In this document: positions 1 to 64,000 of the stretch, one piece after another
How the letters are laid out: every line of letters starts with the position of its first letter
Position numbering within the stretch: position 1 is the first letter of the stretch
NCBI GenBank assembly: GCA_963708045.1
Contig: OY970181.1
Location: 323,740-387,739 of the forward strand
Source of the DNA: an uncultured bacterium
GTDB lineage: Bacteria; Patescibacteriota; Patescibacteriia; CAIQCM01
DNA: 64,000 nucleotides
Reading direction: 5' to 3'
Made by a program: the position numbers and the translations under genes
Notes under the pieces: model-generated
What the model saw: the letters and a program-made list of their open reading frames with translations, nothing else
The model's database searches: none
What the model was told of the DNA's origin: nothing

Positions 1-398
1 TGCACTAGCAGCTCCGTGAGGTGATAGCAACGACTTTCCGCGCGCGCGATTCGTTCCATGACTACATATTGAAGGTCTATACTACCTGGACGAGGACCGT
101 CGCTTGGCGTTTTTGGACGATCACCGAGCGGGTGGCCGCCGAGTAGTTGATTGTCCAGCGGGTTGCCTGGGCATTTGCCGTCGGGATCTAGACCAATGGG
201 GCCGCCTGATCTGCTTGGCCCCATCCAGCAACCGCACTCGTGTTGGCAGTTCAACGTCCCGTCGTGGCCGGCATATTTGTGCGGACCATATTCCTTACGT
301 TCAAATCCGGTCGGGGTGGTGTTGGCTGTTTTTTCCTCCAGGTAGTTTATTATCCTAAGACGAGCCCGAGCTTCTTTTGATCGTTTTTCTTTGGGCAT
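1..398 (-). CDS. hypothetical Gly/Pro-rich protein, N-terminal part only (ORF runs off the window start)
   Basis: ATG at 396-398 (minus strand) preceded by an AGGAGG RBS; manual translation shows an open frame to position 1 (MPKEKRSKEARARLRIINYLEEK...); GC-rich relative to neighbours; absent from the ORF track because it is truncated by the window edge. Confidence 0.45.
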   Translation of the reverse strand, partial: MPKEKRSKEARARLRIINYLEEKTANTTPTGFERKEYGPHKYAGHDGTLNCQHECGCWMGPSRSGGPIGLDPDGKCPGNPLDNQLLGGHPLGDRPKTPSDGPRPGSIDLQYVVMERIARAESRCYHLTELLV

Positions 399-493
399 GA
401 CTCCTCCTCTAATGAACCGTTGTTGGCCACACCTTAATTTAACGATAAATAATTGTCAAAACAAAAACCACGACTAGTGTCGTAGTTTTTGTT

Positions 494-576
494 TGCCCAG
501 GGAGGGAATTGAACCCTCAAGGAGTTGCCTCCAGAAGATTTTAAGTCTTCAGCGTATGCCGTTCCGCCACCTGGGC
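494..576 (-). tRNA. tRNA-Leu(TAA)
   Basis: Reverse complement GCCCAGGTGGCGGAACGGCATACGCTGAAGACTTAAAATCTTCTGGAGGCAACTCCTTGAGGGTTCAATTCCCTCCCTGGGCA: 7-bp acceptor, anticodon stem GAAGA/TCTTC with loop CTTAAAA (anticodon TAA), long variable arm, T-arm GGGTTCAATTCCC. Confidence 0.85.
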
Positions 577-609
577 GTGTTTTGAGAATATTGTATCTTG
601 GTGTTTTTT

Positions 610-2379
610 TCAAGAGCGCAACCCCTTGGGCGTCTTTAGCCACTTCATAACCTCATCCACTGACCGTGTGTTTAAAATGTTTTTCTTTTCTGCCCAGCCG
701 CGACGCGCGGTTGCAAGGCCGTATTCTAAAAATCCAAAGTGAGCCGGAGCGTGCGCGTCCGAGTCAATCGCGAGCATTACGCCAGCGGCGACAGCTTTCC
801 TAATATACTTATCGCAAATATCCAGCCGGTCGGGGCTCGCGTTTACTTCTAAAATCGTCCCCGTCTTGGCGGCGGCTTTAATTATCGCGTCAATGTCCAA
901 ATCAATCGGCGGCCGTGATTTTATTTTGCGGCCGGTTAGGTGAAAGATTGCGTCCACGTGCGGGTTTTCCATCACGCGAATGATTCGTTTGGTCTGTTCT
1001 TGTTTTGATAGTCCAAAAAATGAATGTACGGACGCGCCGACAAAATCCAACTCCGCCAAAGTCTCGTTTTTAATATCCAACGCACCGTCTTTCATTATGT
1101 TAACTTCCGATCCGGCAAGAACGCGGAAGCCGCTAAGTTTGGAATTTATTTTTTTAATCGCGGCTTTTTGTTGCAATAATTTTTTATCGTTTAGTCCGCC
1201 GGTCATCGCGAGCGAAACCGTGTGATCGGTGATGGTGATATATTTTAGTCCGGCTTTTTTCGCCGCCGCTGCCATTTCTTCTATAGACGAGTCGCCGTCC
1301 GTCCAATCAGTTTGTACCTGAAAGTCGCCACAGAGATCGTTATAGCTAATGAGATGGGGGAGTTTGTGGGCGCGCGCCGCTTCTATTTCGCCCTCGTCGG
1401 TACGAATTTCTGGCGGTGGCGTGTCCATGCCTAGCGCTTTGTAAATTTCTTCCTCGGTTTTGCTTGCGATCAATTTCTTTCCTTTAAAAAGTCCGTATTC
1501 GGAAAGTTTAAAACCTTTTTTAATTGCGAGCGTGCGCAGTTTTACGTTATGGTTTTTGTCGCCGGTAAAATATTGCAATCCAGCACCATACTCGTCTTCT
1601 TTTAAAATTCTGATGTCGGCGCGAATGCCGCCTTCTAAAATCACCGAAGTTATTCCTTCGCCCTCGCCCCCTCGGACGACCTCGGCCACCTCTGGCATTT
1701 TTATAAAAGCCTCGTGAGCTTTTTTTGGATTTTTTGCCGTCACCAAAATATCAATGTCGCCGATTGTTTCTTGCCTTCGGCGCACCGATCCGGCGGTCGT
1801 GGCACGACGGACGCCAGGAATTTGTTTTATTCGTTCTTCAAGTTGCCGTGAAAGGGGGAGCGCGACACCAAGGAGGTGCCGCCCGGTTGAAGTTTTTAAG
1901 TGTTCAATGGATTTTAAAATTTTTTGCTCCGACGTTTCGCCAAAATGAGCGAGCTTGTCAATTTTATGCGCGCGCGCCGTCGCTTCTAGCGTTTTAAGGT
2001 CTTTAACTTTTAATTCTGTCCAAAGTGTTTTTATTGACCGCGGCCCAACGCCGTCAACTTGCAGTAGTTCAAAAATATTAACCGGCGTTTTTCGCCGTTC
2101 GCGTTCTAGTTCAGAAAAAGTTCCGGTTTTAACGATTGACGCAATGTGGCGCGCAATACCGGGGCCGATGCCGGACACGTCTTTTATAATTTGTTTTTCC
2201 CCGCCGTGGCGGAAAATTTCTTCAAGCGGTTCGGAATAGTTTTCAATAACTTCGGCCGCGCGTTCATACGCGCGGGGTTTAAAACGAATCGGGTCACTGG
2301 CCTTGGTTTTTGGCCCGATTTTCATTTCGTAATACGCCGCCATTTCTTTTAATTTTTGCGCGATCACCGAGTTGGTCAT
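610..2379 (-). CDS. polX: DNA polymerase/3'-5' exonuclease PolX (family X polymerase with C-terminal PHP domain)
   Basis: 589 aa; helix-hairpin-helix motifs (GIGPGIARHI, DGVGPRSIKTLW), Pol beta-like nucleotidyltransferase motif GDIDILV, C-terminal PHP histidine-rich region (ITDHT..., HSFF..., DSDAHAPAH). Confidence 0.85.
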   Translation of the reverse strand: MTNSVIAQKLKEMAAYYEMKIGPKTKASDPIRFKPRAYERAAEVIENYSEPLEEIFRHGGEKQIIKDVSGIGPGIARHIASIVKTGTFSELERERRKTPVNIFELLQVDGVGPRSIKTLWTELKVKDLKTLEATARAHKIDKLAHFGETSEQKILKSIEHLKTSTGRHLLGVALPLSRQLEERIKQIPGVRRATTAGSVRRRQETIGDIDILVTAKNPKKAHEAFIKMPEVAEVVRGGEGEGITSVILEGGIRADIRILKEDEYGAGLQYFTGDKNHNVKLRTLAIKKGFKLSEYGLFKGKKLIASKTEEEIYKALGMDTPPPEIRTDEGEIEAARAHKLPHLISYNDLCGDFQVQTDWTDGDSSIEEMAAAAKKAGLKYITITDHTVSLAMTGGLNDKKLLQQKAAIKKINSKLSGFRVLAGSEVNIMKDGALDIKNETLAELDFVGASVHSFFGLSKQEQTKRIIRVMENPHVDAIFHLTGRKIKSRPPIDLDIDAIIKAAAKTGTILEVNASPDRLDICDKYIRKAVAAGVMLAIDSDAHAPAHFGFLEYGLATARRGWAEKKNILNTRSVDEVMKWLKTPKGLRS

Positions 2380-2473
2380 ATTTATATTATTGTATCTCTA
2401 ATTTGTTTTTAAATACAAAACAAGAGGGTCGGTGTGCCGATCCCTCTTGCGCGGGTTGTCTCCTTTTGTTGGT

Positions 2474-3004
2474 CTAAGGTTCTTCTTCGGGGACGCCTTC
2501 GTCGGCGCCATTGTTGTCGTCGGCTACTTCCAGAAAGTCGCTGAGAAGAGCGAGCGAACATATTACGGAAGCGCGGAATGTTCCCGCTTCAATGGATAGC
2601 CGAACCTCTTCGTCGCCAACTTCTTCGTCGGATTGAATTTCAATCGCGACAGATCCGAGTTTGCAGATCGTCCTTGCGAAGACGTGGCGAATGATTTCTT
2701 CACAGGTAAAGCCTGTGCCGTATTCCATAGCCTCGGCCATGTCTGCGGTTGAAATTTGCATCTCTGGCAGATGGGTGAACCGGACGTTTTCGGCGACAAC
2801 GATTGTTTCCTCGCAGTCGCTTCCGTCGGCTCTCTCGCCGATGAACCAAAGGCCAACAGTCTCCGAATCGCCATTTTCTCTAATGACAACACTTACGGTT
2901 ATCTCAGCGCGCAGGCGTAGACCCAGAAGGGTCAGTGACTCTATTTTCTGGGGGTAGTCTTCTACCAGTGGACAGGATCTTGTGGGTTCGGGCGTTTTGG
3001 CCAT
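2474..3004 (-). CDS. hypothetical acidic protein
   Basis: 176-aa ORF, strongly acidic C-terminus, no recognisable motif. Confidence 0.4.
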   Translation of the reverse strand: MAKTPEPTRSCPLVEDYPQKIESLTLLGLRLRAEITVSVVIRENGDSETVGLWFIGERADGSDCEETIVVAENVRFTHLPEMQISTADMAEAMEYGTGFTCEEIIRHVFARTICKLGSVAIEIQSDEEVGDEEVRLSIEAGTFRASVICSLALLSDFLEVADDNNGADEGVPEEEP

Positions 3005-3212
3005 GGTCGCTCCTTTGCGTTTTCGTTACAGATTGTTGGTTTTCAAGGAATAAATACTTTTACGACAAAACGAATGTTTTGTCAATGAACACAAGCAAAC
3101 GACCATTTAAATCTTGCGTAAAATAAAAGTATTTGTTATATTTTGTTTCGTTAGGCGTCCGAGTTGCGATTGTCCGAGCTTGGCTCGGTCATTGCGCGAT
3201 GTGCCTCACTTT

Positions 3213-3287
3213 GCGGGTATCGTATAGCGGCTATTATGTGTCCTTGCCAAGGACAAGATGAGAGTTCGACTCTCTCTACCCGCACCA
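3213..3287 (+). tRNA. tRNA-Gly(GCC), CCA encoded
   Basis: GCGGGTA acceptor pairing with TACCCGC, anticodon stem TGTCC/GGACA with loop TTGCCAA (anticodon GCC), T-arm GAGAG-TTCGACT-CTCTC, 3' ACCA. Confidence 0.75.
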
Positions 3288-3451
3288 AAAACAATTTGTA
3301 TCGAGGGACTGAACAGGTCAACGCATTAGCGCGACCGACCTGCGTCAAACCCTCGAACGGAAAACAGTAACCTCACGGTTGCTGTTTTTGGTATCTATTT
3401 AATCCGTCATTGCGAGGAGGCCGAAGCCGACGCGGCAATCTCTTCTTTCCC

Positions 3452-3530
3452 CTCGCCCCACGCAGCGATAGCGGAGTGGGGAGAGGGTAGGCCTGCCCAG
3501 CGTAGCTTTAGCGGAGTTGGGGTGAGGGGC
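3452..3530. repeat. GC-rich imperfect tandem/hairpin repeat (units ...agcgatagcggagtgggg... / ...agctttagcggagttgggg...) between tRNA-Gly and the recombinase
   Basis: Seen directly; two about 40-nt related units with CCCC/GGGG hairpin ends. Confidence 0.6.
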
Positions 3531-3584
3531 CGTCGTTCGGCGATGACCAAAGAATAATATTATTCGAGCGAAGCGGTAGCGCAG

Positions 3585-4961
3585 TCAGAGAATTACCGAA
3601 ATCGTCAGTACTTTGTTTTTTAGCGTCAACCGGCTTTTCAAGTTCGTAAGCAACTCTCGTTTTTCGGTAATCGTCCCCTCGGTCAGCAAATAAGTTGCAT
3701 AAGCTCTAAGGTCAAAATTTTCTTTGGTCTTTTTATCCTCGCATTTCCCCAACGCAATCTTTCTAAACTTTTCGTACCTCGAAATCTCGGCAGCAAATTT
3801 ATGTTTTACCCCAATCTCATTCAAATCAAGTGTGTCGACGAGCTTCGTTAGCTGGTCAATTATTTCCTCCTCGCGCACATATCCGCATTGGCAATTTTTA
3901 TCTTTTGCTTTGGTACAACCGTAGTAAACATAGCGATGTGTTCCACCAGCTTTTTGCTCTTTGAATTTCTCGCAGGCGGTTACGCCCGACCCGCACAATC
4001 CGCAAGTAATGAGCTTCGTAAACGCGAACTCGCGATTGTTTTTGTTAATCTCGCTTCGGACAAGTTGCGCTTTAACCTTTTCAAAAAGCTCCGGCGTAAT
4101 AAGCGGCGTATGTTTGCCGGCATACCATTTTCCACTTCCGCGCGGATGTTCAAACACGCCGTAGTAAAAGGGATTCTTTAAAATAAGGTAAATATTTCCC
4201 AGCGCCAACGGCTTTCCATACTTGGTTTTAAAGTTAATATCGTATCGCAACCATTGATACAGTTTCCGCCCCGACCATCCATCGTTTCCGACTTTCTCAA
4301 ACATCTGCCGAACAATTGGCGCACGCACTGGATCAATTATCGCCTCGCACGGTTTATCTTTTATCTTCTCGTTCAAATATCCAGTCGGCGAAACCGCCGG
4401 ACGCAACCCCTGCTCGCATCGCGCCCTCATACCCCGCTTAACATTTTCGCTCTTGTTGTCATTTTCAAGCTTCGCTTGTGAGCAAAGGATCATCAGCATG
4501 AATTTCTCGCTCGGCGAGTTGGCGAATTTCTGGTTGAAAGTTCGTATCTCGATCAAGAGTTTTTGATCCATCAAATCGACCAGCGCCCCAAGGTCACCAG
4601 CATTCCGCGAAAGCCTGTCTGGTGCCCAAGTGATTATCCCACCAAACTTGCCCGCTCTGATGTCCTTGAGGAGCTCATTAAAGACCGGACGCTGGCCAAC
4701 CGCCTTGGCTGAATGGTTTTCTTTTCGAATCTCGGTTACTAGTAACCCCTCGCGCTCGGCAATCGCCAACATTTCTTTAATTTGGCTATCAATGGAAAGC
4801 ACCTGCATTTCCTCACTTTCGGTCGACTTCCGAGCGTATAGGCAATATCGGGTTTTAGGCATTATGGCGGCGTTTCCTTGGTTTTTGTCGTTCATACGAC
4901 CAAGTAATGCCGCAACCCTGTTGTGGCGTCTAGGCGGGGCTGTAGGTAAGTCCACTTTCAA
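3585..4961 (-). CDS. large serine recombinase (resolvase/integrase family with recombinase domain and zinc ribbon)
   Basis: N-terminal resolvase catalytic domain (YARKSTESE with catalytic Ser, DRLSRN), central recombinase domain, Cys-rich zinc ribbon (CGLCGSG...YYGCTKAKDKNCQCGY), C-terminal coiled region; probable true start at the internal Met (MPKTRYCLYARKS, about 4862). Confidence 0.85.
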   Translation of the reverse strand: MKVDLPTAPPRRHNRVAALLGRMNDKNQGNAAIMPKTRYCLYARKSTESEEMQVLSIDSQIKEMLAIAEREGLLVTEIRKENHSAKAVGQRPVFNELLKDIRAGKFGGIITWAPDRLSRNAGDLGALVDLMDQKLLIEIRTFNQKFANSPSEKFMLMILCSQAKLENDNKSENVKRGMRARCEQGLRPAVSPTGYLNEKIKDKPCEAIIDPVRAPIVRQMFEKVGNDGWSGRKLYQWLRYDINFKTKYGKPLALGNIYLILKNPFYYGVFEHPRGSGKWYAGKHTPLITPELFEKVKAQLVRSEINKNNREFAFTKLITCGLCGSGVTACEKFKEQKAGGTHRYVYYGCTKAKDKNCQCGYVREEEIIDQLTKLVDTLDLNEIGVKHKFAAEISRYEKFRKIALGKCEDKKTKENFDLRAYATYLLTEGTITEKRELLTNLKSRLTLKNKVLTISVIL

Positions 4962-5039
4962 AAATTAGCCCATTGAGCTATTCTTTAAGCACAACTTAAT
5001 ATTGCCTAAACCGCGCCGATGGCGAGGCATGGCAGAAAT

Positions 5040-5083
5040 CCCATGACAGATACTGAACCCCGCGTTTAGCGTCCTGTCATGGG
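5040..5083. repeat. inverted repeat/hairpin cccatgacag...ctgtcatggg upstream of the recombinase gene
   Basis: Perfect 10-bp arms seen in sequence; candidate recombination site or promoter element. Confidence 0.4.
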
Positions 5084-5133
5084 TAATATTCCGAAAGGAA
5101 TATTTGGCCGCAAGGCCTAGCTAGCGCGGGGCT

Positions 5134-5919
5134 TTGTGTATAATATTGACTCTTAAATTTATAAACACTATGAAAAAATATTTATCGGTTTTGCCCGCTA
5201 TTATTTTTTCTGTCTTTTTAATTCCGTCAACTATTGCAGTTTACGCATATAGTTTATCTGACACGGGTCAAACCGCATCCTTTACAGATACATATGGAGA
5301 GGACTCCGATTATCTTATTAATCCTCCTTCATACACTAAATTAAATTCGGCAGGTGAAACCGTGACTAGCGGCGAATGGGATATGGTGAAAGATAATCTG
5401 ACAGGATTAATTTGGGAAATGAAAACGGACGATGGAACAATTCATGACCAAAACAAACAGTTTAATAAGAGCGACACTCAAGCCGTTACGTCCGAATTAA
5501 ATTCAACAAAATTTGGTGGCTTTTCTGATTGGCGACTCCCGACAATTAAAGAACTTATAACAATAATTGATCATGATAAGTTATATCCATCCGCTGCAGT
5601 TAATACTGATTATTTCCCTAAATTGGTGGCAGCACCATATTGGTCTTCTACGAATCTTGCTGGTGGTGTAAATGTTGGATGGGCCGTTAATTTTAATCAT
5701 GGTAATCCTGAATTTGAGTATAGCAAAAACGTTTATCGCGTCATGGCCGTTAGGGGTACATCAGTTGGGTTGTCAGATCAGTTTGTAAATAATGGCGATG
5801 GGACCGTAGTAGATACTGATACTGGCTTAGTTTGGTCTTACGCTCCGTCAAGTAATGGCATGACATGGGACGATGCAATTTCATATAGTGAAAATTTATC
5901 ATTGTCCGGATTTGAATGA
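5134..5919 (+). CDS. secreted DUF1566 (WRLP-motif) domain protein, N-terminal fragment of a frameshifted gene
   Basis: Signal peptide/TM (MKKYLSVLPAIIFSVFLIPSTIAVYA); DUF1566 signature SDWRLPTIKEL; ORF ends at TGA 5917-5919 inside a second DUF1566 repeat. Confidence 0.6.
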   Translation: MCIILTLKFINTMKKYLSVLPAIIFSVFLIPSTIAVYAYSLSDTGQTASFTDTYGEDSDYLINPPSYTKLNSAGETVTSGEWDMVKDNLTGLIWEMKTDDGTIHDQNKQFNKSDTQAVTSELNSTKFGGFSDWRLPTIKELITIIDHDKLYPSAAVNTDYFPKLVAAPYWSSTNLAGGVNVGWAVNFNHGNPEFEYSKNVYRVMAVRGTSVGLSDQFVNNGDGTVVDTDTGLVWSYAPSSNGMTWDDAISYSENLSLSGFE

Positions 5920-7573
5920 TTGGCGTTTGCCCAGCCAGAAAGAGCTTTTTTCTATAGTTAATTACAATATTTTTGCACCAGTATTTGATAGAAATTATTT
6001 TTCGGTTCCATTAACATCGGCTTCTTACTGGACTTCAACAATATGCGGTGTTGAGGGTGATAAAAAATATGCCTACCGCATTGACGGTTACCAAGGAATT
6101 GGGGGTTGTATAAATACTCTGTTTGATAGTTCATCCATTTATGTGCGTGTTGTTCGTGGGGGGATTAATCAATTGACGCCAATTTGTACGTCTTGGACCT
6201 ATGGTGATTGGGGAACATGTGTAAACAACCAACGCTCGAGATCAATTGTTTCCTCAATGCCGTCGAATTGTATTGGCGGAATGCCCGTTTTAACCCAAAG
6301 TTGTCAACCTTCGCCCGTGGTATGTTCTTCGTGGACATATTCCGATTGGGGTATGTGCACAGAAGGACGACAGGCGAGATCTATAGCCTCAGCAACACCA
6401 ACGAATTGTTCTGGCGGAAATTCTGTATTAAGCCGTGAATGTAGTTCAGTGCCTGCGTGCACGGAAAATAATTGGACATCATCTCTATCGCCATCGTCGT
6501 GTCCTGCCATTGGACAGCAGACAAAACAATGGTCAAAAATAGGTCAATGTGATGGCGGTGTTTTCCACCAAACGCAAGAAACGATTTCATGCAATTATCA
6601 GATATCATCCTGCACGGATTTTATATATAGTGACTGGGGTGATTGCAGTTCAAGCGGCGTTCAATCAAGATTGATTTTGAACAGTTCGCCATCGAATTGC
6701 ACTGGCGGAAGTTCTGTCACAAGCCGGAGCTGTAATTATGTTCCTGCGTGTTCATCAGATATTTGGTCCTGCGGGAATTGGGGAGCTTGCAGTGCTGGGA
6801 ACATTCAATCAAGAATCTGCATAAAGACTTTTGACTGTCCTAGTGTACAGACGCCATCACCTGCAACAGAACAGAGTTGCACAACACAGCAAAATGTAGA
6901 ATCACAACCTCAAGCAACTAACAGCATTGACACGAATGTTAATACCAGCAATGCCGCTAATTTAAAAAGTGTAATCGAAGAAGAAACGGGCTTGGTTTCA
7001 TCGGTCGATAGAAATTTATCAAAGAAATTGGCTGGAAATATTTTGCTTCAAGTCGAAAATCATGGCCAAGCATGGTACGTTAATCCAACCAACCTAAATA
7101 AATATTATCTGCCTGACGGCCAAGCCGCTTATCAGGCGTTAAGAATTTTTGGTCTGGGAATAACCAATGCCGACTTAAGCAAGATACCAGTAGGGGTTGA
7201 AAGCCGTTTTTCCGACGCCGATAGCGATAATGACGGCTTGGCAGATAAGCTCGAGGAGGGATTAGGAACCGATCCCAACAATCCTGATACGGATGGGGAT
7301 GGTGTTTTGGACGGCGATGAGTTATTGAGTCGAGGTAGCAATCCATTGGGTACTGGCAAAATATCGACCGACAGTAACCTTGTTAGTAAATTGAGTGGTA
7401 AAATACTATTGCAAGTCCAATCAAGGGGTGAGGCATGGTATATCAATCCAAAAGATTCAAAGAGATATTATTTAAAAGATGGGAATGCAGCTTATCAGAT
7501 TATGCGCTTTCTCAGCTTGGGTATTACCAACGATAATATTCGAAAAATATCGGTCGGAATGTTGTCTAATTAA
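5873..7573 (+). CDS. continuation of the frameshifted DUF1566 protein: second DUF1566 domain, four thrombospondin type 1-like Cys repeats, thrombospondin type 3-like Ca-binding Asp repeats, two C-terminal about 60-aa repeats
   Basis: NDWRLPSQKEL continues the domain interrupted at 5919; four W-x-x-W-G-x-C...C..GG...R.C repeats (e.g. CSSWTYSDWGMCTEGRQARSIASATPTNCSGG); DADSDNDGLAD...DPNNPDTDGDGVLDGDE; duplicated LAGNILLQVENHGQAWYVNP.../LSGKILLQVQSRGEAWYINP... Confidence 0.6.
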   Translation: MQFHIVKIYHCPDLNDWRLPSQKELFSIVNYNIFAPVFDRNYFSVPLTSASYWTSTICGVEGDKKYAYRIDGYQGIGGCINTLFDSSSIYVRVVRGGINQLTPICTSWTYGDWGTCVNNQRSRSIVSSMPSNCIGGMPVLTQSCQPSPVVCSSWTYSDWGMCTEGRQARSIASATPTNCSGGNSVLSRECSSVPACTENNWTSSLSPSSCPAIGQQTKQWSKIGQCDGGVFHQTQETISCNYQISSCTDFIYSDWGDCSSSGVQSRLILNSSPSNCTGGSSVTSRSCNYVPACSSDIWSCGNWGACSAGNIQSRICIKTFDCPSVQTPSPATEQSCTTQQNVESQPQATNSIDTNVNTSNAANLKSVIEEETGLVSSVDRNLSKKLAGNILLQVENHGQAWYVNPTNLNKYYLPDGQAAYQALRIFGLGITNADLSKIPVGVESRFSDADSDNDGLADKLEEGLGTDPNNPDTDGDGVLDGDELLSRGSNPLGTGKISTDSNLVSKLSGKILLQVQSRGEAWYINPKDSKRYYLKDGNAAYQIMRFLSLGITNDNIRKISVGMLSN

Positions 7574-7582
7574 AAAAGATAT

Positions 7583-7873
7583 ATGAAGATAAATTATAAA
7601 ACAGAGCGTGGAAATTTTGATATAGAAATTACCGAGGGAAAGAGCGAGATTCTAGATGTGTATAATGATATTCGAATAGTTTATTCAATAAAAGTAAAGA
7701 ACACAGATAATCCATCTTGGGTTATAAATTTTTCCGACTTGATTGGGCGAATTGCAAAGGGGCAGAATAAGGAAAAATTGAACGATAAGATCGTCGATGA
7801 AGTTAAACGGCGAATTAATATGGACGAGACAGGAGATTTTTATATTGGTGATCCAACATTGGATTTAACTTGA
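7583..7873 (+). CDS. hypothetical small protein
   Basis: 96-aa ORF directly after the DUF1566 gene; no motif recognised. Confidence 0.4.
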   Translation: MKINYKTERGNFDIEITEGKSEILDVYNDIRIVYSIKVKNTDNPSWVINFSDLIGRIAKGQNKEKLNDKIVDEVKRRINMDETGDFYIGDPTLDLT

Positions 7874-7954
7874 AAGACAGCTGCCTCGTCATTGGCGTGT
7901 TGTATGCTTGTTAACGGTGGGCTGTTGGTGTATGGAGTAACATAGTCGCTTGTT

Positions 7955-8587
7955 TTGTTCAGAATTGTCGTTCTGAGTAGAAACAAGCGACGGAAACGGG
8001 TGCGAGCCCCGTACAGTCCATATATTAAAAATATGCACGAATCCGAAAAAATTGAAGAAGCAAAATATCATCTTTTGCGAATGAAAGATTCTTTAAACGA
8101 AGATGATATTTTTCGCTACGAATTAAATGCTTTTTTAGCATCTACACGTTCCGTTTTTCAATATGCGCTTGAAGAAATTCAACACCCTCCAACAGTCCCT
8201 AAAACATGGTATGACCAAGTTGTTAATCTGAGTAAATATGTTAAATTCTTTAAAGATAAACGCGATACGGTAATTCATCATAAACCAATAGAAACAGATA
8301 AAAATGTCGCTCTAGAAAATTTTGACACCGTACTCATAGAAGACGATGCAATCGCGATAGAAATACATGATTCAAATGAGGGTATTGTAGGGAGTTTTTC
8401 TACGATTAATACACCCCAAAATAGCGAAATAGGAGAAAGCGGTTCAAAAATTTCTTCAAGATGGTTTTTTGTCGATAGTCCGGTGGGTGATCCAAAAGAC
8501 AAGGAGGTCGTTTCGCTTTGTGAAAAATATTTGAAAGAGGCGGAATCTTTTGTTAGCGATGGTAAAACGAATGGATATTTAACCTAG
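7955..8587 (+). CDS. hypothetical protein (true start probably the internal Met near 8033)
   Basis: 210-aa ORF; N-terminal 26 codons are GC-rich and Arg/Lys-rich and likely spurious extension. Confidence 0.4.
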   Translation: MFRIVVLSRNKRRKRVRAPYSPYIKNMHESEKIEEAKYHLLRMKDSLNEDDIFRYELNAFLASTRSVFQYALEEIQHPPTVPKTWYDQVVNLSKYVKFFKDKRDTVIHHKPIETDKNVALENFDTVLIEDDAIAIEIHDSNEGIVGSFSTINTPQNSEIGESGSKISSRWFFVDSPVGDPKDKEVVSLCEKYLKEAESFVSDGKTNGYLT

Positions 8588-9146
8588 AATTATTCATAAA
8601 TATTTTTTTTGATCACCACTGATAGTTCAATAGCAATCACCAGACCAAAATAGTTGTTTATTGATCTGGTTAACCCGCTGTTAGAAGAACTGTGTCTGGT
8701 ATACGGGGTCCACTCAATAATTTGATGAGATAAGGTTTTTTGGGAATTACTGCTTAAGAAAGCCTAAAAGACAGTAAAATGAGACACCCTAAAATATTGA
8801 TTAATAGTGTCTCATTTGTCTCGTTTCTCAAAACAACTGTCGCATTTGTCGCATTTTGCCAAATCAACACCGACCTACTTGGGTCGGAAAGGTGGCCAAT
8901 CGAACCTCCTAAAACGCTTGTGGTGCTGGATAAGCGAAGTTCAAGACTGTGTCGGGGCACCAAAAATGATCTCAGTTCCCTGAGGTCATTTTTGTTTTGG
9001 CTCAGCGGGAAATAGTCATCATACGATAGCTGCGAGCGGGTTCGGCAAGAGCTTAATCTAGTTAGCCCGCCGATTATCTATTTCACGGGGGAATGTTTGT
9101 GTTTACACAAAAACTGCGCCAATCAAGATAGATCAGTAGTAAATAT

Positions 9147-9188
9147 AATTCTTCCCATAATGTCCGATCGGACATTATGGGAAGAATT
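9147..9188. promoter_or_regulatory. 42-bp perfect palindrome aattcttcccataatgtCCGATCGGacattatgggaagaatt at the 3' end of the regulator gene
   Basis: Seen directly; CGATCG core shared with palindromes at 9731 and 34037. Confidence 0.5.
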
Positions 9189-9720
9189 ATGTTGATGTTG
9201 TTATAAATAATAAAACCCACCTTTCAATTTTTAATAATTTAATGTATTGATTCATTTCTTTTGTGACATTAAAAGGCGTTGACCAAATACTTTTTTGAAT
9301 TTGTTTAAACCCCATCCTCTTAAGCGACCGTCTAAACATTGTTCTGGATTCTTTGGCCAACTCCGGTACATCAAAAGCGACGACAAGGTTTTTTCCTTTT
9401 GGCAGATATTTTCTCTTTTTAAAAATACAAATTTGCAGAGCGGCAATTTTGCCATGATCAGTTATTTTGACCAAGATATCATTATTTAATTTTTGTATTT
9501 CAATCCAGCCATTTTTATATATTTTACTAATTGGTTTAGGCAGGCCACCCGACTTATATTCAAGATATTGTCGCGCCGCACGCACGCTCATATTCCGCAT
9601 AAGAGAAGGGTAATTAAGAAAAAAGAATAGATCGTCAGTTTTTTGAAATATTTTAAGCAAAATCTCGGCTGTTACCGTTAGAGATTTTTTTGTTAAAAAT
9701 TTGATTCGTTTTTGCTCCAT
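9187..9720 (-). CDS. putative transcriptional regulator: N-terminal winged helix plus C-terminal Cas2-like/PaaX-middle-domain-like module
   Basis: C-terminal segment LVVAFDVPELAKESRTMFRRSLKRMGFKQIQKSIWSTP follows the Cas2/PaaX pattern (hydrophobic strand-D-hhhhh..R.R..L...GF...Q.SVW); N-terminal segment helix-turn-helix-like; start set at MEQKRIK (9720) since the longer ORF would run through the upstream palindrome. Confidence 0.45.
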   Translation of the reverse strand: MEQKRIKFLTKKSLTVTAEILLKIFQKTDDLFFFLNYPSLMRNMSVRAARQYLEYKSGGLPKPISKIYKNGWIEIQKLNNDILVKITDHGKIAALQICIFKKRKYLPKGKNLVVAFDVPELAKESRTMFRRSLKRMGFKQIQKSIWSTPFNVTKEMNQYIKLLKIERWVLLFITTST

Positions 9721-9730
9721 ATTATTTCTT

Positions 9731-9758
9731 CCTCTAATGCCCGATCGGGCTTTAGAGG
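9731..9758. promoter_or_regulatory. palindrome cctctaatgcCCGATCGGgctttagagg immediately upstream of the regulator start (candidate operator)
   Basis: Seen directly; 1 mismatch in 14-bp arms. Confidence 0.45.
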
Positions 9759-10241
9759 ATTTTGGTGTTGATAGCAAAATGTTTTTGCGATCCTTGATAT
9801 TTTTTAAATTAATTATTTTTTTATTTCGCGATTAACGACAATTTTTTTGATTACCATGATGACTGGTCGGCCGCTATGCAGCGTCAACCTCCATACTGGT
9901 AGATAGCAAAGAAAACGAATGATACAAATTACGCGTTGTTCACTGGTGCCATCCTTACTGATTCGTATATTTTGTGTTGCGTCGTTGTCTTAAGGCAATA
10001 AGAGTCGCATAAACGGCGGGGGCTTTCGCCCCCGCCGTAATGGCACTAATTTGTCGCGCTCCCGTTCTGGCCGTTTTGCGAGTGTTTAAAACCGCTGTCG
10101 TGTCCGTTTCGCCAGGAGCGGATGGATGTTTCAACAACGAATTTTCGGAGAGCTTCGGTGTGTTCGCCGGAAAGGTGAAAACGCGCGGCGAGCTCGCGGC
10201 ATTGGCCAGAAAGGAAGTCTAAATAGGTACTGGTTCTTTCT

Positions 10242-12176
10242 TCAGGCATTAGCATCACCCCCCTTCTTTTTAAATCGTTTGCCAATAATCACCGCGCCGA
10301 GGAGTAATAGCGGCGGCCCCACGGCAATCGCAACGAGCGACGCGCGTCGCGCAAGCGTCGGCGTCTTGCTTTCCTCGGGTGATTTGATAATCGCAAGATC
10401 GCTCGTCGTCGCGGGAATTAAAACGTTGTCACTGCCTTGTTTAACGAGCAATCCTTTAGCGCTCAGGCGCTCGCCTTTTGCGGCTTCAAAAATTGTTTTT
10501 ATGAGAATTGAATTGTCACTGTCGGCAATTCGTAATTTGCTCGCTGTTTTTTCCGCGATCACGCCTGTGACCGCGACAACTAAATTTAAATTATTTTCCG
10601 CGTCTTTAATTTCAATTTTTTTAATCGCCGGCGCTGTTCCTGATTTTATGGTCATTGCCGAGTCGGTCTTTACCAAAAGTTTTGGCATTGGCAAACTTTT
10701 TGCTGTTGACCAAGAACCATAAGCAGTAACCACGTCGCCAACCGCGGGCGATAGTTTTGAATTAAGCGCCAGCCGCACTTCAACCGAACGATTGGTTTCT
10801 TTAACCACGAACACGTCTTTGGCAATGACGTTTGGCGGAAAAATAACAGTGCCGCTCACACTTGTTGCGGACTTTGTGGTTGTTGTTTTGGGCGTTGACG
10901 GCGAAGATGTTGCTACTGTTTTTGCCGTTGCTGTTTGCGAAGTTTTTATTGTCGCGCTTTTTGTGGTAGATGATGTTGTCGCGGTAATTGTTTTTGCTGT
11001 CGCGTCCGCTCCTATATATAAGTTGTTAATAATAATGACATTATCGGCTTTGAGTAATTTAGAAATTTCATCGCTTTGCGTTTTAAAAAGATCAACCAAC
11101 CACTTAGTATCAATTTTTGTTGTCGGTTTAGTTGCGGTTGCTGCTACTTTGCTATTTGCCATTTGCGACTGGCCGTCCATCGGCGCGATGATATTTGCGA
11201 GCGCGGGCGTGGGCGTCTGTGTAACGGCAAAGTCATTAAAGTCAGAATTAGTATCAAGTCCGTCGGCGCGGCGAGCCAGCGAATAATTTTCATCTGGCGC
11301 CGGTGGATTATTTTCGTTGCTTTCCCAATCGCCGTAAGCAACAGAATCGGCTTCACGATTTTTATCGTCGCGAAGAATAACTAAGTCGCCAATATTATTT
11401 AATCGCGCGACACTGAGTTCAACTCTCATAAAGCCGCGCGGGAAAATTAATCCGGAAAGCGTTGCAATATTTTTTCCGGTTCCGTCGGCCAAGTGCCAGC
11501 CCGCAAGGTCAACGGCGTAATCGTCGGCGTCGTAAAGTTCCACCCACTCCGCCGTGTCGGACGGATTTGGCATTACTTCGTTTATCTTTATCGGCAAAAC
11601 AGAAACTGGTACGGTATTTTTTGCGACGGGCGGCGATGTTGTGTTGGTGTTTTCCGTCTCACCCGCGTTAACATTAGTATTTGAATTGGTGTTTGTATTT
11701 TGATTGGTGTTTGCTGGCGGCGCGTCTGTGGCGCTGTAAGTTTTTTGCGCGACAATGTCCGAGTCGGTATCGTTTTCAATTGTTATTTGATTGGCGACGA
11801 CGTAAACCGTGCCGCCGCCTGCGGCGAGCGAAATCGTGGACTGTTTCAGATCATAAGCGCCGGCATAGCCGCTACCTGCAATAATGTAATGTCCGTTTGC
11901 GGGGATTATCGCGCCGCTCGCAAAATTTTTTTTGTAATATTTTGTCCCGCTTGCACTTTTGTATTGAATAGACCATTCGCCGATTGCGATGTCTGTGCCG
12001 CCGGTATTCAAGATCTCAATAAATTCGTCGTCAGCCGTGACGCCACTCGCCTGAATTTGCCCGATGGATATTGGTGGTATCTCGGCCTGAGCGTAAAAGA
12101 GGAATAAGACAACGACAAGAAAAATATAAAAGTGCTTCATATATTTATATTTTCCCGCGTTCATTTTTTTATCCAA
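10242..12176 (-). CDS. secreted cell-surface protein with two lamin-tail domains, Thr/Ser-rich linker and C-terminal membrane anchor
   Basis: Signal peptide (MKHFYIFLVVVLFLFYAQA); lamin-tail-domain-like segments (DEFIEILNTGGTDIAIGEWSI... and INEVMPNPSDTAEWVELYDADDYAVDLAGWHL...); long T/S/K-rich low-complexity region; C-terminal hydrophobic segment plus KRFKKKGG tail. Confidence 0.6.
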   Translation of the reverse strand: MDKKMNAGKYKYMKHFYIFLVVVLFLFYAQAEIPPISIGQIQASGVTADDEFIEILNTGGTDIAIGEWSIQYKSASGTKYYKKNFASGAIIPANGHYIIAGSGYAGAYDLKQSTISLAAGGGTVYVVANQITIENDTDSDIVAQKTYSATDAPPANTNQNTNTNSNTNVNAGETENTNTTSPPVAKNTVPVSVLPIKINEVMPNPSDTAEWVELYDADDYAVDLAGWHLADGTGKNIATLSGLIFPRGFMRVELSVARLNNIGDLVILRDDKNREADSVAYGDWESNENNPPAPDENYSLARRADGLDTNSDFNDFAVTQTPTPALANIIAPMDGQSQMANSKVAATATKPTTKIDTKWLVDLFKTQSDEISKLLKADNVIIINNLYIGADATAKTITATTSSTTKSATIKTSQTATAKTVATSSPSTPKTTTTKSATSVSGTVIFPPNVIAKDVFVVKETNRSVEVRLALNSKLSPAVGDVVTAYGSWSTAKSLPMPKLLVKTDSAMTIKSGTAPAIKKIEIKDAENNLNLVVAVTGVIAEKTASKLRIADSDNSILIKTIFEAAKGERLSAKGLLVKQGSDNVLIPATTSDLAIIKSPEESKTPTLARRASLVAIAVGPPLLLLGAVIIGKRFKKKGGDANA

Positions 12177-12318
12177 GCAAAGCGTTAGCTGTTAATAACA
12201 CCGTGTAAAAAATTTTTTAGATAATACAAAAAATTGTGTTAGAACGGCCTGACACATACCCCTTGAAAATTTGTCACATTTATCATAATCTCCACTTATG
12301 CCCGGGTGGCGTGCGCCC

Positions 12319-12344
12319 AAGGCGCATCCGCCTCAGGCGGAAAA
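12319..12344. repeat. hairpin motif aaGGCGCATCcgcctcaggcggAAAa (copy 1) upstream of tRNA-Leu
   Basis: Paired with the copy at 12494-12519 carrying compensatory substitutions. Confidence 0.5.
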
Positions 12345-12371
12345 TGGCAAACACATCCCGCTCATTCATAT

Positions 12372-12454
12372 GCCCAGGTGGCGGAACGGCATACGCACCA
12401 GCTTTAGGAGCTGGCACTCGCAAGAGTTTGAGGGTTCAAATCCCTCCCTGGGCA
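12372..12454 (+). tRNA. tRNA-Leu(TAG)
   Basis: GCCCAGGTGGCGGAACGGCATACGC ACCAGC-TTTAGGA-GCTGG (anticodon TAG), long variable arm, T-arm GGGTTCAAATCCC, acceptor closing CTGGGCA; 5' half nearly identical to the tRNA-Leu(TAA) at 494-576. Confidence 0.85.
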
Positions 12455-12493
12455 TATGAATGAAGGCGGGACGCCCGAAAGGGCTTGCGGGTT

Positions 12494-12519
12494 CTGCACC
12501 TGAGGCGCATCAGCCTCTG
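12494..12519. repeat. hairpin motif gaGGCGCATCagcctctggctgAAAg (copy 2) downstream of tRNA-Leu
   Basis: ccgcc/ggcgg in copy 1 becomes cagcc/ggctg here: C-to-A compensated by G-to-T, so the stem is preserved. Confidence 0.5.
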
Positions 12520-12528
12520 GCTGAAAGT

Positions 12529-12574
12529 CTCGCCTCGGGCATTTTAAAAACTCTGACCTGTGTCGGAGTTTTTA
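12529..12574 (+). terminator. 17-bp perfect-stem hairpin gggcattttaaaaactc...gagtttttaaaatgccc
   Basis: Seen directly; followed 18 nt later by a T-run; could be the tRNA terminator or a structured element. Confidence 0.45.
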
Positions 12575-12696
12575 AAATGCCCTACCGTCATCTTGTTTTT
12601 TAAATTAATAAATGTTAAAGCTAATTTGCTTAACGCCTACCTCACACCCCTATAAAAACGTAGGAAGGGGACGGGCGCGAAAGCGAGGAGCGAATC

Positions 12697-13035
12697 ATGA
12701 ACAAGTTATTTGATCGCACGCCGATTGTCTGTGTCTGTGAAGTAAACTGTCGGATTGCCGTGGTTTTGGCCGACGACTTTTGGGCAGCCACAGTAAATTT
12801 TTGGAACAAGGTGAGAGCAGGTGATGAGGCATACGACGCCGCCGAGTTTAGGGCGTATTCAGGTCGCCTAATCCCGATCCCTGAAGGGCAAGTGGTTGTC
12901 TTTCAATGTGATGATCCGGAATATGGCGAACTTGCCAAGTGTTGTTTTGTGCAGCGGGCGACATTTGAGGTTCCGCTAATTACGCAAGAGAACAGGCAGG
13001 AGATCATTCGGCACATTTTCGGCCTTGATAAATAG
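12697..13035 (+). CDS. hypothetical protein (GC-rich)
   Basis: 112-aa ORF with upstream GGAAGGGGA RBS-like purine run; no motif recognised. Confidence 0.45.
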   Translation: MNKLFDRTPIVCVCEVNCRIAVVLADDFWAATVNFWNKVRAGDEAYDAAEFRAYSGRLIPIPEGQVVVFQCDDPEYGELAKCCFVQRATFEVPLITQENRQEIIRHIFGLDK

Positions 13036-13117
13036 GCAAGCAACGAACGCACGTTATAGCCCTGGAGAGAAGTTTCTTACGCTTCTCACCAGGGCTTTTC
13101 TGTATTCTGTTCAAAAA

Positions 13118-13168
13118 CCCTCACCCGGCCTTCGGCCGCCCTCCCCCATTTTTGGGGGAGGGTAAAAT
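13118..13168. repeat. GC-rich double-hairpin element ccctcacccggccttcggccgccctcccccatttttgggggagggt
   Basis: Near-identical copy lies inside a coding region at 60948-61000; related hairpins of the form ccctccc-loop-gggaggg recur across the window. Confidence 0.7.
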
Positions 13169-14320
13169 GAATCCCTAATTTCAGCCATATTTTGATTATT
13201 ACCTTGGCTCTTGACGGATATTTTTGAATAGAGTATTATATCCACATTATCCACAGAGCCCGACATACTATGAGCAGTAACTTAACTCCTAATATGAAAG
13301 CCAGCGGCTAGCCGGATATTTTGTGTCCCAATGCCCGCTGGTTTGCCAGCGGTTTTCTTTTTAGAAAAATCAGTTCGGAAACTTTTTAGAGGGTGGCCCC
13401 TTACAAAAGATTCCGAAAACCTACTTCCGCGGAGGGCGGAAAGAGCAAGTCCGAATTTAGGAACGTTGACAACCAAGCAAAGAGTAATAAATGTAAGTAC
13501 GAATTTTGGTTTCCAAAAGAAATCAAAATTTCAGTTTTGTTAACGTACAAAACTGGAGCATCTAAAAATAACGTCAACGAATTTTTGTGGTTCTCGTCGC
13601 AATGGAGCAATCCAAAGCGACTACCGTCCTAGTATCAGACTGGGACGGATCCAGAATTCTCTGGAAGACATTAAGGGCGTACGGTGGATGCCTCGGCATG
13701 GAATGCCTATGAAGGACGTAGCAGCCTGCGATAAGTCACGGCGAGGTGGCAAGCAACCTTTGACCCGTGAATCTCCGAATGAGGAAACTCAATCCGATGG
13801 AAGATCGGATTATCTTGTGCTGAATATATAGGTACAAGAAGGGAACTCGGCGAAGTGAAACATCTCAGTAGCCGAAGGAAAAGAAAGAAAGGTGCAATTT
13901 TTATATCGCCTTTCGCGATTCACATGTCTTCGGATGTGTGTTCCGCGATCTGCGGTAAAAAGTTGTGCTCATTCCCCTAGTAGCGGCGAGCGAACGGGGA
14001 AGAGCTTAAACTCCAAAGTGTTAAGCATGAAAACGGGTGATATGTCGAAAGATGTGTTATCGCGTATCGTGTGGCGGTTGTAGGGCCTCATATACTATGG
14101 AGTGTTCAGACGTAAGCGTTGTTCGCCTGCATCGAACAAGCAAGGGTTACAAACGATATCTTCCCAAGCAGAACGGCCTGGAACGGCCGGCCATAGACGG
14201 TGACAGCCCGGTACGCGAATGGGGTTATCCCTTTGCAGTTTATGTTCTAGAGTAACACGGGACTCGTGAAATCCTGTGTGAAGTCGGGAGGACTTTCTCC
14301 CAAAGCTAAATACATTCCAC

Positions 14321-14360
<40 letters not shown>

Positions 14361-14980
14361 CAGCCCGGAAGGGCGATGAAAAGTATCTGAAACCGTATGC
14401 TTACAAGGAGTGAGAGTGGATAGCAATATCCATGATCGCGTTCCTATTGAAGAATGAGCCAACGAGTTTGCTGTATGTGGCAAAGTTTAAGCCCGAGAGG
14501 GCGTAGACGTAGTGAAAGCGAGCGTGAAAGCGCGTTCTCACTTATCAACTTTTGCGGTTTACCGCAGAAGTTGTTGAGTGAGTGAGTCGCATACACAAGA
14601 CCCGAAACCGGGTGATCTAGCCATGGCCAGGATGAAGTTTTACGAAAGTAAAATGGAAGTCCGAACACATAAGCTGTGCAACACTTTGTGATGAGCTGTG
14701 GCTGGCGGTGAAATTCCAATCGAACTCGGTAATAGCTGGTTCTCCCCGAAATAGCTTGAGGGCTAGCGTCGGTTAATAACTAATTGGTGGTAGAGCACTG
14801 AATGGGGAACGGTGGAGTGATCCTACGTTTCCCAACCAACCTCCGAATGCCAGTTAGTGTTCCCGACAGTCAGCACGTGGGGGCTAAGCTCCACGGTGCG
14901 CAACGGAAACAGCCGTTGATCTCCAACTAAGGACCTTAAATCTATGCTAAGTGGAAAAGGATGTGGAACGACTCAAACAA

Positions 14981-15011
<31 letters not shown>

Positions 15012-15818
15012 TAAAGAAAGCGTAACAGCTCACTGGTCGAGTTATTCTGCGCCGAAAATATACCGGGGCTAAGCATAGTTCCGAAGTTGAGGGTTCTATA
15101 ATTAACTTTATAGAGCGGTAGGGGAGTGTTTGAAACGCATTGAAGGCGAAGACGTGAGTCCCGCTGGAGTGTTTCGAAGTACGAATGTTGGCATGAGTAG
15201 CAAAAATTGATGTGAGAACCATCAACGCCGTAAGAGGAAGGTTTCCTGGGCAACGCAAATCGGCTCAGGGTGAGGCGATCCTAAGACGAGGCCGAAAGGC
15301 GTAGTCGATGGAAAAGCAGGTTAATATTCCTGCCCCTCAATGGGTCACTACCCAGACTGACGCATCAAAAATACACGGGCGCTCTTTGGTTATGCGCGTG
15401 TCTTAATTGGGCAACTGATTAGGACGCAGTCTGAACCGAAAGGGGAAGACAATCCGTGAATGTATGGTGCCCAGAAAACGTCTGGAGACTATCCTATTGA
15501 GTCCGTACCGTAAACCGACACAGGTCCTCGGGCACAAGTGTGCCAAGGCGGACGAGAGAAACATCGTTCAGGAACTAGGCAAAAAAGTGGCCGTAACTTC
15601 GGGATAAGGCCTGCCCTATCGCAAGATAGGGTCGCAGCGAGCGTCTATGAACCGACTGTTTATCAAAAACACAGGTCCCTGCTAAGTCGCAAGACGATGT
15701 ATAGGGGCTGATGCCTGGCCAGTGTCAGAACGTTAAGGGGAGATGTTGACTCCGCAAGGAGAAGGCATTGAACCGAAGCGCTGATGAACGCCGGCGGTAA
15801 CTATAACCGTCCTAAGGT

Positions 15819-16086
15819 GGACAACACTGCCTTAGTGAGGTAACAGACCTCCTTCGAACTTTGACTAGCCATTGTCAAAGAGGTAGAAGAAAATTTGGCT
15901 ATTTCGGTGAACCTCCTTGTTTAAAAACAAGGACAATACCGAGGCAACCTGCAATGTGCAGAGAGTCCGTAGAGACTACACGCCAAAGTTTAACAATTGG
16001 TTAAATAAGATATAGTCCGAACTGCTTAGTAATAAGCAGAGCGTGATTGAACACCACGCCATTACAAAGTGTAATGTAACAACAAG
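15819..16086 (+). ncRNA. group I intron in 23S rRNA (insertion after CCTAAGGT, E. coli position about 1917)
   Basis: Exon sequence CCTAAGGT | intron | AGCGTAATCCCTTGTCGGGTGAGTTCCGACC matches the uninterrupted 23S; 5' exon ends in T and intron ends in G; conserved group I core elements R (cagagagtccgtagagactacacgcc) and S (aagatatagtccgaac) are present; 268 nt, no ORF. Confidence 0.75.
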
Positions 16087-16369
16087 AGCGTAATCCCTTG
16101 TCGGGTGAGTTCCGACCCGCACGAATGGCATAACGAGTTCATAACTGTCTTGACGATGTACTCGGCGAAATTGCAAGTGGCGTGAAGATGCGCTGTACTC
16201 GCAGCTGGACGAAAAGACCCCGTGAAGCTTTACTACTCCTTGCCATTGGATCATGTTTACTTATGTTCAGCGTAGGTGGGAGCCGCAAGGCGCCAATGAG
16301 ACACCACCCTTATGTTGATATGATTCTTACTGCAAACCGTGAATCCGGTTAGCGGAACAGTGGCTGGAA

Positions 16370-16400
<31 letters not shown>

Positions 16401-16621
16401 CAGTAACGGAGGCGTTTACAAAGGTAGGCTTGGCTCGGATGGAAATCGAGCTCAAAGTGCAAACGCAGAAGCCTGCTTGACTGCGAGGGTGATGGCCCGA
16501 GCAGAGACGAAAGTCGAAGTTAGTGATCCGACGGTCCCTCAGAGGAGGGCCGAAGCTCAACAGACAAAAGCTACTCCGGGGATAACAGGCTGATCTTGCC
16601 CAAGAGTCCATATCGACGGCA

Positions 16622-16681
<60 letters not shown>

Positions 16682-16738
16682 TGGCTGTTCGCCAATTAAA
16701 GCGGTACGTGAGCTGGGTTCAGAACGTCGTGAGACAGT

Positions 16739-17114
16739 GAGAATACCCGCGCTGTCTAAAAATCAGATCCAAGTCGCAATTCACAAGATGCGAAAGGATT
16801 CCGGTGTTGTCGCAAGATAACACTGGAGCTAAATGCTGGAAAATCTGGTCCGATCTTCTTTGGAGAGAAGATCAAAGAACTCGCACTAGTCGCGCAAGCG
16901 ACTGACAACGTGACGAGCGCAGACAATCAGCAGGAAAGGTTCTTCCATTACACGTAGAACAATCAACAATGGAAAGAAAATCCTCAGAGACTACACGCCT
17001 GATAGCTAGAAACCCCTAGTGAAAGATATAGTCCGAACTCTATGGCGACATAGAGAGTGCATCAGAAATGATGCGCCGGTTCAAAATTTATTTTTTGAAT
17101 TCGCAACATAATTG
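16739..17114 (+). ncRNA. group I intron in 23S rRNA (insertion after GAGACAGT, E. coli position about 2593, the I-CreI-type site)
   Basis: Exon GTCGTGAGACAGT | intron | TCGGTCTCCTATCC; intron ends in G; R (cagagactacacgcc) and S (aagatatagtccgaac) elements shared with the first intron; 376 nt, no ORF. Confidence 0.75.
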
Positions 17115-17550
17115 TCGGTCTCCTATCCACTGCGAGCGTTGAAACTTGAAGGGATGCTTCCCTAGTACGAGAGGACCGGGAAGCACGAACCTCCCGTGTA
17201 CGTGTTGTCCTACCAAGGGCATGGCACGGTAGCGGAGTTCGGAGGCGATAAGCGCTGAAAGCATCTAAGCACGAAGCGCCCCCTAAGATTAGGTTTCGTT
17301 ATAGACTCCTCGGAGACGACGAGGTTGATAGGCAGTAGGTGTAAGGCCCGCAAGGGTTTGAGCCGAGCTGTACTAATCGGTCGAGTTCTCCAGGGAACTC
17401 TGGTAAAAAATCAGAGAACCACAAAAACGCGCTGAAGTTATTTCAGTTGCCGTACTTTACATTTAGTGAATATCGCGTCTTTTTTGATACGGTATTTGCG
17501 AACCAACGAGCGTAGCAGCGTCTTCGTTCTGTTATAAAATAAGTTCAGAG

Positions 17551-17670
17551 TCTTGGTGACCCAACCGCACTGGTCACACCCGTTCCCATCTCGAACACGG
17601 CAGTTAAGCAGTGCAGGGCTGATGATACTTGGGGCCAACCCGTCCCTGGGAAAGTAGGCCGTTGCCAAGA
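17551..17670 (+). rRNA. rrf: 5S rRNA
   Basis: TTGGTGACC...GGTCACACCCGTTCCCATCTCGAACACGGCAGTTAAGC...GGGAAAGTAGG...GCCAAGA; flanking processing stem aagttcagagtc/gaccctgaactt. Confidence 0.85.
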
Positions 17671-17784
17671 CCCTGAACTTATTAAAAAAATAACAGAAAA
17701 GAGACGCTGAAACGCTCTGCAAAATACCACCTGAAAGGGTGTTTTTTTGTTTCTTAAAACCCCCTTTGGTAAAAAGTCGCGAAA

Positions 17785-17950
17785 AATCTTAGCCCTCCCT
17801 TTGGTAAAAGGGAGGGTGGGGAGAGTTCTGTTTTATTACGTTAAAAATATTTACGGCGAAACGAACTCCCCCTACCCCCTCTTTTGCAAAGAGTGGGCTA
17901 AGACTGGTTACAGATTTCATGTCTACCAATGTGCAAAGAGAGGGCGAGGA
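17785..17950. repeat. composite hairpin repeat element, A-B unit, empty copy (A: cttagccctccctttggtaaaagggagggtggggagagttctgttttattacgtta; B: cgaacgaactccccctaccccctc...gactggtta...tgtgcaaagag)
   Basis: Copies at 17992-18058 (A), 18470-18658 (B then A) and, inverted, 53745-53890 (A-B). Confidence 0.7.
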
Positions 17951-17991
17951 TAAAATTCTCAAATACAATCTTTTTTACAAAGATAGTGACA

Positions 17992-18658
17992 AAGCCGTGA
18001 AAAATCTTAGCCCTCCCTTTGGTAAAAGGGAGGGTAGGGAGAGTTCTGTAATTAACGTTACTTTTTATTAGAATTATTTAAAATCCAATTATGTACTTCG
18101 CTTAAAACTCCGTCTAGATTTTTCATTATATCGTTGTTCCAAAATCTTAAAACCGTAATATTATTCAGTTTTAAATAATTCGTTCTTTCTTGATCATAAT
18201 CAACGCGCTCGGCGTGTCCTCCGCCATCCGCTTCAATAGCAAGAGAGAGCGCCGGACAATAAAAATCAAGAATATATTTTCCGACGCTATATTGCCGAAA
18301 AAATTTATAACCAAAAAATCGTTTTGCTCTTAGCTGTTGCCATAGTTCCTTTTCTGCCACCGTTTGGCTTTCGCGCAATGACTGTCTTAATGACTTTAGG
18401 GCAAGATTATTTTTAAACATAACTACAAATTAATTTTATCAAAAAGTAGGGCTGAAATATACTTAACAGCGAACGAACTCCCCCTACCCCCTCCCCGATG
18501 GCCATCGGGGAGGGGGCAAAGACTGGTTGCATCTTACAAGACTATCATTGTGCAAAGAGTAGCTAATGCGAAACAAAAAATCTTAGCCCTCCCTTTGGTA
18601 AAAGGGAGGGTAGGGAGAGTTCTGTTTTATTACGTTAATTTAAGCCATTATTTAGCGT
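17992..18658. mobile_element. A-B repeat element copy carrying a DUF559 ORF as an internal insert (candidate small selfish element, of which the other copies look like MITE derivatives)
   Basis: A unit ends ...gagagttctgtaattaacgtta at 18058; the DUF559 gene occupies 18058-18420; the B unit resumes at cgaacgaactccccctacc (about 18470). In the empty copy the same two points are only about 20 nt apart. Confidence 0.5.
18058..18420 (-). CDS. DUF559 domain protein (Vsr-like restriction-endonuclease fold)
   Basis: 120 aa; characteristic DUF559 C-terminal region (CPALSLAIEADGGGHAE...ERTNYLKLNNITVLRFWNNDIMKNLDGVLSEV). Confidence 0.7.
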   Translation of the reverse strand: MFKNNLALKSLRQSLRESQTVAEKELWQQLRAKRFFGYKFFRQYSVGKYILDFYCPALSLAIEADGGGHAERVDYDQERTNYLKLNNITVLRFWNNDIMKNLDGVLSEVHNWILNNSNKK

Positions 18659-19005
18659 TAATTTTTAGCTAAAAATAAACAATTTATTTACCGTGCCCTC
18701 TTGACAAATTCGTTAAAGCGTGTTATAGTTGTTTGTTAATGAATGAAATAGGCGCGCCCTTTAAACGACAACTAGGGAGAGAGACTAGCACGAAATCACT
18801 AGACCTTGATTTCAGGATCCGCAAGGATCCCAAAGACGCGATTGTATTTGGTTTCTCAACTCCCAAATTCAGTCGCGTCTTTTTTATAGGGTCAGAAATC
18901 TGTTCGGTGCGGGTGGGGTGTTTATATGCCCCCTTGCCACGAACAGGTTCCTGCCCCCTCCGACTCAGTCGGTTGATTCCGGGCACGGTTACGAAAAGGA
19001 GTCTA

Positions 19006-19373
19006 CGATGAACCCACGTTCTTTTTTCGCTATGATCGCTTTCGCCCTTTCTCTTTCTTTTGCCACGGCCACTTCGGCTGATACGAGTAACTGCTCGACG
19101 GCCACTGCGGCCAAGGCAAAGAAGCCAACCAAGAAAGCGCCGAAGGCACCGATCACTGCTGGCGAAGTGACGTTCTACTTCGCAAGCCCCTCCGACCCTG
19201 TCACCATCACGGCGACGCGGGTGGAGTATCGCCCTGAGATGCTTCCCATTAAGGAAGCGACGGTTCTTCCGGAAACGGGCAATGACGCTCCAGTCGCCAG
19301 CGTCAAAAACAAGAAGCTGATTGACGACCTTCGTCCATCGCGCATCACGGTTGCAACAACGGTCGGCGAGTAG
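19006..19373 (+). CDS. small secreted protein
   Basis: Start at MNPRSFFAMIAFALSLSFATATSA (signal peptide); the longer 18918 start and the Arg-rich minus-strand ORF 18723-19379 are judged spurious. Confidence 0.5.
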
Positions 19374-19533
19374 CGCCACACAAGAGACGACTCAACGGAG
19401 TTGGTCTCGGGCGAGTTCGCAAGAACTCGCCTTATCATCCGAGAATATTTTCTCACATCTGCTAAAATATTTTCAGACGATAATCGGTCTTTTGGCAATT
19501 AGAAAACAGCGCAAAGCGCAGAACGGAGATTCG

Positions 19534-19737
19534 ATGGGAATTACAAGACGGATCGTGGATTTCTTGTTGCGGCCATTTATGGCCGACGAAGCAACGTCCA
19601 ACAAGTTGGACGTTCTGGATTCGATCGCTAGGGCGATCAAGGGTGGTCGCAACGGTGAGGCTGAAACCCTCATCAGAGAAAATATGGAAATCGCGACTGA
19701 TTTCCAAAAACAATGGCTCGCGAAAAGGGGAGGGTAA
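19534..19737 (+). CDS. hypothetical small protein
   Basis: MGITRRIVDF...; GGAG RBS 7 nt upstream; stop overlaps the next start (gggTAAccaATG). Confidence 0.4.
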   Translation: MGITRRIVDFLLRPFMADEATSNKLDVLDSIARAIKGGRNGEAETLIRENMEIATDFQKQWLAKRGG

Positions 19738-19740
19738 CCA

Positions 19741-19956
19741 ATGTTTCATCACGTAGTTTCGTCTGATCTAACGGCTCGGGTTCGCCAGGCGCACGGCGAT
19801 GTCCAAGAACGCATCGCTCGCGATGTAAACCGCGTTCTCCGCGGCGTGTCGTATATGACACGGTTTCTTATCTGGCAGATGATCCCGCGTCCGCTCTCGG
19901 CCAGTTCGGCTAGTCAAGCCTTTGCGCTTACTCGCCAGTTCGGCGGAGAAGCGTAG
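19741..19956 (+). CDS. hypothetical small protein
   Basis: 71 aa; GGGAGGG RBS; followed by a terminator hairpin. Confidence 0.4.
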   Translation: MFHHVVSSDLTARVRQAHGDVQERIARDVNRVLRGVSYMTRFLIWQMIPRPLSASSASQAFALTRQFGGEA

Positions 19957-19966
19957 ACCAGCACAA

Positions 19967-20030
19967 TCGGAGAACGGAACATAGCTCGCTAAAGCTAAGT
20001 TCCGTTCTCCGTCGCAATTTTTAATCTTTC
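19967..20030 (+). terminator. intrinsic terminator hairpin ggagaacggaac...gttccgttctcc followed by a T-run
   Basis: 12-bp perfect stem, then gcaattttt. Confidence 0.6.
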
Positions 20031-20093
20031 TTTAAGCTTGGAAGTTCCAAGCCGCGAAGGAAGGTTGGATTCTTGTGAAAAAAGGAGTGCACC

Positions 20094-20321
20094 ATGTTGC
20101 ACATCGCTCTTTGGACTGCTGTTGGTATCTTTGTTGTTTCGTTGATCGCCGGTCTCATTCTCTCGGAATTTTTCAGACGTTTGTGGAATGCGACGATAGG
20201 CGCGAGCGGAAAATACTACATCTCGTCACCGCGTGAACGTTTGAGCGATTGGTGGTTTGAACTTGATATCAAACGGCGGTTTCGGACTATCTTTCGTCGT
20301 TTAATGCGTGAGCGCGCATAA
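20094..20321 (+). CDS. small membrane protein
   Basis: 75 aa, one TM (LWTAVGIFVVSLIAGLIL), AGGAG RBS. Confidence 0.45.
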   Translation: MLHIALWTAVGIFVVSLIAGLILSEFFRRLWNATIGASGKYYISSPRERLSDWWFELDIKRRFRTIFRRLMRERA

Positions 20322-20466
20322 CGACCACCACGCCCAACCCCACGGCGAATACAAAATAGTGGGGCGCATTCTCAAGCAGTTGATTATCTCTCTCTTCAAC
20401 CGCTTGATCGATGCGAGTTAAATCACATCATTGGAAAAGACGAGTTTTGACGCAAGTCACCATTCG

Positions 20467-20553
20467 TCTTCCCAATAAAGTTCGTGAATACCTTTTTTCC
20501 CTCCCCCAAGAATGGGGGAGGGCGAGGGCTGTCACGCACTTCATTGGGAAGAA
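20467..20553 (+). promoter_or_regulatory. conserved upstream element copy 1 (cttcccaataaagttcgtgaata...ccctcccccaagaatgggggaggg...cacttcattgggaag)
   Basis: Outer inverted repeat ttcccaat/attgggaa enclosing a CCCTCCCCC/GGGGGAGGG hairpin; copy 2 at 22047-22151; a degenerate third copy at about 23695. Confidence 0.55.
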
Positions 20554-20601
20554 ACAGAAAGTTCGTTGACTTGAAAACGTTAGAAAGAAAGGTAAAGGAA
20601 G

Positions 20602-21984
20602 ATGAAGAACGCAATCGTTTCGTTGTTTGCTTTGTTCGTGTTGGTCGGATGCGAAACCAACAACTACTTCAATCTGCAACTGCCCGCAGCGTCAGCACCC
20701 AAAACAGAAGTGTCTGACGCTGGAGTATCTACTGCACCCGACGCGACTAGCGTCAGTGTTCTAGACACAATGGCACCGAACATCACGCCCGATGCCATCG
20801 TTGACACAGCAAGACCTGAGGTTGGCATCGATGTGTTGGTCGTCTCGGCCGATGCTGTTTCTGCTGAAACGGAAATCAGATCGCAAGATGCACTTCCAAC
20901 GGATACGACACCCGTCGTTTCCACTGATACGCAGCTTGCCGATACCGCACCAATGGCAATCTTCAAGATCGAATCGGTTTCCGTAAAGCGAGAAGATTCA
21001 TTTGGTGTTCTTGCAGAGGACGTTCGCAGTTTTGCAATCAAGTTTTCCAGTCCCGCCAAGAACATCTGGTTAACCATAAACGAGAAAACAACGGGAGCCA
21101 TCTTCCGTTGGGATCCAATCATGTGGGACGCCTCGTCAGTGCTTTCGGCCAATGTCGCTCCGGGTAACTGGACAGAGAAGCTGAAGACAAGCACTACCTA
21201 CATTTGGAGTGTAAAGGCTGATGCGGCAACGCCAGTTGCTGGCCCGCAGTCTGCGGTCGTGGTCGGCGAGTTTGTAACCGCCATTTGCTTTGCCGGACAA
21301 ACACGGTCTTGCTACGGAGGTTTGCCGCAGACAAGAAACATTGGTCAATGTCGTGATGGAACCAATGCCTGCGTCGTAACAAGCCAGGGAACGTATTGGA
21401 ACAACAATTGCATTGGCGAAACAACTCCGTATCCATTCGGTGACAGGTGCGGTGATGGTATTGACAATGACTGTGATGGTCTGATTGATAACTCAATTCA
21501 GATGGACGTTCCGTCGGGTCAAGATTCTATCTGGGCCAGAGCGTTGGTTAACGGGGAAGTCCTTCGGTTCAGCGTCAATTCCAAGAATGCATCGGCGACC
21601 CACTTCAGCTGGTTGAACGTTCAGGTTACAAGAAATGGACTCAATGTCGGTTACTACCGCCTTTGGGTAATGAATGCCAGTGGATCGTGGAATGACATCT
21701 CTTCTCAGGTAGACTTCTTTGATGCTTCAAGCGGGGGGTACAAGATAGGGATGTTTGATCTGGGTAGCAATCTTTTCACTGGGCCGAATGATTGGTTCAA
21801 TCTCGGCATTCATTGGAAAGATCTCGTTGGCCCGACTCTGCGCGGAGGAGAAGTAATCAACTATATGTTGGTTGCTAATGTAAATCCCGAGTTTGCAAAC
21901 AAGGGAGGTACAGTACGTCATTACGCCCCACACTCCGATAGTTCGTGTAGCACCGAGGGGGGCAAGACCATCTCGGTTGATTAG
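20602..21984 (+). CDS. secreted lipoprotein with Cys-rich Asp-rich putative metal-binding module
   Basis: Lipobox LFVLVGC; Cys cluster ...CRDGTNACV...CGDGIDNDCDGLIDN resembling the C-x-D-x-D-N-D-C-D-G motif of secreted bacterial proteins; remainder unknown. Confidence 0.5.
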   Translation: MKNAIVSLFALFVLVGCETNNYFNLQLPAASAPKTEVSDAGVSTAPDATSVSVLDTMAPNITPDAIVDTARPEVGIDVLVVSADAVSAETEIRSQDALPTDTTPVVSTDTQLADTAPMAIFKIESVSVKREDSFGVLAEDVRSFAIKFSSPAKNIWLTINEKTTGAIFRWDPIMWDASSVLSANVAPGNWTEKLKTSTTYIWSVKADAATPVAGPQSAVVVGEFVTAICFAGQTRSCYGGLPQTRNIGQCRDGTNACVVTSQGTYWNNNCIGETTPYPFGDRCGDGIDNDCDGLIDNSIQMDVPSGQDSIWARALVNGEVLRFSVNSKNASATHFSWLNVQVTRNGLNVGYYRLWVMNASGSWNDISSQVDFFDASSGGYKIGMFDLGSNLFTGPNDWFNLGIHWKDLVGPTLRGGEVINYMLVANVNPEFANKGGTVRHYAPHSDSSCSTEGGKTISVD

Positions 21985-22008
21985 TACTTTCGCAAAACAA
22001 AATAACAG

Positions 22009-22047
22009 GCGAGCGCTCTGATGGATCAAACCATCTCGCGCTCGCCT
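22009..22047 (+). terminator. terminator hairpin ggcgagcgc...gcgctcgcc after the lipoprotein gene
   Basis: 9-bp GC stem seen directly. Confidence 0.5.
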
Positions 22048-22151
22048 TCCCAATAAAGTTCATGAAACACCTTTTTTCCCTCCCCCAAGAATGGGGGAGG
22101 GTGCCCGAAAGGGTGGGAGAGGGTTGTCATGTACTTCATTGGGAAGAAAAG
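22047..22151 (+). promoter_or_regulatory. conserved upstream element copy 2
   Basis: About 85% identical to copy 1 with an extra internal hairpin (cccgaaagggtggg); ends 8 nt before the RBS of the next gene. Confidence 0.55.
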
Positions 22152-22159
22152 GAGAGTTC

Positions 22160-22403
22160 TATGAAAATTAAAAAACAAAAAACAAAGTGTCCGCGCAAAG
22201 TTTCGGATCCTGACTATTCGTGGAAACGCGATACAACGCTTTCGTTAAAACAGCGAATCAGCGAAGCGCGCCACGATGTTCATGATGCGATGGTCGCGAG
22301 CAATGAAGTTTTGCCCGACTCACTTGTATCCGCGTGGGCAACATTGAATCTTTTGCTCGGTCCGCTTTCACCAAGAAAGCGGCGTCAAGTCACAATTCAA
22401 TAA
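22160..22403 (+). CDS. hypothetical small basic protein
   Basis: MKIKKQKTKCPRK...; AAGGAGAG RBS; the longer 22062 start would translate the repeat element. Confidence 0.4.
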
Positions 22404-22435
22404 ATTCAGAACACCAAAAAAAGAAAGGCATTACG

Positions 22436-22834
22436 ATGAATATCCTCGGATTGATTCTTGTACTGGCTCTGCTTGCTGGGCTTGTTGACGTTTTCTTCAC
22501 CATTCAAAGTAACACGATCAAGGTGATGATTAACGGAACCGCGCCATTTGCAATCGTCTCGTTTTTGCGCGCGAAAAGTTTTAGCACCTATTTTTTCCGC
22601 TTACTCATGTCAGTGGAAAGCGATAGTCACCGACTGGAACTTGTAGGTCACAATCTGGCAAGTATTGTGATGAATAGATTGCCAACAGGGGATGGCCTGG
22701 TTGATACTCGTTGGCCGCTTGCCAAGATCACGATTACTGCGTCAAATCCCACACGTCTGCACGAGGCATGGGAGGCTGTTCAAGGAAATAGACGAATCTG
22801 GTCGCAGAACTGTCCGCTTTTCGTGGGGTTCTAG
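22436..22834 (+). CDS. hypothetical membrane protein
   Basis: MNILGLILVLALLAGLVDVFFT TM helix; ORF-track start at 22334 is probably an upstream extension. Confidence 0.4.
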   Translation: MNILGLILVLALLAGLVDVFFTIQSNTIKVMINGTAPFAIVSFLRAKSFSTYFFRLLMSVESDSHRLELVGHNLASIVMNRLPTGDGLVDTRWPLAKITITASNPTRLHEAWEAVQGNRRIWSQNCPLFVGF

Positions 22835-22864
22835 AAGTGGTCGCAAACTGAAGGAGGAAGACAA

Positions 22865-23554
22865 ATGAGTAACAAAAATCACGGATCAAATGTTTTTGCA
22901 AAGGTACTTGTCGTAATCGCGCTTGCCGTGGTGGGTGGTGCACTGAACATTATTGGTCTCAATTTTGAATTGATACAACATCAAGGATTAGAAGCGCTAA
23001 TTGAATACAAGACCATCATTTCGTCGCTCGGTGTACTTGTTAGTGTTGGCACACTCATCTACGCCGTATTCTGGATGGTCGTCTCGTATCGCAAGTGTGG
23101 TCGCGGGAATCGTCGGCTTGAGGAAGAGGCCAAAGCCGTTACTCACGACGTTGCCAAGGCTTTGGTTGATTCAGCTACCTTCGCGCCACTTCAGCGATTG
23201 GATGGAATAGCGGGTGCGCTTGATAGTTCGGTTAATGCACTGAGCCACATGGCTGAGGTGACCAGCTTGCTCGGGAACACGCTCTCGGCAGTGATGGTTT
23301 GTTGGGCAAAGGTCATCGCGTTTATGGGTGAAGGTTGCTTCTACCAAGCGGCGCTCGCGATCGCTGGCGATGAACGCGTGGCTTCACTGACTTCTCACCA
23401 AAATCTGATCCGAGCGATATACCAAGTCGCCTTGGCAGATAAGCGAGAGATGAGTGGTGGTGAAGTATATCTTATTAAAAACAGATTCCCATTCGTGCTC
23501 GGAGAATTACCACCAATGCCAATGCCGTCCGAATCGTCTGAAAAAAGGGCGTGA
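22865..23554 (+). CDS. hypothetical membrane protein
   Basis: 229 aa, two N-terminal TM helices, strong GGAGGAAG RBS. Confidence 0.45.
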   Translation: MSNKNHGSNVFAKVLVVIALAVVGGALNIIGLNFELIQHQGLEALIEYKTIISSLGVLVSVGTLIYAVFWMVVSYRKCGRGNRRLEEEAKAVTHDVAKALVDSATFAPLQRLDGIAGALDSSVNALSHMAEVTSLLGNTLSAVMVCWAKVIAFMGEGCFYQAALAIAGDERVASLTSHQNLIRAIYQVALADKREMSGGEVYLIKNRFPFVLGELPPMPMPSESSEKRA

Positions 23555-23834
23555 AGACGCAAGGTGGCAAGGTGGTCGCAAACAGGCAGAAGGGTTCGCC
23601 CTTCTGCCTGTTTTTCATATCGCGTCGCCCGTGGGGTTGACAAAATCTTCAATTTAGTGTAAGTTCTAATGTTCTTTAAAATCGCCATAAATGGCATATT
23701 TTTCCAATGAAGTTTATGAAACACCTGCCCCCTTATCGCTACCGCGATAAGCGGGTATAAGCGAGAAACCAGCGTGGTTTCGTAAATTTTTAGGGAAAGT
23801 ATCCCTATAGTCACCACAACCAAGGGGGAAAGTC

Positions 23835-24296
23835 ATGCGAAAGATATATGTCGTCCTAGCGGCGGCAGCAGTTGCGCTTGTGCTCGGTTTTTTTGCTTTC
23901 GTTTGCGTCTTCGTCTACCATCAGAACCAAAGTATGAAGGCGGAAATGTCGCAGATGAAAATAGAATTTCAGAAAAAGAAAGATACTCCGCTTCCAGAAC
24001 CGCAACCTGTTGTCGTTCAGCTTCCAAGCCAGCCAGTTCCCGCCCCAATGGTTGAGGTTTCGCCTCGACAAGAAAAGGTAGAACCAGAAGCAAGACCAGA
24101 ATTGGCAAAATCAACGGCAGCACACGTTAATGGTCGAGGTTTCGCCTCGACAAAAGAGCCGCGCGAGAATGGCGAAAAAGTCATTCTCATAGACACGCTC
24201 TTCTCTGCTTCGCAAGAAGCGACTGAGAAGATTGAAAACCGCCGCCGCGCTCCGAAAATGCGGCGACAAAAACCAAAAGCTTTTCCTTGTCATTAA
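23835..24296 (+). CDS. hypothetical membrane-anchored protein with internal short duplication
   Basis: N-terminal TM; repeated DNA gg(t/c)tgaggtttcgcctcgacaa(g/a)a; AAGGGGGAAAG RBS. Confidence 0.4.
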   Translation: MRKIYVVLAAAAVALVLGFFAFVCVFVYHQNQSMKAEMSQMKIEFQKKKDTPLPEPQPVVVQLPSQPVPAPMVEVSPRQEKVEPEARPELAKSTAAHVNGRGFASTKEPRENGEKVILIDTLFSASQEATEKIENRRRAPKMRRQKPKAFPCH

Positions 24297-24348
24297 GAAA
24301 GCGAAGAGCTCCGAGCTAAGGCCAATCTTGGTCGTTGGCGTTCCGGCA

Positions 24349-24507
24349 ATGAACGAAGACAATGTGTTTAAGTACGCGTCCTGCCTTCAGGCTCGTTTGC
24401 CAAAGCGCGGGAAAAAGCCGAGTCAAGTTGAAGTGCATTCGCTTGCACAGTTTGAACGGGGATACATTACCGTTTCAAGCGCAATGAACTTGGCTTTTCA
24501 GAACTAA
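24349..24507 (+). CDS. possible small ORF (uncertain)
   Basis: ORF 24232-24507 overlaps the previous gene; internal Met (MNEDNVFKY) chosen; weak. Confidence 0.2.
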   Translation: MNEDNVFKYASCLQARLPKRGKKPSQVEVHSLAQFERGYITVSSAMNLAFQN

Positions 24508-24517
24508 GCGGTCGCGC

Positions 24518-25240
24518 TTGGTTCATCGGGGGATGGAGTCGCTCCATCCCCGCAGTATTTGTCCGCTCTCGTGTCGGATGTCCGATATGAGGGCGCGCGA
24601 AAAATTGCGGAAAATTCTAGAAGAGACAGTCAACGACAAGGAGCATGCGATGCAAATAGTAAATCAGAGGCCAATGGATCTTCGTGGAAGGTGTTATCCT
24701 CAACTCGTTCACCCAAGCACGCGACCGGGAACAATAACGGAAAACGTTGTTGCCAATGAGGCAAGAGAACTGTTCACCAGTATTGTTTCGGGACAGGAAA
24801 TTCTGTACCTTGGCACCAAGAGTAGCGCACCAGAAGGTATTGTGATGGACAAGCATCCGCTTGGCGAGGATGCGTCGGTCGTGGTGGTTCGCGGTAAGAT
24901 TACCGGAATTCAAAAGATTTGGTTTTTCGCTGCGAGCGACTATTTTCTATTCTGTGCCCTTGTGGACTACTGCGCCGCAAACGGCTTTGGTGAGCCGGTT
25001 CCTCGTACTGTGCAATCCCGGTTGGAGGCTTTTCACCGATTGGGCAATTGTGCACATCCAATCGCAGGTCTTGAACCGAGTGATGGGTCGGTGGCGATTT
25101 ATCTATCTGATCTGCCAAAGGTAATGGCAATGGTTGCCATCGGCGAAAGAAACATCAATGTTCTACAGATCGTTGAAATGAGCGCTGCTGCGTTGAAGGT
25201 CAAGGTTGACGAAGCTCTTAAACGGGCAAAGTCCAAGTAG
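24518..25240 (+). CDS. hypothetical protein
   Basis: 240-aa ORF (alternative start MSDMRAREKL at 24578); no motif recognised. Confidence 0.4.
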   Translation: MVHRGMESLHPRSICPLSCRMSDMRAREKLRKILEETVNDKEHAMQIVNQRPMDLRGRCYPQLVHPSTRPGTITENVVANEARELFTSIVSGQEILYLGTKSSAPEGIVMDKHPLGEDASVVVVRGKITGIQKIWFFAASDYFLFCALVDYCAANGFGEPVPRTVQSRLEAFHRLGNCAHPIAGLEPSDGSVAIYLSDLPKVMAMVAIGERNINVLQIVEMSAAALKVKVDEALKRAKSK

Positions 25241-25394
25241 AGCATCTCACTCACGTTTTAAAAAGGGGAGTCGTCCGATGGCGGCTCCCTTTTCTCTTTG
25301 ACTAAACTAGTTTTCGGAGTTAAAGTGGCGAACCGATAAAAATCGGAAAATCGCCATCGTGGTACTTTCACATTGAAGAAAGAAGGAGGGCAGG

Positions 25395-25931
25395 ATGTAT
25401 ATGAATTTTTCTTCACAGGTTGTTTTGCGAGTTGCAACAAGGGAACAGCTTCGCCGACAAAAAACAATCAGTATGGACTTTGTTCTTCAGAGTCTCCTGG
25501 TTTCACTTGCGTCCGGATATCGGCTGGTTAGTTTTAATTGGCGCTCGGTCGTCATCAGTAACATCACGGAAACATACGAGTACCTCTTCACTTCCGGAAA
25601 CCAGTATCGCATCGTTGCCGCACTTTTTCTGGCAATGAAAGGCGCTGAGTTTGTTGAAGTTTTTCCTCTTGCTGGTACTGGTATCAACAAAACGATTGGC
25701 GAAACAGGGTGGAGCGAAAGGGTGCCGGTTGAGATTGGTGAACCGTCGCCAATGTATGTTTCTTGGCAGGATTTCGTTTGCTTCACGGCGCTTGTTGCTT
25801 CATGCTCTGTCAAAGCTTCGGCAGTGGCAAGTTTGAAAGAAAGCGTCGTCGGCATAACCGCCGCGCGAATTTCCGAATTACTGTGTCAAGCAATAGCGCA
25901 GAATCGCCGCGCAGTTTTGGTTTGTATGTAG
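25395..25931 (+). CDS. hypothetical protein
   Basis: 178 aa; GAAGGAGGG RBS. Confidence 0.4.
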   Translation: MYMNFSSQVVLRVATREQLRRQKTISMDFVLQSLLVSLASGYRLVSFNWRSVVISNITETYEYLFTSGNQYRIVAALFLAMKGAEFVEVFPLAGTGINKTIGETGWSERVPVEIGEPSPMYVSWQDFVCFTALVASCSVKASAVASLKESVVGITAARISELLCQAIAQNRRAVLVCM

Positions 25932-26016
25932 AAAAACGTCGCGCTTCAAATAAAGGCTGTTGTCCAAAAGACAATAGCCTTTTTCAATATGACAAATAAT
26001 GTTTTTTGATATATAA

Positions 26017-27280
26017 ATGGTGAATATGGAAACAATTATTGACCTGCACATCCACTCAAAATATTCGCGCGCCTGCTCTAAACTTTTGGAGCCGGCCAAT
26101 TTGGCGCTTTGGGCCGACAAAAAAGGCATTAATGTTTTAGGAACCGGCGACTTTACACATCCGTCGTGGCTAAAAGAACTTAAAGAAAATTTGACCGAAG
26201 ACCAGTCTGGACTGTTTAAATTAAAAAACGGAAATGCCAAAGCGCGTTTTATGCTTACGACCGAGATTTCGTGCATTTATAAACGCGGCGGCAAAACGCG
26301 GCGCGTGCATAATTGCATTTTTGCACCGTCGTTTGCGGCTGTTGATTTAATTATTGCCGAACTTACAAAACGTAATTGCAATTTAAAGTCGGACGGACGT
26401 CCGATTGTTGGTTTGGACTCAGAAGAGCTCTTAAAGATTGTTCTTGAAGCCTCGCCAAATTGTATGCTCGTGCCGGCGCACGCCTGGACGCCGTGGTTTG
26501 CGATTTTTGGTTCTATGTCCGGTTTTGATTCGCTTGAAGAATGTTTTGGTGAAAATAAAAAACATATTTATGCCATTGAAACTGGTCTTTCGTCTGACCC
26601 GCTAATGAATTGGCGGCTTTCAAAACTGGACGACGTCCTGCTTGTCTCAAATTCCGACGCTCACTCGCTTGGCAACCTTGGCCGCGAGGCAAATGTTTTT
26701 GATATCGCGCCGGAAAAATTATCTTATGCGGAAATAATTAGAATTCTTCGCGAAAAAGATCGCAAGAAATTTTTGTACACGATAGAATTTTATCCCGAAG
26801 AGGGGATGTATCATTTTGATGGCCATCGCGTGTGCAAAAAAAGAATGCATCCTGAAGAAACGGCAAAAAATAACGGCCTTTGTCCGGTTTGCAAAAAACC
26901 GGTGACGGTCGGCGTGTATTCGCGTGTCGCCAAGCTCGCCGATCGCGTTCGAGGGGACGCGGCCGCCCGGAATGGTGCCGTTTAAAAGCATTGTGCCGCT
27001 AGACGAAATTATCGCCGAAGCGCTAGACCGCGGCGCGGCGACCAAAGGCGTGCAAACAATTTACGAACAAATGGTTGGCAGGATGCCAGAATTTAAAATT
27101 TTACTTCACGCTCCCTATGACGAGATTATGTCGTTTGCACCGCCTGATGTTGTTAGCGGAATAAAACGCGTGCGCGAAGGAAAGTTGCAAATAGAACCCG
27201 GCTATGACGGCGAATACGGAACCGTAAAAATTTTTTCCGATTCCGAAAGAAAGAAAATGGAACAAGCGAAGTTGGTGTAA
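26017..27280 (+). pseudogene. EndoQ-like PHP-domain endonuclease (TIGR00375-like), interrupted by a +1 frameshift near 26940-26985
   Basis: N-terminal ORF (26017-26985): DLHIHSKYS PHP motif, LVPAHAWTPW, CPVCKK...GVYSRVAKLADR zinc finger. C-terminal ORF (26924-27280, other frame): ...FEGTRPPGMVPFKSIVPLDEII...PGYDGEYGTVKIF. The two overlap by 62 nt. Confidence 0.6.
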
Positions 27281-27452
27281 TAACTAATATCTAATGTCTA
27301 ATACCTAATCCGTTGGCGTCATCCCGAGGAGTGAAGCGACGAGGGAGCTCAACGTCTCTAAGCAAGCTCCGTGATTCCTCGTCAAGACAAAGCGACTAGA
27401 CGGACTCAAAATGACGGCGGATTAGACATTAGACATTAGATATTAGGTATTA
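27281..27452. repeat. low-complexity palindromic intergenic element with ctaat-repeat arms (aatatctaatgtctaatacctaatccg ... cggattagacattagacattagatattaggtatt)
   Basis: Family members at 39785-39895, 54541-54678 (3' arm missing), 37836-37912 (tagagat-type), 61543-61600 and 62668-62732 (aactttt-type). Confidence 0.65.
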
Positions 27453-27484
27453 AAAAATCCCCCGCGGGAGCGGAGGATTTTTAG

Positions 27485-27742
27485 CTATTCTTTGATATTC
27501 AACAACTTGGCTATCTTTGGTTTGTCAAAACCGATGACGATTTCTTTTTTTCCGTTAGTAAAAAATATTTCCGTAACTGGCACGCCCATCTGGCGGCTTT
27601 CTTTAATCATTTGCTCGGCGGCTTTTTCGTCTTTATCAACAAAAATATTTTTATATTTCACGTCCTTCTTTTCCAGCCAGTCTTTAAGCAGTTGGCAATA
27701 AGGACAAGTCACGGTGGAATAAATTGTGATGGATTTAATTTC
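27485..27742 (-). CDS. glutaredoxin/NrdH-like redoxin
   Basis: CPYC active site (ITIYSTVTCPYCQLLKDWL), about 85 aa from MEIKS; the longer ORF start overlaps the neighbouring gene. Confidence 0.7.
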   Translation of the reverse strand, partial: EIKSITIYSTVTCPYCQLLKDWLEKKDVKYKNIFVDKDEKAAEQMIKESRQMGVPVTEIFFTNGKKEIVIGFDKPKIAKLLNIKE

Positions 27743-27749
27743 CATAAAA

Positions 27750-28115
27750 TTATTTATCGCAACCGCATTCACAGACGGCAGTACCGTGTGTGTGATTGCA
27801 TTCCGGGCATTTAGCGACAACGCAACCGCAATCGCAAACACCGTCGTGCGCGTGTCCGCACTTTTGACATTCGTTCATAGAAACACCTCCTTTTGTTTCC
27901 TTGCTGTCCTTAGTATATAACAATCCTTGGTTTTTGATAATTGAACTAAATTTAAAAAACAATAGGATTGAAGCGGAAATAATACCAATGAATATTCCTG
28001 AAAGAATGCCAATCGGCGCGGAATGGAATGAACTGTCAATAAATTTTCCAGCCAGCATGCCGCCGATTGTTAGAACAACGATAATGATTCCAACTTGGGT
28101 TGCTTCGTTTTTCAT
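27750..28115 (-). CDS. small 2-TM membrane protein with C-terminal Cys/His-rich metal-binding tail (or two genes: membrane protein plus 42-aa Cys/His-rich peptide)
   Basis: Single frame MKNEATQVGIIIVVLTIGG...KGGVS-MNECQKCGHAHDGVCDCGCVVAKCPECNHTHGTAVCECGCDK; a perfect AGGAGGTG RBS lies 5 nt before the internal ATG (27878); the tail is an internal duplication of a C-x2-C-x-H-x-H-...-C-[DE]-C-G-C unit. Confidence 0.5.
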   Translation of the reverse strand: MKNEATQVGIIIVVLTIGGMLAGKFIDSSFHSAPIGILSGIFIGIISASILLFFKFSSIIKNQGLLYTKDSKETKGGVSMNECQKCGHAHDGVCDCGCVVAKCPECNHTHGTAVCECGCDK

Positions 28116-28116
28116 A

Positions 28117-29013
28117 CTAGGAGGAATAAACCGTGACTGGTGTGCCAAGGTATGACCAGTCATAGATAAATTTGGCGTCGCCGATGCGCATATTAACGCA
28201 ACCGTGGCTCATTTCTTTTCCAAAATTGTTGTGCCAATAAGCCTCGTGCATATATTCGCCGCGTAGAGAAAAAAGAGTATTCCAATGCGTATTTTTATAA
28301 TCGTAGTTTGCGCCGATGTATTCCTTAATCGCCACCTTACGAAGGACGGAATAGTTTCCGGGTCTGGTTGGCATGGCTTTGGTGCCGGTTGAAACAAGAT
28401 AAGTGGCAACCAGCAAGCCGTTTTCAAAAGCATAAAGTCGCTGTTTTTTAAGATCAATTTCTATCGCCTTAAAAACCTCGGGTTTGTTGTTGGTGAATTT
28501 CGGCGCGGGGACGGAGAATTTGGTTTCGGTTGTGTCTATGGTTGCCGCTGTAAGCATTGACTTGACGCTCACTGGTCGTGGATACCAATCATTAAGAAGT
28601 TTTCCTTCGCCGTTAAAAACGCGGATGTAGTTGCCAAACTTGGGTCCGGTTGCCGCGGTAATTTCGTTAATACCGTCGCCGTTAACGTCGCCGATATTTA
28701 CGATTACGCCTTTGGCGATTGTTTTGTCAAAAGCGTTAAATTTATTAATAAGCGATCCGTTTTGCCGAAGAACGCGGATTTCTGGAAGTGAGCCTGGGCC
28801 CGCGCCAACAATAATCTCGGGAACGCCATCGGTGCCAAGGTCGCCGATGGCCAAAGTTGCGCCGTCGGTCCATTTATCAAAAATCGGCACAGTGATCGTC
28901 TTTGCGCCGGTTTTGGTGATGGTTAGGTTTGGTGCCGCGGTTGTGCCAGCGTTTGCTGGTTGGACAAAAGTCAAAAAACCAAGGCAAAAAACAATCGGGA
29001 GTACGTATTTCAT
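28117..29013 (-). CDS. L,D-transpeptidase (YkuD domain) with N-terminal FG-GAP/VCBS-like repeats
   Basis: Signal peptide; GDLGTDGVPEI and GDVNGDGINEI repeats; catalytic SHGCVNM motif near the C-terminus. Confidence 0.75.
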   Translation of the reverse strand: MKYVLPIVFCLGFLTFVQPANAGTTAAPNLTITKTGAKTITVPIFDKWTDGATLAIGDLGTDGVPEIIVGAGPGSLPEIRVLRQNGSLINKFNAFDKTIAKGVIVNIGDVNGDGINEITAATGPKFGNYIRVFNGEGKLLNDWYPRPVSVKSMLTAATIDTTETKFSVPAPKFTNNKPEVFKAIEIDLKKQRLYAFENGLLVATYLVSTGTKAMPTRPGNYSVLRKVAIKEYIGANYDYKNTHWNTLFSLRGEYMHEAYWHNNFGKEMSHGCVNMRIGDAKFIYDWSYLGTPVTVYSS

Positions 29014-29084
29014 ACAATATATTATACCGCCTTTTGCTCTTGAAATAAACTAATAAATATAGTAAATTTCTATTTACGTGGGCC

Positions 29085-29105
29085 TGTAGCTCAGTTGGTA
29101 TCCGC
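29085..29105 (+). other. 21-nt 5' fragment of tRNA-Ala (GGGCCTGTAGCTCAGTTGGTA) 23 nt upstream of the intact gene
   Basis: Exact copy of the first 21 nt of the tRNA at 29129. Confidence 0.7.
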
Positions 29106-29128
29106 CCAAAACATTTTGTACAATTTTC

Positions 29129-29201
29129 GGGCCTGTAGCTCAGTTGGTAGAGCACTGCCTTTGCAAGGCAGGGGTCAGCGGTTCGAGCCCGCTCAGGTCC
29201 A
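29129..29201 (+). tRNA. tRNA-Ala(TGC), no encoded CCA
   Basis: GGGCCTGTAGCTCAGTTGGTAGAGCA CTGCC-TTTGCAA-GGCAG (anticodon TGC) GGGTC AGCGG-TTCGAGC-CCGCT CAGGTCC A. Confidence 0.85.
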
Positions 29202-29247
29202 AAAATTGTACATAATTACTTAGACGAGCAGTCCGATGTCCATCGGA

Positions 29248-29280
29248 CGGGTCAGCGGTTCGAGCCCGCTCAGGTCCACC
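29248..29280 (+). other. 33-nt 3' fragment of tRNA-Ala (GGGTCAGCGGTTCGAGCCCGCTCAGGTCCACCA, with CCA) 46 nt downstream of the intact gene
   Basis: Exact copy of the variable-arm-to-3'-end of the tRNA plus CCA; preceded by hairpin agtccgatgtccatcggac. Confidence 0.7.
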
Positions 29281-29462
29281 AAAAAACAATCTCTTTTGAG
29301 GTTGTTTTTTTGTATATATTTCCTCCCCTTAAGTCCGATGTTTAATCGGACTCCGACCCCCTACATTATTGAAGAGATCAAAATGTCGGAGGTAAGGGGG
29401 GGCGAGGAGGGGTTATGTTATGCGCTATCCGAAATTATATATTTTTGCTAAGGTTTAACAAT

Positions 29463-29786
29463 ATGATTCGCAAATTGTTGCATTATCTCCCGCGAGTGTT
29501 AACCGTGCTTGCTGTCGCCTTTCTCTATATATTTGTGCTGGAAGCATTTTCGCCGGAATTTGGGTGGCAGTCGGGGTTAATGCATTTTGTTTTGGCCACA
29601 GTCGTTCTTCTCTTTGGAATTCTAGCCTGGAAAAAACCGCTTATCGGCGGTTGGTTTTTCTTGTTGCCGCTTATCGCCTCACTCTTTTTGGGAAGAGGCG
29701 GAATCAATTTTGTTTTCGTCGGATTTTTTGCTATTGGTTCTCTATATCTCTTTGAGGGGTATATGAAAAAAATTGGCAAAATTTAA
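29463..29786 (+). CDS. hypothetical membrane protein
   Basis: Three to four TM helices; start at MIRKLL. Confidence 0.4.
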   Translation: MIRKLLHYLPRVLTVLAVAFLYIFVLEAFSPEFGWQSGLMHFVLATVVLLFGILAWKKPLIGGWFFLLPLIASLFLGRGGINFVFVGFFAIGSLYLFEGYMKKIGKI

Positions 29787-29800
29787 TATTTACAATTTTT

Positions 29801-30460
29801 ATGATCACCCAAATTTACGAAATAGGAAATCCCGAAGAAGCTCGCGAGGCGGTTGCCGCTCACGTTGATAATATCGGCGTTTTGGTTGGCGACGGGGAAT
29901 TTCCAAATGAATTAAGTATTGAAAAAGCAAAAGCTGTTTTTAATGTTATACCGGCACATGTTAAAAAAGTCGCGCTGTCGCTTTCTGGTGATTTAGAAAA
30001 AATCGCGCAGATTTTAGACGGTCTTCGTCCGGACATTATTCATCTTGGAACTTTGCCAGAAAAATTCACACCCGATGATCTAAAAAAATTAAAACAGCGT
30101 TTTCCGGAAATAGAATTTATGAGGACGATCCCGGTTGTTGGTGAAGAAAGTGTTGCTTTGGCAAAACAATACGACGGCGTGGCTGATTATCTTTTACTTG
30201 ATAGTCATAGAAAAGATGATAACCAAGTTGGGGCAACTGGTTTAACTCACGACTGGGGTATAAGTAAGAAAATAGTTGAGTCCGTAAAGATACCTGTGAT
30301 TCTCGCCGGCGGTTTGGGACCAGAAAATATCGCCGAAGCAATTAGGCAGGTTCGTCCGTATGGTGTTGACTCCAAAACCAAAACCGACAAAATTGGCAGC
30401 AACGAAAAAGACATGGATAAAGTCAGCGAGTTTGTAAGAATCGCGAAAACAACAAAATAA
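29801..30460 (+). CDS. phosphoribosylanthranilate isomerase-like (TrpF family) TIM-barrel protein
   Basis: DYLLLDSH...GATGLTHDW and ILAGGLGPENIAEAIRQVRPYGVDS follow the TrpF C-terminal pattern (LLD...GG.G..FDW...ILAGGL.P.N...A....P.GVD.SSG); call is tentative. Confidence 0.5.
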   Translation: MITQIYEIGNPEEAREAVAAHVDNIGVLVGDGEFPNELSIEKAKAVFNVIPAHVKKVALSLSGDLEKIAQILDGLRPDIIHLGTLPEKFTPDDLKKLKQRFPEIEFMRTIPVVGEESVALAKQYDGVADYLLLDSHRKDDNQVGATGLTHDWGISKKIVESVKIPVILAGGLGPENIAEAIRQVRPYGVDSKTKTDKIGSNEKDMDKVSEFVRIAKTTK

Positions 30461-30577
30461 TATATTATTAGCTAATATGCCCCAATTTCAGATCAGGTTA
30501 CAAATAGCTAAAAATATATAGCGGCGGGGGAGTGTCGCCAGAGCTCATAAAATAATTCTCGCCGTTCGTCTACATCT

Positions 30578-31033
30578 ATGCGAAAAATAAAAAGAGAAAT
30601 TGTATCCGCGATAATTTTTTCAAAAGATGGAAAAATATTTCAAGGGATGAAGGATGTAAACAAAGGTGGCGTGTATACTGATTGCTGGCATATTCCAGGC
30701 GGCGGCATTGAAGAAGGGGAAGACAAAAATAGCGCATTAATGCGGGAGGTTAAAGAGGAGACCGGCATTGATATTTCTCGATACAAGATTGAACATATTG
30801 ACAGCTCTGGCAGGGGTGAATCCAAAAAAATTCTGAAAACTGGAGAAACGGTTTGGTGCGAAATGAAATTCTATGTCTATAAAATAATAATAGATGATAA
30901 GAATGCCAATGAGATTGAAGTAAAACTTAACGATGATTTAGTTAATTTCCAATGGACAGAAATTAATAACTTGAAAAAGATAAGATTGACGCCACCACTG
31001 GAAGATTTATTTAAAAAACTCAACTATATATAA
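30578..31033 (+). CDS. NUDIX hydrolase
   Basis: Nudix box GGGIEEGEDKNSALMREVKEETGI. Confidence 0.8.
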   Translation: MRKIKREIVSAIIFSKDGKIFQGMKDVNKGGVYTDCWHIPGGGIEEGEDKNSALMREVKEETGIDISRYKIEHIDSSGRGESKKILKTGETVWCEMKFYVYKIIIDDKNANEIEVKLNDDLVNFQWTEINNLKKIRLTPPLEDLFKKLNYI

Positions 31034-31052
31034 AATATTTAATAATCTCACT

Positions 31053-31541
31053 ATGCCTCAAGAACAACAAATAAAACCAACGGGCTGCTGCGAAATTTTT
31101 AACCCGACGTTATGGGAAGACAAAACAATTGTTTGGCAGGATAAATTGTTTGCGACCGATCACATCACGAGCTTCCTGCATATGCCGCTTAATTTTGGCG
31201 GCAAAATGATAAAGAATATGAAGCTTATTACCAATGCCGGCGCCGCCGCTTCTGGACAGATTGCACTTTGCGACGAAGGCTCGCTTTGGGGAAGCGAATT
31301 ATTTATTGAAACGACAAAAGATGTCCCTGGTGCAAAGATGGTAAAATTGTCCGGTACGTTTATAACCAAAGTTTTTGAGGGGCCATACCAAAATGTTGGC
31401 AAATGGGTGGGTGAAATGATGACGTTTGTGAAAGGGAAGGGTAAAGAAGTTAAGAAATTATATTTTTTCTACACCACTTGCCCAAAATGCGCCAAAGCCT
31501 ACGGCAAAAACTATGTCGTCTTGTTTGCCAAAGTAGACTAA
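31053..31541 (+). CDS. hypothetical protein
   Basis: 162-aa ORF, no motif recognised. Confidence 0.4.
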   Translation: MPQEQQIKPTGCCEIFNPTLWEDKTIVWQDKLFATDHITSFLHMPLNFGGKMIKNMKLITNAGAAASGQIALCDEGSLWGSELFIETTKDVPGAKMVKLSGTFITKVFEGPYQNVGKWVGEMMTFVKGKGKEVKKLYFFYTTCPKCAKAYGKNYVVLFAKVD

Positions 31542-31557
31542 TAAATATTTCATAAAT

Positions 31558-31791
31558 ATGAAAAATATTATCGTCGCCCAATTTGTTATTTTACTCGCCG
31601 GCACGTTGTTTGCTTGGACAAATTTTACCATTGAACTTATTGACTGGCTTAACAAACGCGCCTGTAGTACTGGTTGTGCCGTTGGTTTGGTTAATCCGTT
31701 TATAACACCGTGCTTTTATGGCGCGCTTGTCTTTGCACTCGCCTTTGTTTTAAGTGTGATCTTGTTAAAAAAGTCTAAAGACCTTAAATAG
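31558..31791 (+). CDS. small membrane protein
   Basis: 77 aa, two TM helices. Confidence 0.4.
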   Translation: MKNIIVAQFVILLAGTLFAWTNFTIELIDWLNKRACSTGCAVGLVNPFITPCFYGALVFALAFVLSVILLKKSKDLK

Positions 31792-31792
31792 T

Positions 31793-32020
31793 ATGTACAT
31801 TGGTTTCGGCATTGTTGGGTTGCTTATTATCTCGTATTCTATTTGGATAAAAAACGACCGCCAAAAAAATTTTATACTAATCATCGGCGGCTTGTCGCTT
31901 CTCGCCTACAGTATTAGCATTCACGACCTTGTCTTCATAATTTTACAGATCATTTTTATCATCTCCGCCCTTGTCGCCGAAATTATTCTCTTGTCAAAAA
32001 AGAATAAGCGTCGTCACTAG
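31793..32020 (+). CDS. small membrane protein
   Basis: 75 aa, two TM helices; start overlaps the previous stop. Confidence 0.4.
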   Translation: MYIGFGIVGLLIISYSIWIKNDRQKNFILIIGGLSLLAYSISIHDLVFIILQIIFIISALVAEIILLSKKNKRRH

Positions 32021-32140
32021 CCGCAGTTTAGACAATTAAGCACCCCCTCCCATCTTTACGCGACCGCGGAAAGATGGGAGGGGGTGAAAAAAGATTGAAT
32101 GTAGAGAGTGTCGCTAAATAAAAAGAAAAAGTGTTGTCTT

Positions 32141-32842
32141 ATGAGGAAAAATATATTAATTACTGGAGCTCCCAAAAGTGGCAAATCAACTTTGTTAGGA
32201 AAGGTAATATCTGATATTCCAAACAAAACCGGTTTTGTGACCAATGAAATTAGACAGGGCGAAGGCAGGGTTGGGTTTGAAATTGAAACGAGCAGTGGCG
32301 ATAAAACAGTTTTGTCGCACATTGATTTTAAAACGCCGTTCAAGGTTTCAAAATATTTTGTTGACGTTTTAAATTTAGATAAGATAATTCCAAAAGTTTC
32401 AAAATTTAAAGAAAACGATATTTTGTATTTGGACGAGATCGGTGAAATGCAGCTTTTCTCAAAAAATTTTGAAGGGCTAGTACTGAATTATTTGGATTCA
32501 AAAAATATTGTTTTGGCGTCGTTATCGCAAATCTATCAAAATTTTTTCACTGATGTTATAAGAAAAAGAAAAGATATCATCATTATTGAGTTAACAGAAA
32601 ACAATAGGTTGGAAAAAGAAAAATTCGTGCGTTTATTAATTAAAAAAATTGAAAAAGCGCAACGATACGCAAATGAACCAGAACGATTTTTTAAAAACGA
32701 TGATATTATTGAAGTAAAATCCGAACACGGATTGCGAAAATTGATATTGAAAGACGGGGTGATTTTCTGCAATTGCGATTTTTATAATGAGCACAAAATT
32801 TGTAGCCACACGCTCGCCGCGGAAGAAATATATAAAATGTAA
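32141..32842 (+). CDS. P-loop NTPase (THEP1/NTPase-like) fused to a C-terminal SWIM-type zinc finger
   Basis: Walker A ILITGAPKSGKSTL, Walker B ILYLDEIG; C-terminal CNCDFYNEHKICSHT fits the SWIM C-x-C-x(n)-C-x-H signature; start at MRKNIL. Confidence 0.6.
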   Translation: MRKNILITGAPKSGKSTLLGKVISDIPNKTGFVTNEIRQGEGRVGFEIETSSGDKTVLSHIDFKTPFKVSKYFVDVLNLDKIIPKVSKFKENDILYLDEIGEMQLFSKNFEGLVLNYLDSKNIVLASLSQIYQNFFTDVIRKRKDIIIIELTENNRLEKEKFVRLLIKKIEKAQRYANEPERFFKNDDIIEVKSEHGLRKLILKDGVIFCNCDFYNEHKICSHTLAAEEIYKM

Positions 32843-32843
32843 T

Positions 32844-33284
32844 ATGAGTGATGCCCTTAAACATAAATTATTAACCGCCGGCGCAAAAACCACCTGCCCG
32901 GCGATTGCGATTATTAGGGATGGTAAAATGCTCATTGGTTTGCGGCACTATACGCCGGAGAAGTTTAAGAAAATATCGCTTTGGACAACGCCGGGCGGAC
33001 GGTGCGACGACGGCGAAACGATTGAACAGACGCTAAGACGGGAAACAGCGGAAGAGACGGGAATTACAAATTTAAACATTCTTGAATATTTAAACGACGT
33101 GCCAGGCGCGAAAGAGGGGGATATTGTGCCTGTGTTTATTGGTTCAACCGACGAAGAGCCAAAGCTTATGGAGCCAGAAAAGTTTTCCGAATGGAAATGG
33201 TGCAATCTTGATGATATACCCGAAAATTTTATCAATCCCGCCGCGCTGGCTATAATTAAAACACATATAAAAAACGATTTTTAA
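32844..33284 (+). CDS. NUDIX hydrolase
   Basis: Nudix box GGRCDDGETIEQTLRRETAEETGI; start at MSDALKHK. Confidence 0.75.
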   Translation: MSDALKHKLLTAGAKTTCPAIAIIRDGKMLIGLRHYTPEKFKKISLWTTPGGRCDDGETIEQTLRRETAEETGITNLNILEYLNDVPGAKEGDIVPVFIGSTDEEPKLMEPEKFSEWKWCNLDDIPENFINPAALAIIKTHIKNDF

Positions 33285-33334
33285 TATATCCACCTTTTGA
33301 CCCGGCCGGGTCAAAAGGTGGATAGTAGTTTTAT

Positions 33335-33649
33335 ATGAAAACAAAGAAGCAAGTAATTTATTTAGTGGCGATCTGCTGTGTAATTATAAGCGGGTTTTTT
33401 CTACTGAGGCTTTATAAACCGTCGGTAGATAATGTTCAGCCAAAAAATGTTATTGCTGAAGATAGGAATGCGAATTTACCAATTGGTTACACAATGAAAA
33501 ATTATACGGTTGAAAAAGATTTAGGCGTAGCGTGTAAAAAAGACGAAGAATGCGAAACCCCGCCAGAATATATGATGATCTCGCGCTGTCCAATGCAGAC
33601 GATTTGTTTATATAATACTTGTACAGTTATTTGTCCTAGTCATAAATAA
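33335..33649 (+). CDS. hypothetical membrane-anchored small protein
   Basis: N-terminal TM, Cys-containing C-terminus. Confidence 0.4.
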   Translation: MKTKKQVIYLVAICCVIISGFFLLRLYKPSVDNVQPKNVIAEDRNANLPIGYTMKNYTVEKDLGVACKKDEECETPPEYMMISRCPMQTICLYNTCTVICPSHK

Positions 33650-33667
33650 GTAGCTTAAATAAAACTT

Positions 33668-34033
33668 ATGCCATCTTTTAACAAACTCACACCCGAAGAA
33701 GAAAGAGTTATTGTTGGAAAGGGGACGGAGAAGCCGTTTAGCGGGGAGTATGATAATTTTTTTCAGAATGGGACTTATGTTTGCCGTCGGTGTAACGCGC
33801 TGCTATATAAATCTAAAGACAAATTTGACGCGCATTGTGGTTGGCCGAGTTTTGATGATGAAATAGAGGGCGCGGTTAAACGATTGACGGACGCGGACGG
33901 ACGGCGCACGGAAATTGAATGCGCTAACTGCGGCGCGCATCTAGGTCATATTTTTTTTGGCGAGCAAATGACGCCCAAGGACACGCGCCATTGCGTTAAT
34001 TCGCTTTCCATAAAATTTATTCCAGAAAAATAA
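33668..34033 (+). CDS. msrB: peptide-methionine (R)-S-oxide reductase MsrB
   Basis: CRRCNALLY...HCGWPSF...CANCGAHLGHIF; both zinc CxxC pairs and the catalytic RxCxN context are present. Confidence 0.85.
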   Translation: MPSFNKLTPEEERVIVGKGTEKPFSGEYDNFFQNGTYVCRRCNALLYKSKDKFDAHCGWPSFDDEIEGAVKRLTDADGRRTEIECANCGAHLGHIFFGEQMTPKDTRHCVNSLSIKFIPEK

Positions 34034-34036
34034 TTT

Positions 34037-34070
34037 CTTCCGACCTTTACCGATCGGTAAAGGTCGGAAG
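34037..34070 (+). terminator. palindromic hairpin cttccgacctttaCCGATCGGtaaaggtcggaag
   Basis: Perfect 15-bp arms; CGATCG core as in the 9147 and 9731 palindromes. Confidence 0.5.
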
Positions 34071-34197
34071 AATGTGGTGATTTTAGATTTTTTAGTTTGG
34101 TTTGGGCGGGGGTATAGACCCTTGATTTTTTGGGTAAGATCGGCTAAGGTGTTTTCGGCACCAGAACAAAAACGTATCAAAAGAAAGCGAGACGAAC

Positions 34198-35088
34198 ATG
34201 GTAAAACGGAACTTTATGGAATTGCTTACGGCACAATGGGCTTGCGGACGTTTTGTTTGCGTTGGGCTGGACAGCGAATGGGCGAAGATCCCCGATCAAT
34301 ATAAGACCAATGTGGTGCCAGGAGAAGGCAGGTATGGGGCGCTTGTTCGATTCAATCAGGCTATCATTCAGGCTACCTACGGCAAAGTCTGTGCCTACAA
34401 GCCGAACATGGCCTTCTATGAGGAATTGGGCGAAGAAGGAATAGCGGCGTTGATAAGAACAGTTAAGTTGATCAACGAGATCGCGCCGTGTGTCCCTGTG
34501 ATTCTTGACGCGAAGCGCGCCGACATCGGCAACACCAACCGCGGTTATGTCGCCGCGGCTTTTAGTGAGATTGGAGCCGACGCGATCACCGTTCATCCAT
34601 ATCTCGGCGCTGAAGCACTCGCTCCATTCCTGGAGTGTGAAGATAAGGGTGTCATTGTTCTTTGTCGCACTTCAAACAAAGGCGCGGGCGAATTTCAGGA
34701 TTTGATGGTGACAACCGAAGTCGGGTATGCGCCAGCCGAACCACTCTACCTGCGTGTTGCGCGAAATGTTTCTCAGCGTTGGAACAAGAAAAGAAATTGC
34801 GGGCTTGTGGTTGGGGCGACTTACCCAGAAGAACTTGGTTTGGTGCGAGAACTTGTTGGCGATATTCCGATTCTCATTCCCGGCGTCGGCACACAAGGAG
34901 GGGATGTAGAGAAGGTGGTCACAAAAGGACAAGACAGTACTGGTCAGGGAATGATCATCAATGCTTCGGGTAGTATCATCTTTGCGAAGCGGCAGAGTGA
35001 AAGCGAGCGCTTTGACCAAGCGTCCAGGCGAGCCCTGCTTGACCTCCACGACCAAGTGGAGAAATTCAGAAGGCCTGGTCTCGTCTAG
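34198..35088 (+). CDS. pyrF: orotidine 5'-phosphate decarboxylase (type 2, long form)
   Basis: ILDAKRADIGNT motif; GC-rich relative to neighbours. Confidence 0.7.
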   Translation: MVKRNFMELLTAQWACGRFVCVGLDSEWAKIPDQYKTNVVPGEGRYGALVRFNQAIIQATYGKVCAYKPNMAFYEELGEEGIAALIRTVKLINEIAPCVPVILDAKRADIGNTNRGYVAAAFSEIGADAITVHPYLGAEALAPFLECEDKGVIVLCRTSNKGAGEFQDLMVTTEVGYAPAEPLYLRVARNVSQRWNKKRNCGLVVGATYPEELGLVRELVGDIPILIPGVGTQGGDVEKVVTKGQDSTGQGMIINASGSIIFAKRQSESERFDQASRRALLDLHDQVEKFRRPGLV

Positions 35089-35296
35089 GAGAAAACACGC
35101 GAATAAAAAGGGGTCTATGCCAAACGGCATGGACCCCTTATACTATATAAAATTTTTTTCGCATTACAATCTTATACGCGACCGCGTATAAGATTGTAAT
35201 GCGAATGTTGAGTAAAAAATCGCTTTTTGTCAATAATAAAACCAACCTCCAATTATTTTGGAGGTTGGTTTTTAAATTCAGGAAAGAGGTTGTAAT

Positions 35297-35854
35297 TTAT
35301 GGCAACTTTAGGTGAAAGCCAAAGCGTCCGTCTTTGCAGCCCGTGTCGGCAAAGCAGGCGACATAGTAAACGTAAAAGTCGCCGCCCGTGACAGTTTGGT
35401 TTAAATTAACGGAAATCGTTTTGCGGTCGCTACCGATATAACTTTGTCCGCGTGTAACCATAGTAGTGTCGTCTTTTTTAACAGTCATTAACACTTGGGT
35501 AGAAGCGCTGATGGAGGTGTCAAAAGAAACTGTAATTGTTTCGGGCATTTGCGTCAGGGTGGCGTTATTCGCGACGCTTGAAGAAACAAAGTGCGCGGTT
35601 TTCTTTTCGGTAAAGCTAATTACTTTTGGCGTGGGTTTTTTAACAACGGCTTTTGGTTTGTTGGTGTTTGTCGTAACGGGAACGTTAGCGTTCGCGTTAA
35701 TTGCTGTGTTCGCATTTGAATTAACGTTCGCCGCAGGCGCGGCTGGTTTCATCGTCGGCTTGGGCGCGGTTAATAACATAAAAATAACACCAAAAACGAC
35801 AACGGCGGCGGAGATAACCAGTTTTGCGTACTTATGTTTTAATAAATTTTGCAT
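35297..35854 (-). CDS. secreted/membrane-anchored hypothetical protein (possible CopC-like Ig fold)
   Basis: N-terminal TM, Asn/Ala/Thr-rich linker, C-terminal beta-rich domain ending YYVACFADTGCKDGRFGFHLKL. Confidence 0.35.
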   Translation of the reverse strand: MQNLLKHKYAKLVISAAVVVFGVIFMLLTAPKPTMKPAAPAANVNSNANTAINANANVPVTTNTNKPKAVVKKPTPKVISFTEKKTAHFVSSSVANNATLTQMPETITVSFDTSISASTQVLMTVKKDDTTMVTRGQSYIGSDRKTISVNLNQTVTGGDFYVYYVACFADTGCKDGRFGFHLKLP

Positions 35855-35857
35855 AAT

Positions 35858-36838
35858 TTATTTGATCAAATTGGGTGGCGTTTTCCCGTCCAGAGCAGCG
35901 ATAATATTTAGGGCGGCCATACAGCTCATATCAGCGCGCGCTTCTTCGGTGGCGGAAGCGATATGCGGCGTCATAATCACGTTGGGCATGGTTTTAAGTT
36001 CTAGGTGATCGCTCGGGTCGCAGTCAATAGATGGTTCGCACTCAAAGACGTCGGTGGCAAAGCCGCCAAGTTTTTTGTCGTTAAGGGCGGTCAGAATGGC
36101 TTTTTCGTCCACGACCGGTCCGCGCGCGGTATTGATAACGAGCGCCGTTGGTTTCATCATTGCAAATTCCTTTGTTGAAAGCAGGTGGCGCGTTGCGGGC
36201 ATTAGCGGAACGTGGAGCGAAATAACGTCAGCGGTTTTAAGGAGCTCGTCTTGTGATAAAAATTTAGCGTTAGCTTCTTTTTCAAAATCAAGGTTTTGTT
36301 TTATATCGTGATAACAAACCTTCATTCCGATTCCTTGCGAATGTTTGGCGACGTCGGCGCCGATGCGACCAAGACCGATGATGCCGAGAGTTTTACCTTT
36401 AAGCAAAGTGCCAAGGAAAAGGAAGGGGTCCCAGCCAATGTAGCGCCCGGCGCGAGTGAAAGAATCGGCTTCAACCACGCGATGAGCAAGCGCGAGCATT
36501 AGAGCAAAGGTGTGTTCGGCGACGGAATCGGAAAGCAGTTCGGACGGCGTATTGGAAATCGGCAAATTGCGGCGCTTGGCGGCGTCGCGGTCAATATTGT
36601 CAAAACCAACGGCGTAATTGGCGACGATTTTTAATTGCGGCGCGGCATCCAAAACCTCGTTGTCAATTTTATCAGTAAGAAGCGAAAGCAGTGCGTCCGG
36701 TCGTTCGGCAAGCAGGGTGGCAATGAGTTCGGATTTAGTGTGAACGCGGTTGTCGGGATTGACTACAACCTCGTGCCCTTTGTCGCGGAGTAGTTGAAGA
36801 CCTTTTTCGTGGATACGTCGCGTAACGTAAACTTTCAT
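35858..36838 (-). CDS. D-isomer-specific 2-hydroxyacid dehydrogenase (glyoxylate/hydroxypyruvate reductase-like)
   Basis: NAD-binding GKTLGIIGLGRIGADVAKH; catalytic R/E/H positions (ARG..E.....H) present. Confidence 0.8.
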   Translation of the reverse strand: MKVYVTRRIHEKGLQLLRDKGHEVVVNPDNRVHTKSELIATLLAERPDALLSLLTDKIDNEVLDAAPQLKIVANYAVGFDNIDRDAAKRRNLPISNTPSELLSDSVAEHTFALMLALAHRVVEADSFTRAGRYIGWDPFLFLGTLLKGKTLGIIGLGRIGADVAKHSQGIGMKVCYHDIKQNLDFEKEANAKFLSQDELLKTADVISLHVPLMPATRHLLSTKEFAMMKPTALVINTARGPVVDEKAILTALNDKKLGGFATDVFECEPSIDCDPSDHLELKTMPNVIMTPHIASATEEARADMSCMAALNIIAALDGKTPPNLIK

Positions 36839-36858
36839 ATAATTGAAAATTATAATTA

Positions 36859-37833
36859 TTAAAAATTTATTTTTTTAATTTTGACGCTATTGATTTCGCG
36901 AACCGAAGGCCAACTTTTGAGAATTCCGACTTTGGCGCCCATTTGTTGAACAACGGCCGTGGCGTTTATTGTACCCAAGGCAAGGGCGGTGCGAAGATCG
37001 CCGTTTTTAATAAAACTGGCGGCAAAGGCCGAGCCAAAGGCGTCGCCCGCGCCAGTAAGATTGCTTCGTTTTACGGGAATGATCGCCGCGTGGGTAACTT
37101 CGTTTGGCGTAATCGCGTAGGCGCCAGCACGGCCATCGGTTAAAACGGAAAGCGGGCAGATTTTTCTCAGGCCGTTTACTAGTCCTTTTAAATTTTTTAC
37201 GGGAAGGCCGGTCAGTGCGGCAGTTTCTTCACGATTCAGGATAATCATATCCAGTTCAGAAAAAAGTTTTGCCGTTTTTTTAAGGCCAAGGCGCAGTTCG
37301 CCGCCGCCTGGATTCATAAAAACTTTGGCCTTGGTGTTTTTGGCGCGAGAAATAATTTGGCGAAGCAAATTAAGATTGCCGGACAGGCCGGAAACGTAAA
37401 AAAGTTGCGCATTTATTTTGCTCCAGGGGATTTTATTTTCCGAAAGCATTGAAGAAGCACCGCGGTGGGTAAGGATCGTCCGTTCGGCGACACCCGAAAG
37501 GATAATGACCGAGAATCCGGTTTTGTCGCGATCGGTTCTTTGAATAAACTCGGTGCTAATTCCGTCGCGTTTCATTGCGCGAATAATATCGTCGGCCGGC
37601 GCGTCCGTCCCGACCGAAGTCACGACCGCTGTTTTCATCCGCGCCATTCGCGAAAAAGTCGCCGCGTTGTTTGTTCCGCCGCCGCCCGTTTCAATCAGCA
37701 TCTCCTCAACGTCAATTTTTGCGCCAAAAGGAAAACAGGCCTCCATAATGCCATGCTCGCGATGGAGTTCCATTTGTTTAGAACGAAGAAAAACGTCCTG
37801 CGTCGCCGCGCCAAAAGTGATGATGTCAAACAT
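36859..37833 (-). CDS. PfkB-family carbohydrate kinase
   Basis: C-terminal TGAGDAFGSAFAASF anion-hole motif; N-terminal GGGGTNNA. Confidence 0.75.
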   Translation of the reverse strand: MFDIITFGAATQDVFLRSKQMELHREHGIMEACFPFGAKIDVEEMLIETGGGGTNNAATFSRMARMKTAVVTSVGTDAPADDIIRAMKRDGISTEFIQRTDRDKTGFSVIILSGVAERTILTHRGASSMLSENKIPWSKINAQLFYVSGLSGNLNLLRQIISRAKNTKAKVFMNPGGGELRLGLKKTAKLFSELDMIILNREETAALTGLPVKNLKGLVNGLRKICPLSVLTDGRAGAYAITPNEVTHAAIIPVKRSNLTGAGDAFGSAFAASFIKNGDLRTALALGTINATAVVQQMGAKVGILKSWPSVREINSVKIKKINF

Positions 37834-37917
37834 ATTAGAGATTGGAGATTAGAGATTGGAGATTAGAAGACGGTGGATGGCTTCAACATTCTAATTTCAA
37901 ATCTCTAATTTCTTTTT

Positions 37918-38787
37918 TTAGGCTTTCCCTTTGGCGCCGAAAAGTTTTATGAGTTCAATGGCTTTTATTTTGACGGCGTCGGCCGAGGGGGTCATTAATT
38001 TTAGCGGCGCGACTTCGTCGGGATTTGCTTTTAATGTTTCGCGGAGAGTTTTTGAAAAAGCCAAACGCAATTCGGTAGAAACGTGAATATTGGCGATGCC
38101 GGCGCGAATGGCTTTTTTAAACGCCTCGTCGCCGCTTCCCGAGCCGCCATGGAGAACCAAAGCGACGTTGTTTCTAAGTTTGGCGCGAAGTTCGGCAATC
38201 AGTTTAAAATCCAAAGCTTTTTTAGTCGCTGACATTCCGTGATAATTGCCAACCGCTGGCGCCAAGCGATTAATGCCGGTTTTGTGGGCGAATTCCAGCG
38301 CTTCTTCGGGTTTGGTAAACGACGCGCGGTCAACTTTAATTTTTGTTTTGTAAATTGTTGACGAGTCGGTCGCAAGCGCGCCGAGTTCGGCTTCAATGTT
38401 TATTTCGCGGTTCATTTTTCGCGCGTAACGAACGACGTCGGCCGAGCCGCTAATGTTTTCCGCGAACGGCAACTTGGAAAGATCAATATGCACCGAAGAA
38501 TAACCGGCATCAATCGCCGCTTTGGCGCCAGAAACGGAATGCGTGTGATCGGCGTTTAAAAAAATTGGTACGCCAAATTTTTTTGCGTAAGCGCGCGCGA
38601 TCGCCACAGCTGCTTCGGGGACGAGCGCGGCGCGCTCGGACTCCGAAGTACCGACCATAACCGGCGCGTTCATTGCCGCCGCCGCTTCAGCGACAGCGCG
38701 GAACATTTCAAGATTGGCAACGTTAAAATGGGGGATCGCCCACTTTCCCGCGGTGGCTTTGCTTAAGTATTTGGAAAGTTCGGGCAT
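37918..38787 (-). CDS. fba: class II fructose/tagatose-bisphosphate aldolase
   Basis: LHGGSGSGDE and HFNVANLEM...ADHTHS motifs. Confidence 0.8.
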   Translation of the reverse strand: MPELSKYLSKATAGKWAIPHFNVANLEMFRAVAEAAAAMNAPVMVGTSESERAALVPEAAVAIARAYAKKFGVPIFLNADHTHSVSGAKAAIDAGYSSVHIDLSKLPFAENISGSADVVRYARKMNREINIEAELGALATDSSTIYKTKIKVDRASFTKPEEALEFAHKTGINRLAPAVGNYHGMSATKKALDFKLIAELRAKLRNNVALVLHGGSGSGDEAFKKAIRAGIANIHVSTELRLAFSKTLRETLKANPDEVAPLKLMTPSADAVKIKAIELIKLFGAKGKA

Positions 38788-38789
38788 AA

Positions 38790-39776
38790 TTATTTTTTAA
38801 CGTTGTTAATGACGATCTTGGGTTTAATATGCTTGTATTTTTTGATCATCATTTTGATTTGTGTAAGCGTGAGCAAACCGTCCTGCGGCCCGATTTTCGT
38901 TACAACCGAAGCAGAGTTGGCCGCGCCCCAGCGCATTGCTTCGGGAACGGTGTAATCGTAAAAAAGCGCGGCTAAAAATCCAGTGGCAAAGGCATCGCCA
39001 GCGCCAGTGGTTTCTATGGCCTTGATTGGGAAAATTGGTAGATAGTATGTATTAATTGAATCTGATGCGTAAGCGCCGTTTTTGCCGTCGGTAATTACAG
39101 CAAGGTGCGGTCCGAGTTCGTGTAAGCGATAAAGCAGTCCAGGAATGTCGGTACTGTCGCCGACAAGTATTTCCGCCTCCTCGCGGTTTACAAAAACCAC
39201 TTCGGTGCGGCGCAATATTTCGCGCATTTTTTTAACACCTTCGCGCAAATGGCCGGTGCCGGGGTTGAAGGCAATTTTAGCGCGACACTTTTTGGAGTAA
39301 TTGATGATTTCTTTTTCAAGTTCGGCGTGCTGTTTTCCAATCGCCGTATAGTAAATCCAACGCGTCGGTTCAATTTCTTTGGGAAGCGAGTATTCGCGCG
39401 GATGAGAAAAAGTTAAAATTGTCCGATCGTCTTTAAAATTAATAACAACGGAATGGTTGGTTGCCGAGCGTTTTTGAACCTGCAAATATTTTAAGCTGAT
39501 TTTTTCGCGGCGCATTTTTTTTACGATTTGTGCGCCGGTATCGTCGTCGCCGATGACCGAATAAAATCCCGCCTTAAGCCCAAGCCGTGCCGAACCAACG
39601 GCGTTGTTTAGAGCATTTCCCGCGACTTTTTCGTGCAACGCCTGAATCGGAAGCTTGTCGCCAAAATTTAGGCAAAGCTGTTTGGATTTAATGCCGGCAA
39701 TGTCGTTTAACGAAGCATCGCGCAAGCGAACAAAAGTGTCCAAAGCCGCGTCGCCGATTGAAAGAATGTCTAGCAT
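38790..39776 (-). CDS. PfkB-family carbohydrate kinase (second copy)
   Basis: TTGAGDAFATGFLAAL motif. Confidence 0.75.
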   Translation of the reverse strand: MLDILSIGDAALDTFVRLRDASLNDIAGIKSKQLCLNFGDKLPIQALHEKVAGNALNNAVGSARLGLKAGFYSVIGDDDTGAQIVKKMRREKISLKYLQVQKRSATNHSVVINFKDDRTILTFSHPREYSLPKEIEPTRWIYYTAIGKQHAELEKEIINYSKKCRAKIAFNPGTGHLREGVKKMREILRRTEVVFVNREEAEILVGDSTDIPGLLYRLHELGPHLAVITDGKNGAYASDSINTYYLPIFPIKAIETTGAGDAFATGFLAALFYDYTVPEAMRWGAANSASVVTKIGPQDGLLTLTQIKMMIKKYKHIKPKIVINNVKK

Positions 39777-39931
39777 ATATTTGAATATCTAATGTCTAAT
39801 ATCTAATTTCTAATCCGACCAGCCGGAAACCCCGCGTCTCGGGGTGACGGCAACGGATTAGATATTAGGTATTAGTTATTAGATATTAAGTAATTATTAT
39901 ATCACAAAACCCCGACGCTGCGGGGTTTTGG

Positions 39932-40897
39932 CTATTTTCGTTTGATTACTTTTTTAACTGCTTTGACGACGTCTTTAGTTCCCATTTCGTAAAATTCTAA
40001 GAGTTCGTTTGGTTCGCCAGATTGACCGAACTTATCGTGAACGCCGACAAACTCCATTGGCACAGGGTTGTTTTGGACCAAAATTTCTGCGACCGCCGAA
40101 CCCATGCCGCCTTTTATTTGGTGCTCTTCAACGGTCACAACGGCGCCGCAATCGCGTGCCGCGGCAAGAATAGTTTTTTCGTCCATTGGCTTGATTGTGT
40201 GATTGTTAACAACGCGGCATTCAATGCCTTCTTTTGCCATTTCTTCGGCCGCTTGAAGCGCTTGATAAAGCAGTGGGCCGCAAGCAATAATCGCGACATC
40301 TTTTCCTTCGCGCACAACCATTGCCTCGCCGATTGTAAACGGCGTGGCGTCGTTTGTCATGACCGGTGTTTTTTCGCGGGCAAGCCGAAGATAAGCAGGG
40401 CCGATAATTTTGGCGATTTCAATCGTTGCTTTGCGCGCTTCAATCGCATCGCAGGGATAAATTATGGTTAACTCGGGAATACAACGAGTAATGGCCATGT
40501 CTTCAATCGCTTGGTGTGTGCCGCCGTCCGGACCTACCGAAACGCCAGCGTGTGAACCGATTATTTTGATGTTTGCCTCGCTAAGGCAGGCAGTGCGGAC
40601 TTGTTCCCAACTGCGGCCAGGGGAGAACATGGCGTACGAAGTGCAAAAGGGGACTTTCCCTGCAAGCGCGAGTCCGGCCGAGATGGTAACCAAGGCTTGT
40701 TCGTAAATGCCCATCTGAATAAAGCGGTCGGGAAATTCTTTTTTAAAGCCGTCCATCTTTGTTGACGCCGTGAGGTCGGCGCAGAGGGCGACAATGTTCG
40801 GGTCGGTTCGTCCAGCGATTACTAATCCTTCGCCAAACCCAACGCGAGTTGGATTTTGCACTTTGCCGCTAATGTCTAATTTAATTCTATCATTCAT
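39932..40897 (-). CDS. transketolase, C-terminal subunit (pyrimidine-binding and C-terminal domains)
   Basis: Split-transketolase architecture; 321 aa. Confidence 0.8.
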   Translation of the reverse strand: MNDRIKLDISGKVQNPTRVGFGEGLVIAGRTDPNIVALCADLTASTKMDGFKKEFPDRFIQMGIYEQALVTISAGLALAGKVPFCTSYAMFSPGRSWEQVRTACLSEANIKIIGSHAGVSVGPDGGTHQAIEDMAITRCIPELTIIYPCDAIEARKATIEIAKIIGPAYLRLAREKTPVMTNDATPFTIGEAMVVREGKDVAIIACGPLLYQALQAAEEMAKEGIECRVVNNHTIKPMDEKTILAAARDCGAVVTVEEHQIKGGMGSAVAEILVQNNPVPMEFVGVHDKFGQSGEPNELLEFYEMGTKDVVKAVKKVIKRK

Positions 40898-40955
40898 AAT
40901 TTTATTTTTTAAACTAAACCCTAAACCATAAATCCTAGACCCTAACCTCTAACCC

Positions 40956-41816
40956 CTATTGATTTTCTGAAATAATTTTTCCGCCAAGCGTTCGGAGTTC
41001 GTTAAGCGCTTTTTCGGCTTGTTCGGCGTTAGGAATAATGCCGTGCCATTCAAATTTGTATTCCATAAAGTCCACGCCCTTGCCCGCGATGGTATGCGCG
41101 ATAATGCAGGTGGGACGATCTTCGGTTGCTTTGGCTTCTTCAATCGCTTCAACAAATTGTCGAATGTTGTGACCGCCAACTTCTATAACGCGCCAATTAA
41201 ACGCTTCGTATTTGGCTTTTAACGATTCAAGCGGCATTACTTTTTCGGTCGGCCCGTCAATTTGAATATTATTGCGGTCAATAATAACGGTTAAATTGGA
41301 AAGTTTGTAAGCGCCGGCAAAAAGCAAGGTTTCCCAAACAATGCCGCAGTCTTGTTCGCCGTCGCCCATCACGCAATAAGTGCGCCAGCTTTTGCCGTCC
41401 ATCCGCGCCGCATAAGCCATACCGGCGGCTTGGGCAATACCTTCGCCAAGGGGTCCTGAGGTTGTTTCAAGGCCGGGGAGGTGTAGGCGTTCCGGATGTC
41501 CCTGAAGCCGAGAACCAAATTTTCGGAGCGTGAGCAGTTCTTTAACGGGAAAATATCCAGCTTCGGCCATTGCTGCGTAACGAACCGGACAAATATGGCC
41601 AGCCGAAAGAATAAGGCGGTCACGTTCCGACCACTCTGGATTTTTTGGGTCGTGATTTAAAACGTGAAAATAAAAAGCCGCAAAAACGTCGGCCATGTCC
41701 AAAGGTCCCGCCGAGTGTCCGCTTCCGGCCGCAACCAGCATTTTAATAATGTCCTCGCGAATCGTGTTGGCCTTGGCTTCTATCGCAAGGACTTTTTTAT
41801 CGGTCAGATCAAACAT
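40956..41816 (-). CDS. transketolase, N-terminal subunit (TPP-binding)
   Basis: GDGEQDCGIVWE and HTIAGKG motifs; 286 aa. Confidence 0.8.
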   Translation of the reverse strand: MFDLTDKKVLAIEAKANTIREDIIKMLVAAGSGHSAGPLDMADVFAAFYFHVLNHDPKNPEWSERDRLILSAGHICPVRYAAMAEAGYFPVKELLTLRKFGSRLQGHPERLHLPGLETTSGPLGEGIAQAAGMAYAARMDGKSWRTYCVMGDGEQDCGIVWETLLFAGAYKLSNLTVIIDRNNIQIDGPTEKVMPLESLKAKYEAFNWRVIEVGGHNIRQFVEAIEEAKATEDRPTCIIAHTIAGKGVDFMEYKFEWHGIIPNAEQAEKALNELRTLGGKIISENQ

Positions 41817-41930
41817 AAATTTATTTTTGGTTATGTTTTTTCAAAATGTTGTAATTTTATTATTATATCACGATTGTAAACAACAAAAAACTTCGCCATA
41901 AGGCGAAGTTTTTATGTCTTGTTTGAGAAA

Positions 41931-42344
41931 TTATTTTGTAACTTCCACGACGCCGCCAAAAGCCGGATTTAGGTGGTCGTGATAAAGCCAGCGGCCGGCT
42001 TTGTCAAAAGTATAACTGTAACTCGCGCCCGGAGAAATGTTGGTTTTGGCATCAAAGCCGGGGAGGGCGGTATGTGTTGGGTGTGGATCGGATGCTATCC
42101 AATGGATATGTGTTGAGTTGTTTTTAAAAGTCACAACCGTGCCGACTTTTACGTAAGCGGTTGTTGGTTCAAACGAGCCGTCTTCCATCATGAGCACAGT
42201 CATCGTGCCGCTCGCCGGATTATTTGGCGTGGTGCCGATTGCGGGGCCGTTCGTGTTTGTATTTGCGACCGGCGGATTTGTTTTTGCACAACCGGCGCCC
42301 ATAAGGGCGATCACGACAACGGCGAATAAGAGTTTTTTTCTCAT
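41931..42344 (-). CDS. cupredoxin-like (plastocyanin/azurin-type) copper-binding lipoprotein
   Basis: Lipobox LMGAGCAK; His/Met ligand context (HIHWIASDPHPTH...YHDHLNPAFGGVVEV). Confidence 0.55.
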   Translation of the reverse strand: MRKKLLFAVVVIALMGAGCAKTNPPVANTNTNGPAIGTTPNNPASGTMTVLMMEDGSFEPTTAYVKVGTVVTFKNNSTHIHWIASDPHPTHTALPGFDAKTNISPGASYSYTFDKAGRWLYHDHLNPAFGGVVEVTK

Positions 42345-42369
42345 ATTTTTTAAAAATTAATTTTAAAAT

Positions 42370-43014
42370 TTAAATTTTTGCGTCAGCGACGATTGAATTA
42401 TACGCGGCGGCAGGGTCTTTGGCTTTCCATAGTGCTGAGCCGACGATGAGTTCGTCGGCGCCCGCGGCAATGAGCTCGTGCGCCAAATGCGCCGTGTCAG
42501 TAATGCCACCGTCAACGCCGATTTTTATGTCGGGGTGGGCAGTGCGCAGTCCGTGAATGCGTCCGATGGTGTCGGGGTGAAAGGCTCGGCCTTGCGCCCC
42601 CGGGTCAACGCCAAGTAAAAGCACATAATCAACAAAGGCGATAAATTCTTCAAGCTCGGCCAAGTCGGTTTCGGGATTAAAAGCCAGGCCAAATTCGCGA
42701 TTAAATTTGCGGGCTCGTTCCAGCGCTTTTCCAATGTTGCCGCTGGCTTCGCGGTGAACGATAATTCTTTTGGCGCCGGCAACAATCCAATCGTCAACAA
42801 TGGCGTCGGGGCGCGCGACCATTAAATGTGCGTCAAAACGAAACGGATAGTGACTCGCGGCGATGATTTTGGGGTCAGCCCAACATGATTTTCCAAAAAG
42901 CGTGCCGTCTAAAACGTCAATTTGCACCGCTTTGGCAAAAGCGGCGGCTTGATTAGCTTTTCCGCTAAAATCTTTTTCGTTTTCCGCAAGAATTGCGGGG
43001 ATGACCGTGCTCAT
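42370..43014 (-). CDS. rpe: ribulose-phosphate 3-epimerase
   Basis: IDVLDGTLFG..., HLMVARPD, GVDGGI motifs; start taken at MSTVIPAIL (the ORF-track start at 43095 overlaps rpiB). Confidence 0.8.
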   Translation of the reverse strand: MSTVIPAILAENEKDFSGKANQAAAFAKAVQIDVLDGTLFGKSCWADPKIIAASHYPFRFDAHLMVARPDAIVDDWIVAGAKRIIVHREASGNIGKALERARKFNREFGLAFNPETDLAELEEFIAFVDYVLLLGVDPGAQGRAFHPDTIGRIHGLRTAHPDIKIGVDGGITDTAHLAHELIAAGADELIVGSALWKAKDPAAAYNSIVADAKI

Positions 43015-43466
43015 AGCAAACCTTGTTCGGTTTTTGAGATTTTTTGAAGACGTCGTTTGTGTCTTTCGGCGCCGGAAAATTTTGTCGTTAACCAAAGGCG
43101 AAAGATTTTTTTAGCGAGAATGGAATTTTTTGTGACGGTTCGTCCGCCGAGACAGAGAACGTTCGCGTTATTGTCCAAGCGCGACATTTTTGCGGTATAT
43201 GCGTCATAGCACGCCGCGGCGCGCGCGCCTTTTATTTTGTTTGCGGCAATACATTCACCAAGCCCCGAGCCGCCAAAGACTACCGCCCGCTCGCCCGTTT
43301 TCACAGCCGCCTTGACCGCCGGAAAAATAAAATCCGGATAATCATCTTCGGTGTCAAACGAAAACGCGCCAGCGTCAATTACCTTACAGCCGAGTTTTTC
43401 GGCGTATGTTTTTAGCGTTTCTTTAAGGCGGAAGCCGGCGTGGTCGGCGGCAAAATATAGGGTCAT
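43011..43466 (-). CDS. rpiB: ribose-5-phosphate isomerase B
   Basis: RpiB/LacAB family: DHAGF, GGSGLGECIAANK, LCLGGR. Confidence 0.85.
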   Translation of the reverse strand: MTLYFAADHAGFRLKETLKTYAEKLGCKVIDAGAFSFDTEDDYPDFIFPAVKAAVKTGERAVVFGGSGLGECIAANKIKGARAAACYDAYTAKMSRLDNNANVLCLGGRTVTKNSILAKKIFRLWLTTKFSGAERHKRRLQKISKTEQGLL

Positions 43467-43469
43467 AAA

Positions 43470-44108
43470 TTATCCTTTGGATTTGATGCGTTTGGCTTGT
43501 CGCAATTTAAAATATCCGGCCTTGGTATATTCGTCGTGAATGCAGGCAATAACTTTTTCCACCAAAATTTTCGGCTCGGAACTAAAAAATAGTTTGTTTC
43601 GTAATTCTTTTTTTGCCGTGTGCAAAAGGTGGGGGATTTCGTCGGCAATGCCGCCCGAACCAGCGAGCACACCAAGAATTTTTTCGTCTTCAAAAGCAAT
43701 TGTAAATTCGTTAAGCGAACCCATCCGTCCGCCGATCGTGATGACCGCATCGGCGGCGCGTGTCAGCAGAAGGTTGCGGCCGGAATAATTAAAGCCGGTA
43801 TAAACGATCACGTCGTGGTATTCAACCGGTAGGCGATAAGCGTTGACGTGCTCTTTTACCGTTGCAGCCGGAGAAAAACCAATCGCAATCCCGCCGCATT
43901 CGTAATTGCCCTTGGCGGCAAAAAGCGGCAGGCCAGTCGTGGCGCCAGTCAAAAGGATAGCGCCCTGAAGCGCGATTTGGCGGCCAACTTCGTAGGCAAG
44001 GTCGGCCGCGCCAGTGACGGTTTCGCCAGCGGCCGCGCCGGAAACGCAGATTTTGTATTGGTGCTGAAGATGTGCCGGGAGTAAGGATTGCTTTGGTTTC
44101 TTTGTCAT
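43470..44108 (-). CDS. TIGR00725/LOG-like Rossmann-fold protein
   Basis: ICVSGAAAG...GGRMGSLNE pattern typical of the LOG/TIGR00725 nucleotide-binding family. Confidence 0.5.
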   Translation of the reverse strand: MTKKPKQSLLPAHLQHQYKICVSGAAAGETVTGAADLAYEVGRQIALQGAILLTGATTGLPLFAAKGNYECGGIAIGFSPAATVKEHVNAYRLPVEYHDVIVYTGFNYSGRNLLLTRAADAVITIGGRMGSLNEFTIAFEDEKILGVLAGSGGIADEIPHLLHTAKKELRNKLFFSSEPKILVEKVIACIHDEYTKAGYFKLRQAKRIKSKG

Positions 44109-44160
44109 AAGCGATGGTTAGTTTTATGTTAGTAGCCATTTTACTTCATTCTGGACATTT

Positions 44161-47100
44161 TTGCCAAAAAACGGTAATTTAACCTCTTCCCATCGGTATA
44201 AAAAATTATATATGGCCATCCCAAAATTTCCCGAACTTGAAGAGCAGATTCTTAAAGATTGGGATAAAAACGATATTTTTAACAAAACTTTGGCAAAACC
44301 CTCGCCAAAGGGGAATTTTATTTTTTTTGAAGGTCCGCCGACCGCGAACGGCAAGCCTGGCATTCACCACCTAATTGCCCGCCACTTTAAAGATGTCATC
44401 TTGCGTTATAAGACGATGAGTGGTTTTCACGTTGAACGAAAAGCCGGTTGGGACACGCATGGTCTTCCGGTTGAAATTGAAGTTGAAAAAAAACTTGGCT
44501 TTAAAAGCAAGCGCGACATTGAGGAATACGGCATCGCCGCTTTTAACAAACAGTGTCGCGAATCCGTTTGGCAGTTTAAACAGGCTTTTACCGAATTTAC
44601 CCACCGCTCCGGCTATTGGTTGGATTTAGAGCATCCGTATATCACCTACGATCCTAATTATATGGAAACGCTTTGGTGGATCGTTAAAAAAATAAATGAT
44701 CGCGGTTTTCTTTATGAAGCCAATCGCGTCGTGCCGCATTGTCCGCGTTGTGGAACAACGCTTTCGTCGCACGAACTGGCACAAGGGTATGCCGAAACCG
44801 AAGACACTTCTGTTTTTGTGCGCTTTAAAATTTTGGATGAGCGGTTTCCAAACACGAGTTTTCTTGTTTGGACGACGACGCCGTGGACGCTGCCCTCAAA
44901 CGTCGCTTTGGCTTTGGGTGAGAAAATTTCGTATTCGCTCATTGAACTTGCAGCGGGCGAGCGGCTTTTGCTCGCGACTGATCGGCTCGGCGTAATAGAC
45001 GGCGAATTTAAAAAAATATCAGAACATACCGGCAGTGAACTTGCGAATATTTCTTACGAACCGCTTTATAATTTTATTTCCTACGACGAAAAGAGTCATT
45101 ATACGGCTTTGGCTGATTTTGTTTCCACAACCGACGGCTCAGGCATTGTTCATATCGCGCCAATGTATGGCGCCGATGACTTTGCTTTGGGCGCGAAATT
45201 AAAATTGCCGGAAAAACATTTAATTAGCGAGCGCGGCGAATTTATGGAGGCGGTTAAGCCGTGGGCTGGAATGTTTGTTAAAAAAGCCGACCCGCTGATT
45301 ATTGAAGACCTTGCGAGCAGCGGCAAACTTTATAAAACAGAAAAAATAAAACACGAATATCCATTCTGCTGGCGCTGTAAAACGCCGCTCATTTATTATG
45401 CCAAGCCGTGTTGGTACTTTAAGACAACAGCGGTTGCGAGCGAAATGATCAAGGCCAACGAAACAATAAATTGGGTGCCGGAGCATATTAAGGAAGGGCG
45501 CTTTGGCGAGTGGCTTAAAGGTGTAAAAGATTGGGCGCTCACCCGCGAGCGTTATTGGGCAACGCCGCTTCCGGTTTGGAAATGTGCGGACGGTCACGTG
45601 ACCGTAGTTGGGTCGTATGATGATTTGGAAGAAAAACGTTTTACCGCCCCAGCACGACTTTTGCTAATGCGCCACGGCGAAGCGGAAAGCAATGTTTTGG
45701 ATATGATTGCAAGCGGCGAAGCTGGGCGCAAGGCGGATTTAACGGAACAAGGCGTTAAGATGGCCAAGTCAGCGGCAAAAAAATTAAGCAAAGAAAAAGT
45801 TGTGGCGATTTATGCTTCACCTTTTATGCGCACCAAAGAAACGGCTGAGCTGGTGGCAGAGACGCTTGGTCTGCCGGTTATATTTGACGACCGGCTTCGT
45901 GAAATAAATTCTGGGGCAATGGATGGAAAAACGGTTAAAGAATTTTACATCGCTTTTCCCGAGCCGTCCGACCGTTGGACGCACGCCCCTGAAGGCGGGG
46001 AAAATTTTTCCGAAACTAGAAAACGGATGATGGCTTTTGTTCGTGAAATAAACCTGAAACACGCAGGCGAAACCGTGCTTGTTGTCAGTCACGGTGACCC
46101 GCTCTACATTTTAGACTGTGTTTTTAACCGCGTGCCAGACGATAAGCTTAAAGAATGGCGCTATCCGGAATTTGCCCACCCAACCGAAGTAATCTTGCCA
46201 AACTGGCCAATAAACGACGATGGCGAGCTTGATCCGCATCGCCCTTATATTGATGAAATAAAAATTAAATGCGACAAATGCGGCAAAGAAGCGGCGCGCG
46301 TAAAAGACGTGATGGACGTGTGGTTTGATTCGGGAGCAATGCCGCTTGCTTCGTGGCATTATCCGTTTCAAAACAAAGAGCGCATAGACAAAGGCGTGTC
46401 GTTTCCCGCTGATTATATTTCTGAAGGCATTGACCAAACACGCGGTTGGTTTTATACGATGCTCGCGGTGTCAACATTGCTCGGCTACGACGCGCCGTAT
46501 AAAAATGTCATCACCCTAAATATGGTTTTGGACAAAAAGGGTTTTAAAATGTCCAAGTCCAAAGGCAACATCGTTGAACCGCAAAAGATTTTTTCCACTT
46601 TCGGTTCCGACGCCTTGCGTTTTTATTTCTTTTCCATAAATCAGCCGGGCGACTATAAAAAATACGACGACAAAGACGTGGACGCGGTCGTAAAAAAAGT
46701 TTTTCTTATCCTTTGGAATACGATGGAGTTTTGGAAAATGTCTAAAGACATGGACCATGAATCACGCACCATGGACCATGAACATATTATGGACGCTTGG
46801 CTTAGGTCGCGCACTGGAATACTCGTGAAGACGGTGACAGAAGAATTGGAAAAATATCATCCAACCGAGGCGAGCCGTGCCATTGCCGAATTTGTTAACG
46901 AACTTTCCACGTGGTATGTACGCCGTTCGCGCGATCGTCTGCGCACTGGCGCTTCCACCGAACCGCTCAAGGACGCGCTTATGACCGTCGCCAAACTGCT
47001 TGCGCCGTTTACGCCGTTTGTTGCCGAAGGACTTTACCGTGAACTTGGTGGAGAGCTGGAATCGGTCCACCTTTGCGATTGGCCGGAATATAAGGAAAAA

Positions 47101-47646
47101 GAAATTGACGCGGAACTTTTGCATGATATGGAAAGTATCCGCAAGATTGTTGAACTTGGTCATTCACTTAGGGACGACGCGCAAGTTAAATTGCGCCAGC
47201 CGCTTGCTGAATTTGAAATAGAAAAATTATCGCTCAAAAATAACGATGAATTGCTTCCGATTATTGCCGAAGAACTTAATGTCAAAGCTGTTCGCATTGC
47301 CGACAAAATTGAAGAGCGACAAAATTGGTTAAGCAAAACAATGTCTGGCTTTACTGCCGCCTTGCGCACCGAAATAACCACCGAGCTTAAACGCGAAGGA
47401 ATGCTTCGCGAGATTATGCGTCAGATAAATGATTTGCGCAAAGAAGCCGGGCTCACTGTTTCTGATCGCATTAAATTATATTTTGACGTTGATGATGTCA
47501 CGCTTAAGTCAGTGCTTACGACGGAAAAAGAACATTTGGCAACCGGTGCCCGCGCCGACGAAGTCGTCTTTGAGCCAACGGATGCCGCGCTTGCTCGCGA
47601 ATTGGAATTTGAAGGAGTGAAGGTTAAGATCGCGATTAAAAAGTAG
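44161..47646 (+). CDS. ileS: isoleucyl-tRNA synthetase (type 2) with an embedded histidine-phosphatase (phosphoglycerate-mutase-like) domain
   Basis: HIGH-type motif PGIHHLIARHF, KMSKSKGN, editing-domain and anticodon-binding regions. Between WKCADGHVTVVGSYDDLEE and LDPHRPYIDEIKIKCDKCG lies about 190 aa with LLLMRHGEAESN...LTEQG...IYASPFMRTKETAE...VLVVSHG (RHG phosphohistidine motif). Probable start at MAIPKF (about 44212). The ORF is continuous in one frame. Confidence 0.8.
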   Translation: MPKNGNLTSSHRYKKLYMAIPKFPELEEQILKDWDKNDIFNKTLAKPSPKGNFIFFEGPPTANGKPGIHHLIARHFKDVILRYKTMSGFHVERKAGWDTHGLPVEIEVEKKLGFKSKRDIEEYGIAAFNKQCRESVWQFKQAFTEFTHRSGYWLDLEHPYITYDPNYMETLWWIVKKINDRGFLYEANRVVPHCPRCGTTLSSHELAQGYAETEDTSVFVRFKILDERFPNTSFLVWTTTPWTLPSNVALALGEKISYSLIELAAGERLLLATDRLGVIDGEFKKISEHTGSELANISYEPLYNFISYDEKSHYTALADFVSTTDGSGIVHIAPMYGADDFALGAKLKLPEKHLISERGEFMEAVKPWAGMFVKKADPLIIEDLASSGKLYKTEKIKHEYPFCWRCKTPLIYYAKPCWYFKTTAVASEMIKANETINWVPEHIKEGRFGEWLKGVKDWALTRERYWATPLPVWKCADGHVTVVGSYDDLEEKRFTAPARLLLMRHGEAESNVLDMIASGEAGRKADLTEQGVKMAKSAAKKLSKEKVVAIYASPFMRTKETAELVAETLGLPVIFDDRLREINSGAMDGKTVKEFYIAFPEPSDRWTHAPEGGENFSETRKRMMAFVREINLKHAGETVLVVSHGDPLYILDCVFNRVPDDKLKEWRYPEFAHPTEVILPNWPINDDGELDPHRPYIDEIKIKCDKCGKEAARVKDVMDVWFDSGAMPLASWHYPFQNKERIDKGVSFPADYISEGIDQTRGWFYTMLAVSTLLGYDAPYKNVITLNMVLDKKGFKMSKSKGNIVEPQKIFSTFGSDALRFYFFSINQPGDYKKYDDKDVDAVVKKVFLILWNTMEFWKMSKDMDHESRTMDHEHIMDAWLRSRTGILVKTVTEELEKYHPTEASRAIAEFVNELSTWYVRRSRDRLRTGASTEPLKDALMTVAKLLAPFTPFVAEGLYRELGGELESVHLCDWPEYKEKEIDAELLHDMESIRKIVELGHSLRDDAQVKLRQPLAEFEIEKLSLKNNDELLPIIAEELNVKAVRIADKIEERQNWLSKTMSGFTAALRTEITTELKREGMLREIMRQINDLRKEAGLTVSDRIKLYFDVDDVTLKSVLTTEKEHLATGARADEVVFEPTDAALARELEFEGVKVKIAIKK

Positions 47647-47656
47647 TATAATCTAG

Positions 47657-47690
47657 CAAAAATAAAATGGCTCAAATGAGCCATTTTATA
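47657..47690 (+). terminator. terminator hairpin aaatggctcaaatgagccatttt after ileS
   Basis: Seen directly. Confidence 0.55.
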
Positions 47691-48161
47691 ATCGCTAAGC
47701 CCTTGACAAAACTGTGGATAAGTGTTATACTACTTCTTGTAAGGATGAACGACCGCCAATAAATTGAAAATTTAGGGAGAGAGACCCAAGGCCAATGGGA
47801 AAAAATGGCCACCTGATTCAGGCATAAGCCTAATCAAAGGACGCATTTGTTGTTGTCTCTAAAGACGAATACAAATGCGTCCTTTTTATTTTCCACGGGC
47901 GACGTGCAACGTGCCACGTGCCAACTCGCGACGACAGATGAGGAGAGGGAACGCTTGAGCAAACTCGCCTTCGGCGATCAGGCTCGGTGCGGCGTAAGGT
48001 ATGATTTGAATCGGTCTAACTGATTCGCTTCAACCCCAAGCCATTAACGGTGCTCGCTCCGGCGAAACACCTTCATTCCCTTTCTAATCCGTCTTCGTGA
48101 AACATTGAAGTGATTTTCTACCGGCGACTTAGTCGTCGGGAACAGTTTTCGGGAGGGTCAA

Positions 48162-48542
48162 ATGAATCTGAAGCAGATGCTTGATTACTGTGGTTACCAC
48201 GTGAATCCGCTTGAATGGATTGGCAAAAAATTCACCTTTGATCTGCTCGGGGTTGATGCGAGAGATAACTACGTCTTCACCGGTGAACCAATCGGGATGA
48301 ATGTACTTCCTCAGACTGTGGTTGGACTCATCACCGGGATCGCTCAAAGTGGCGGCGTTCGTTTGTTTGTCACCGTTCCCATTGTTCAGGCTTTCGGTGG
48401 CGCGGGTTCGCTCTCGCCCTACGAACTTCGGCTCAGGTATATTTTTCTTGAGCATACCGAAACTGGGCAATCAGTGGTTGTTTTCGACGAACAGCGCGGC
48501 CGGGAGTTTCTTTTGGGAGGCAGGTTGACAATTTCACCATAG
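48162..48542 (+). CDS. hypothetical protein
   Basis: 126-aa ORF in a GC-rich segment; overlapped by an antisense ORF (48129-48470) of similar length; orientation uncertain. Confidence 0.3.
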   Translation: MNLKQMLDYCGYHVNPLEWIGKKFTFDLLGVDARDNYVFTGEPIGMNVLPQTVVGLITGIAQSGGVRLFVTVPIVQAFGGAGSLSPYELRLRYIFLEHTETGQSVVVFDEQRGREFLLGGRLTISP

Positions 48543-49380
48543 ATCGCACCAGACGTCGTTGTCTAGATGCGAAAATATGAAGGAGGCAGGAGTGAGATAA
48601 AACAGCGCGGAGTGCGCACCCCAAGAAGTTAAGAGCTAGGCGTAAAAGCTGTATGCTTCAGACGGACTGGGGAAAAAATTCGGCCTGATGAGGGCTAGGG
48701 CTGCCAATCCCGACAAAAACTTGACGCCAGACCCAAGGTAAGGCACGAATCCGGGGGTGCTTACACAAAGTTTGCCATTGAAATGGCGAGCTATGTGTAA
48801 GCATATGTTTTTAGAACGTAATCTTGATTGCGTTCTGAAAACTTACTAGAATAAATAAATCCTCGCAGATATAGGATAAGAAATGAAAATATTTTTTGTC
48901 CCGTCTCCGCGAAGAAAATAGCGACGTTTGAAAATGCGAGATTTCGCATACGTTCGCTAATGCGGAACGAGTGAGAGGTGGGAAGATGATAAGCCCAGTG
49001 ACAGATCCGTTTGATGCTTTGAATTTTTTCAACGCCGAGCTTGGTCCGGATGGAGAAGGGGGGCACGACCTTGGCTTGGCCGCCGACTCCGATGGTATCC
49101 ATCGGGATACTGATTACGAGCAAGAAGTGCTGACCGCTATGCGTCGGGACGAATCGGAAATTCTTCTGAATCAGCCACGTGCTACGTTTGTCGGGCGAAA
49201 AAAAGGCTCGCCGCGGTTTACTCGCGCCGACCGAAAACTGCTTGAGTGCAGGTAAGACTCAACCCTTTACGCCCCACACCAACCAGCCGATTCGCGGCCG
49301 TTGGTGTGGGGAAAAGTTTTTAGAACGGAATTATTATTTTTTCCGGTCTGAAAACTTTTTGGACATTGTTTCCTCTGTAT

Positions 49381-49465
49381 GGCACCGCCTGCGAAAGTCA
49401 GGCAAGACACCCTGGACCACCAGGAGCAGGGTAATCGTGTGGGTTCAAATCCCAACGGTGTCACC
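49381..49465 (+). other. tRNA-like cloverleaf without a canonical anticodon loop (possible tRNA pseudogene or tRNA-like element)
   Basis: Acceptor GGCACCG/CGGTGTC, hairpin gcctgcgaaagtcaggc, arm ACCCTG...CAGGGT, T-arm-like TGGGTTCAAATCCCA, then A-CC; no 7-nt anticodon loop could be drawn. Confidence 0.3.
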
Positions 49466-49762
49466 TCGAGCTAACTTCTTAGGAAGTTAGTTTTTTGTTT
49501 GACGTTTTGTTTTGCGATTGCTAGTCTAAATCAGATTCATGCCGCACTAGATTTGCATCTAAAAGGAGAAAGCCGATGGTTGACTCAAAGGAAGATAACG
49601 AAGTTCGTGGACTTTTGGCGCAACGGCAAGCTGGTCGCGAGCGCGCGGAAACGGAAGAGCGCGAACGTGTCCAATGCCCGGTTCTTTCAAGAATACCGAA
49701 CGAACTTATTACTGAGGATGAAAATGATTAGTCCTCAGGTATCATTAATCTCCAAGCTACGC

Positions 49763-51988
49763 TTACGCCCGCGTTGCTTGGAGATTTTTAATTTTGAGGA
49801 GCAAGGAATTACTTAGCACGGTGACACTGCTTAGTGCCATGGCCGCGCCGGCAAAAGCCGGATTTAAGGTTATTCCCCAAATCGGAAACAGTGCGCCCGT
49901 TGCGACAAAAATACCAACGGTGTTAAAGGCAAAGGCCCAAAAAAGATTTTGCTTAATCGTGCGCATTGTAGCGCGGGCAAGGTTAAGAGAAACGGCGACC
50001 TTACCGATATTTCCGCCCAAAAGAACGATACCAGCTGATTCTATGGCAATGTCCGTGCCGGTTGCCATTGCAATCCCCACGTCGGCGGCAAGGAGGGCGG
50101 GGGCGTCATTAACACCATCGCCAATCATCGCGACGCGGCCTCCTGATTTTTTAAGGGCAAAGATTTTTTCGGCTTTAAGGGCGGGGAGGACGTCGGCGAT
50201 GACGTCGTCAATTCCTGCGGCGGCCGCGATATATTCCGCTGAAGCGCGATGATCGCCAGTAATCATCACGGTCTTAATTTTATTTTTGTGGAGAACGCGA
50301 ACGGTCGGCGCCGCCTCGTCTTTAATCGTGTCGGAAAAACCCAAAACGCCGATAATTTTTTCGTTTTTACTAACGGTCGCGGTTGTTTTTCCTTCGGTTT
50401 TAAGTTTATTGGCTTCGGCGGAAATTTTGTCGTCGGATAATTTGGAAACAGTTATTGTCGCGCCGCCGACCTCTGCTTGTACACCGAGCCCGCTCAAGTT
50501 CGTAAAATTTTTCGCTTCGGGAATATTCACAGATTCATTTTTGGCCGCGTTTCTTAAGGCGAGCGCGAGCGGGTGGGCAGAAAATTGCTCGGCCGCCGCC
50601 GCGAGAGCGATTATTTCATTCCGTCTTTCTTGTCCAAGAATAATAACGTCGGAGAGGATCGGGATTCCTTTGGTGATCGTGCCGGTTTTATCAAAAACAA
50701 CCGTCTTAATTTTGCTTAAATTTTGTAGTGCCTCGGCGTTTTTTATCAGAATGCCGTTTTGGGCACCGCGACCAACCGCGACAATGATCGCGGTTGGCGT
50801 GGCAAGACCAAGCGCGCACGGGCAGGCAATGACGAGTACGGCAACAAACGACGAAATAGCGTGAGCGAGGGCGGCGCTAAAACCGATAAACGATGTGCCG
50901 ACACTAAGCCAAAGGACAAAACTTAAAATAGCGATGGCGACCACCGAAGGGACGAAAATTTCCGAAACGCGATCGGCAAAATGTTGAACCGGCGCCCGCG
51001 ACATTTGCGCTTCATTAGCGATTTTAATAATGCCGGCCAAAATCGTTTCACTGCCCACTTTGGACACCTTAACCGTCAGTCCGCCCGAGCCATTAATGGT
51101 CGCGCCGATTACGTTGTCACCACTGTTTTTTTCCATCGGGATCGGTTCGCCGGTCATGGTGGATTCGTCAACAAATGAATTTCCAGAAACAACGACGCCG
51201 TCTGTTGGAATTTTTTCGCCAGCGCGAATAACCATAATGTCATTGACTTCAAGTTTATCTATCGGGATTTCTGTTTCTTTGCCGTTAGCGACAATGATGG
51301 CTGTTTTTGCTTGTAACCCAGCGAGTTTTCGCAAAGCAGCGCCGGTTTTGGCTTTGGAATTTTTTTCCATAAATTTTCCAAAAGACACAAAGCCGATAAT
51401 GACGATCGCGGCGTCAAAATATTTTTGTTCGGTAAGTCCGGCACCTGTGACGACTCCAGGGAAGAACAAAACAAACGCGCTCCAGAGAAAGGCGGCGAGC
51501 GTGCCGATACCGATAAGCGAATCCATGTTCGCGCGTCCGGTTTTTGCAAAGCGGAAAGCGCCGGCAATAAATGGGCGCCCAAGCAAAGCAAAAATAGTTG
51601 CGCTAATGACAAAAAATACAGCATCTTCTATTGGTGTCGGCATTGTTAATTTTGGCAGAAATTTTAAAAAGTCGGCGAGCAGTGAATAGACAATGTAAAT
51701 AAAGACAGTCAAAGAAACAGCCGAGGCCGAATACAAAATAAAATTATTTTCTTTTTTTTCGGCGTTATCGGGGTTTTCTTTTTCGGAAAGCGAATAGCCG
51801 AGCGATGAGAGTTGTTTGTTCATCGCCACGACGTCAGTTTTTTTGTCGTCAAAATCAATGATTGCTTTTTCGGCGGCAAAATTTACGTCCGCCGCAAGAA
51901 CGCCGGGTGTTTTTTGTAATTCTTTTTTTATAATCACGGCACAGCTCGCGCAGTGAATGCCTTTTACGGAATATTGTTTTTTGGCCAT
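49763..51988 (-). CDS. copA: copper-translocating P1B-type ATPase
   Basis: N-terminal HMA ([11 protein letters not shown]), CPC motif ([12 protein letters not shown]), [17 protein letters not shown]; 741 aa. Confidence 0.9.
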
Positions 51989-51999
51989 AAATTTTTATT

Positions 52000-53421
52000 C
52001 TATTTCTTATCGGTGTTCCACGCGGGAACGAGATTTTTTACGGCATTTTCGTTATTGGTTTGGGTGTCATCGCTAACAACGACAAATTGTCCGCGGTACA
52101 TTCCCATTGAACAAGAAAAGGGGATTGTTCCAATTTTAGTCGGGGTAAACGAGATAATATTATCGCCCGCCGCAAGCGTTTTATTAATGCCATAAGCCGG
52201 CATTAAAATAGAAGACGAGCAGGTGTAGGGTGAAGTTGAATTAACAATCCATTTAACCGGTTTCCCAAGCGTTATGGTAAAGCTATTTGGCGAATAGCCG
52301 TTGCTGCCTTGTGTCATTCTAATGGTTTGCTCGGTCGCGGTTTCGTTGTTGCTATAATAATTTCCGTCTTTGCTGTCGTGACTTATGGCAATGGGAACTT
52401 TTATTGAACCAAAGATGGTTCGCGCGCCATTTGTAAGGTTTGTCCATCCGACGATAATCACCGCGATCCCAGCCACAGCAAAAAATATTCGTCCGGCGCG
52501 GCCTTTAAAAATTGAACTTAACCCACCAATGCTGATAAGTCCGGGCGCCGTACCTAAGGCGAAAAGTCCCATTATTGCGGCGCCACGATACAGACTGCCG
52601 GTACTTACCGCATAAAGCTGCATTGCTTGCGTAAAGCCGCAGGGAAGAAAAAAAGTCAACGCGCCGGAAATAATCGCCGCTCGCGAATTATATTTGCGGG
52701 TGTCATTTGTTTGTCCGAAAATTTTGACGATTTTTGCGGGCAGAGAAATAGTTTTATTTTTTAGTGCTGGGAAAATTTCAATTAGTTTAAGACCGAGGAA
52801 AATCATTACCCCGCCCACAAGCGCGGTCATGAGCCCGAGCCACCCCGAAGATAATTGGACGACGTGGCCGATTGCGCCGATTGCGCCGCCAAAAATCGCG
52901 TAGCCGACAATGCGCCCCGCGTTAAAGTAAAGATGCGGACGAAATTTTTGGAACGGCGTTGCTTCGGGGTGGAGTTCGCTGTGTCGCGCGGCGAGCGAGA
53001 GAACGAGACCGCCCACGAGCGCCATACAAGTAGAAACGCCGGCGATTAGCCCGACCATAAGCGCCACGAGAAGGCCACTTGGTTTTAGATCAGTGTTAAA
53101 ATTGATTAAGCCGGTGGTTTTGGCAATAAGCCAGAGGGCGAAAAGAATAACGGCAGCAATGAGTAGATTTTTATAGTCGGATAAGTTGTGTGAAATCCAC
53201 GGCGTTGCGCTGTTCTCACCAACATCGTAGCCGAGATCGCGAATAGCGTTGTTTATTGCCTGTTGGTCAGGTGTAGTTTTTTCAAAATATATTTTTGCCA
53301 TTCCGGTTTTTCGGTCAACAGTGACATTGTTAACCCCGGGAATGTTTTTTATTTTGTCGCTAATCATTATTTCGCACGAGGCGCAGTGCATTCCGCGAAT
53401 TGGTATGGTTATGTGCTGCAT
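52000..53421 (-). CDS. HMA-domain membrane protein with C-terminal cupredoxin-like domain (putative copper-handling permease/chaperone)
   Basis: HMA (GMHCASCEIMI); about eight TM helices of the TauE/UreH-like kind; C-terminal beta domain with FSCSMGMYRGQF (Cys/Met copper-site-like). Confidence 0.55.
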   Translation of the reverse strand: MQHITIPIRGMHCASCEIMISDKIKNIPGVNNVTVDRKTGMAKIYFEKTTPDQQAINNAIRDLGYDVGENSATPWISHNLSDYKNLLIAAVILFALWLIAKTTGLINFNTDLKPSGLLVALMVGLIAGVSTCMALVGGLVLSLAARHSELHPEATPFQKFRPHLYFNAGRIVGYAIFGGAIGAIGHVVQLSSGWLGLMTALVGGVMIFLGLKLIEIFPALKNKTISLPAKIVKIFGQTNDTRKYNSRAAIISGALTFFLPCGFTQAMQLYAVSTGSLYRGAAIMGLFALGTAPGLISIGGLSSIFKGRAGRIFFAVAGIAVIIVGWTNLTNGARTIFGSIKVPIAISHDSKDGNYYSNNETATEQTIRMTQGSNGYSPNSFTITLGKPVKWIVNSTSPYTCSSSILMPAYGINKTLAAGDNIISFTPTKIGTIPFSCSMGMYRGQFVVVSDDTQTNNENAVKNLVPAWNTDKK

Positions 53422-53425
53422 AAAA

Positions 53426-53692
53426 TTATTTTTTGGAAAGTTTATAAACCTTCATTATTTCTGCCACGGCTTGTTTTTGTTTTCCGGAAGTCATTTGTTC
53501 GGTAACGTGGGTTGCTAAATGATTTTCCATTATTTCGTCCACTACACCGGAAACGGCTTTTTTGACGGCCTCGGCTTGGGTGATCACGTCAATGCAGTAC
53601 GATCCGTGCTCAACCATTTTCTGCAGGCCTCTAACCTGTCCCTCAATAATTTTTAAACGGCGAATAAGTCGCATTGGTGGTCGGTGTTGCAT
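53426..53692 (-). CDS. csoR: CsoR-family copper-sensing transcriptional repressor
   Basis: DUF156/CsoR pattern: RLKIIEGQVRGLQKMVE, YCIDVITQ (Cys), HLATHV (His); first gene of a csoR-HMA-copA operon. Confidence 0.8.
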   Translation of the reverse strand: MQHRPPMRLIRRLKIIEGQVRGLQKMVEHGSYCIDVITQAEAVKKAVSGVVDEIMENHLATHVTEQMTSGKQKQAVAEIMKVYKLSKK

Positions 53693-53703
53693 AGTTACGA
53701 ACT

Positions 53704-53720
53704 ATACCCCCGGGGGGTAT
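53704..53720. promoter_or_regulatory. candidate CsoR operator ATACCCCCGGGGGGTAT
   Basis: GC-rich TACCC...GGGTA pseudo-palindrome of the type bound by CsoR, 12 nt upstream of csoR. Confidence 0.55.
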
Positions 53721-53744
53721 TAGGTGTCAAACTGAATAGTGTTA

Positions 53745-53890
53745 ATAATTCTGTGTCTGGAAAAATCTTTGCCCCCTCCCCGATGGCCATCGGGGAGGGG
53801 GTAGGGGGAGTTCGTTCCGTCCTAACGTAATAAAACAGAACCCTCCCGGCCTTCGGCCACCCTCCCTTTTACCAAAGGGAGGGGCTAGAT
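53745..53890. repeat. inverted copy of the A-B composite hairpin repeat element
   Basis: ccccctccccgatggccatcggggaggggg...gttcgttcc...aataaaacagaaccctcc...ccctcccttttaccaaagggaggg is the reverse complement of the 17785-17950 unit. Confidence 0.7.
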
Positions 53891-53995
53891 TTAGATTTTT
53901 AAAAAATTTGTGATCGTCTCCCATGCACAGGATGTTGTAAAATACCTAAAATGGGTCGTTGATGAACGGCAACAAACGCGTTAAGATGCCATAAT

Positions 53996-54538
53996 ATGAT
54001 TTCATACCTCAAGGGCAAAATAATTAGAAAAGGCGGGAATTGGGTGATTTTGGAAAATCAGAATATCGGTTACAAAATATACCTTGGCGAAAGCGGGGCC
54101 TTTGCCGCAAAAGCCGGCGAGGTGGCCGAGTATTGGACGCACGAACAAGTGCGTGATGATGGACGCGAAATTTTCGGCTTTAACGCGCCAGAAGATTTGG
54201 AATTGTTTTGGAAAATCATCACCGTTTCTGGCGTTGGTCCAAAAACAGGGCTCACGATTGTTGGCGCGGCTAAGTCGGGTTTAGTTAAAAAATGGATTGA
54301 CGCGGGCGACGTTGCTGCACTTTCGTCGGTTCACGGTGTTGGCAAAAAAACTGCGCAAAAAATTATTTTGGAACTTAAAGGGAAATTAATTGACGCGGAT
54401 GGCGGCGGCGATGAAGCGGCTGATGCTTTGGTCGGACTTGGCTATTCGCGCGACGAAGCGCGTTCCGCGGTCGCGGGGATAGAAGGAAGTGTGGAAGACA
54501 GGGTTAAGGCTGCGCTTAAGAGGTTGGGACGAAGGTAG
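53996..54538 (+). CDS. ruvA: Holliday junction branch-migration protein RuvA
   Basis: N-terminal OB fold (ISYLKGKII...), two HhH motifs (VSGVGPKTG, VHGVGKKTAQKII), C-terminal domain. Confidence 0.8.
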   Translation: MISYLKGKIIRKGGNWVILENQNIGYKIYLGESGAFAAKAGEVAEYWTHEQVRDDGREIFGFNAPEDLELFWKIITVSGVGPKTGLTIVGAAKSGLVKKWIDAGDVAALSSVHGVGKKTAQKIILELKGKLIDADGGGDEAADALVGLGYSRDEARSAVAGIEGSVEDRVKAALKRLGRR

Positions 54539-54681
54539 TATCCGAATACCTAATATCTAATTTCTAATACCTAATCCGTTGGCGTCATCCCGAAGAGCCG
54601 AAGCGATGAGGGAACTCAAAGTCTCTTAATATGCTCCGCGGTTCCTCGCCGAGCTGAGCTCGTCGGAATGACGGCTTAAAT

Positions 54682-55659
54682 ATGTTTCGTGAAATAATTG
54701 ATCAAAAAGAATGGAACGAATTGTATTCCCAGGCCATTTCGGCTTCGGGAAAATTTTTACAATCTTGGGAATGGGGCGAATTTCAAAAATCCTGCGACCG
54801 AAAAGTTTACCGACTCTCAAACGACGGCGCAATCGCTCAGATTATTGAATTGCCGTTGCCGTTTAATAAAAAATATTGGTTTTGTCCGAAAGGCCCTCTC
54901 ATGAACCATGAACCACGTACCATGAACAATACGTTTATTGATGAATTAAAAATATGCGCAAAAAAGGCGGGAGCGGTTTTTTTGTGTATTGAGCCAGCAG
55001 ACGTTATTGCTAGTGGAGGAAGTCAATCCCATGACAGAAGTCCAAGGGCGACAAGTATCGTTGATCTTACAAAATCCGAAGACGAGCTGCTTTCCGCAAT
55101 GCACCAAAAGACACGTTATAATATTAAAGTCGCCGCCAAGCACGGCGTCGTAGTTGGTTCATGGTCTCAGCCAAAGGCTGATCCGCCTCGGGCGGACATG
55201 GTTCATGGTTCATTTGATCACGTGTGGAATTTATTTTCAGAAACGGCGGCGCGCGATGGTTTTCACTTGCACCCGCGCGAATATTATGAAAGGCAGATTA
55301 AAATGCCGAACATTGAAGTGTTTATTGCCGAGTGTGAGGGAAAAATTCTAGCTGCGGCTGTTGTTATATTTTCTAACGGCGTTGCGACATATTTGCACGG
55401 TGCGTCGGCAGGCGAAATGCGTAATGTAATGGCGCCATACGCGCTGCATTGGGAAATTATAAAAAATGCCAAAGCGCGAGGTTCTATAAAATATGATCTT
55501 TGGGGAATTTCCGACGACCCCAAGTCTGGCTGGGCGGGGATCACTCGCTTTAAGCGCGGTTGGGGCGGGGTAGATTTTAGTGCACCCGGCACCTATGACT
55601 TGCCCGTAAGTCGTTTCTGGTATAGCGTTTACACGTTAGCACGCCGGTTGCGTTTTTAA
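54682..55659 (+). CDS. FemAB-family peptidoglycan-bridge peptidyltransferase carrying in-frame repeat insertions
   Basis: FemAB fold pattern (W..GWGGVDF..., KYDLWGI); ccatgaacc-type repeat at 54901-54930 and its inverse with an inner hairpin at 55156-55214. Confidence 0.65.
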   Translation: MFREIIDQKEWNELYSQAISASGKFLQSWEWGEFQKSCDRKVYRLSNDGAIAQIIELPLPFNKKYWFCPKGPLMNHEPRTMNNTFIDELKICAKKAGAVFLCIEPADVIASGGSQSHDRSPRATSIVDLTKSEDELLSAMHQKTRYNIKVAAKHGVVVGSWSQPKADPPRADMVHGSFDHVWNLFSETAARDGFHLHPREYYERQIKMPNIEVFIAECEGKILAAAVVIFSNGVATYLHGASAGEMRNVMAPYALHWEIIKNAKARGSIKYDLWGISDDPKSGWAGITRFKRGWGGVDFSAPGTYDLPVSRFWYSVYTLARRLRF

Positions 55660-55671
55660 ATATCGTTTTTT

Positions 55672-55744
55672 GCACCCATAGTCCAATGGATAGGGCGCGG
55701 GCCTCCGAAGCCTGAAATCCAAGTTCAATTCTTGGTGGGTGCAT
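55672..55744 (+). tRNA. tRNA-Arg(CCG)
   Basis: GCACCCA...TGGGTGC acceptor, anticodon stem CGGGC/GCCTG with loop CTCCGAA (anticodon CCG), T-arm CCAAG-TTCAATT-CTTGG; followed by terminator hairpin aaaatcctcc...ggaggatttt (55748-55780). Confidence 0.8.
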
Positions 55745-55799
55745 ACAAAAAATCCTCCATTGACCGGAGGATTTTTTATAACTATTTGCCACGTGCAAA

Positions 55800-57665
55800 C
55801 TACGGCATCACAACGCCGGCATTGTCAGTGTCGGACTGTATGTCGGTGTCAATTGCGGCGGTGGTGCGCGTTATAGCTGTGCCGGTGTTTTTATCGGTGG
55901 CCCCGAACGTGGTCGTTGAGAGGAGTGGTAAAATTTTGCCAATATCCAAAACACCGGGCGTGATGCTCACGTAAAATTCTAAAGAAACTGATTTTATTGA
56001 CGTTGGCAAACGGTTAAGCGTCCAAATAACCTTGCGGCTTCCCGTGTCATAGCGCAAATCGCCAGCTGAAACATTGCTTCTGTTTTCCCAGTTTACGCCT
56101 GGGGCGAGGATGGCATTAACGTTGATTCCAGAAATTTCGTGAAGTGAATTCGTGAGCGTCCAAACAATTTTATAAGTTGTTTGATTGGTAGATTTTGGCG
56201 GAAGAGCACCTTCGGCCCAGGCGGCGGCCGCAAAAAATTTGGCGTCACTATTTAAGATAGTTTTTACGGTCGGAGTTAAAACAGTTTTGCCGCTAATTTT
56301 TCCGCCGAGGGCGCCGATGGTACCAGTCGCCGAAAGATCTATTTCCGAGTCAGATTTTACTTCGGCTGGCGGCGTGGCAACAGTTTTTATGGAAAGATCG
56401 ATCGTCCCTTTTTCGCCGGCGGCGATCGTGGCCAGTTCGGGAATCTGTCCTTTTCCCCAAGAAATTACGCCGTTCCGATTATTGCCGCCGCGCGCGTCGC
56501 TTAGGCTTGTCCAATCAAGAACCGAGGTCTTTTCGCTGGTCGCGTTTTCGGTGATAGAAAGATTAATTTTGGCGTCGCTTATCGGTTTTGTACTTTTATT
56601 TTCGTAGTCAACGGAAATATGCAGCACATCGCCAAAGTCAATGGTGCCGTCCGCCGCCGATCCGTTTCTGATAATAGAAAGAACTAAGTTGCCCGGCGTA
56701 ACTTTTACCGTTGCGGAAAGGGGAATGAGAATAATAAAATTTCCATTGGCATCGGTCGTGCCGATATCGGCCTTAACGATAACATCGCCGACAAGTCCGG
56801 AAGTAAAATTTCCTGAGCAATTTAATTTCGTTTCTGCACTGGCGACGGGAATTTTTACGCTCCAAGTTTTATTTTCCGGAGTGGCCATTGCGGGATCGGA
56901 TTTTTTTACAATAACGGCATTGCCCGTGTCAAAGCGTATCGCAAGATCGGGAAGCGTTGCTTCGGCACTCGCGTCTTCGCGAAGTTTTAAAGAAATTGAA
57001 AAATCAGCCAGATCGGTCGGCACGGCTTCGTCGGGAGCATTTAAGCTCGCGTCAATAATTGAGTCGGCAACGTTACCTTGCCAGCTTGTGACTTTTTGAA
57101 AATCAGCGTTAAAATTTGCCGGACGATAAGAAAGAACGGCCTGAGTAGAAATATCCGTGCCAATAGATTCAACCACCCTTCCGCGAAGAATAATTTTGCC
57201 TTCGTTTCCGGGGGCGATGGTTCCGATTTTCCATTCCAAATTTTTGTCCACGGTTGCGGGATCGGTCGTGAGTACTGAGATTGACGGCGGTAATCGTAAC
57301 AAAATATCGGCGCTGGCAATCGGCAGGCGGTCGTTGTTTTTATAGCTAATCGTCCACTCGGATACTTCGCCGCTTCTTACAGTTGCGGGCCCGTTAACGG
57401 TTAGGGTAATGTTGTTTCCGTATTTTGAATTTCCGCCAAAACGCATTATGCCCGCGGCCGCGACACCGGCCAAGACAAAAAAGAAAACGGCCGTTAAGAT
57501 AAATTTTGGCCAACGGCGTCGTCGGACGCGCTCAATTTTAGAAAAATCGCCGGGGCGCTCGTCCTCGTAGATCGTTTTAAGCTGCTGTTCTATTTGGCTT
57601 TTTGTTGTAGGACGTTTGCGTTTTGGCAAAGCCGCGTCTTTTGGCGCGTTTTCATTCATATCCAT
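55800..57665 (-). CDS. large membrane-anchored surface protein (hypothetical)
   Basis: 621 aa, N-terminal TM (FILTAVFFFVLAGVAAAG), Thr/Ser/Ala-rich beta-repeat body. Confidence 0.45.
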   Translation of the reverse strand: MDMNENAPKDAALPKRKRPTTKSQIEQQLKTIYEDERPGDFSKIERVRRRRWPKFILTAVFFFVLAGVAAAGIMRFGGNSKYGNNITLTVNGPATVRSGEVSEWTISYKNNDRLPIASADILLRLPPSISVLTTDPATVDKNLEWKIGTIAPGNEGKIILRGRVVESIGTDISTQAVLSYRPANFNADFQKVTSWQGNVADSIIDASLNAPDEAVPTDLADFSISLKLREDASAEATLPDLAIRFDTGNAVIVKKSDPAMATPENKTWSVKIPVASAETKLNCSGNFTSGLVGDVIVKADIGTTDANGNFIILIPLSATVKVTPGNLVLSIIRNGSAADGTIDFGDVLHISVDYENKSTKPISDAKINLSITENATSEKTSVLDWTSLSDARGGNNRNGVISWGKGQIPELATIAAGEKGTIDLSIKTVATPPAEVKSDSEIDLSATGTIGALGGKISGKTVLTPTVKTILNSDAKFFAAAAWAEGALPPKSTNQTTYKIVWTLTNSLHEISGINVNAILAPGVNWENRSNVSAGDLRYDTGSRKVIWTLNRLPTSIKSVSLEFYVSITPGVLDIGKILPLLSTTTFGATDKNTGTAITRTTAAIDTDIQSDTDNAGVVMP

Positions 57666-57683
57666 TTTTTTACGGTCTTTGGT

Positions 57684-60371
57684 TTATTGTTTATCGGCTG
57701 GCGCGACCGCGGAAAGAGAAAGTTTTTTATCGCCGTTTAATTCAAACGTGGTTTGGTATCCGTTGGACGTTGCCATACCTTCGGGGCTAGCAAAAAGTGG
57801 ATACCATGAAAGCGGTAGCGAAAGCGAGGCCGTGACCTTGGTTTCGTTAGCGCCGGATTGGCGAGCAAAAATTATATTATGGGTAAACGATCCAACCGGT
57901 TCGGAAGCAAAGATAAGTTTTTTGGAAAGTGAGGCAACGGCGCGCGCGGGGACGGCTTTCCATGGCAGATTATAAACAAAAGTGATGGTGGATGATTCGC
58001 CAGGATCAGTTTGTGTCCAAGCGCCGAAAACCGTGCGCCTAAATTCGTTGTTAATGGCAACGCCGGTCGTTTGGTCATGGAAAACAGCGCCAGTAACGTC
58101 GGCCAATGTTTGGTCGGGAATACAGCCGGCGGGCGGCGTATCAAATAGTTTATAGCTTGGAGCGTTAATATCGCCCGAGTCAGAGACAAGCTCGCTCCCT
58201 TCGGGAACGTAAACACGCAGATATTCTACGTTACGCACGCCAGTCATTGGTTCGTTCTTTTTTCCATTATGGTTAAGAGTAATCGTGACCGTGTCGGTAA
58301 TTGTTCCGTCGTCGGCAATATTTGAACGGTGTGAAATAGTGGTCGCGATTACGGCATCGGTTTTTTGTCCGGCAATATTTGAACGAACCAGTTCAAAAAA
58401 ATCGGTCTTCGCTGGCAGGGGAGCGAGTTCACCAGACCAGTTCATTTCCGAAATTTTTTTCTGAATATCGCCGTCGCGCATATAAATTTGAATGTCTTTT
58501 AGGGCAAGCGAATCGCCAAAAATAGAAACAGCGCTGAGTAAGGTGTCGCGATCGCTTGTCATAACTTTATCAAGAACTTTTGGTAAAAGGTCGGCGATAA
58601 ATTGTTTTGGTTTTCCGCTGGCGCGCGCAGTATTGCTTTCAACGATTTCCTGCGTGATTTTTAGAACCGTGTCGCTCGTGACGGTTTGTCCGTAGGCCGG
58701 CATATCAATCGGACCAACTGCGTCAACAAGTTTGGCAAGAACCGGCGCGTTCAACGCGATGACGCCGTCAACCGAGGGTCCGCCGGCTTTGTTGTAAAAC
58801 CAGATTATTTTTTGGGCGCTGGTTGGAAAATCAGGGAACCAATTGGCGTCTTGAAATTGCCAGCGGGCATTAACTAACCGCAAAGGGTCGGGCGCGAGCA
58901 CCGATGCTTTTAGCGAGCCTTGGAGATCGTATGGTCCGCCGGCTGGAACTTCTATTTTGGTTATGCGTCCGCGGTCAACATCCAGAAGCGCGAACGATCC
59001 CATAAACCCGCCGGTCGGACGAAGCTCAGCGTTATTTTGGAAAATTACCAAATAGCGTTTGGTGGAATCTTTTCCAAGGATTTGGTAAAGCGAGGGGGCG
59101 AGATTGAGAAATGATTTTAGCGAATTATCGGCCGCGATAAGCAAAGAAAGATTATGATTGAAATTTTCTTTGGAAATTTGCGACGGTATTGCTTTAATTT
59201 TTAGAAGATCATTAACTGCGCCGCCAAGATTGGGTTCGGCCGCCGCGGCGATTTTTTCTAATTCAGAAATTTTTTGGGTTACGTCTTCTGATTTTAACGA
59301 CAAGGCGGCCGCAAGATCGTTTAATGACGCGGCGGCCTTAAGCAACTTTTCACCCGCTGAAATTAGTTCTTTGCCAGAGCGGAATTTTTCGCCGATCACG
59401 GGAATGGCGTCAATTATTGTATTTTCCCAAAAACCGACTTTGGCAACGGCAAGACCGGCGTCAGCAAAAGCAATTCGCGCCGCTTCAATCGTTGTCGGGT
59501 CGGGAAGGATGCCGTTTTTTGCGACGTCGGCAATAACCAGTCCGCTTATGCCGGCGCTTTCGGCTTTATTTTTTACGTCGCTAAGCGAACGGTAAAGGTT
59601 CATTCCTTCCATCGGCAAAACTACGGCCATAGAAACGGTGGCGAACGAGAGAATCGCGCGGCGTAGATTAAACGGTCGCGCGGAAACGATTATGGGTTCG
59701 GTTTCTTTGGAAATTTTTTCTGGTGCCGCGGTTTCCTTTTTTGCAACAAGCGATGTAACAAGAATGTCTTTTTTGCGGTCAAGATCAATGTTTTCAACCA
59801 AACGCAGGCCAATTGTGACTGGCGCGACCAAAGCTTTGCCTAATCCGACAACGGTTTTTTTAGAAAGCGCCGCAATAAATTTTGCAAAAGCGACGGGTAA
59901 AGAATTTTGCCAAGAAAAACGAACCCGGCGATGCGAAATTATTCGCGGTTCGGCATAAGCAAACGGTTGGCGTTTGGTTGGCTTGGCTTTTTTTGAAATC
60001 GTTGTAATGGCGCGCAGGTCAACAATATGTTCGGAAAGTGGTTTTGGCGAAAGAGCGATGGCCGCCGTTTTGAGCGGGGCATTTTTTTTAATTGGCAGGA
60101 GATATTTGGGAATAAAGGGCGTGGTCGGAGCAACAAAATTACTGCTAAAGGTTTTTAGGGGAGAGGGTTCAATTAAAACAGCCGGCGTTTTTTCGGCTTT
60201 TTCGGTCAAGGTTTTTATATAAGAAAAAATTTCGGCCAGCGACTTTTTTGCAACGCTAATTTTAGCCGGTTTTAAATTTTTTCCGGGGCGCGCCCGGCTT
60301 TTTAAAACCGATTTTTCCGGGGCGATTTCGTTTGTTTTGTTTTTAAACTTCGCGCTCGGCATATTACGCAT
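57684..60371 (-). CDS. large membrane-anchored hypothetical protein
   Basis: 895 aa, one TM (ILSFATVSMAVVLPMEG), no motif recognised; co-oriented with the downstream glycosyltransferases. Confidence 0.45.
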   Translation of the reverse strand: MRNMPSAKFKNKTNEIAPEKSVLKSRARPGKNLKPAKISVAKKSLAEIFSYIKTLTEKAEKTPAVLIEPSPLKTFSSNFVAPTTPFIPKYLLPIKKNAPLKTAAIALSPKPLSEHIVDLRAITTISKKAKPTKRQPFAYAEPRIISHRRVRFSWQNSLPVAFAKFIAALSKKTVVGLGKALVAPVTIGLRLVENIDLDRKKDILVTSLVAKKETAAPEKISKETEPIIVSARPFNLRRAILSFATVSMAVVLPMEGMNLYRSLSDVKNKAESAGISGLVIADVAKNGILPDPTTIEAARIAFADAGLAVAKVGFWENTIIDAIPVIGEKFRSGKELISAGEKLLKAAASLNDLAAALSLKSEDVTQKISELEKIAAAAEPNLGGAVNDLLKIKAIPSQISKENFNHNLSLLIAADNSLKSFLNLAPSLYQILGKDSTKRYLVIFQNNAELRPTGGFMGSFALLDVDRGRITKIEVPAGGPYDLQGSLKASVLAPDPLRLVNARWQFQDANWFPDFPTSAQKIIWFYNKAGGPSVDGVIALNAPVLAKLVDAVGPIDMPAYGQTVTSDTVLKITQEIVESNTARASGKPKQFIADLLPKVLDKVMTSDRDTLLSAVSIFGDSLALKDIQIYMRDGDIQKKISEMNWSGELAPLPAKTDFFELVRSNIAGQKTDAVIATTISHRSNIADDGTITDTVTITLNHNGKKNEPMTGVRNVEYLRVYVPEGSELVSDSGDINAPSYKLFDTPPAGCIPDQTLADVTGAVFHDQTTGVAINNEFRRTVFGAWTQTDPGESSTITFVYNLPWKAVPARAVASLSKKLIFASEPVGSFTHNIIFARQSGANETKVTASLSLPLSWYPLFASPEGMATSNGYQTTFELNGDKKLSLSAVAPADKQ

Positions 60372-60393
60372 ATTCTAGCACGAATTTTAAACG

Positions 60394-61533
60394 CTAACGA
60401 GTGGAAAAAGCCCGTTTATACCCAGTTTGGGTAAGCTGGGCGGTTTTTGACCAAGAAAAGGTTTGCGCGCGGGCTTTTGCTGCCGATAAAATTGTCGTTT
60501 TATAGTCCGTTTCGGTCATTATTTTATGGTAGGCGTTTACAAAACCGCTAACGTCAGACGGATTTATGAGCGGAATGGTATTTCCCAACATTTCTCGCGA
60601 AGTATCAATTGCCGAAGCAATAACTGGAGTCTCGGCAAGGGCGGCCTCAAGCGGCGGCAAGCCAAAACCTTCAACTTGCGAAGTAAAAATAAGCGCGTTC
60701 GCGTTTTTGTATAAATTTCCAAGCTCGGCGTCGGAAACTAAGCCGACAAAATTAACGCGATTAAGATTATCGCCAATTATTTCTGCGGCTTGTTTTTTTA
60801 GTTGTTCGGCAAAAGCGGGGTCAGTGCCGGCGATGACAGTTGTTAGCTTTTGGTCGCTAGTCATTAGTTCTTTGGCAACCCTAAAGAATGTTTCCATATT
60901 CTTGTGCGGATAACCGGAACCAACGGACAAAATGTAGGGAGTGAGCGGATACCCCTCACCCGGCCTTCGGCCACCCTCCCCCATTTTTGGGGGAGGGTTA
61001 TAAGGAAATTGATCAACACCGTTTGGGGTGACGAATATTTTCTCTGGGGAGACTTTAATGTTCCGCAAGATGGAGTTTTTGGCGCTCTCGGAAACAGTGA
61101 ACACAATTTTTGCCCGCTTGGCATTTTCCGAAACAACAAAACGGTAGAAAAAATATTTAAACCAATATGCAATCGGGTTAAGGGTTGTAGAAGCAAGCGC
61201 TGGATGCTCCCAAAGAATCATATCGTGAATGGTAATGGCGAGTGGGGTTTTTAACCAAAGCGGCGCGTTCCAATGCGGTACGTGGATGAGGTCAAGTTTT
61301 TCTGCGTCAAAAATTTTTCCAAGTTTTGTTTGTTCGGCAAGCGTATACCAACGAATGTCGGTAATAATGGTTTTCATTTTTGGGGGCACCAAAACCGCGG
61401 CTTCTTTTCGCGTAAAGACCGTATATTCATTTTCGTTGTCTGATTCGGCAAGATGGGCGAGCAGTCGTTCCGCGTAGCGTCCGATACCGCGACTATTTGG
61501 CCCCATCAGGCGGGCGTCAATCCCTATTTTCAT
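60394..61533 (-). CDS. GT4-family glycosyltransferase containing an in-frame GC-rich hairpin repeat
   Basis: EGFGLPPLEAALAETPVIAS motif; residues FPYNPPPKMGEGGRRPGEGYPLTPYI are encoded by the 60948-61000 repeat. Confidence 0.75.
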   Translation of the reverse strand: MKIGIDARLMGPNSRGIGRYAERLLAHLAESDNENEYTVFTRKEAAVLVPPKMKTIITDIRWYTLAEQTKLGKIFDAEKLDLIHVPHWNAPLWLKTPLAITIHDMILWEHPALASTTLNPIAYWFKYFFYRFVVSENAKRAKIVFTVSESAKNSILRNIKVSPEKIFVTPNGVDQFPYNPPPKMGEGGRRPGEGYPLTPYILSVGSGYPHKNMETFFRVAKELMTSDQKLTTVIAGTDPAFAEQLKKQAAEIIGDNLNRVNFVGLVSDAELGNLYKNANALIFTSQVEGFGLPPLEAALAETPVIASAIDTSREMLGNTIPLINPSDVSGFVNAYHKIMTETDYKTTILSAAKARAQTFSWSKTAQLTQTGYKRAFSTR

Positions 61534-61591
61534 AACTTTTAACTTTTAACTTTTAACTTTTGATTGCTTCCTAAAAGTTAACAGTTAACAG

Positions 61592-62665
61592 TTAAAAGTT
61601 TTTTATTGTCTTCACCGTCTCTGCGGCGCATTTTTCCCATGAAAAATTTTTGACGCGCTCGTAACCACGGCTTATTAAAGTTTGTCGTAGATTGTTATCG
61701 CTCAAAACTTGATCAAGTGCTTCGGCAAAAGCGCCAGTGTCTCTTGGGTTTAAAAGAATTCCAGCGTCGTGAATAGTTTCTGGGAGAGCGCCGACCGACG
61801 AAGCAACGACGGGTACGCCAGCAGTCATTGCTTCTAGCGCGGGAAAGCCAAATCCTTCGTAAAATGAGGGAAAAAATAAGGCTCGCGCGTTTCGTAATAG
61901 TGCGCCTTTTTCTTCTTGAGTGACTTGACCGAGAAAGTGGATTCTGTCCGGGTGGTTCATGGTATATGGTACATGGTTCATTTGTCGTGGGCCGGCAAGG
62001 ACAAAATGGATGTCTTTGTTTTTTTGCGCGAGCAGGTTAAAGGCGGCTAAGGCCGTTTGAATATTTTTTCGCGGTTCAATAACGCCGAGGAAGAGGATGT
62101 AGGGGAAAGAGGGCGACATTCCGTGGGGATTGTGCAACGAAGATACAACCGGCGGCACGCCTGGCGGGATTACGGCGATTTTTTCCGTAGGGACTTTTAG
62201 TAGCTCGGTTAATTCGCGCGCCGTGTGACTAGAAAGGGTGATGATTTTGTCGGCGCGGGCAATTAATTTTTTTGTGTTAATTGCGCGGTGCCAAAGTCGC
62301 TCCTTTGCCGAATACCACGATGGATTAACTAAAAAAGAAAGATCGTGAACCGTTAAAATAACTCGTGCCGTTTTTTTAAACGACCAAAAATTAAGGTTGG
62401 GCAGCCAGACAGTTGGTGTTTCTAAATATTCATCAATTTTTGGATAATTTAAAAATGCGAGCGCGGCGTTTGCTAATTTACTGGGGAGAAATAATTTTTT
62501 GGTCGCGATTTTAAAATTTGGCGCGTGAGCGCGGAGCGAAACAAGGCCGCAAAATTGATTGGCGTCGTTTTGTTTTGTTAACTCAGAAATAAGCGGCGCG
62601 GCATACGCCGAAACGCCGCGGCTGGTTTTGTCTTGGAGCGAACGGAGGTCTATCCCTATACGCAT
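61592..62665 (-). CDS. GT4-family glycosyltransferase containing an in-frame ggttcatgg-type repeat
   Basis: EGFGFPALEAMTAGVPVVAS motif; QMNHVPYTMNHPDR encoded by 61953-61980. Confidence 0.75.
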   Translation of the reverse strand: MRIGIDLRSLQDKTSRGVSAYAAPLISELTKQNDANQFCGLVSLRAHAPNFKIATKKLFLPSKLANAALAFLNYPKIDEYLETPTVWLPNLNFWSFKKTARVILTVHDLSFLVNPSWYSAKERLWHRAINTKKLIARADKIITLSSHTARELTELLKVPTEKIAVIPPGVPPVVSSLHNPHGMSPSFPYILFLGVIEPRKNIQTALAAFNLLAQKNKDIHFVLAGPRQMNHVPYTMNHPDRIHFLGQVTQEEKGALLRNARALFFPSFYEGFGFPALEAMTAGVPVVASSVGALPETIHDAGILLNPRDTGAFAEALDQVLSDNNLRQTLISRGYERVKNFSWEKCAAETVKTIKNF

Positions 62666-62722
62666 AACTTTTAACTTTTAACTTTTAACTTTTGTTGCTT
62701 CCTAAAAGTTAACAGCTAACAG

Positions 62723-63826
62723 TTAAAAGTTGCCGTTAAATTTGGTATATTCCCTCTCCACAAACTCGGAAATATTTTTGTGAAAATTTTGCGTTGAAAA
62801 TTGTTCGGCGTGGTTTCTGATTGTCATCGCGTCGTACTTGCTCGCGTCAAAATTGAGCAAGCGGTCGGCCAGCGTTTCCCAATCTTGTTCATCAATTAAT
62901 TCGCCAGAAAGGCCGGGGATGACGGTTTCCAGAGCGCCGCCCGCGGCATACGCCAAAACCGGTCGTCCGGCCGCCATTGCTTCAACAACCGTGATGCCAA
63001 AGTCTTCTTCTTGCGGATTTATAAAGGCGAGGCAATTATTATAGAGTTCAATTTTTTCTTTGTCGGAAACCGCACCCAAAAATTCTACCGTGCCCTTGGC
63101 GCGATTTTTTAAATCATTAAGCGCTGGGCCATCGCCGAAAACTTTTAGCGGCAAGCCGAGCCGCGAGCAGGCGTCAACGGCAATGTCAAAACGTTTGTAA
63201 TTGACAACCCGTCCGCCGATTAAAAAATATTCGCCCGGTTTGCCCGTAATGGAAAATTTTTTAACATCAACCGGCGGATAAATTAGCGTGGAATCGCGAC
63301 GATAGTATTTGGAAATACGCCTGGCGACGGTTTTGGAATTGGCGATAAAACTGTCCACGCGATCGGCGGCAGCTTTGTCCCAAAGGCGCAGGTTGGGGAG
63401 GAGTGAGCGGACAACGGCTTTAACCAATGGGCCGTGGCGCAAGTCGGCGAGGTACGAGTGTGTGTCTGACCAAAGGTAGCGCGTCGGCGTATGGCAATAA
63501 CAAACGTGCAAAGTGTGGTCGCCTGTGATAACGCCTTTGGAAAAAGCCGAGGTTGAAGAAATAACCACGTCAAAAGCGGAGAGGTCAAAACTCTCCGTGG
63601 CTTTGGGCATGAGCGGCAAGAGCCATTGATAGTGAGCTACGCCGCCGGGAATTTTCTGGAGCCAGCTTGTGCGAATGTCTTTTCCTTTGAACATCGCGTT
63701 TGCTTTGTCCTTGTCGTTGAAAAGGACAAAGGTTGGCGCTTTGGGATAAAGATTTTGCAACTCAAAAAGAGTTCGTTCCGCCCCGCCGTCTTGTGCCAGA
63801 TAGTCGTGAATCAACGCTATTTTCAT
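62723..63826 (-). CDS. GT4-family glycosyltransferase
   Basis: EDFGITVVEAMAAGRPVLA motif. Confidence 0.75.
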   Translation of the reverse strand: MKIALIHDYLAQDGGAERTLFELQNLYPKAPTFVLFNDKDKANAMFKGKDIRTSWLQKIPGGVAHYQWLLPLMPKATESFDLSAFDVVISSTSAFSKGVITGDHTLHVCYCHTPTRYLWSDTHSYLADLRHGPLVKAVVRSLLPNLRLWDKAAADRVDSFIANSKTVARRISKYYRRDSTLIYPPVDVKKFSITGKPGEYFLIGGRVVNYKRFDIAVDACSRLGLPLKVFGDGPALNDLKNRAKGTVEFLGAVSDKEKIELYNNCLAFINPQEEDFGITVVEAMAAGRPVLAYAAGGALETVIPGLSGELIDEQDWETLADRLLNFDASKYDAMTIRNHAEQFSTQNFHKNISEFVEREYTKFNGNF

Positions 63827-63947
63827 GGCACTACCTTACTATTTTTCAGAAGAACGGGCAACCCCGCCGACTATTGACTTTTTTACAAAAAATCGTTACA
63901 TTACTGTTTTCGCAGAACCCTGACAAAAAACGAAAAGGAGAGTCGCA

Positions 63948-64000
63948 ATGTCAAAACTCGAAGCCTTGAAGCCTGTTGTAAAAATTCTGATCACTGGTAT
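63948..64000 (+). CDS. start of an ORF (MSKLEALKPVVKILITG...), possibly an NAD-dependent epimerase/dehydratase; truncated by the window end
   Basis: AAAGGAGAG RBS 6 nt upstream; KILITG resembles a Rossmann N-terminus; only 17 codons visible. Confidence 0.3.
   Translation, partial: MSKLEALKPVVKILITG

Follow-up and report, generated by a model that had tools for sequence, protein, structure and literature searches.

Heptamer arrays in ileS, femAB and a GT4 gene

The 64-kb window, that is, the whole stretch of DNA analysed here, through which a repeat family of the 1.19 Mb source genome is viewed, was found to carry one short motif in three genes, encoding IleRS, a FemAB-family protein and a GT4 glycosyltransferase (Table 1). 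The pattern ATGRAYCATG-N8-ACCATGRAC was matched at three places, with one further overlapping match, against 0.08 matches expected by chance in the 64 kb, and none of 100 shuffles of the window reached four; ACCATGRAC had seven matches in the window for 0.55 expected. A metagenome-wide scan for ATGRACCATG-N7-ACCATGRAC returned 46 stretches, nearly all of them unrelated low-complexity or chance matches.

The sequence at 46750–46785 in ileS is exactly as quoted in the initial annotation and encodes (K)DMDHESRTMDHEH, and the two peptides associated with it, MNHEPRTMNN in the FemAB-family protein (54901–54930) and MNHVPYTMNH in the GT4 glycosyltransferase (61953–61981, minus strand), were confirmed. 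TRF assigned to all three sites a period of 7 with 4.0–4.6 head-to-tail copies. Since three units amount to 21 nt, or seven codons, such an array passes through all three frames, regains its own and gives a peptide of seven-residue period, M-N-H-E-P-x-T-M-N-H; the arrays proper encode MDHESRTMDHE(H) in IleRS, MNHEPRTMN(N) at residues 74–83 of the FemAB protein (site A) and the whole GT4 peptide named above. The FemAB gene also contains a fourth copy, absent from the initial annotation and inverted (site B), which is split by a 30-nt insert and read as GSW...MVHGSF. The four copies of the ATGAACC family are dispersed over three unrelated genes, all within open reading frames and on both strands. 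As the same unit with identical codons recurs in three unrelated proteins, once on the opposite strand, the common denominator of the shared peptide indeed lies at the nucleotide level and not in protein homology.

Table 1 Positions in the window of the heptamer arrays, the nested element and the host genes. Sites A and B are the two array sites of the FemAB gene.
Feature	Positions	Strand	Description
Intergenic composite	27278..27454	.	(CTAATnn)4, core ~105 nt, inverted (nnATTAG)4; same period-7 class
Intergenic array	37830..37868	.	ATTAGAG/ATTGGAG x5; abuts start codon
Intergenic hairpin	39783..39892	.	(CTAATnn)4, GC-rich core, (ATTAGnn)4; RNA fold -48.9 kcal/mol, z -8.0
Intergenic array	40914..40958	.	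(CTAAACC)6; missing in L083, where the two genes abut
ileS	44209..47646	+	Host gene; IleRS with inserted His_Phos_1 domain
ileS variable-loop array	46750..46784	+	ATGGACC ATGAATC ACGCACC ATGGACC ATGAACA; TRF period 7, 4.6 copies
Intergenic array	47893..47926	.	(CCACGTG)4; downstream of ileS
Intergenic array	54541..54577	.	(CTAATnn)4, then 105-nt core; upstream of femAB
femAB	54682..55659	+	Host gene; FemAB-family peptidoglycan bridge transferase
FemAB site A array	54901..54928	+	ATGAACC ATGAACC ACGTACC ATGAACA; TRF, lag scan
FemAB site B array, left part	55156..55166	-	GGTTCAT GGTC on + strand, ATGAACC-family units on - strand
30-nt double mini-hairpin	55167..55196	+	TCAGCC-AAA-GGCTGA / TCCGCC-TCG-GGCGGA; clean insertion splitting one unit into GGTC and CAT
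FemAB site B array, right part	55197..55213	-	CAT GGTTCAT GGTTCAT on + strand
Intergenic hairpin	61528..61603	.	(AACTTTT)4 + (TAAAAGT/TAACAGT)4; between two GT4 genes; fold z -5.5
GT4 gene	61592..62665	-	Host gene; GT4 glycosyltransferase
GT4 array	61954..61981	-	ATGAACC ATGTACC ATATACC ATGAACC; TRF, lag scan
Intergenic hairpin, second copy	62659..62731	.	(AACTTTT)4/(TAAAAGT/TAACAGT)4; between next two GT4 genes; fold z -4.3

The initial annotation described these segments as palindromes inserted into open reading frames and likened them to Rickettsia palindromic elements (RPEs); this half of its reading did not hold. CCATGAACC and GGTTCATGG are mutual reverse complements, not palindromes, with a single orientation per site; the ileS and GT4 segments, tandem 7-nt arrays, have no folding advantage over shuffled sequences (z -2.0 and +1.07), and no inverted partner of either was found within 600 nt. 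The segments add no length: alignments to IleRS, FemX and GT4 chains of solved structure run across them free of gaps on the homologue side, the loops of distant orthologues are just as long, homologue loops overall are the same or longer at all three sites, and no clean empty site was found among the homologues compared.

An RPE-like or MITE-like element, a short palindrome transposing in frame into open reading frames and kept as extra peptide, is thus unlikely. It would account for some 28 nt of DNA common to three unrelated genes on both strands, for genome-specific unit variants, as expected from master-copy bursts, and for close relatives with wholly different arrays, which resembles replacement; a true 30-nt in-frame mobile insertion also sits within the same loops (see below). 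Against it stand the unchanged length with respect to near as well as distant homologues, the missing empty sites, the tandem layout without palindrome or fold, and the solitary ileS and GT4 copies. A perfect copy would moreover bring a TGA, a stop that is not avoided in the same way by the three window copies.

All three arrays fall in loops. The one in IleRS is flanked by the conserved EFWKM and H-I-M-D-x-W-L, and those in the FemAB protein coincide with the two lowest-confidence loops of a predicted model of pLDDT 90, site A preceding the helix 83–95 (pLDDT down to 74) and the right part of site B lying at residues 161–177, where the model has its lowest pLDDT. Orthologues of about 55% identity or more have heptamer arrays in these loops too, built from units of the same or of another family, with ATTCAAG, ATGGACG, CTACTCC and ACCAAGA among the differing units. 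At FemAB site A, ATTCAAG x4 was found in relative L001 and ATGGACG x4 in L002; site B is unbroken in orthologues, with GGTCCAT, TGTCCAT (x4 in L002) or CGTTCAT units, and 86 FemAB genes contain 22 arrays clustered at three loops. The GT4 site reads (TGTCCAT)3 TGTTCAT in L001, and GT4 orthologues have MNHEPWTMD, MNDERWKMD or MDNEQWTMN at this place. In ileS the loop is occupied by CTACTCC x4 in L134 and by an ATGGACA-type array in L133, although the two IleRS are 87% identical.

According to the initial annotation, the same peptide at the same position in orthologues from distant lineages would imply a feature of the protein family. This holds in part: the same or equivalent peptides do occur at this position in orthologues at 57–74% identity (MNHEPWTMDH in GT4 P0242, MNNEQWTMNN in FemAB P0008), but they too are heptamer-encoded and the cause is still at the nucleotide level. 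The reading is partly supported: right about the level, wrong about the inserted palindrome. A Met/His-rich metal-binding or regulatory peptide, convergent in three proteins, is very improbable. M-x-H repeats are similar to Cu-binding Met/His motifs, and copper-handling genes, for a P-type ATPase with an HMA domain and for a cupredoxin, lie nearby; however, orthologue loops encode unrelated peptides (IQDSRFKIH, TPYSLLPTP, TKNQEP, GPWSMVHGP) with coding by a 7-nt repeat as their only common feature, on which ground metal binding was rejected; codon usage is identical between copies and one copy is read from the opposite strand.

Orthologue loops differ in length by 0, 21 or 30 nt only, all multiples of 3. 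The sole +21-nt difference resembling three extra units is that of P0130/L133; the +7-aa loop of L083, considered as a further case, is so only in part, much of it being a GC-rich stem. Phase-variable contingency repeats, in which slippage by one unit toggles a gene off and on, are scarcely credible in this setting: heptanucleotide SSRs are reported to drive phase variation in Haemophilus, yet the hosts here include the essential ileS, the arrays are short (4–5 units), imperfect and in mid-gene, and no frame-shifting change of copy number in a dispensable gene was seen.

The arrays are translated. Wherever a unit would present an in-frame TGA or TAA it is that unit which deviates (window, L083, L002), and a stop-free sense unit was found in 63% of intragenic arrays as opposed to 29% of non-coding unit/strand combinations (p = 7e-5). 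Thus, the arrays are translated without added length, in loops present in all homologues. Their units are at the same time alike within a genome: the seventh base is C at the four window sites and A at three sites of the relative comprising L001 and L083, with concordance in 10 of 12 pairs (permutation p = 0.0015), and unit sharing amounts to 21.5% within genomes vs 8.4% between them (p = 1e-9).

Period-7 repeats in the window and in other Patescibacteria

The lag scan disclosed eight stringent arrays at period 7 in the window and none at the other periods from 3 to 13 or at 15; period 14, a multiple of 7, gave one array, with 0–0.05 in shuffles. A sample of 1.2 Mb from 80 other Patescibacteria loci, retrieved by a profile search with the FemAB alignment (relatives among the matches listed, at most 43% identity) and used as a phylum-wide control, contained 53 arrays of period 7, 17 of period 8 and at most 5 of any other period from 4 to 12. 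The excess of period 7 is therefore common to the window and to 1.2 Mb of related DNA. Three unit families recur in the window, CTAATnn and ATGAACC at four loci each and AACTTTT at two; genome-specific units occur at many loci, often as inverted pairs. Twelve of the 16 window arrays are intergenic and 52 of the 108 in the sampled loci lie inside long open reading frames. The ATGAACC arrays are one family among many period-7 arrays in unconstrained DNA, namely spacers and variable surface loops. Judged from the 64 kb of the source genome and the 1.2 Mb of related DNA, the motif exemplifies heptamer repeats that run through this genome and its relatives alike.

The inverted pairs bear on a further alternative, in which the arrays are arms of long hairpins acting as terminators or in translational coupling or mRNA stability, with sites A and B of the FemAB gene forming a long-range mRNA stem. 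The intergenic pairs do form very stable hairpins (z -4.3 to -8.0), the predicted pairing of A with B is worth -35.8 kcal/mol vs -18.7 ± 2.3 for shuffled arrays, and A and B are inverted in L002 and L132 as well. This is nevertheless an improbable explanation of the family: in L130 both sites carry the same unit in direct orientation, which makes the stem impossible and rules it out as a conserved structure, the ATTCAAG array at site A of L001 lacks a complement at site B, the arrays in ileS and GT4 are solitary, and no Rfam family overlaps any array.

Heptameric simple sequence repeats (SSRs) of Nostoc and Xanthomonas are over-represented, have a genome-specific unit, often occur as inverted pairs and vary between close relatives (PMC4692102). 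The STRRs of heterocystous cyanobacteria (Calothrix, Nostoc) and the GGGAATC repeats of Xanthomonas belong here, as recounted in PMC4692102 (Mazel 1990 and Mrazek 2007 cited therein). The arrays of the window resemble them in the 7-nt unit, the few tandem copies, the genome-specific families at many loci and the inverted-pair hairpins; polymerase slippage has been put forward for the published repeats (PMC4692102). They differ in lineage (Patescibacteria/CPR, with a genome of about 1.2 Mb), in the coexistence of many unit families and in location: the published cases are described as intergenic (PMC4692102), whereas in the sampled loci about every second array lies in frame within an open reading frame, including the essential ileS, at orthologous loops phylum-wide, and the copies reported here are intragenic and translated. 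Literature searches on CPR bacteria brought up no relevant report of heptamer repeats or of palindromic elements inserted in frame.

A 30-nt double hairpin nested in one array

The insert of FemAB site B encodes (S)QPKADPPRAD and is missing at this site in the orthologues of L001, L002 and L132. A homologous element interrupts site A of L131 at the same point of the unit, and others lie in IleRS of L083, L134 and P0139, all at one and the same codon, while the sister IleRS of the window (86% amino acid identity) and of L133 (87%) are devoid of it. In two diverged relatives the IleRS elements are identical at 29 of 30 nt vs 49% at four-fold sites. Presence or absence at identical sites, with conservation far above the neutral background, marks a small mobile element inserted in frame. 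The double hairpin is a genuine RPE-like insertion, separate from the heptamer arrays. As a putative site-specific mobile element that inserts in frame, it is one of the smallest.

In relative L131 the gene of an IS200-type TnpA, a Y1 transposase, adjoins ruvA-femAB. This enzyme was considered as the source of the element and judged unlikely: its terminal hairpins, CCCGGGC-GTAA-GCCCGGG, are unrelated to the 30-nt sequence. Neither a Y1 homologue (tblastn with the L131 protein) nor a reverse transcriptase homologue was found in the 64-kb window, and the former result also counts against the arrays themselves being a mobile element.

RPEs are palindromic insertions of some 100–150 bp that add 30–50 residues. 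The arrays share with them a nucleotide-level repeat translated in surface loops of unrelated, even essential, proteins without destroying these, but they measure 28–35 nt, are tandem rather than palindromic and leave the length of the protein unchanged; functionally the nested hairpin comes closer to an RPE, though it is far smaller. The small dispersed repeats (SDRs) of Nostoc punctiforme, reportedly described by Elhai and co-workers in 2008, are said to be dispersed hairpin-forming elements of 21–27 nt, with presence/absence polymorphism in a heptamer-rich genome. The 30-nt element is likewise small, hairpin-forming, variably present and located in a genome rich in heptamer repeats, but it inserts into coding regions with the frame preserved, in two cases at an identical point within a heptamer unit, and we know of no sequence relation between the two. 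REP/REPIN sequences with RAYT (Y1) transposases are also short, GC-rich dispersed hairpins, sometimes doubled, and differ in being extragenic (PMC3116915), the present element lying in coding regions.

Origin and meaning of the arrays

The motif is best explained, with a probability of roughly 0.6, as a heptanucleotide tandem array, (ATGAACC)n, of about 4–5 units (28–35 nt), STRR-like and subject to concerted evolution in tolerant loops. A mutational process working in a 7-nt register would create and maintain the arrays, by polymerase slippage or misaligned repair within them together with short-patch gene conversion between the arrays of one genome, and would thereby keep the units alike; conversion between loci over about 28 nt is an assumed step. 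Purifying selection would confine arrays to stretches in which the protein accepts any sequence and would veto stops and frameshifts, and an array may occasionally be swapped wholesale for a new unit family. Genome-specific families and wholesale replacement between relatives 87% identical suggest, from sequence comparison, copying or homogenisation between loci. The arrays act like neutral or selfish DNA, diversifying the loops they occupy, and also host a separate 30-nt mobile element.

Simple slippage by one unit is impossible in an essential open reading frame because 7 nt shift the frame. This speaks against the proposal, as do the perfect array of four units in frame in ileS of L134 and the fact that only a single +21-nt difference fits three extra units.

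A broader version is put forward tentatively and is itself rather doubtful. An active, sequence-agnostic process of 7-nt register (8-nt in some lineages) would overwrite unconstrained DNA of Patescibacteria, including loops of essential genes, homogenise it genome-wide and replace it episodically, possibly in a templated manner (polymerase, repair or reverse transcriptase), the arrays being landing pads for the 30-nt element, which would insert in frame at ATG^GAC of the unit. If true, minimal genomes would possess a hitherto undescribed means of diversifying loops, and the unsolved question of how cyanobacterial STRRs arose would gain a tractable model.

The repeat arrays explain a spurious 'shared peptide' of unrelated proteins and warn that peptides of this sort should not be taken for homology or for inserted domains. 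Ultra-small Patescibacteria genomes abound in a class of repeat that has been known chiefly from spacers of cyanobacteria and Xanthomonas; within essential enzymes its arrays are tolerated and translated, and they turn over. The loop sequences of IleRS, FemAB and glycosyltransferases are therefore set by DNA repeat dynamics and not by protein selection.

Translated heptamer arrays in ileS, femAB and GT4 genes

The three segments quoted in the initial annotation were indeed found in ileS, the FemAB-family gene and a GT4 glycosyltransferase gene, and a fourth, inverted copy of the motif, overlooked there, lies further along the FemAB gene (site B). A degenerate pattern built on the three segments had no other match in the 64 kb (chance expectation 0.08), the observed count being attained in 0 of 100 shuffles; a metagenome-wide pattern scan for the motif was a dead end. 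Every site, read in register, consists of 7-nt units arranged head-to-tail, and the likeness of the peptides originates at the DNA level. As 7 and 3 are coprime, the frame is regained every three units (21 nt), giving a peptide period of seven residues (M-N-H-E-P-x-T-M-N-H).

The segments had been interpreted as palindromic elements inserted in frame, similar to Rickettsia palindromic elements (RPEs), but they are neither palindromic nor inserted. CCATGAACC is no palindrome but the reverse complement of GGTTCATGG, self-folding did not stand out from shuffles (z of -2.0 for the ileS segment and +1.07 for the GT4 segment), and no complementary partner was found within 600 nt of these two segments. 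Solved IleRS, FemX/FemA and GT4 structures align across the segments uninterrupted, with an equal or greater number of residues, and in distant Patescibacteria proteins each of the three sites is an ordinary variable loop of equal length; thus there is no net insertion. In the AlphaFold model of FemAB (mean pLDDT 90.2) the two arrays lie within the two lowest-confidence loops, residues 71-83 and 161-177. The IleRS also carries a histidine-phosphatase domain (His_Phos_1, RHGE) inside the synthetase at about aa 505-700, common to all of the best 120 homologues, each of Patescibacteria type.

A perfect (ATGAACC)3 translates as M N H E P stop. The unit at the stop register is the deviant one in all three window arrays, where CGC, CGT or TAT replaces TGA; the array of the relative L083 has TGG there, and that of L002 likewise evades TAA. 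A stop-free consensus unit on the sense strand occurs in 63% of arrays within long ORFs, versus 29% of unit/strand combinations of non-coding arrays (p = 7e-5). The arrays are translated and selected upon.

Features of the window and of related loci (coordinates of the window unless a locus is named)
Feature	Position	Remarks
ileS segment	46750-46785	encodes DMDHESRTMDHEH; ATGGACC ATGAATC ACGCACC ATGGACC ATGAACA
FemAB site A	54901-54930	encodes MNHEPRTMNN; ATGAACC ATGAACC ACGTACC ATGAACA
FemAB site B	55156-55213	inverted copy
GT4 segment	61953-61981 (minus)	encodes MNHVPYTMNH; ATGAACC ATGTACC ATATACC ATGAACC
30-nt element, site B	55167-55196	TCAGCC-AAA-GGCTGA TCCGCC-TCG-GGCGGA
Element variants flanking tRNA-Leu	12312-12341; 12495-12524	
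30-nt element, relatives	L083 12869-12898; L134 12854-12883; L131 1408-1437; L001 2418-2447	
ileS gene	44209-47646	
~105-nt structured element	27310-27420; 54576-54680	CCGTTGGCGTCATCCCGArGAG...ATGACGGC
(CTAAACC)6 array	40914-40958	between transketolase halves
GT4-spacer hairpins	61528-61603; 62659-62731	(AACTTTT)4-loop-(TAAAAGT/TAACAGT)4
Large serine recombinase gene	3585-4961	
LOOT RNA	5003-5118	adjoins recombinase gene
23S rRNA gene	13661-17395	split by group I introns 15809-16039 and 16729-17055
5S rRNA	17552-17670	after 23S rRNA gene
Y1 transposase, IS200-type	L131 86-520	adjoins ruvA-femAB
Reverse transcriptase (RVT_1, 301 aa)	L001 255-1160	small gene; adjoins ruvA-femAB
Reverse transcriptase homologue	L030 172-948	upstream of femAB

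Persistence and turnover at orthologous sites

Arrays in the same loops of orthologues were first noticed in proteins and afterwards confirmed on DNA. They persist at these sites, in some cases with different units: at FemAB site A ATTCAAG x4 (L001, 74% aa identity), ATGGACG x4 (L002) and GATGAAC/GACGAAT (L132); at site B TGTCCAT x4 (L002), TCGTTCA x4 (L132) and ACCAAGA x3 (L130); in the ileS loop ATGAACA/ATGGACA (L083), ACGACTA (L002) and a perfect CTACTCC x4 (L134); and in GT4 TGTCCAT x3 (L001). MDNGQWTMDN, RSSFIVHRSF, TPYSLLPTP and TKNQEP, found in other orthologues, are peptides expected of heptamer repeats. The IleRS proteins of L134 and L133 are 87% identical (third positions 61-62%), yet their ileS-loop arrays have unrelated units and differ in length by 21 nt; judging from these sequences, arrays therefore appear to be swapped out at times, not gradually mutated.

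The units form genome-specific families. ATG[A/G]ACC occurs at four of four window sites, and ATG[A/G]ACA at three sites of the relative to which L001 and L083 belong (one metagenome sample; syntenic; aligned blocks 72-85% identical at the nt level). The seventh base agrees in 10 of 12 pairs (p = 0.0015 by permutation). Over all sampled loci, units were shared (at most 1 mismatch) by 21.5% of within-genome pairs of arrays more than 500 nt apart, versus 8.4% between genomes (p = 1e-9).

The inverted FemAB sites might instead reflect a conserved RNA stem. Indeed, the window mRNA gives an A/B duplex of -35.8 kcal/mol, versus -18.7 +/- 2.3 with shuffled arrays (z of -4.1 for the whole segment), and L002 and L132 also have the two sites in opposite orientation. 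In L130, however, one common unit is directly repeated at both sites, and in L001 the sites are unrelated, which leaves a conserved stem without support. The likeness of A and B mirrors membership in one common unit family.

A 30-nt double mini-hairpin

Site B is interrupted by exactly 30 nt, a pair of 15-nt mini-hairpins of the general form [TCCGCC-nnn-GGCGGA][TCAGCC-nnn-GGCTGA], missing there from the orthologues compared. Site A of L131 carries a homologous element (26/30 identical), inserted as in the window at ATG^GAC of the heptamer unit and in identical orientation to it. In the IleRS of L083, L134 and the orthologue P0139 the element lies in frame at one codon (…GGE[LG]^ES…), encoding SAQGGPASG[RW]. 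Their sister sequences lack it, namely the window (aa identity of 86% with L083) and L133 (87% with L134). Between L083 and L134 the copies agree at 29 of 30 nt, versus 49% identity at four-fold degenerate sites of both genes (p = 3e-8).

RPEs are defined by insertion and palindrome, which the heptamer arrays lack; the RPE-like entity here is the 30-nt element, at one-fifth of RPE size, a candidate site-specific mobile element of very small size. A link to the Y1 transposase was unconvincing, and the window has no homologue of this gene or of the L001/L030 reverse transcriptases. Other translated repeat-derived inserts (VIASEAKQS, GETLPCKVSPCVQGFAL, DPTSLSLRGAS) occupy a FemAB loop at residues 106-122 in orthologues (P0006, P0008, P0016, P0017, P0019 and P0028; alignment columns 150-185), which points to more kinds of small element inserted in frame within this clade.

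Distribution and origin of the arrays

In the window, Tandem Repeats Finder gave about 16 arrays of period 7, each with 4-6 copies. A lag-autocorrelation scan found eight stringent arrays of period 7, one of period 14, a multiple of 7, and none of the other periods from 3 to 13 or of 15, versus at most 0.05 of any period in dinucleotide shuffles. Units elsewhere in the window are CTAATnn (four loci), AACTTTT/TAAAAGT (two), and CTAAACC, CCACGTG and ATTAGAG (one each). Such arrays lie in intergenic spacers; commonly two of them stand in inverted orientation and fold into highly stable hairpins (z between -4.3 and -8.0).

(CTAATnn)4 precedes both copies of the ~105-nt element, which matched no Rfam family at gathering threshold; an inverted array also trails the first copy. 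Near-identical hairpins occupy the spacers of three successive GT4 genes, and as one arm extends over the stop codon upstream while its counterpart adjoins the downstream ATG, a part in translational coupling or mRNA processing is suggested. The (CTAAACC)6 array, like plant-type telomere repeats, is a genuine gain of ~58 bp, since the transketolase halves directly adjoin in L083.

Among 80 loci of diverse Patescibacteria from the matches listed (1.2 Mb; FemAB identity 34-43%), 53 arrays had period 7, 17 had period 8, and each other period from 4 to 12 had at most five. With L001, L002, L083 and the window added, 28 of 84 sequences held one or more stringent arrays of period 7. Of the arrays in sampled loci, roughly half (52/108) lie within long ORFs; the 22 found in 86 FemAB genes cluster at residues ~78-84, 106-122 and 153-192, coinciding with the array loops of the window. 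Period-8 arrays replace or accompany period 7 in some lineages (L049, with AACATGAG x3 and an inverted partner, L046, L042 and L065), so the repeat register may be lineage-dependent. In the literature searched, neither heptamer arrays nor the 30-nt element turned up for Patescibacteria.

The arrays match STRR-type heptameric SSRs in every defining feature but one, the intergenic location. They would arise by a mutational process in 7-nt register, through slippage or misaligned repair, as put forward for bacterial heptameric SSRs (PMC4692102). The weak point of slippage is that perfect arrays must arise or be exchanged in frame within essential genes; as one-unit slippage is unavailable in essential ORFs, a templated copying mechanism that writes the arrays is a live alternative. 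Under the 7-nt-register process, short-patch conversion among arrays would help to maintain the likeness of units, and selection would restrict arrays to tolerant DNA, barring stops and frameshifts.

Follow-up and report, generated by a model that had tools for sequence, protein, structure and literature searches.

How does a gene for a FemAB-family enzyme come to carry, in frame, two oppositely oriented copies of the same repeat, one of them with a hairpin inside it, and do these copies serve their host? The gene (54682-55659, forward strand) is a 325-residue open reading frame for a peptidoglycan bridge-forming aminoacyl transferase, with a Pfam FemAB match (E=2.3e-40) and 2701 homologues. 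It lies in a stretch of 64,000 nt of Patescibacteria DNA, here called the window, which amounts to about 5% of a 1.19-Mb genome. The letters of its two repeat segments, termed slots S1 (54901-54930) and S2 (55156-55214), agree with the original prediction, and both are read in the FemAB frame, S1 as M74-N83 (MNHEPRTMNN, within LMNHEPRTMNN) and S2 as GSWSQPKADPPRADMVHGSF; the repeat-encoded peptides are MNHEPRTMNN and SWSQPKADPPRADMVHGSF.

S1 (atgaaccatgaaccacgtaccatgaacaat) is not a unique 30-mer but a tandem array of a 7-nt unit on the forward strand, described as (ATGAACC)x4, with the successive units ATGAACC, ATGAACC, ACGTACC and ATGAAC(AAT) and a TRF call of period 7 with 4.0 copies at 54900-54927. 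The third unit departs from the consensus at the very position at which ATGAACC would be read A-TGA-ACC, with an in-frame stop. S2 (ggttcatgg-tc-TCAGCCaaaGGCTGA-TCCGCCtcgGGCGGA-cat-ggttcatggttcat-t) is the same 7-nt repeat on the opposite strand, interrupted by 30 nt. The proposed kinship of the two segments in opposite orientation is borne out. The arms at 54901-54918 and 55196-55213 (inverted repeat I1) are 94% complementary over 18 nt. The left part of S2 (55155-55166, forward strand, TGGTTCATGGTC) is the reverse complement of the S1 unit, the right part (55197-55214, forward strand, CATGGTTCATGGTTCATT) has period 7 (TRF, 55197-55213, 2.4 copies, 100% match), and the direct repeat TGGTTCATGGT is present at 55155 and again at 55199. 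Between the two parts lie two adjacent 15-nt mini-hairpins on the forward strand, TCAGCC-AAA-GGCTGA (module 1, 55167-55181) and TCCGCC-TCG-GGCGGA (module 2, 55182-55196), each with a 6-bp stem and a 3-nt loop. The single ccgcc-tcg-ggcgg hairpin described earlier at the centre of S2 is real, but it is the second of a pair whose first member had been missed.

The exact inverted match between S1 and S2 is only 15 nt long and is equalled in 1 of 200 codon shuffles, so the case for repeats rests on motif counts and not on this single pair. CCATGAACC occurs 4 times against 0.32 expected (0/100 shuffles reach 4), ATGAACCATGAAC 9 times with at most two mismatches against 1.3 expected (0/100 shuffles), and CCGCCNNNGGCGG twice against 0.13 expected. 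At the protein level, both sites are hypervariable in a 40-sequence FemAB alignment (A1), where the 10-11 residues QPKADPPRAD(M) encoded by the 30-nt insert are unique to the source genome. Alignment of the segments with conserved FemAB sequence in other organisms had been named as the counter-evidence to an inserted element; since neither segment falls on conserved sequence, that idea survives. In the AF2 model (mean pLDDT 91.5), S1 is a coil at pLDDT ~77 and S2 a coil at 56-68, falling below 50 at residues 164-166; the two segments are thus predicted low-confidence surface coils in an otherwise confident model.

In the window, period 7 accounts for 13 arrays and periods 4-6 and 8-12 for none; in 171 related loci (2.03 Mb) there are 409 period-7 arrays, compared with 76 for period 6 and 163 for period 8. 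Copy number at period 7 in these 2.03 Mb has its mode at 4-4.5 (98 arrays); for periods 6, 8 and 9 the distribution falls off monotonically. Simple slippage does not account for this narrow length mode of ~30 nt. About 60% of arrays (142/235) lie within stop-free frames of at least 120 codons, "in a gene" meaning such a frame and not a gene call; as the 171 loci were picked via FemAB, genome-wide fractions of this kind are estimates from a biased sample.

S1 thus consists of at least three head-to-tail copies of a 7-nt unit, its period is over-represented, and the unit recurs at unlinked loci. The ATGRACC family stands at 46749, 54901, 55197 and 61953 of the window, in three genes. One of these is the IleRS gene (Pfam class I tRNA synthetase), whose array (46749-46783, forward strand; ATGGACC ATGAATC ACGCACC ATGGACC ATGAAC) is read MDHESRTMDHE, again has ACGYACC as its third unit and, judged against the solved IleRS 1ile, falls in a variable loop. 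Another is a GT4 glycosyltransferase gene (61592-62665, reverse strand), where the array at 61953-61981 runs ATGAACC ATGTACC ATATACC ATGAACC on the gene strand and is read MNHVPYTMN. A 7-nt period shifts the reading frame from each unit to the next, through all three frames in turn; a unit with TGA in it must therefore be mutated once per three, and such changes are indeed found, as ACGTACC, ACGCACC or ATATACC. Two further families recur in the window, CTAATNN (27278, 27421, 37834, 39784, 39857, 54545) and TAACTTT (61533, 61572, 62665, 62703). The spacer between RuvA and FemAB (54540-54675, forward strand) consists of a heptamer array (CGAAT/CTAATNN)x5 ending CTAATCCGT and then a palindromic core of ~95 nt, an imperfect palindrome homologous to 27314-27416; a RuvA stop followed by an array of the spacer type is present in 10 related loci. 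The segment 27275-27456 (array, ~100-nt core, inverted array) is MITE-like in look, MITEs being elements of 50-500 bp with terminal inverted repeats and a target-site duplication, but the FemAB pieces are not: the 30-nt insert is bordered on either side just by the adjoining heptamer units, indistinguishable from a 7-bp duplication. At gene junctions, intergenic array pairs fold into long, perfect hairpins (61527-61604 and 62658-62732), and FemAB array families recur in intergenic DNA (L161 5715/5775). The spacer element has no Rfam match, and a search of the arrays, the spacer core and the FemAB segment against Rfam 15 gave nothing at the gathering threshold, a relaxed search returning only chance-level hits (E up to 5).

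The hairpin module is 15 nt long, TCCGCC-NNN-GGCGGA, TCAGCC-NNN-GGCTGA or TGCGCC-NNN-GGCGCA, and is usually paired (30 nt, 10 codons). The window contains 5 mini-hairpins against 0.3 expected and the 2.03 Mb of related Patescibacteria DNA 22 perfect ones against fewer than 1; 9 of the 22 lie at most 120 nt from a tRNA gene, a zone that makes up 1.5% of the sequence. The stem of module 2 (TCCGCC/GGCGGA) has 16 copies in 13 related loci against 0.2 expected. Compensatory stem variants are TCCGCC/GGCGGA, TCAGCC/GGCTGA, TGCGCC/GGCGCA and CCAGCC/GGCTGG. The 30-nt FemAB hairpin pair folds with z=-3.48 (0/200 shuffles equally stable), and the local fold of 55150-55220 alone is unexceptional (z=-1.26). 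The predicted relationship to the hairpins near tRNA-Leu is upheld, the copies at 12312, 12327 and 12510 being of the same family: TGCGCC-CAA-GGCGCA and TCCGCC-TCA-GGCGGA (12312-12341, forward strand) lie in a tRNA-like 5' half upstream of tRNA-Leu(tag), and TGCACC-TGA-GGCGCA, with one mismatch, and TCAGCC-TCT-GGCTGA (12495-12524, forward strand) at the T-loop position of a tRNA-like 3' half downstream of it. Modules are also found without any heptamer array, in tRNA-like sequences, in an intergenic hairpin loop and in frame in other proteins (L124, L096, L095, L160, L079). Because the module is dispersed independently of the heptamer arrays, S2 represents one repeat family inserted into another, and the earlier notion of a single element growing by nesting gives way to that of two separate families, one inside the other.

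Close orthologue DNA came from three loci of a metagenome scan and ten exact-protein look-ups; a scan of genome contigs for relatives gave, among the matches listed, identities of at most 43% only. In 171 FemAB genes, 72 arrays cluster in three loop slots, at query residues 70-89, 100-119 and 160-179, the S1 site being one such hot spot, with no in-frame stop in any of them, though 17 consensus units contain a stop triplet. The spacer array and both slots persist across orthologues at 58-77% protein identity, which could mean selection for something and not neutrality. Slot length is nearly constant and unit content varies: S1 is built of ATGGACA, ATGAACA, ATGGACG or AAGAACC, or of the unrelated GATTCAA or CGAATGT, and S2 of GGTCCAT, CGTTCAT or TGTCCAT. 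The CGAATGT unit in S1 of L166 is that of the same locus's RuvA-FemAB spacer array, and S2 of L171 is a direct copy of its own S1 array (19-nt exact match against a null maximum of 13). S1 of L083 carries the same 30-nt double-hairpin insert, identically oriented and again at the ATG|GAC heptamer junction; the insert is absent from the 12 other close orthologues. Further GC-rich inserts stand between heptamer units in L171, L065 and L020. The 30-nt insert in S1 of L171 was considered as a double mini-hairpin and rejected, as it has no such fold (z about 0), so not all array inserts belong to the TCCGCC family.

We propose, as the probable explanation, that the FemAB segments are translated passenger small dispersed repeats of two kinds, lodged in two surface-loop slots of a working gene. 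The first kind is a stretch of ~30 nt in which a heptanucleotide, ATGRACC in this case, is repeated about 4.3 times; one family fills S1 in sense and S2 in antisense as well as the IleRS and glycosyltransferase loops. Such arrays act like cassettes, with slots conserved, length near-constant and unit family exchangeable, and the array of one slot can be copied, directly or inverted, into its neighbour. The second kind, the paired 15-nt GC-rich hairpin, would have landed between two heptamer units of S2 and added QPKADPPRAD. Spread may proceed by DNA copy-and-paste, for example through template switching, gene conversion between arrays or a putative enzyme, and the hairpin module appears to target unpaired or junction positions. 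We infer that the repeats are selfish or neutral and not needed by FemAB, for which they are probably harmless decoration.

A different role would follow if the inverted arrays formed a functional RNA (or DNA) structure, pairing over ~24 bp and enclosing ~230 nt of FemAB mRNA. Such a structure would act as a site of RNase III-type processing, as a brake on translation or as a stability element, and the double hairpin would decorate its stem. In the minimum-free-energy fold of 54890-55225 (-109.3 kcal/mol, z=-3.46; 1/100 shuffles equally stable), S1 does pair with the two halves of S2, and both mini-hairpins are extruded. S1 and S2 are inverted with related units in seven close orthologues, all S1/S2 mismatches of L082 are G-U pairs on the sense strand, and an inverted partner lies no more than 500 nt away for 59 of 235 arrays (control: 5), the intergenic pairs at gene junctions being further evidence for this role. 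However, ~75% of arrays lack an inverted partner, S1/S1b pairs of distant FemAB genes are mostly non-complementary, L161 and L169 show no pairing of S1 with S2, an S2 array is lacking in L083, L166 and L168, and the slots of L171 carry direct and not inverted copies. A compensatory co-evolution of S1 and S2, suggested by the protein alignment (MNH/MVH, MDN/IVH), was not upheld by the orthologue DNA. Among 10 orthologues the duplex with the own partner (-25.3 kcal/mol) did not differ significantly from cross-orthologue duplexes (-21.6 kcal/mol, permutation p=0.056), and in L163 and L164 the own partner comes 7th or 8th among the 10. Owing to this p value and to the several orthologues that do not pair, covariation was dropped as a main argument; we hold a functional pairing to be unlikely.

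It is very unlikely that the arrays are contingency loci in which slippage by one 7-nt unit shifts the frame and so switches envelope genes such as FemAB and glycosyltransferases between off and on. Many bacteria do have an excess of heptameric simple repeats, repeats of 1-5 nt units are known to drive phase variation (PMC4692102), and the arrays are located in envelope-related genes; yet they have only ~4 units, one in three of them degenerate, S2 is broken by 30 nt, slot length is near-constant among orthologues, the family also occupies the essential IleRS gene, and a frame-shifted FemAB is found in 0 of 171 loci. Selection of the segments as protein, that is, as adaptive loop peptides, would agree with the constant loop length kept in many orthologues, but one unit read on opposite strands gives the unrelated peptides MNHEPRT (S1) and GSWFMVH (S2), orthologues conserve the DNA periodicity and not the peptide sequence, the same families are intergenic in L161, and both loops have low model confidence, all of which makes such selection highly improbable. 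Equally improbable is the excision of the mini-hairpins, and possibly of the arrays, from RNA as tiny intervening sequences, which would render them harmless in genes and tRNA-like sequences alike. The modules do occupy D-loop and T-loop positions of tRNA-like halves (window, L087, L089, L164), and in the window ARAGORN assembles the outer halves into a cloverleaf only once the inserts are cut out. For the tRNA-Leu and tRNA-Arg regions it called the inner tRNA alone, whether the 30-nt inserts were kept or taken out and also when introns were permitted; a call on the outer halves requires that the inner tRNA be removed as well, and the anticodon then depends on the cut. Because an intact tRNA of the same kind lies between them, the interrupted halves may be pseudogenes. 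Moreover, modules in open reading frames always come in multiples of 15 nt and are stop-free, which fits the needs of translation and would be needed in neither respect for excision, and no known splicing mechanism fits.

The passenger repeats that we favour resemble, by description, the cyanobacterial short tandemly repeated heptanucleotides (STRR; Calothrix/Nostoc) with their small dispersed repeats (SDR), dispersed tandem heptamers with tiny nested hairpin elements. Elhai and colleagues reportedly described, in Nostocaceae, SDRs as 20-30 nt hairpin elements embedded and nested in heptamer arrays, the heptamers being dispersed genome-wide and the SDR stems showing compensatory changes. Here, too, a ~30-nt double hairpin stands among heptamer units, with compensatory stems and presence or absence between relatives. 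In contrast to STRR/SDR, the present repeats come from Patescibacteria, apparently differ in sequence, and have an array mode of ~4.3 units with most arrays in frame in genes, while the module differs from SDRs in its 15 nt, 6-bp stem, 3-nt loop and enrichment at tRNA genes. That study (Elhai et al. 2008, Genome Res 18:1484) and a point on SDR5/HIP1 are attested in PMC5861425 and PMC3116915, the former reporting SDRs as confined to Nostocaceae; Calothrix heptanucleotides are mentioned in PMC4692102.

Rickettsia palindromic elements are likewise found in frame in unrelated housekeeping genes, translated and apparently fold-compatible (PMC10969869). The present repeats share with them in-frame copies in FemAB, IleRS, a GT4 glycosyltransferase and a Mur-ligase-like gene, and the placement of the FemAB copies in low-pLDDT coils. 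Those elements are, however, ~150 bp long (~100-150 bp as a class) with a conserved peptide, whereas units here span 15-30 nt, with peptides that vary with frame and strand, and the arrays are tandem and not palindromic; the two have no sequence relation and belong to different clades. REP/REPIN sequences mobilised by RAYT are GC-rich hairpins of 20-40 nt, often paired, highly repeated and located between genes (PMC3116915, PMC3733652). Our modules are not extragenic elements with a GTAG/CGTC tag; they lie in open reading frames and tRNA-like sequences, begin T[CG][CA]GCC (TCCGCC, TCAGCC or TGCGCC) and have 3-nt loops. The GC clusters of yeast mitochondria are palindromes 30-45 nt long that proliferate within an AT-richer genome and also merge and nest (PMC4478555), but they are organellar, mostly intergenic and unlike the FemAB inserts in sequence and size; the yeast "byp" elements are bypassed by ribosomes, whereas the inserts here are in frame and stop-free. 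The GGGNATC heptamers of Xanthomonas and Nostoc occur genome-wide, mostly between the same genes in relatives, and vary in length and sequence (PMC4692102); they are G-quadruplex-forming and intergenic, in contrast to the present heptamers, which are not rich in G and in many cases form part of coding sequence. The two families described here are widespread in Patescibacteria; a literature search on heptamer or palindromic repeats in CPR/Patescibacteria found no paper joining the topics, and no prior description.

A more far-reaching version of the passenger reading, doubtful as it stands, is that Patescibacteria possess an active, undescribed copy-and-paste process for ~30-nt cassettes that continually rewrites the surface loops of envelope and housekeeping proteins. 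Heptamer arrays would then be written into, and swapped between, fixed slots in genes and spacers, and 15-nt hairpins would insert at heptamer junctions, hairpin loops and tRNA D- and T-loops, possibly by means of a dedicated reverse transcriptase, primase-polymerase or single-strand transposase, or with removal of the hairpins at the RNA level. If the wider pattern is true, a large share of the small in-frame length differences among Patescibacteria (CPR) proteins would stem from two families of tiny repeats and not from ordinary indels, and such repeats would have to be allowed for when genes are called, sequences aligned or structures predicted in this group. The repeats also flag permissive loops in otherwise conserved enzymes, and they raise the mechanistic question of how heptamer arrays of a fixed ~30 nt arise and how a 15-nt hairpin is moved. 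The smallest mobile elements have prompted similar questions since the reports on cyanobacterial SDRs and Rickettsia palindromic elements; reduced genomes of ~1 Mb, in which such repeats number in the hundreds, could bring answers within reach.

The window is Patescibacteria/CPR DNA, and the two segments lie in an ORF (54682..55659, + strand) encoding a 325-aa FemAB-family transferase (Pfam PF02388, E=2.3e-40), whose relatives, among the matches listed, all come from Patescibacteria assemblies. The sequences originally reported for them match the DNA as re-read: 54901-54930, in slot S1 (the slots are loop-coding sites of FemAB genes where heptamer arrays sit), reads ATGAACC ATGAACC ACGTACC ATGAAC AAT on the + strand, and 55156-55214, in slot S2, reads GGTTCATGG TC [TCAGCC AAA GGCTGA][TCCGCC TCG GGCGGA] CAT GGTTCAT GGTTCAT T on the same strand. 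As the original prediction held, they are copies of one repeat, inverted and both in frame; it overlooked that copy 1 (54901-54930) is a 7-nt unit in tandem (TRF). CCATGAACC occurs in four copies versus 0.32 expected and CCGCCNNNGGCGG in two versus 0.13, while a 13-mer allowed up to two mismatches reaches nine copies versus 1.3, a count attained in 0 of 100 shuffles. The hairpin predicted inside copy 2 is present, not as a single hairpin but as two adjoining 15-nt modules, both of them a 6-bp stem closed by a 3-nt loop, and the pair folds as predicted (z=-3.48). Neither segment is conserved FemAB sequence: both fall at hypervariable sites in a 40-sequence alignment, in which the 10-11 residues QPKADPPRAD(M) are found in this genome alone. 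The AlphaFold2 model derived from this alignment has high overall confidence (mean pLDDT 91.5) and places S1 in coil (residues 73-82, pLDDT about 77) and S2 likewise (residues 161-177, pLDDT 56-68, below 50 at 164-166). The repeat in this FemAB gene is itself probably harmless.

Heptamer arrays form a class that extends well beyond the FemAB gene. Scanning the window for periodicity turned up 13 period-7 arrays, whereas periods 4-6 and 8-12 gave none. The 13 arrays fall into families with one unit common to unlinked loci: the ATGRACC family in the IleRS gene (46749, within a loop that is variable by comparison with the solved structure 1ile), FemAB (54901 and 55197) and a GT4 glycosyltransferase gene (61953); the CTAATNN family, with six arrays at four intergenic loci; and the TAACTTT family, whose four arrays make two long hairpins between glycosyltransferase genes. 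A TRF census of 171 sequences (2.03 Mb: the window and 170 related Patescibacteria loci fetched via FemAB, given L numbers here, a sample skewed to the FemAB neighborhood) counted 409 arrays of period 7, compared with 76 and 163 for periods 6 and 8; only for period 7 do copy numbers peak, at 4-4.5 units (98 arrays), the other periods decaying monotonically. An inverted partner lies within 500 nt of 59 of the 235 arrays of at least 3.5 units, compared with 5 in the control, and a direct one accompanies 22. Frames that run free of stops for 120 codons or more hold 142/235 arrays versus 200/235 random positions, indicating enrichment between genes; nonetheless, in this FemAB-skewed sample the majority lie in likely coding sequence.

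Other repeats were seen in the spacers. Two near-identical hairpins (61527-61604 and 62658-62732), each (TAACTTT)x4 plus an inverted copy, coincide exactly with the junctions between three successive minus-strand GT4 glycosyltransferase genes, each overlapping one gene's stop codon and the next gene's start codon, and may be intercistronic processing or coupling elements. A MITE-like element at 27275-27456 comprises a (CTAATNN)x5 array, a ~100-nt imperfect palindromic core starting TGGCGTCATCCCGA and an inverted array; upstream of FemAB (54540-54675) lies another copy, without the right arm, and the element has no Rfam match. A (CGAAT/CTAATNN)x4-5 array with AATCCG at its end comes straight after the RuvA stop in the window (54536-54580), L081-L083, L164, L166-L169 and L171, relatives at 58-77% FemAB identity that all carry it, with about two units left in L083; a variable GC-rich hairpin comes after this RuvA-FemAB spacer array, whose units hold TAA in all three frames and likewise TAG on the other strand. 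The array CTAAACC CTAAACC ATAAATC CTAGACC CTAACC... between two minus-strand genes (40914-40958) is (CCCTAAA)n, the plant-type telomere heptamer, a likeness that is probably coincidental.

Perfect modules of the form TNNGCC-NNN-GGCNNA number five in the window versus 0.3 expected and occur only at FemAB and beside tRNA-Leu, in agreement with the proposal that the inner hairpin is of the tRNA-Leu kind. In the 2.03 Mb, the three main stems (TCCGCC-NNN-GGCGGA, TCAGCC-NNN-GGCTGA and TGCGCC-NNN-GGCGCA) account for 22 perfect copies versus fewer than one expected, with conserved stems and variable loops; nine of these 22 copies have a tRNA gene no more than 120 nt away, a distance that covers 1.5% of the sequence, and stem variants are compensatory. 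Modules also occur at D-loop and T-loop positions of tRNA-like sequences, within the loop of an intergenic hairpin in L161, and in frame in FemAB genes of L124 and L096 and in other proteins of L095, L160 and L079; further GC-rich inserts separate heptamer units in L171 and L065 (30 nt) and L020 (16 nt). On the heptamer-unit strand, S2 of the window reads ...ATGAACC ATG[TCCGCC CGA GGCGGA TCAGCC TTT GGCTGA]GACC ATGAACC and S1 (not S2) of L083 reads ...ATGGACA ATG[TCCGCC AGA GGCGGA TCAGCC TCG GGTTGA]GACA ATGGACA, the two modules again, alike in order, orientation to the unit and ATG/GAC junction, in a different slot. Growth of the element by nesting, as originally envisaged, is not borne out; the modules at other sites and at the same junction in L083 show that the nesting is one repeat family inserted in another, not self-growth.

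Further inserts were noted in FemAB genes and at tRNA loci. Slot S1b of L171 (3330-3400) holds another in-frame palindromic insert, GCAAGGCGAAACCTCGCCATGCAAGGTTTCGCCTTGCGTGCAAGGTTTCGCCTTG, read as AQGETSPCKVSPCVQGFALM and folding with z=-6.9, and the inserts VIASEAKQS, GDPTSLKLRGAS and DPSTALGTGG are found in other FemAB orthologues (P0008, P0019, P0020). At 12299-12545, tRNA-Leu(tag) (12371-12455) is apparently nested between the halves of a second tRNA-like gene, with the 5' half GCCCGGGTGGCG[30-nt double hairpin]AAATGGCAAACACATCCCGC and the 3' half GCGGGA CGCCCGAAAGGGCTT GCGGGTTC[30-nt double hairpin]AAGTCTCGCCTCGGGCA; an inverted repeat, TCATTCATAT/ATGAATGA, links the outer halves to the inner tRNA. 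ARAGORN calls the outer cloverleaf only once the inner tRNA has been removed together with both inserts, which leaves the anticodon undefined. A similar layout surrounds tRNA-Arg(ccg) downstream of FemAB (L087 10975-11215, L089 2554-2728, L164 1557-1700), where tRNA-like pieces follow an intact tRNA, and in L087 also precede it, their T-loop (GGTTC/.../GAATCC) and D-loop broken by double mini-hairpins.

The 72 arrays mapped onto 171 FemAB genes concentrate at three sites, S1 (query residues 70-89, 26 arrays), S1b (residues 100-119, 30 arrays) and S2 (residues 160-179, 12 arrays). DNA-level comparison of fourteen close orthologues revealed an S1 array of about 4.3 units in almost every one, with a nearly constant slot length; the S1 units ATGAACC, ATGGACA, ATGAACA, ATGGACG and AAGAACC are single-base variants, uniform inside each array, and unrelated units are present in L161 and L169 (GATTCAA) and in L166 (CGAATGT, the unit of L166's own RuvA-FemAB spacer array). 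In eight orthologues, as in the window, S2 carries the ATGRACN family in reverse complement, as GGTTCAT, GGTCCAT, CGTTCAT or TGTCCAT, and at this level it holds no array in L083, L166 and L168; in L171 it is a direct copy of the S1 array, odd last unit included (exact match 19 nt versus a null maximum of 13). These unit swaps and the S1-to-S2 copying show the arrays behaving like cassettes in conserved slots, replaceable or copied in either orientation. Set beside the slot lengths, phase variation of the arrays has at most a small probability, as has selection on the loop peptides.

None of the 72 arrays contains an in-frame stop across the 171 FemAB genes, and in 17 of them the consensus unit includes a stop triplet. 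Successive units are read in different frames, 7 being congruent to 1 modulo 3, and an ATGAACC tandem reads A-TGA-ACC in every third unit; the altered unit in the window is exactly the would-be TGA one (ACGTACC in FemAB, ACGCACC in IleRS, ATATACC in the glycosyltransferase). That stops are absent and precisely the stop-prone unit is altered argues for arrays under translational constraint and read through; RNA-level excision of the repeats is improbable at best. Folding 54890-55225 as RNA joins S1 to the two S2 halves, with both mini-hairpins extruded (z=-3.46), and every mismatch in the S1/S2 stem of L082 is a G-U pair on the sense strand. In ten orthologues the S1 duplex energy is -25.3 kcal/mol with the own S2 versus -21.6 kcal/mol with foreign ones, a difference that is not significant (p=0.056); S1 and S2 do not pair in three orthologues and are direct copies in one, and most S1/S1b pairs of distant genes lack complementarity. 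Given the lack of a significant own-partner advantage, the non-pairing orthologues and the direct copies, the stem is treated as a by-product, the consequence of two copies of one cassette in opposite orientation; a functional structure is not demonstrated, and we give a functional S1/S2 stem a slim chance at most. The most likely account, held with somewhat better than even confidence, is that the segments belong to two dispersed repeat families of very small size and are present here as translated passenger copies, which would lodge in permissive loops and be carried along.

Elsewhere in the window, the IleRS-like class I tRNA synthetase (44161-47646, 1161 aa) carries within its catalytic domain, at residues 500-668, an inserted histidine-phosphatase domain (PF00300, E=4e-39); the 23S rRNA gene (13661-17395) contains two group I introns (15809-16039 and 16729-17055), and a LOOT RNA lies at 5003-5118. 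The closest orthologous locus, L161 (74% FemAB identity), has a gene for a 301-aa reverse transcriptase (RVT_1; 255-1160, minus strand) just upstream of RuvA, with no counterpart seen at the corresponding place in the window.

No Rfam family matches the repeats, and a literature search found nothing tying CPR/Patescibacteria to heptamer or palindromic small repeats. Elhai et al. reportedly described, in 2008, cyanobacterial heptanucleotide tandem repeats with small dispersed repeats embedded in them. This SDR/STRR pair is the closest known system, and the repeats here work like it; membership by sequence or taxon appears unlikely, as far as tested. Rickettsia palindromic elements likewise insert in frame and compatibly with the fold in housekeeping genes (PMC10969869), but are about 150 bp long; REP/REPIN elements also have small hairpins in pairs, but lie outside genes and bear a tag sequence. 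The GC clusters of yeast mitochondria are similar in being GC-rich palindromes that proliferate and merge (PMC4478555), and the over-representation of heptamers in bacteria is a known, unexplained statistic (PMC4692102). The family-level pattern appears undescribed, and it raises the mechanistic question of how these repeats spread and why the arrays settle at ~30 nt.

Follow-up and report, generated by a model that had tools for sequence, protein, structure and literature searches.

A GC-rich three-stem repeat read in frame within the hinge of a GT4 glycosyltransferase from a CPR-type genome

Introduction

How does a short palindromic GC-rich segment come to be read in frame through the middle of an intact enzyme gene, and is it there as a part of the message, as a part of the protein, or as a passenger? 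The question is raised by a minus-strand gene (60394..61533) for a GT4 (GT-B fold) glycosyltransferase in the 64-kb window, by which we mean the whole stretch of 64,000 nucleotides from an uncultured bacterium that was analyzed here.

The element and its sister copy

The conserved core of the element is a GC-rich segment of 46 nt (60953-60998; forward-strand letters CCCTCACCCGGCCTTCGGCC[A]CCCTCCCCCATTTTTGGGGGAGGGT), which is read in frame on the minus strand as 16 residues, N179-G194 (NPPPKMGEGGRRPGEG). The initial annotation had described such an element within this gene and its minus-strand translation; the sequence and frame are as it gave them, with the start one base off. It had further pointed to a near-identical intergenic copy, which we recover on the minus strand (13118..13163) between a terminator-like hairpin following the ORF 12697-13035 and the 23S rRNA gene at 13661. 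Upon pairwise alignment, the two copies, 47.8 kb apart, are identical at 45 of 46 positions with a single A/G difference, and this identity covers the unpaired loop and a mini-hairpin in addition to the paired arms. The likeness ends with the core, the flanks being dissimilar (gata/CCCC...GGGT/tata and aaaaa/CCC...GGGT/aaaa, with slashes at the core ends), and no direct repeat common to the flanks was seen upon comparing the 60953 and 13118 sites. A search of the entire window with three mismatches allowed returned these two sites and none else, as against none in 100 dinucleotide-preserving shuffles.

Three-stem architecture and folding

The element had been interpreted as a double hairpin. 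Two hairpins are indeed present; however, the unit is a three-stem motif, with the smaller hairpin housed inside its second loop. On the minus strand the order is CCCTCCCCC-loop-GGGGGAGGG-[T GGCCGAAGGCC]-GGGTGAGGGG: stems 1 and 2 (60974..60997; CCCTCCCCC (+A), loop AAAA, (T+) GGGGGAGGG) form a 10-11 bp hairpin, the second loop (60962..60973) is enlarged by a 4-bp mini-hairpin (T followed by GGCC-GAA-GGCC), and the third stem GGGTGAGGGG (60952..60961) is the arm that would provide the third strand of a triplex.

This layout can be set against the published pattern for the TMECO motif, 5'-CCCTCNCCC N3-6 GGGNGAGGG N3 GGGNGAGGG[GTC-] (PMC4666352). Stem 1 (the complement of 60989-60997) matches the C-rich 9-nt stem CCCTCNCCC of BoxC, PIT, and TMECO repeats; the first loop AAAAAT (6 nt, with pairable end bases) and the partner stem GGGGGAGGG (9/9 pairs) match CCCTCNCCC N3-6 GGGNGAGGG; and the third stem, GGGTGAGGG followed by G, matches GGGNGAGGG[GTC-] and is identical to that in most of the 23 E. 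coli K-12 TMECO copies (Table 1, PMC4666352). Only the second loop, T GGCCGAAGGCC at 12 nt, departs from the published 3-nt spacer (TTA in type A, CCG in type B). Placed antiparallel on stem 2, the third stem yields eight permitted purine-motif triads out of nine (seven G.G-C and one T.A-T) and one mismatch (A on G-C), a pattern like that of the 'type A mm' copies, the most frequent class in E. coli.

In ViennaRNA, whose scope is hairpins and G-quadruplexes, the two hairpins together fold at -30 kcal/mol (z = -3.1), and none of 200 shuffles folds as well. RNA does not support purine-motif triplexes, so in the mRNA the structure is limited to the two hairpins, and the ribosome would have to melt about -30 kcal/mol at the element. 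Two other roles for the structure were considered and set aside. The G-rich strand carries four G-tracts that might act as a G-quadruplex switch; with the C-stem present the hairpins win (the MFE is free of quadruplex), leaving a G-quadruplex plausible for short-spacer relatives only. Likewise, an intrinsic terminator is at odds with the A-runs or mixed sequence that follow the hairpin on either strand and with the separate canonical terminator that precedes the 13118 copy.

Dispersal in the window and beyond

The earlier suggestion of a repeat family is borne out by a hairpin of the form CCCTCCCC..GGGGAGGG, seen six times in the window against zero expected, as also by the shuffle control on the two-copy search. 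A looser census yields 10 three-arm elements on both strands of the 64 kb, nine of them intergenic and the GT4 copy alone genic, although ORFs occupy ~75% of the window (P = 3e-5). Apart from the two copies already described, these include one that lacks the mini-hairpin and is part of composite unit 1 (17793..17825, plus strand; CCCTCCC TTTGGTAAA AGGGAGGG T GGGGAGAG) and a further copy of its type (18587..18619, plus). The left (18011..18043, plus) and right (18480..18516, minus; CCCCCTCCCC GATGGCCATC GGGGAGGGGG TAGGGGGAG on that strand) arms of an inverted pair enclose a DUF559 gene, and an inverted copy of the right arm (52 nt, 100% complementary) lies at 53772..53808 (plus). The others are a 17793-type member with the GGCCGAAGGCC mini-hairpin (53841..53884, minus), one whose third arm is short and which lies inside a ~105-nt repeat (20499..20530, plus), and one with a GCCCGAAAGGGT mini-hairpin and the third arm GGGAGAGGG (22078..22125, plus). 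The second loop is of two sizes in closely similar members: 2 nt in the copies at 17793, 18011, and 18587 versus 12 nt in that at 53841, whose mini-hairpin is missing from three otherwise similar window copies.

Genome and metagenome scans, whose figures and taxa hold for the matches listed and are thus lower bounds, place the same stem/stem/spacer/stem layout in Gemmatimonadota, Chloroflexota, Alpha- and Gammaproteobacteria, and Bacillota; among these matches a 27-nt module recurs in more than 120 contigs that are unrelated and whose GC content spans 37-76%, and both the GGCC and GCCC variants of the mini-hairpin are widespread. In-frame copies were found in an M1 aminopeptidase (L212; closest homolog 50% identical) just before the ERAP1_C domain, where the element takes the place of a segment of similar length with no net addition, and in ORFs of 434 aa (L171) and 1313 aa (L239); on low-GC contigs, at least two genes besides the GT4 gene have the module in frame. 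The genic copies do not share one reading: at least three frames or strands are represented, as exemplified by GEGGRRPGEG, LSRPSATLP, and TSPALRAPSP. Carriage by phages was considered and rejected, given just two matches in 2.9 million viral contigs. Rfam 15 returned nothing at the gathering score for the window or for 14 loci from other phyla, a permissive search was likewise empty, and the best E-value on 60900-61050 was ~1. A literature search on CPR and in-frame repeats found nothing relevant, and one with the raw element sequence recovered irrelevant eukaryotic matches only.

The hinge of the glycosyltransferase and its orthologs

The annotated placement of the element, in frame and in an inter-domain linker, agrees with both the intact 379-aa ORF with its two Pfam domains (Glyco_transf_4 at residues 16-174 and Glycos_transf_1 at 199-346) and the AlphaFold model. 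The latter has a mean pLDDT of 93.8 and a sole low-confidence stretch (~181-199, pLDDT ~45), which lies between the last strand of the N-domain (166-168) and the first strand of the C-domain (200-204). The encoded residues thus constitute, in the model, a Pro/Gly/Arg-rich loop without confident structure in the hinge between two Rossmann-like domains. As judged by the intact frame only, the segment is probably translated; in an alignment with homologs the protein retains the EGFGLPPLEA motif and other invariant columns.

The same alignment shows the peptide to be missing from P0004, P0005, and more than 110 other homologs, as had been anticipated. The accompanying notion of an insertion holds relative to these homologs, but the insert is not private to this genome: the first hairpin occurs at the same codon in three of the six closest orthologs, and is followed in each by a different sequence (mini-hairpin variants, a 15-bp hairpin, or none). 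Other orthologs display heptamer repeats, or an unrelated hairpin with a loop that runs in opposite orientations in sister orthologs. The copy at this site is probably not recent, because three orthologs share it; the closest homolog of the protein is 77% identical, and the homolog search found no empty site at the linker closer than 73-77% protein identity. Four orthologs retain hairpin 1, with one compensated pair at each stem end; of its five four-fold sites, three are invariant among these orthologs, as against 22% across the rest of the gene. This conservation could reflect selection on structure rather than neutrality, and gene conversion would yield the same pattern.

Such conservation bears on the possibility that selection maintains the hairpins in the mRNA, wherein the structure and an internal SD-like GGAGG would slow the ribosome for folding of the N-terminal Rossmann domain, or would protect the message. 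The -30 kcal/mol fold would suit such a role, as would the presence in six of seven clade members of some strong hairpin or palindrome at the exact position, albeit not the same one, the two compensated changes and one G.U of hairpin 1 across four orthologs, and the four compensated pairs of hairpin X in P0001/P0002. Nevertheless, P0004 manages with a short linker devoid of an evident hairpin, neither of the two adjacent GT4 paralogs (61592-62665 and 62723-63826) contains a GC-rich hairpin with a stem of >=8 bp anywhere, and more distant homologs possess an ordinary linker of similar length. Moreover, the same element is mainly intergenic in either orientation, PIT/TMECO repeats showed neither promoter nor terminator activity nor any influence on expression in E. 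coli, and the compensated differences would also result from replacement by other perfect-palindrome members of the family. We hence regard a selected mRNA function as unlikely.

An equally improbable scenario is that the Pro/Gly/Arg loop was co-opted by the protein, with a longer flexible hinge improving the domain movement of the GT-B fold. It gains from the observations that with the insert the linker is again about as long as in distant homologs, whereas in close relatives lacking it the linker is ~12 residues shorter, and that related peptides (PS[VA]GEG..) persist in three orthologs at 67-77% identity. Yet the peptide beyond GEG is wholly different among orthologs, the segment has a pLDDT of ~45, and clade members manage without it; its sequence, identical at 45 of 46 positions to a non-coding copy, is set by the DNA repeat rather than by protein-level conservation.

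We consider it very unlikely that template switching or slippage on a native Pro-rich linker produced the palindrome locally, with its likeness to the family being a convergence on GC-rich palindromes. P0004 does have PSV where stem 1 and loop 1 encode the PSV of P0003 and P0006, and the site also gathers heptamer slippage products. However, the Ser codons of this common PSV are of different classes (TCG versus AGT), and an origin in place is contradicted by the near-identity with the copy 47.8 kb away, down to the unpaired loop and mini-hairpin, by flanks of that copy that bear no likeness to the GT4 gene, and by the recurrence of the 27-nt module in unrelated contigs. Finally, a chimeric assembly or a pseudogene resulting from the insertion, which the uncultured-type (CPR-like) source and the absence of the exact protein from the collection searched might bring to mind, is scarcely credible in light of the intact 379-codon frame, the conserved catalytic motifs, and the homologous insert-bearing linker found in frame in independent assemblies from four other samples.

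Origin and persistence of the inserted copy

The above observations argue strongly for placing the 46-nt segment among the dispersed, GC-rich, non-coding repeats of the BoxC/PIT/TMECO kind, as a neutral or selfish copy that is tolerated in a permissive linker in the manner of the Rickettsia palindromic elements (RPEs), and we hold this to be by far the most probable explanation. Weighing against it are the lack of an empty site among homologs closer than 73-77% protein identity, the absence of a transposase from the scanned ORFs, the missing link to mobile elements in the study of Holder et al. (2015), the conservation of hairpin 1 among four orthologs, and the replacement, in lieu of an addition, seen in the M1 aminopeptidase. 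What would let the GT4 copy persist is a permissive site: five of the element's six frames are free of stop codons, and the net change in length preserves the frame. Copies landing in ordinary coding sequence would instead be purged by selection. The GT4 copy may have been held similar to the other copies of the genome by gene conversion or re-insertion, and the DNA around it probably turns over fast, as at TMECO loci in E. coli, where the neighboring DNA is reported to be unstable; the varied linker sequences among the orthologs agree with such instability.

Association with DUF559 nucleases

To our knowledge, no origin or function has been assigned to BoxC/PIT/triplex-motif repeats in about thirty years, and we are likewise aware of no transposition activity in DUF559. 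The spacer of the 18011/18480 inverted pair holds a minus-strand ORF (18058..18420) coding for a DUF559 nuclease of the Vsr-like PD-(D/E)XK type (Pfam PF04480, E = 1e-34), a gene that alignment shows to be missing from two other copies of the pair. Among 20 ORFs of the window that were scanned, we found no HUH/RAYT or IS transposase, the only relevant enzymes being a large serine recombinase and DUF559. When the ORFs flanking 241 element loci were clustered all against all, common signaling families made up the largest clusters, and DUF559 was the sole small family recurring beside the element. Since the distance statistics at these element-selected loci, with many of the contigs short, were only marginal (Fisher combination p ~0.06), the reciprocal protein-selected test was run; these hairpins bracket DUF559 genes at 10/10 unselected loci, as they do at ycjD of E. 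coli and in the window. Relatives of the element are thus neighbors of DUF559 genes across many phyla. In E. coli, ycjD is present in 3378 genomes and missing from 2048, and Holder et al. (2015) report motif numbers ranging from 1 in strain IHE3034 to 29 in strain 55989. No DUF559 fragments were detected near other E. coli BoxC copies, there being at most two places per genome, both at ycjD.

The link between DUF559 and the hairpins is only statistical and positional, and DUF559 genes lying between hairpin pairs are the best lead on how the elements are copied. On this basis we tentatively suggest, as a possibility that we rate below even, that small mobile cassettes encoding a DUF559 nuclease may have BoxC/PIT/triplex repeats as their ends or as their preferred targets, in an arrangement comparable to REPtrons with another class of enzyme and ranging from E. 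coli (ycjD) through Deinococcus, cyanobacteria, and Chloroflexota to CPR. The gene-less hairpins, including that in the GT4 gene, would then be non-autonomous copies that nuclease-triggered repair has scattered or reshuffled, and the pile-up of different hairpins at the linker codon would result from hairpin-targeted cutting rather than mere tolerance.

Significance

The locus extends both the BoxC/triplex-motif repeats and the phenomenon of in-frame palindromic repeats to an ultra-small CPR-type genome, a setting in which every kilobase is thought to be under pressure, and shows that the family has a modular second loop, one that published searches would miss. Such inserts also inflate or distort protein families predicted from metagenomes by way of Pro/Gly/Arg-rich 'linkers' (e.g., GEGGRRPGEG and LSRPSATLP). 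Should the DUF559 link prove true, it would offer a testable account of the origin of BoxC-type repeats and of the instability of the loci bearing them, and a biological role for a widespread, uncharacterized nuclease family.

Comparison with known repeat systems

Several classes of bacterial repeats share some of these features. In-frame bacterial MITEs, such as QMITE1 of Coxiella, intragenic ERIC, and BOX (PMC10969869, PMC5896051), are likewise small non-autonomous repeats able to form in-frame fusions with host ORFs; the present element appears to differ, in that neither IS-type terminal inverted repeats nor a target-site duplication could be recognized at the two window copies. The REPs found inside genes (GTAG- or CGTC-tagged; Di Nocera et al., 2013, PMC3733652) are also short GC-rich stem-loops that are mainly extragenic with a minority within ORFs, where they were suggested to be neutral on account of their position in linkers or loops, and different REPs are even found at about the same recB site in two Xanthomonas species (PMC3733652). 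The window element, however, has a third stem and no GTAG or CGTC tag beside its stem, and a RAYT transposase was not found among the scanned window ORFs; some relatives end in ..GGGCTGTC, but the A/T first pairs described for CGTC REPs (PMC3733652) are missing from their stems.

REPtrons or REPINs are RAYT genes flanked by their REPs. The arrangement in the window is similar in that a small nuclease gene lies between inverted copies of a dispersed hairpin with many gene-less copies elsewhere, but the enzyme is a Vsr-like PD-(D/E)XK nuclease as opposed to an HUH/Y1 transposase.

The RPEs (Ogata et al., 2000, 2002; Claverie and Ogata, 2003), as summarized in PMC10969869 and PMC3733652, are ~100-150 bp long, confined to Rickettsia, and code for a conserved peptide per family. 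They too are palindromic repeats in frame in unrelated, apparently functional genes at fold-compatible sites, with the family also occurring in intergenic regions. In contrast, the window element is 46 nt long, crosses phyla, and is genic in one of ten window copies; it behaves like an RPE and is not a member of that group.

BoxC repeats go back to Bergler (1992) and to the surveys of Bachellier. The PIT elements (Hoyne and Maher, 2000) correspond to TMECO, the G/C-rich intrastrand triplex motif of Holder et al. (2015, PMC4666352), who reported the pattern for 262 proteobacterial genomes, found no link to mobile elements, and described the 23 E. coli K-12 copies as 'always located intergenically'. 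The present case departs from these reports on three counts: the second loop is 12 nt long with a mini-hairpin versus the published 3 nt, and would have been missed by a search that permitted loops of 1-6 nt; the host is CPR/Patescibacteria-like with ~46% GC, whereas the pattern was reported from proteobacterial genomes; and the GT4 copy is genic and in frame as against the always-intergenic copies of E. coli K-12. The shared features are nonetheless extensive, comprising the same stem sequences (CCCTCNCCC / GGGNGAGGG / GGGNGAGGG[G]) with a first loop of 3-6 nt, inverted pairs, apparently unstable neighboring DNA, and no Rfam family or known function; the ten copies in the 64 kb are likewise dispersed over both strands, nine of them between genes. 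BoxC, PIT, and TMECO are names for one and the same family, to which the window element in all likelihood belongs; this family has already been described and is, as a kind, not new.

The repeat and its host gene

The best-supported explanation for the GC-rich element in the GT4 glycosyltransferase gene is that a DNA repeat of the BoxC type is tolerated in a permissive hinge of the protein and translated. The sequence reported in the initial annotation is present in the window, with its start coordinate off by one base, and the near-identical second copy claimed there was recovered by pairwise comparison: the core common to the two (60953-60998 and 13118-13163) comprises 46 nt with a single base difference (45/46). 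A search for this core with up to three mismatches returns just those two window sites, whereas 100 dinucleotide-preserving shuffles yield no match; when the flanks are aligned, the similarity stops at the core ends. The second copy is indeed intergenic, with a terminator-like hairpin after an ORF (12697-13035) on one side and a 23S rRNA gene on the other.

The genic copy is in frame on the minus strand: it encodes N179-G194 (NPPPKMGEGGRRPGEG) in a 379-codon ORF (60394-61533) that is intact and has Pfam matches to Glyco_transf_4 (residues 16-174) and Glycos_transf_1 (199-346). Its proposed placement in the inter-domain linker is right: the AlphaFold model built with the homologue alignment (mean pLDDT 93.8, pTM 0.91) has a sole low-confidence segment, residues ~181-199, lying between the strand that ends the N-terminal domain (166-168) and that which starts the C-terminal domain (200-204). 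A related peptide occurs at this position in only 3 of 117 aligned homologues (P0001, P0003, and P0006 among the six closest, P0001-P0006; 67-77% identity). The linker of P0004 and P0005 (73-75% identity) is shorter by 12 residues. Those GT4 homologs that carry a name derive from Patescibacteria-group bins; together with the LOOT RNA and the group I introns of the 23S gene described below, this gives the window the look of a CPR/Patescibacteria genome. The two neighboring GT4 paralogs display no comparable hairpin.

The 23S rRNA gene (13661-17395) contains two group I introns (15809-16039, 16729-17055), has a 30-nt inverted repeat resembling a processing stem around it (13566-13595/17414-17443), and is followed by a 5S gene (17552-17670); no 16S gene was found upstream of it within the window. 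In the region 3213-5118, a tRNA-Gly (3213-3287), a large serine recombinase gene (3585-4961, minus strand), and a LOOT RNA (5003-5118) adjoin, with two Lcl_C-domain genes after the latter; this cluster could be the margin of an integrated element.

Anatomy and family membership

A hairpin census combined with a three-arm pattern identified ten elements in the window, and the CCCTCCCC...GGGGAGGG hairpin alone occurs six times against zero expected. All ten are built alike on the G-rich strand: a hairpin made of a C-rich arm, a loop, and the G-rich complement comes first, and after a spacer of 0-12 nt there is another G-rich arm, a near-repeat of the earlier one. The element under study reads, on the mRNA strand, CCCTCCCCC AAAAAT GGGGGAGGG / T GGCC-GAA-GGCC / GGGTGAGGGG. 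The mini-hairpin GGCC-GAA-GGCC is an optional module, present in the 53841-53884 copy and absent from three otherwise near-identical ones. Folded as RNA, either strand forms the two hairpins, with an energy near -30 kcal/mol (z = -3 to -4.6). Nine of the ten elements are intergenic despite ~75% of the window lying in ORFs (P = 3e-5), and therefore genic copies are normally lost. Additionally, a ~105-nt repeat (20464-20569 and 22042-22164; partial copy 23701-23726), consisting of a triplex-motif hairpin within an outer inverted repeat (CTTCCCAATAAAGT ... ACTTCATTGGGAAG), lies directly upstream of genes for hypothetical secreted/membrane proteins; it may be either a nested insertion or a structured leader.

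Rfam holds no family for the element. When one genome per species was scanned with the first hairpin, the matches listed include multi-copy instances in Gemmatimonadota, Chloroflexota, Alpha- and Gammaproteobacteria, Bacillota, and others, and keep the stem/stem/spacer/stem layout; a 27-nt module (GGGGAGGG-Y-GSCCGAAGGSC-GGGWGAG) is found, again among the matches listed, in metagenome contigs of 37-76% GC. The same three-arm sequence is present in the fabI-ycjD spacer of E. coli K-12, beside one of the DUF559 genes discussed below, and the literature confirms it as the BoxC repeat.

BoxC is synonymous with PIT elements and the TMECO 'triplex motif', with the pattern 5'-CCCTCNCCC N3-6 GGGNGAGGG N3 GGGNGAGGG[GTC-] (Holder et al., 2015, PMC4666352). 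The same study reports 23 K-12 copies, 'always located intergenically' and devoid of strand bias, of which the ycjD-adjacent one is number 9; neither promoter nor terminator activity and no mobile-element link; a stable purine-motif triplex formed by the single-stranded DNA in vitro, which was not detected in vivo; and raised local rearrangement at TMECO-bearing loci. The window element matches all three stems, the third being identical to that of E. coli, but its second loop measures 12 nt instead of 3; it is thus a member of a described family, a variant whose larger second loop puts it beyond the reach of the published search (loops of 1-6 nt). By our count its third stem offers 8/9 allowed triads, as in the commonest TMECO 'type A mm'. 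Since, according to the literature on PIT/TMECO, RNA does not form purine-motif triplexes, hairpins alone are relevant in the GT4 message.

Association with DUF559 genes

Clustering all ORFs around 241 element-bearing loci revealed one small recurring family, the Vsr-like nuclease DUF559, whose genes have BoxC/TM-like hairpins on both sides in 10 of the 241 (including L033, L044, L073, and L224). The window codes for one such protein (120 aa, 18058-18420, minus strand; Pfam E = 1e-34) in the spacer of an inverted element pair (18000-18560). This ~150-nt inverted pair has three window copies (regions 17782-18640 and 53766-53892), two of them 'empty', i.e., without DUF559. Reciprocally, ten DUF559 loci from ten genera (among L250-L262), picked by protein similarity alone, all show hairpins of the C-arm/G-arm kind bracketing the DUF559 ORF at up to 300 nt (10/10), with 24 hairpins in the 6 kb near DUF559 versus 10 in the other 10 kb. 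In Deinococcus aetherius, 49 kb contain just two perfect 9-bp hairpins, one 16 nt before the DUF559 start codon and the other 1 nt after its stop codon. In E. coli (L248 11190-11430) the stop codon of ycjD, the local DUF559 member, falls within a degenerate BoxC arm, downstream of which lie TMECO number 9 and a duplicated 3' fragment of ycjD. Of 5426 complete E. coli genomes, 3378 (62%) carry ycjD, and in those without it the K-12 arrangement ends near BoxC.

A literature search for a link between DUF559 and repeats found none, and the evidence for it here is positional only. The nuclease could mobilize the hairpins, the DUF559 gene could home into them, or the two could merely accumulate in the same spacers. 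We consider this association the most worthwhile part to follow.

Genic copies in other genomes

Among the matches listed on low-GC contigs, in-frame copies occur in two credible genes. One codes for an M1 aminopeptidase of a Paceibacterales-like bacterium (L212 8011-8037), where the element, immediately ahead of the ERAP1_C domain, takes the place of a similarly long native segment instead of being added; the other is a 434-aa ORF (L171 1700-1726) with no Pfam match. A further in-frame copy lies in a 1313-aa ORF (L239 7829-7855) of a 63%-GC contig, where long ORFs are a weaker sign of a gene; judged by sequence alone, the stretch holding it looked similar to an intein. The genic copies use different strands and frames, which fits an element open in 5/6 frames rather than a selected peptide. 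Separately, an annotated DUF1156 gene of Picosynechococcus PCC 7002 pAQ6 (L261 22447-24042), adjoining a DUF559 gene, contains five C5/G5 hairpins of a local repeat family, which may be further intragenic copies.

Turnover at the linker codon and alternative explanations

We fetched the genes of the six closest homologs and read their linker codons. Hairpin 1 (the first two stems) begins at the same codon in the window gene, P0001, P0003, and P0006; therefore, the insertion predates these species. Compensated changes distinguish the four versions at both ends of the stem (A-T to G-C at the top, C-G to T-A at the bottom), along with one G.U pair. Beyond hairpin 1 each has a sequence of its own: GGCCGAAGGCC in the window, GCCCGAAGGGC in P0003, a 15-bp hairpin and then the third arm (the second G-rich stem) in P0006, and a different 15-bp hairpin with the third arm absent in P0001. 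P0002, the sister of P0001, has only the latter's other hairpin (13-15 bp in the two; L001 1045-1095, L005 995-1045), with four compensated stem pairs and the 8-nt loop inverted (TTCCAGCC versus GGCTGGAA), which looks like a small hairpin 'flip' inside a coding region. In P0005 the linker is (GGTCCAT)n. This diversity indicates that the site went on changing with the frame preserved.

The window genic copy departs from the orthologous copies in its loop as well as its second and third modules, yet matches the non-coding copy of its own genome at 45/46 positions, loop included. This points to homogenization within the genome through gene conversion or re-insertion. Four-fold sites are 42-68% identical pairwise in the rest of the gene, and 22% in all four orthologs; in hairpin 1, 3/5 are identical in all four, which alone is not significant but hints at nucleotide-level constraint or recent conversion.

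The main rival explanation is a selected mRNA pause structure at the GT4 linker. In its favor are the compensated changes and the fact that a hairpin of one kind or another recurs at this codon, but P0004, the neighboring GT4 paralogs, the mostly intergenic disposition of the elements in either orientation, and the reported absence of expression effects of PIT elements speak against it. Origin in place, an assembly artifact, and a pseudogene are contradicted by the two-copy search and the flank, homolog, and ortholog comparisons, and readings of the element as a terminator or a G-quadruplex were examined and dropped.

Tandem heptamers (ATTAGNT, TAACTTT, CTAAACC, CCACGTG) are also frequent in the window (27278-27452, 37834-37867, 39784-39900, 40914-40958, 47893-47923, 54545-54575, 61533-61600, 62665-62731), often as two inverted arrays giving long AT-rich intergenic hairpins, e.g., between the three GT4 genes. 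(CATGAAC)x4 (54900-54927) is in frame (MNHEPRTMN) in a FemAB-family ORF (54682-55659), and related (GGTCCAT)n/(GGTTCAT)n arrays occur in the P0005 linker and a GT gene upstream of P0003 (L006 ~692-730, L002 ~711-745). A heptamer array is probably the 'first' in-frame repeat family implied by the initial annotation, whose finding is real and whose interpretation holds.

What is new in detail is the host, the location inside a gene, and the turnover at a single codon. In-frame palindromic repeats as such have precedents, and a BoxC-type repeat translated in the GT4 hinge may be likened to the Rickettsia palindromic elements (RPEs) and intragenic REPs.
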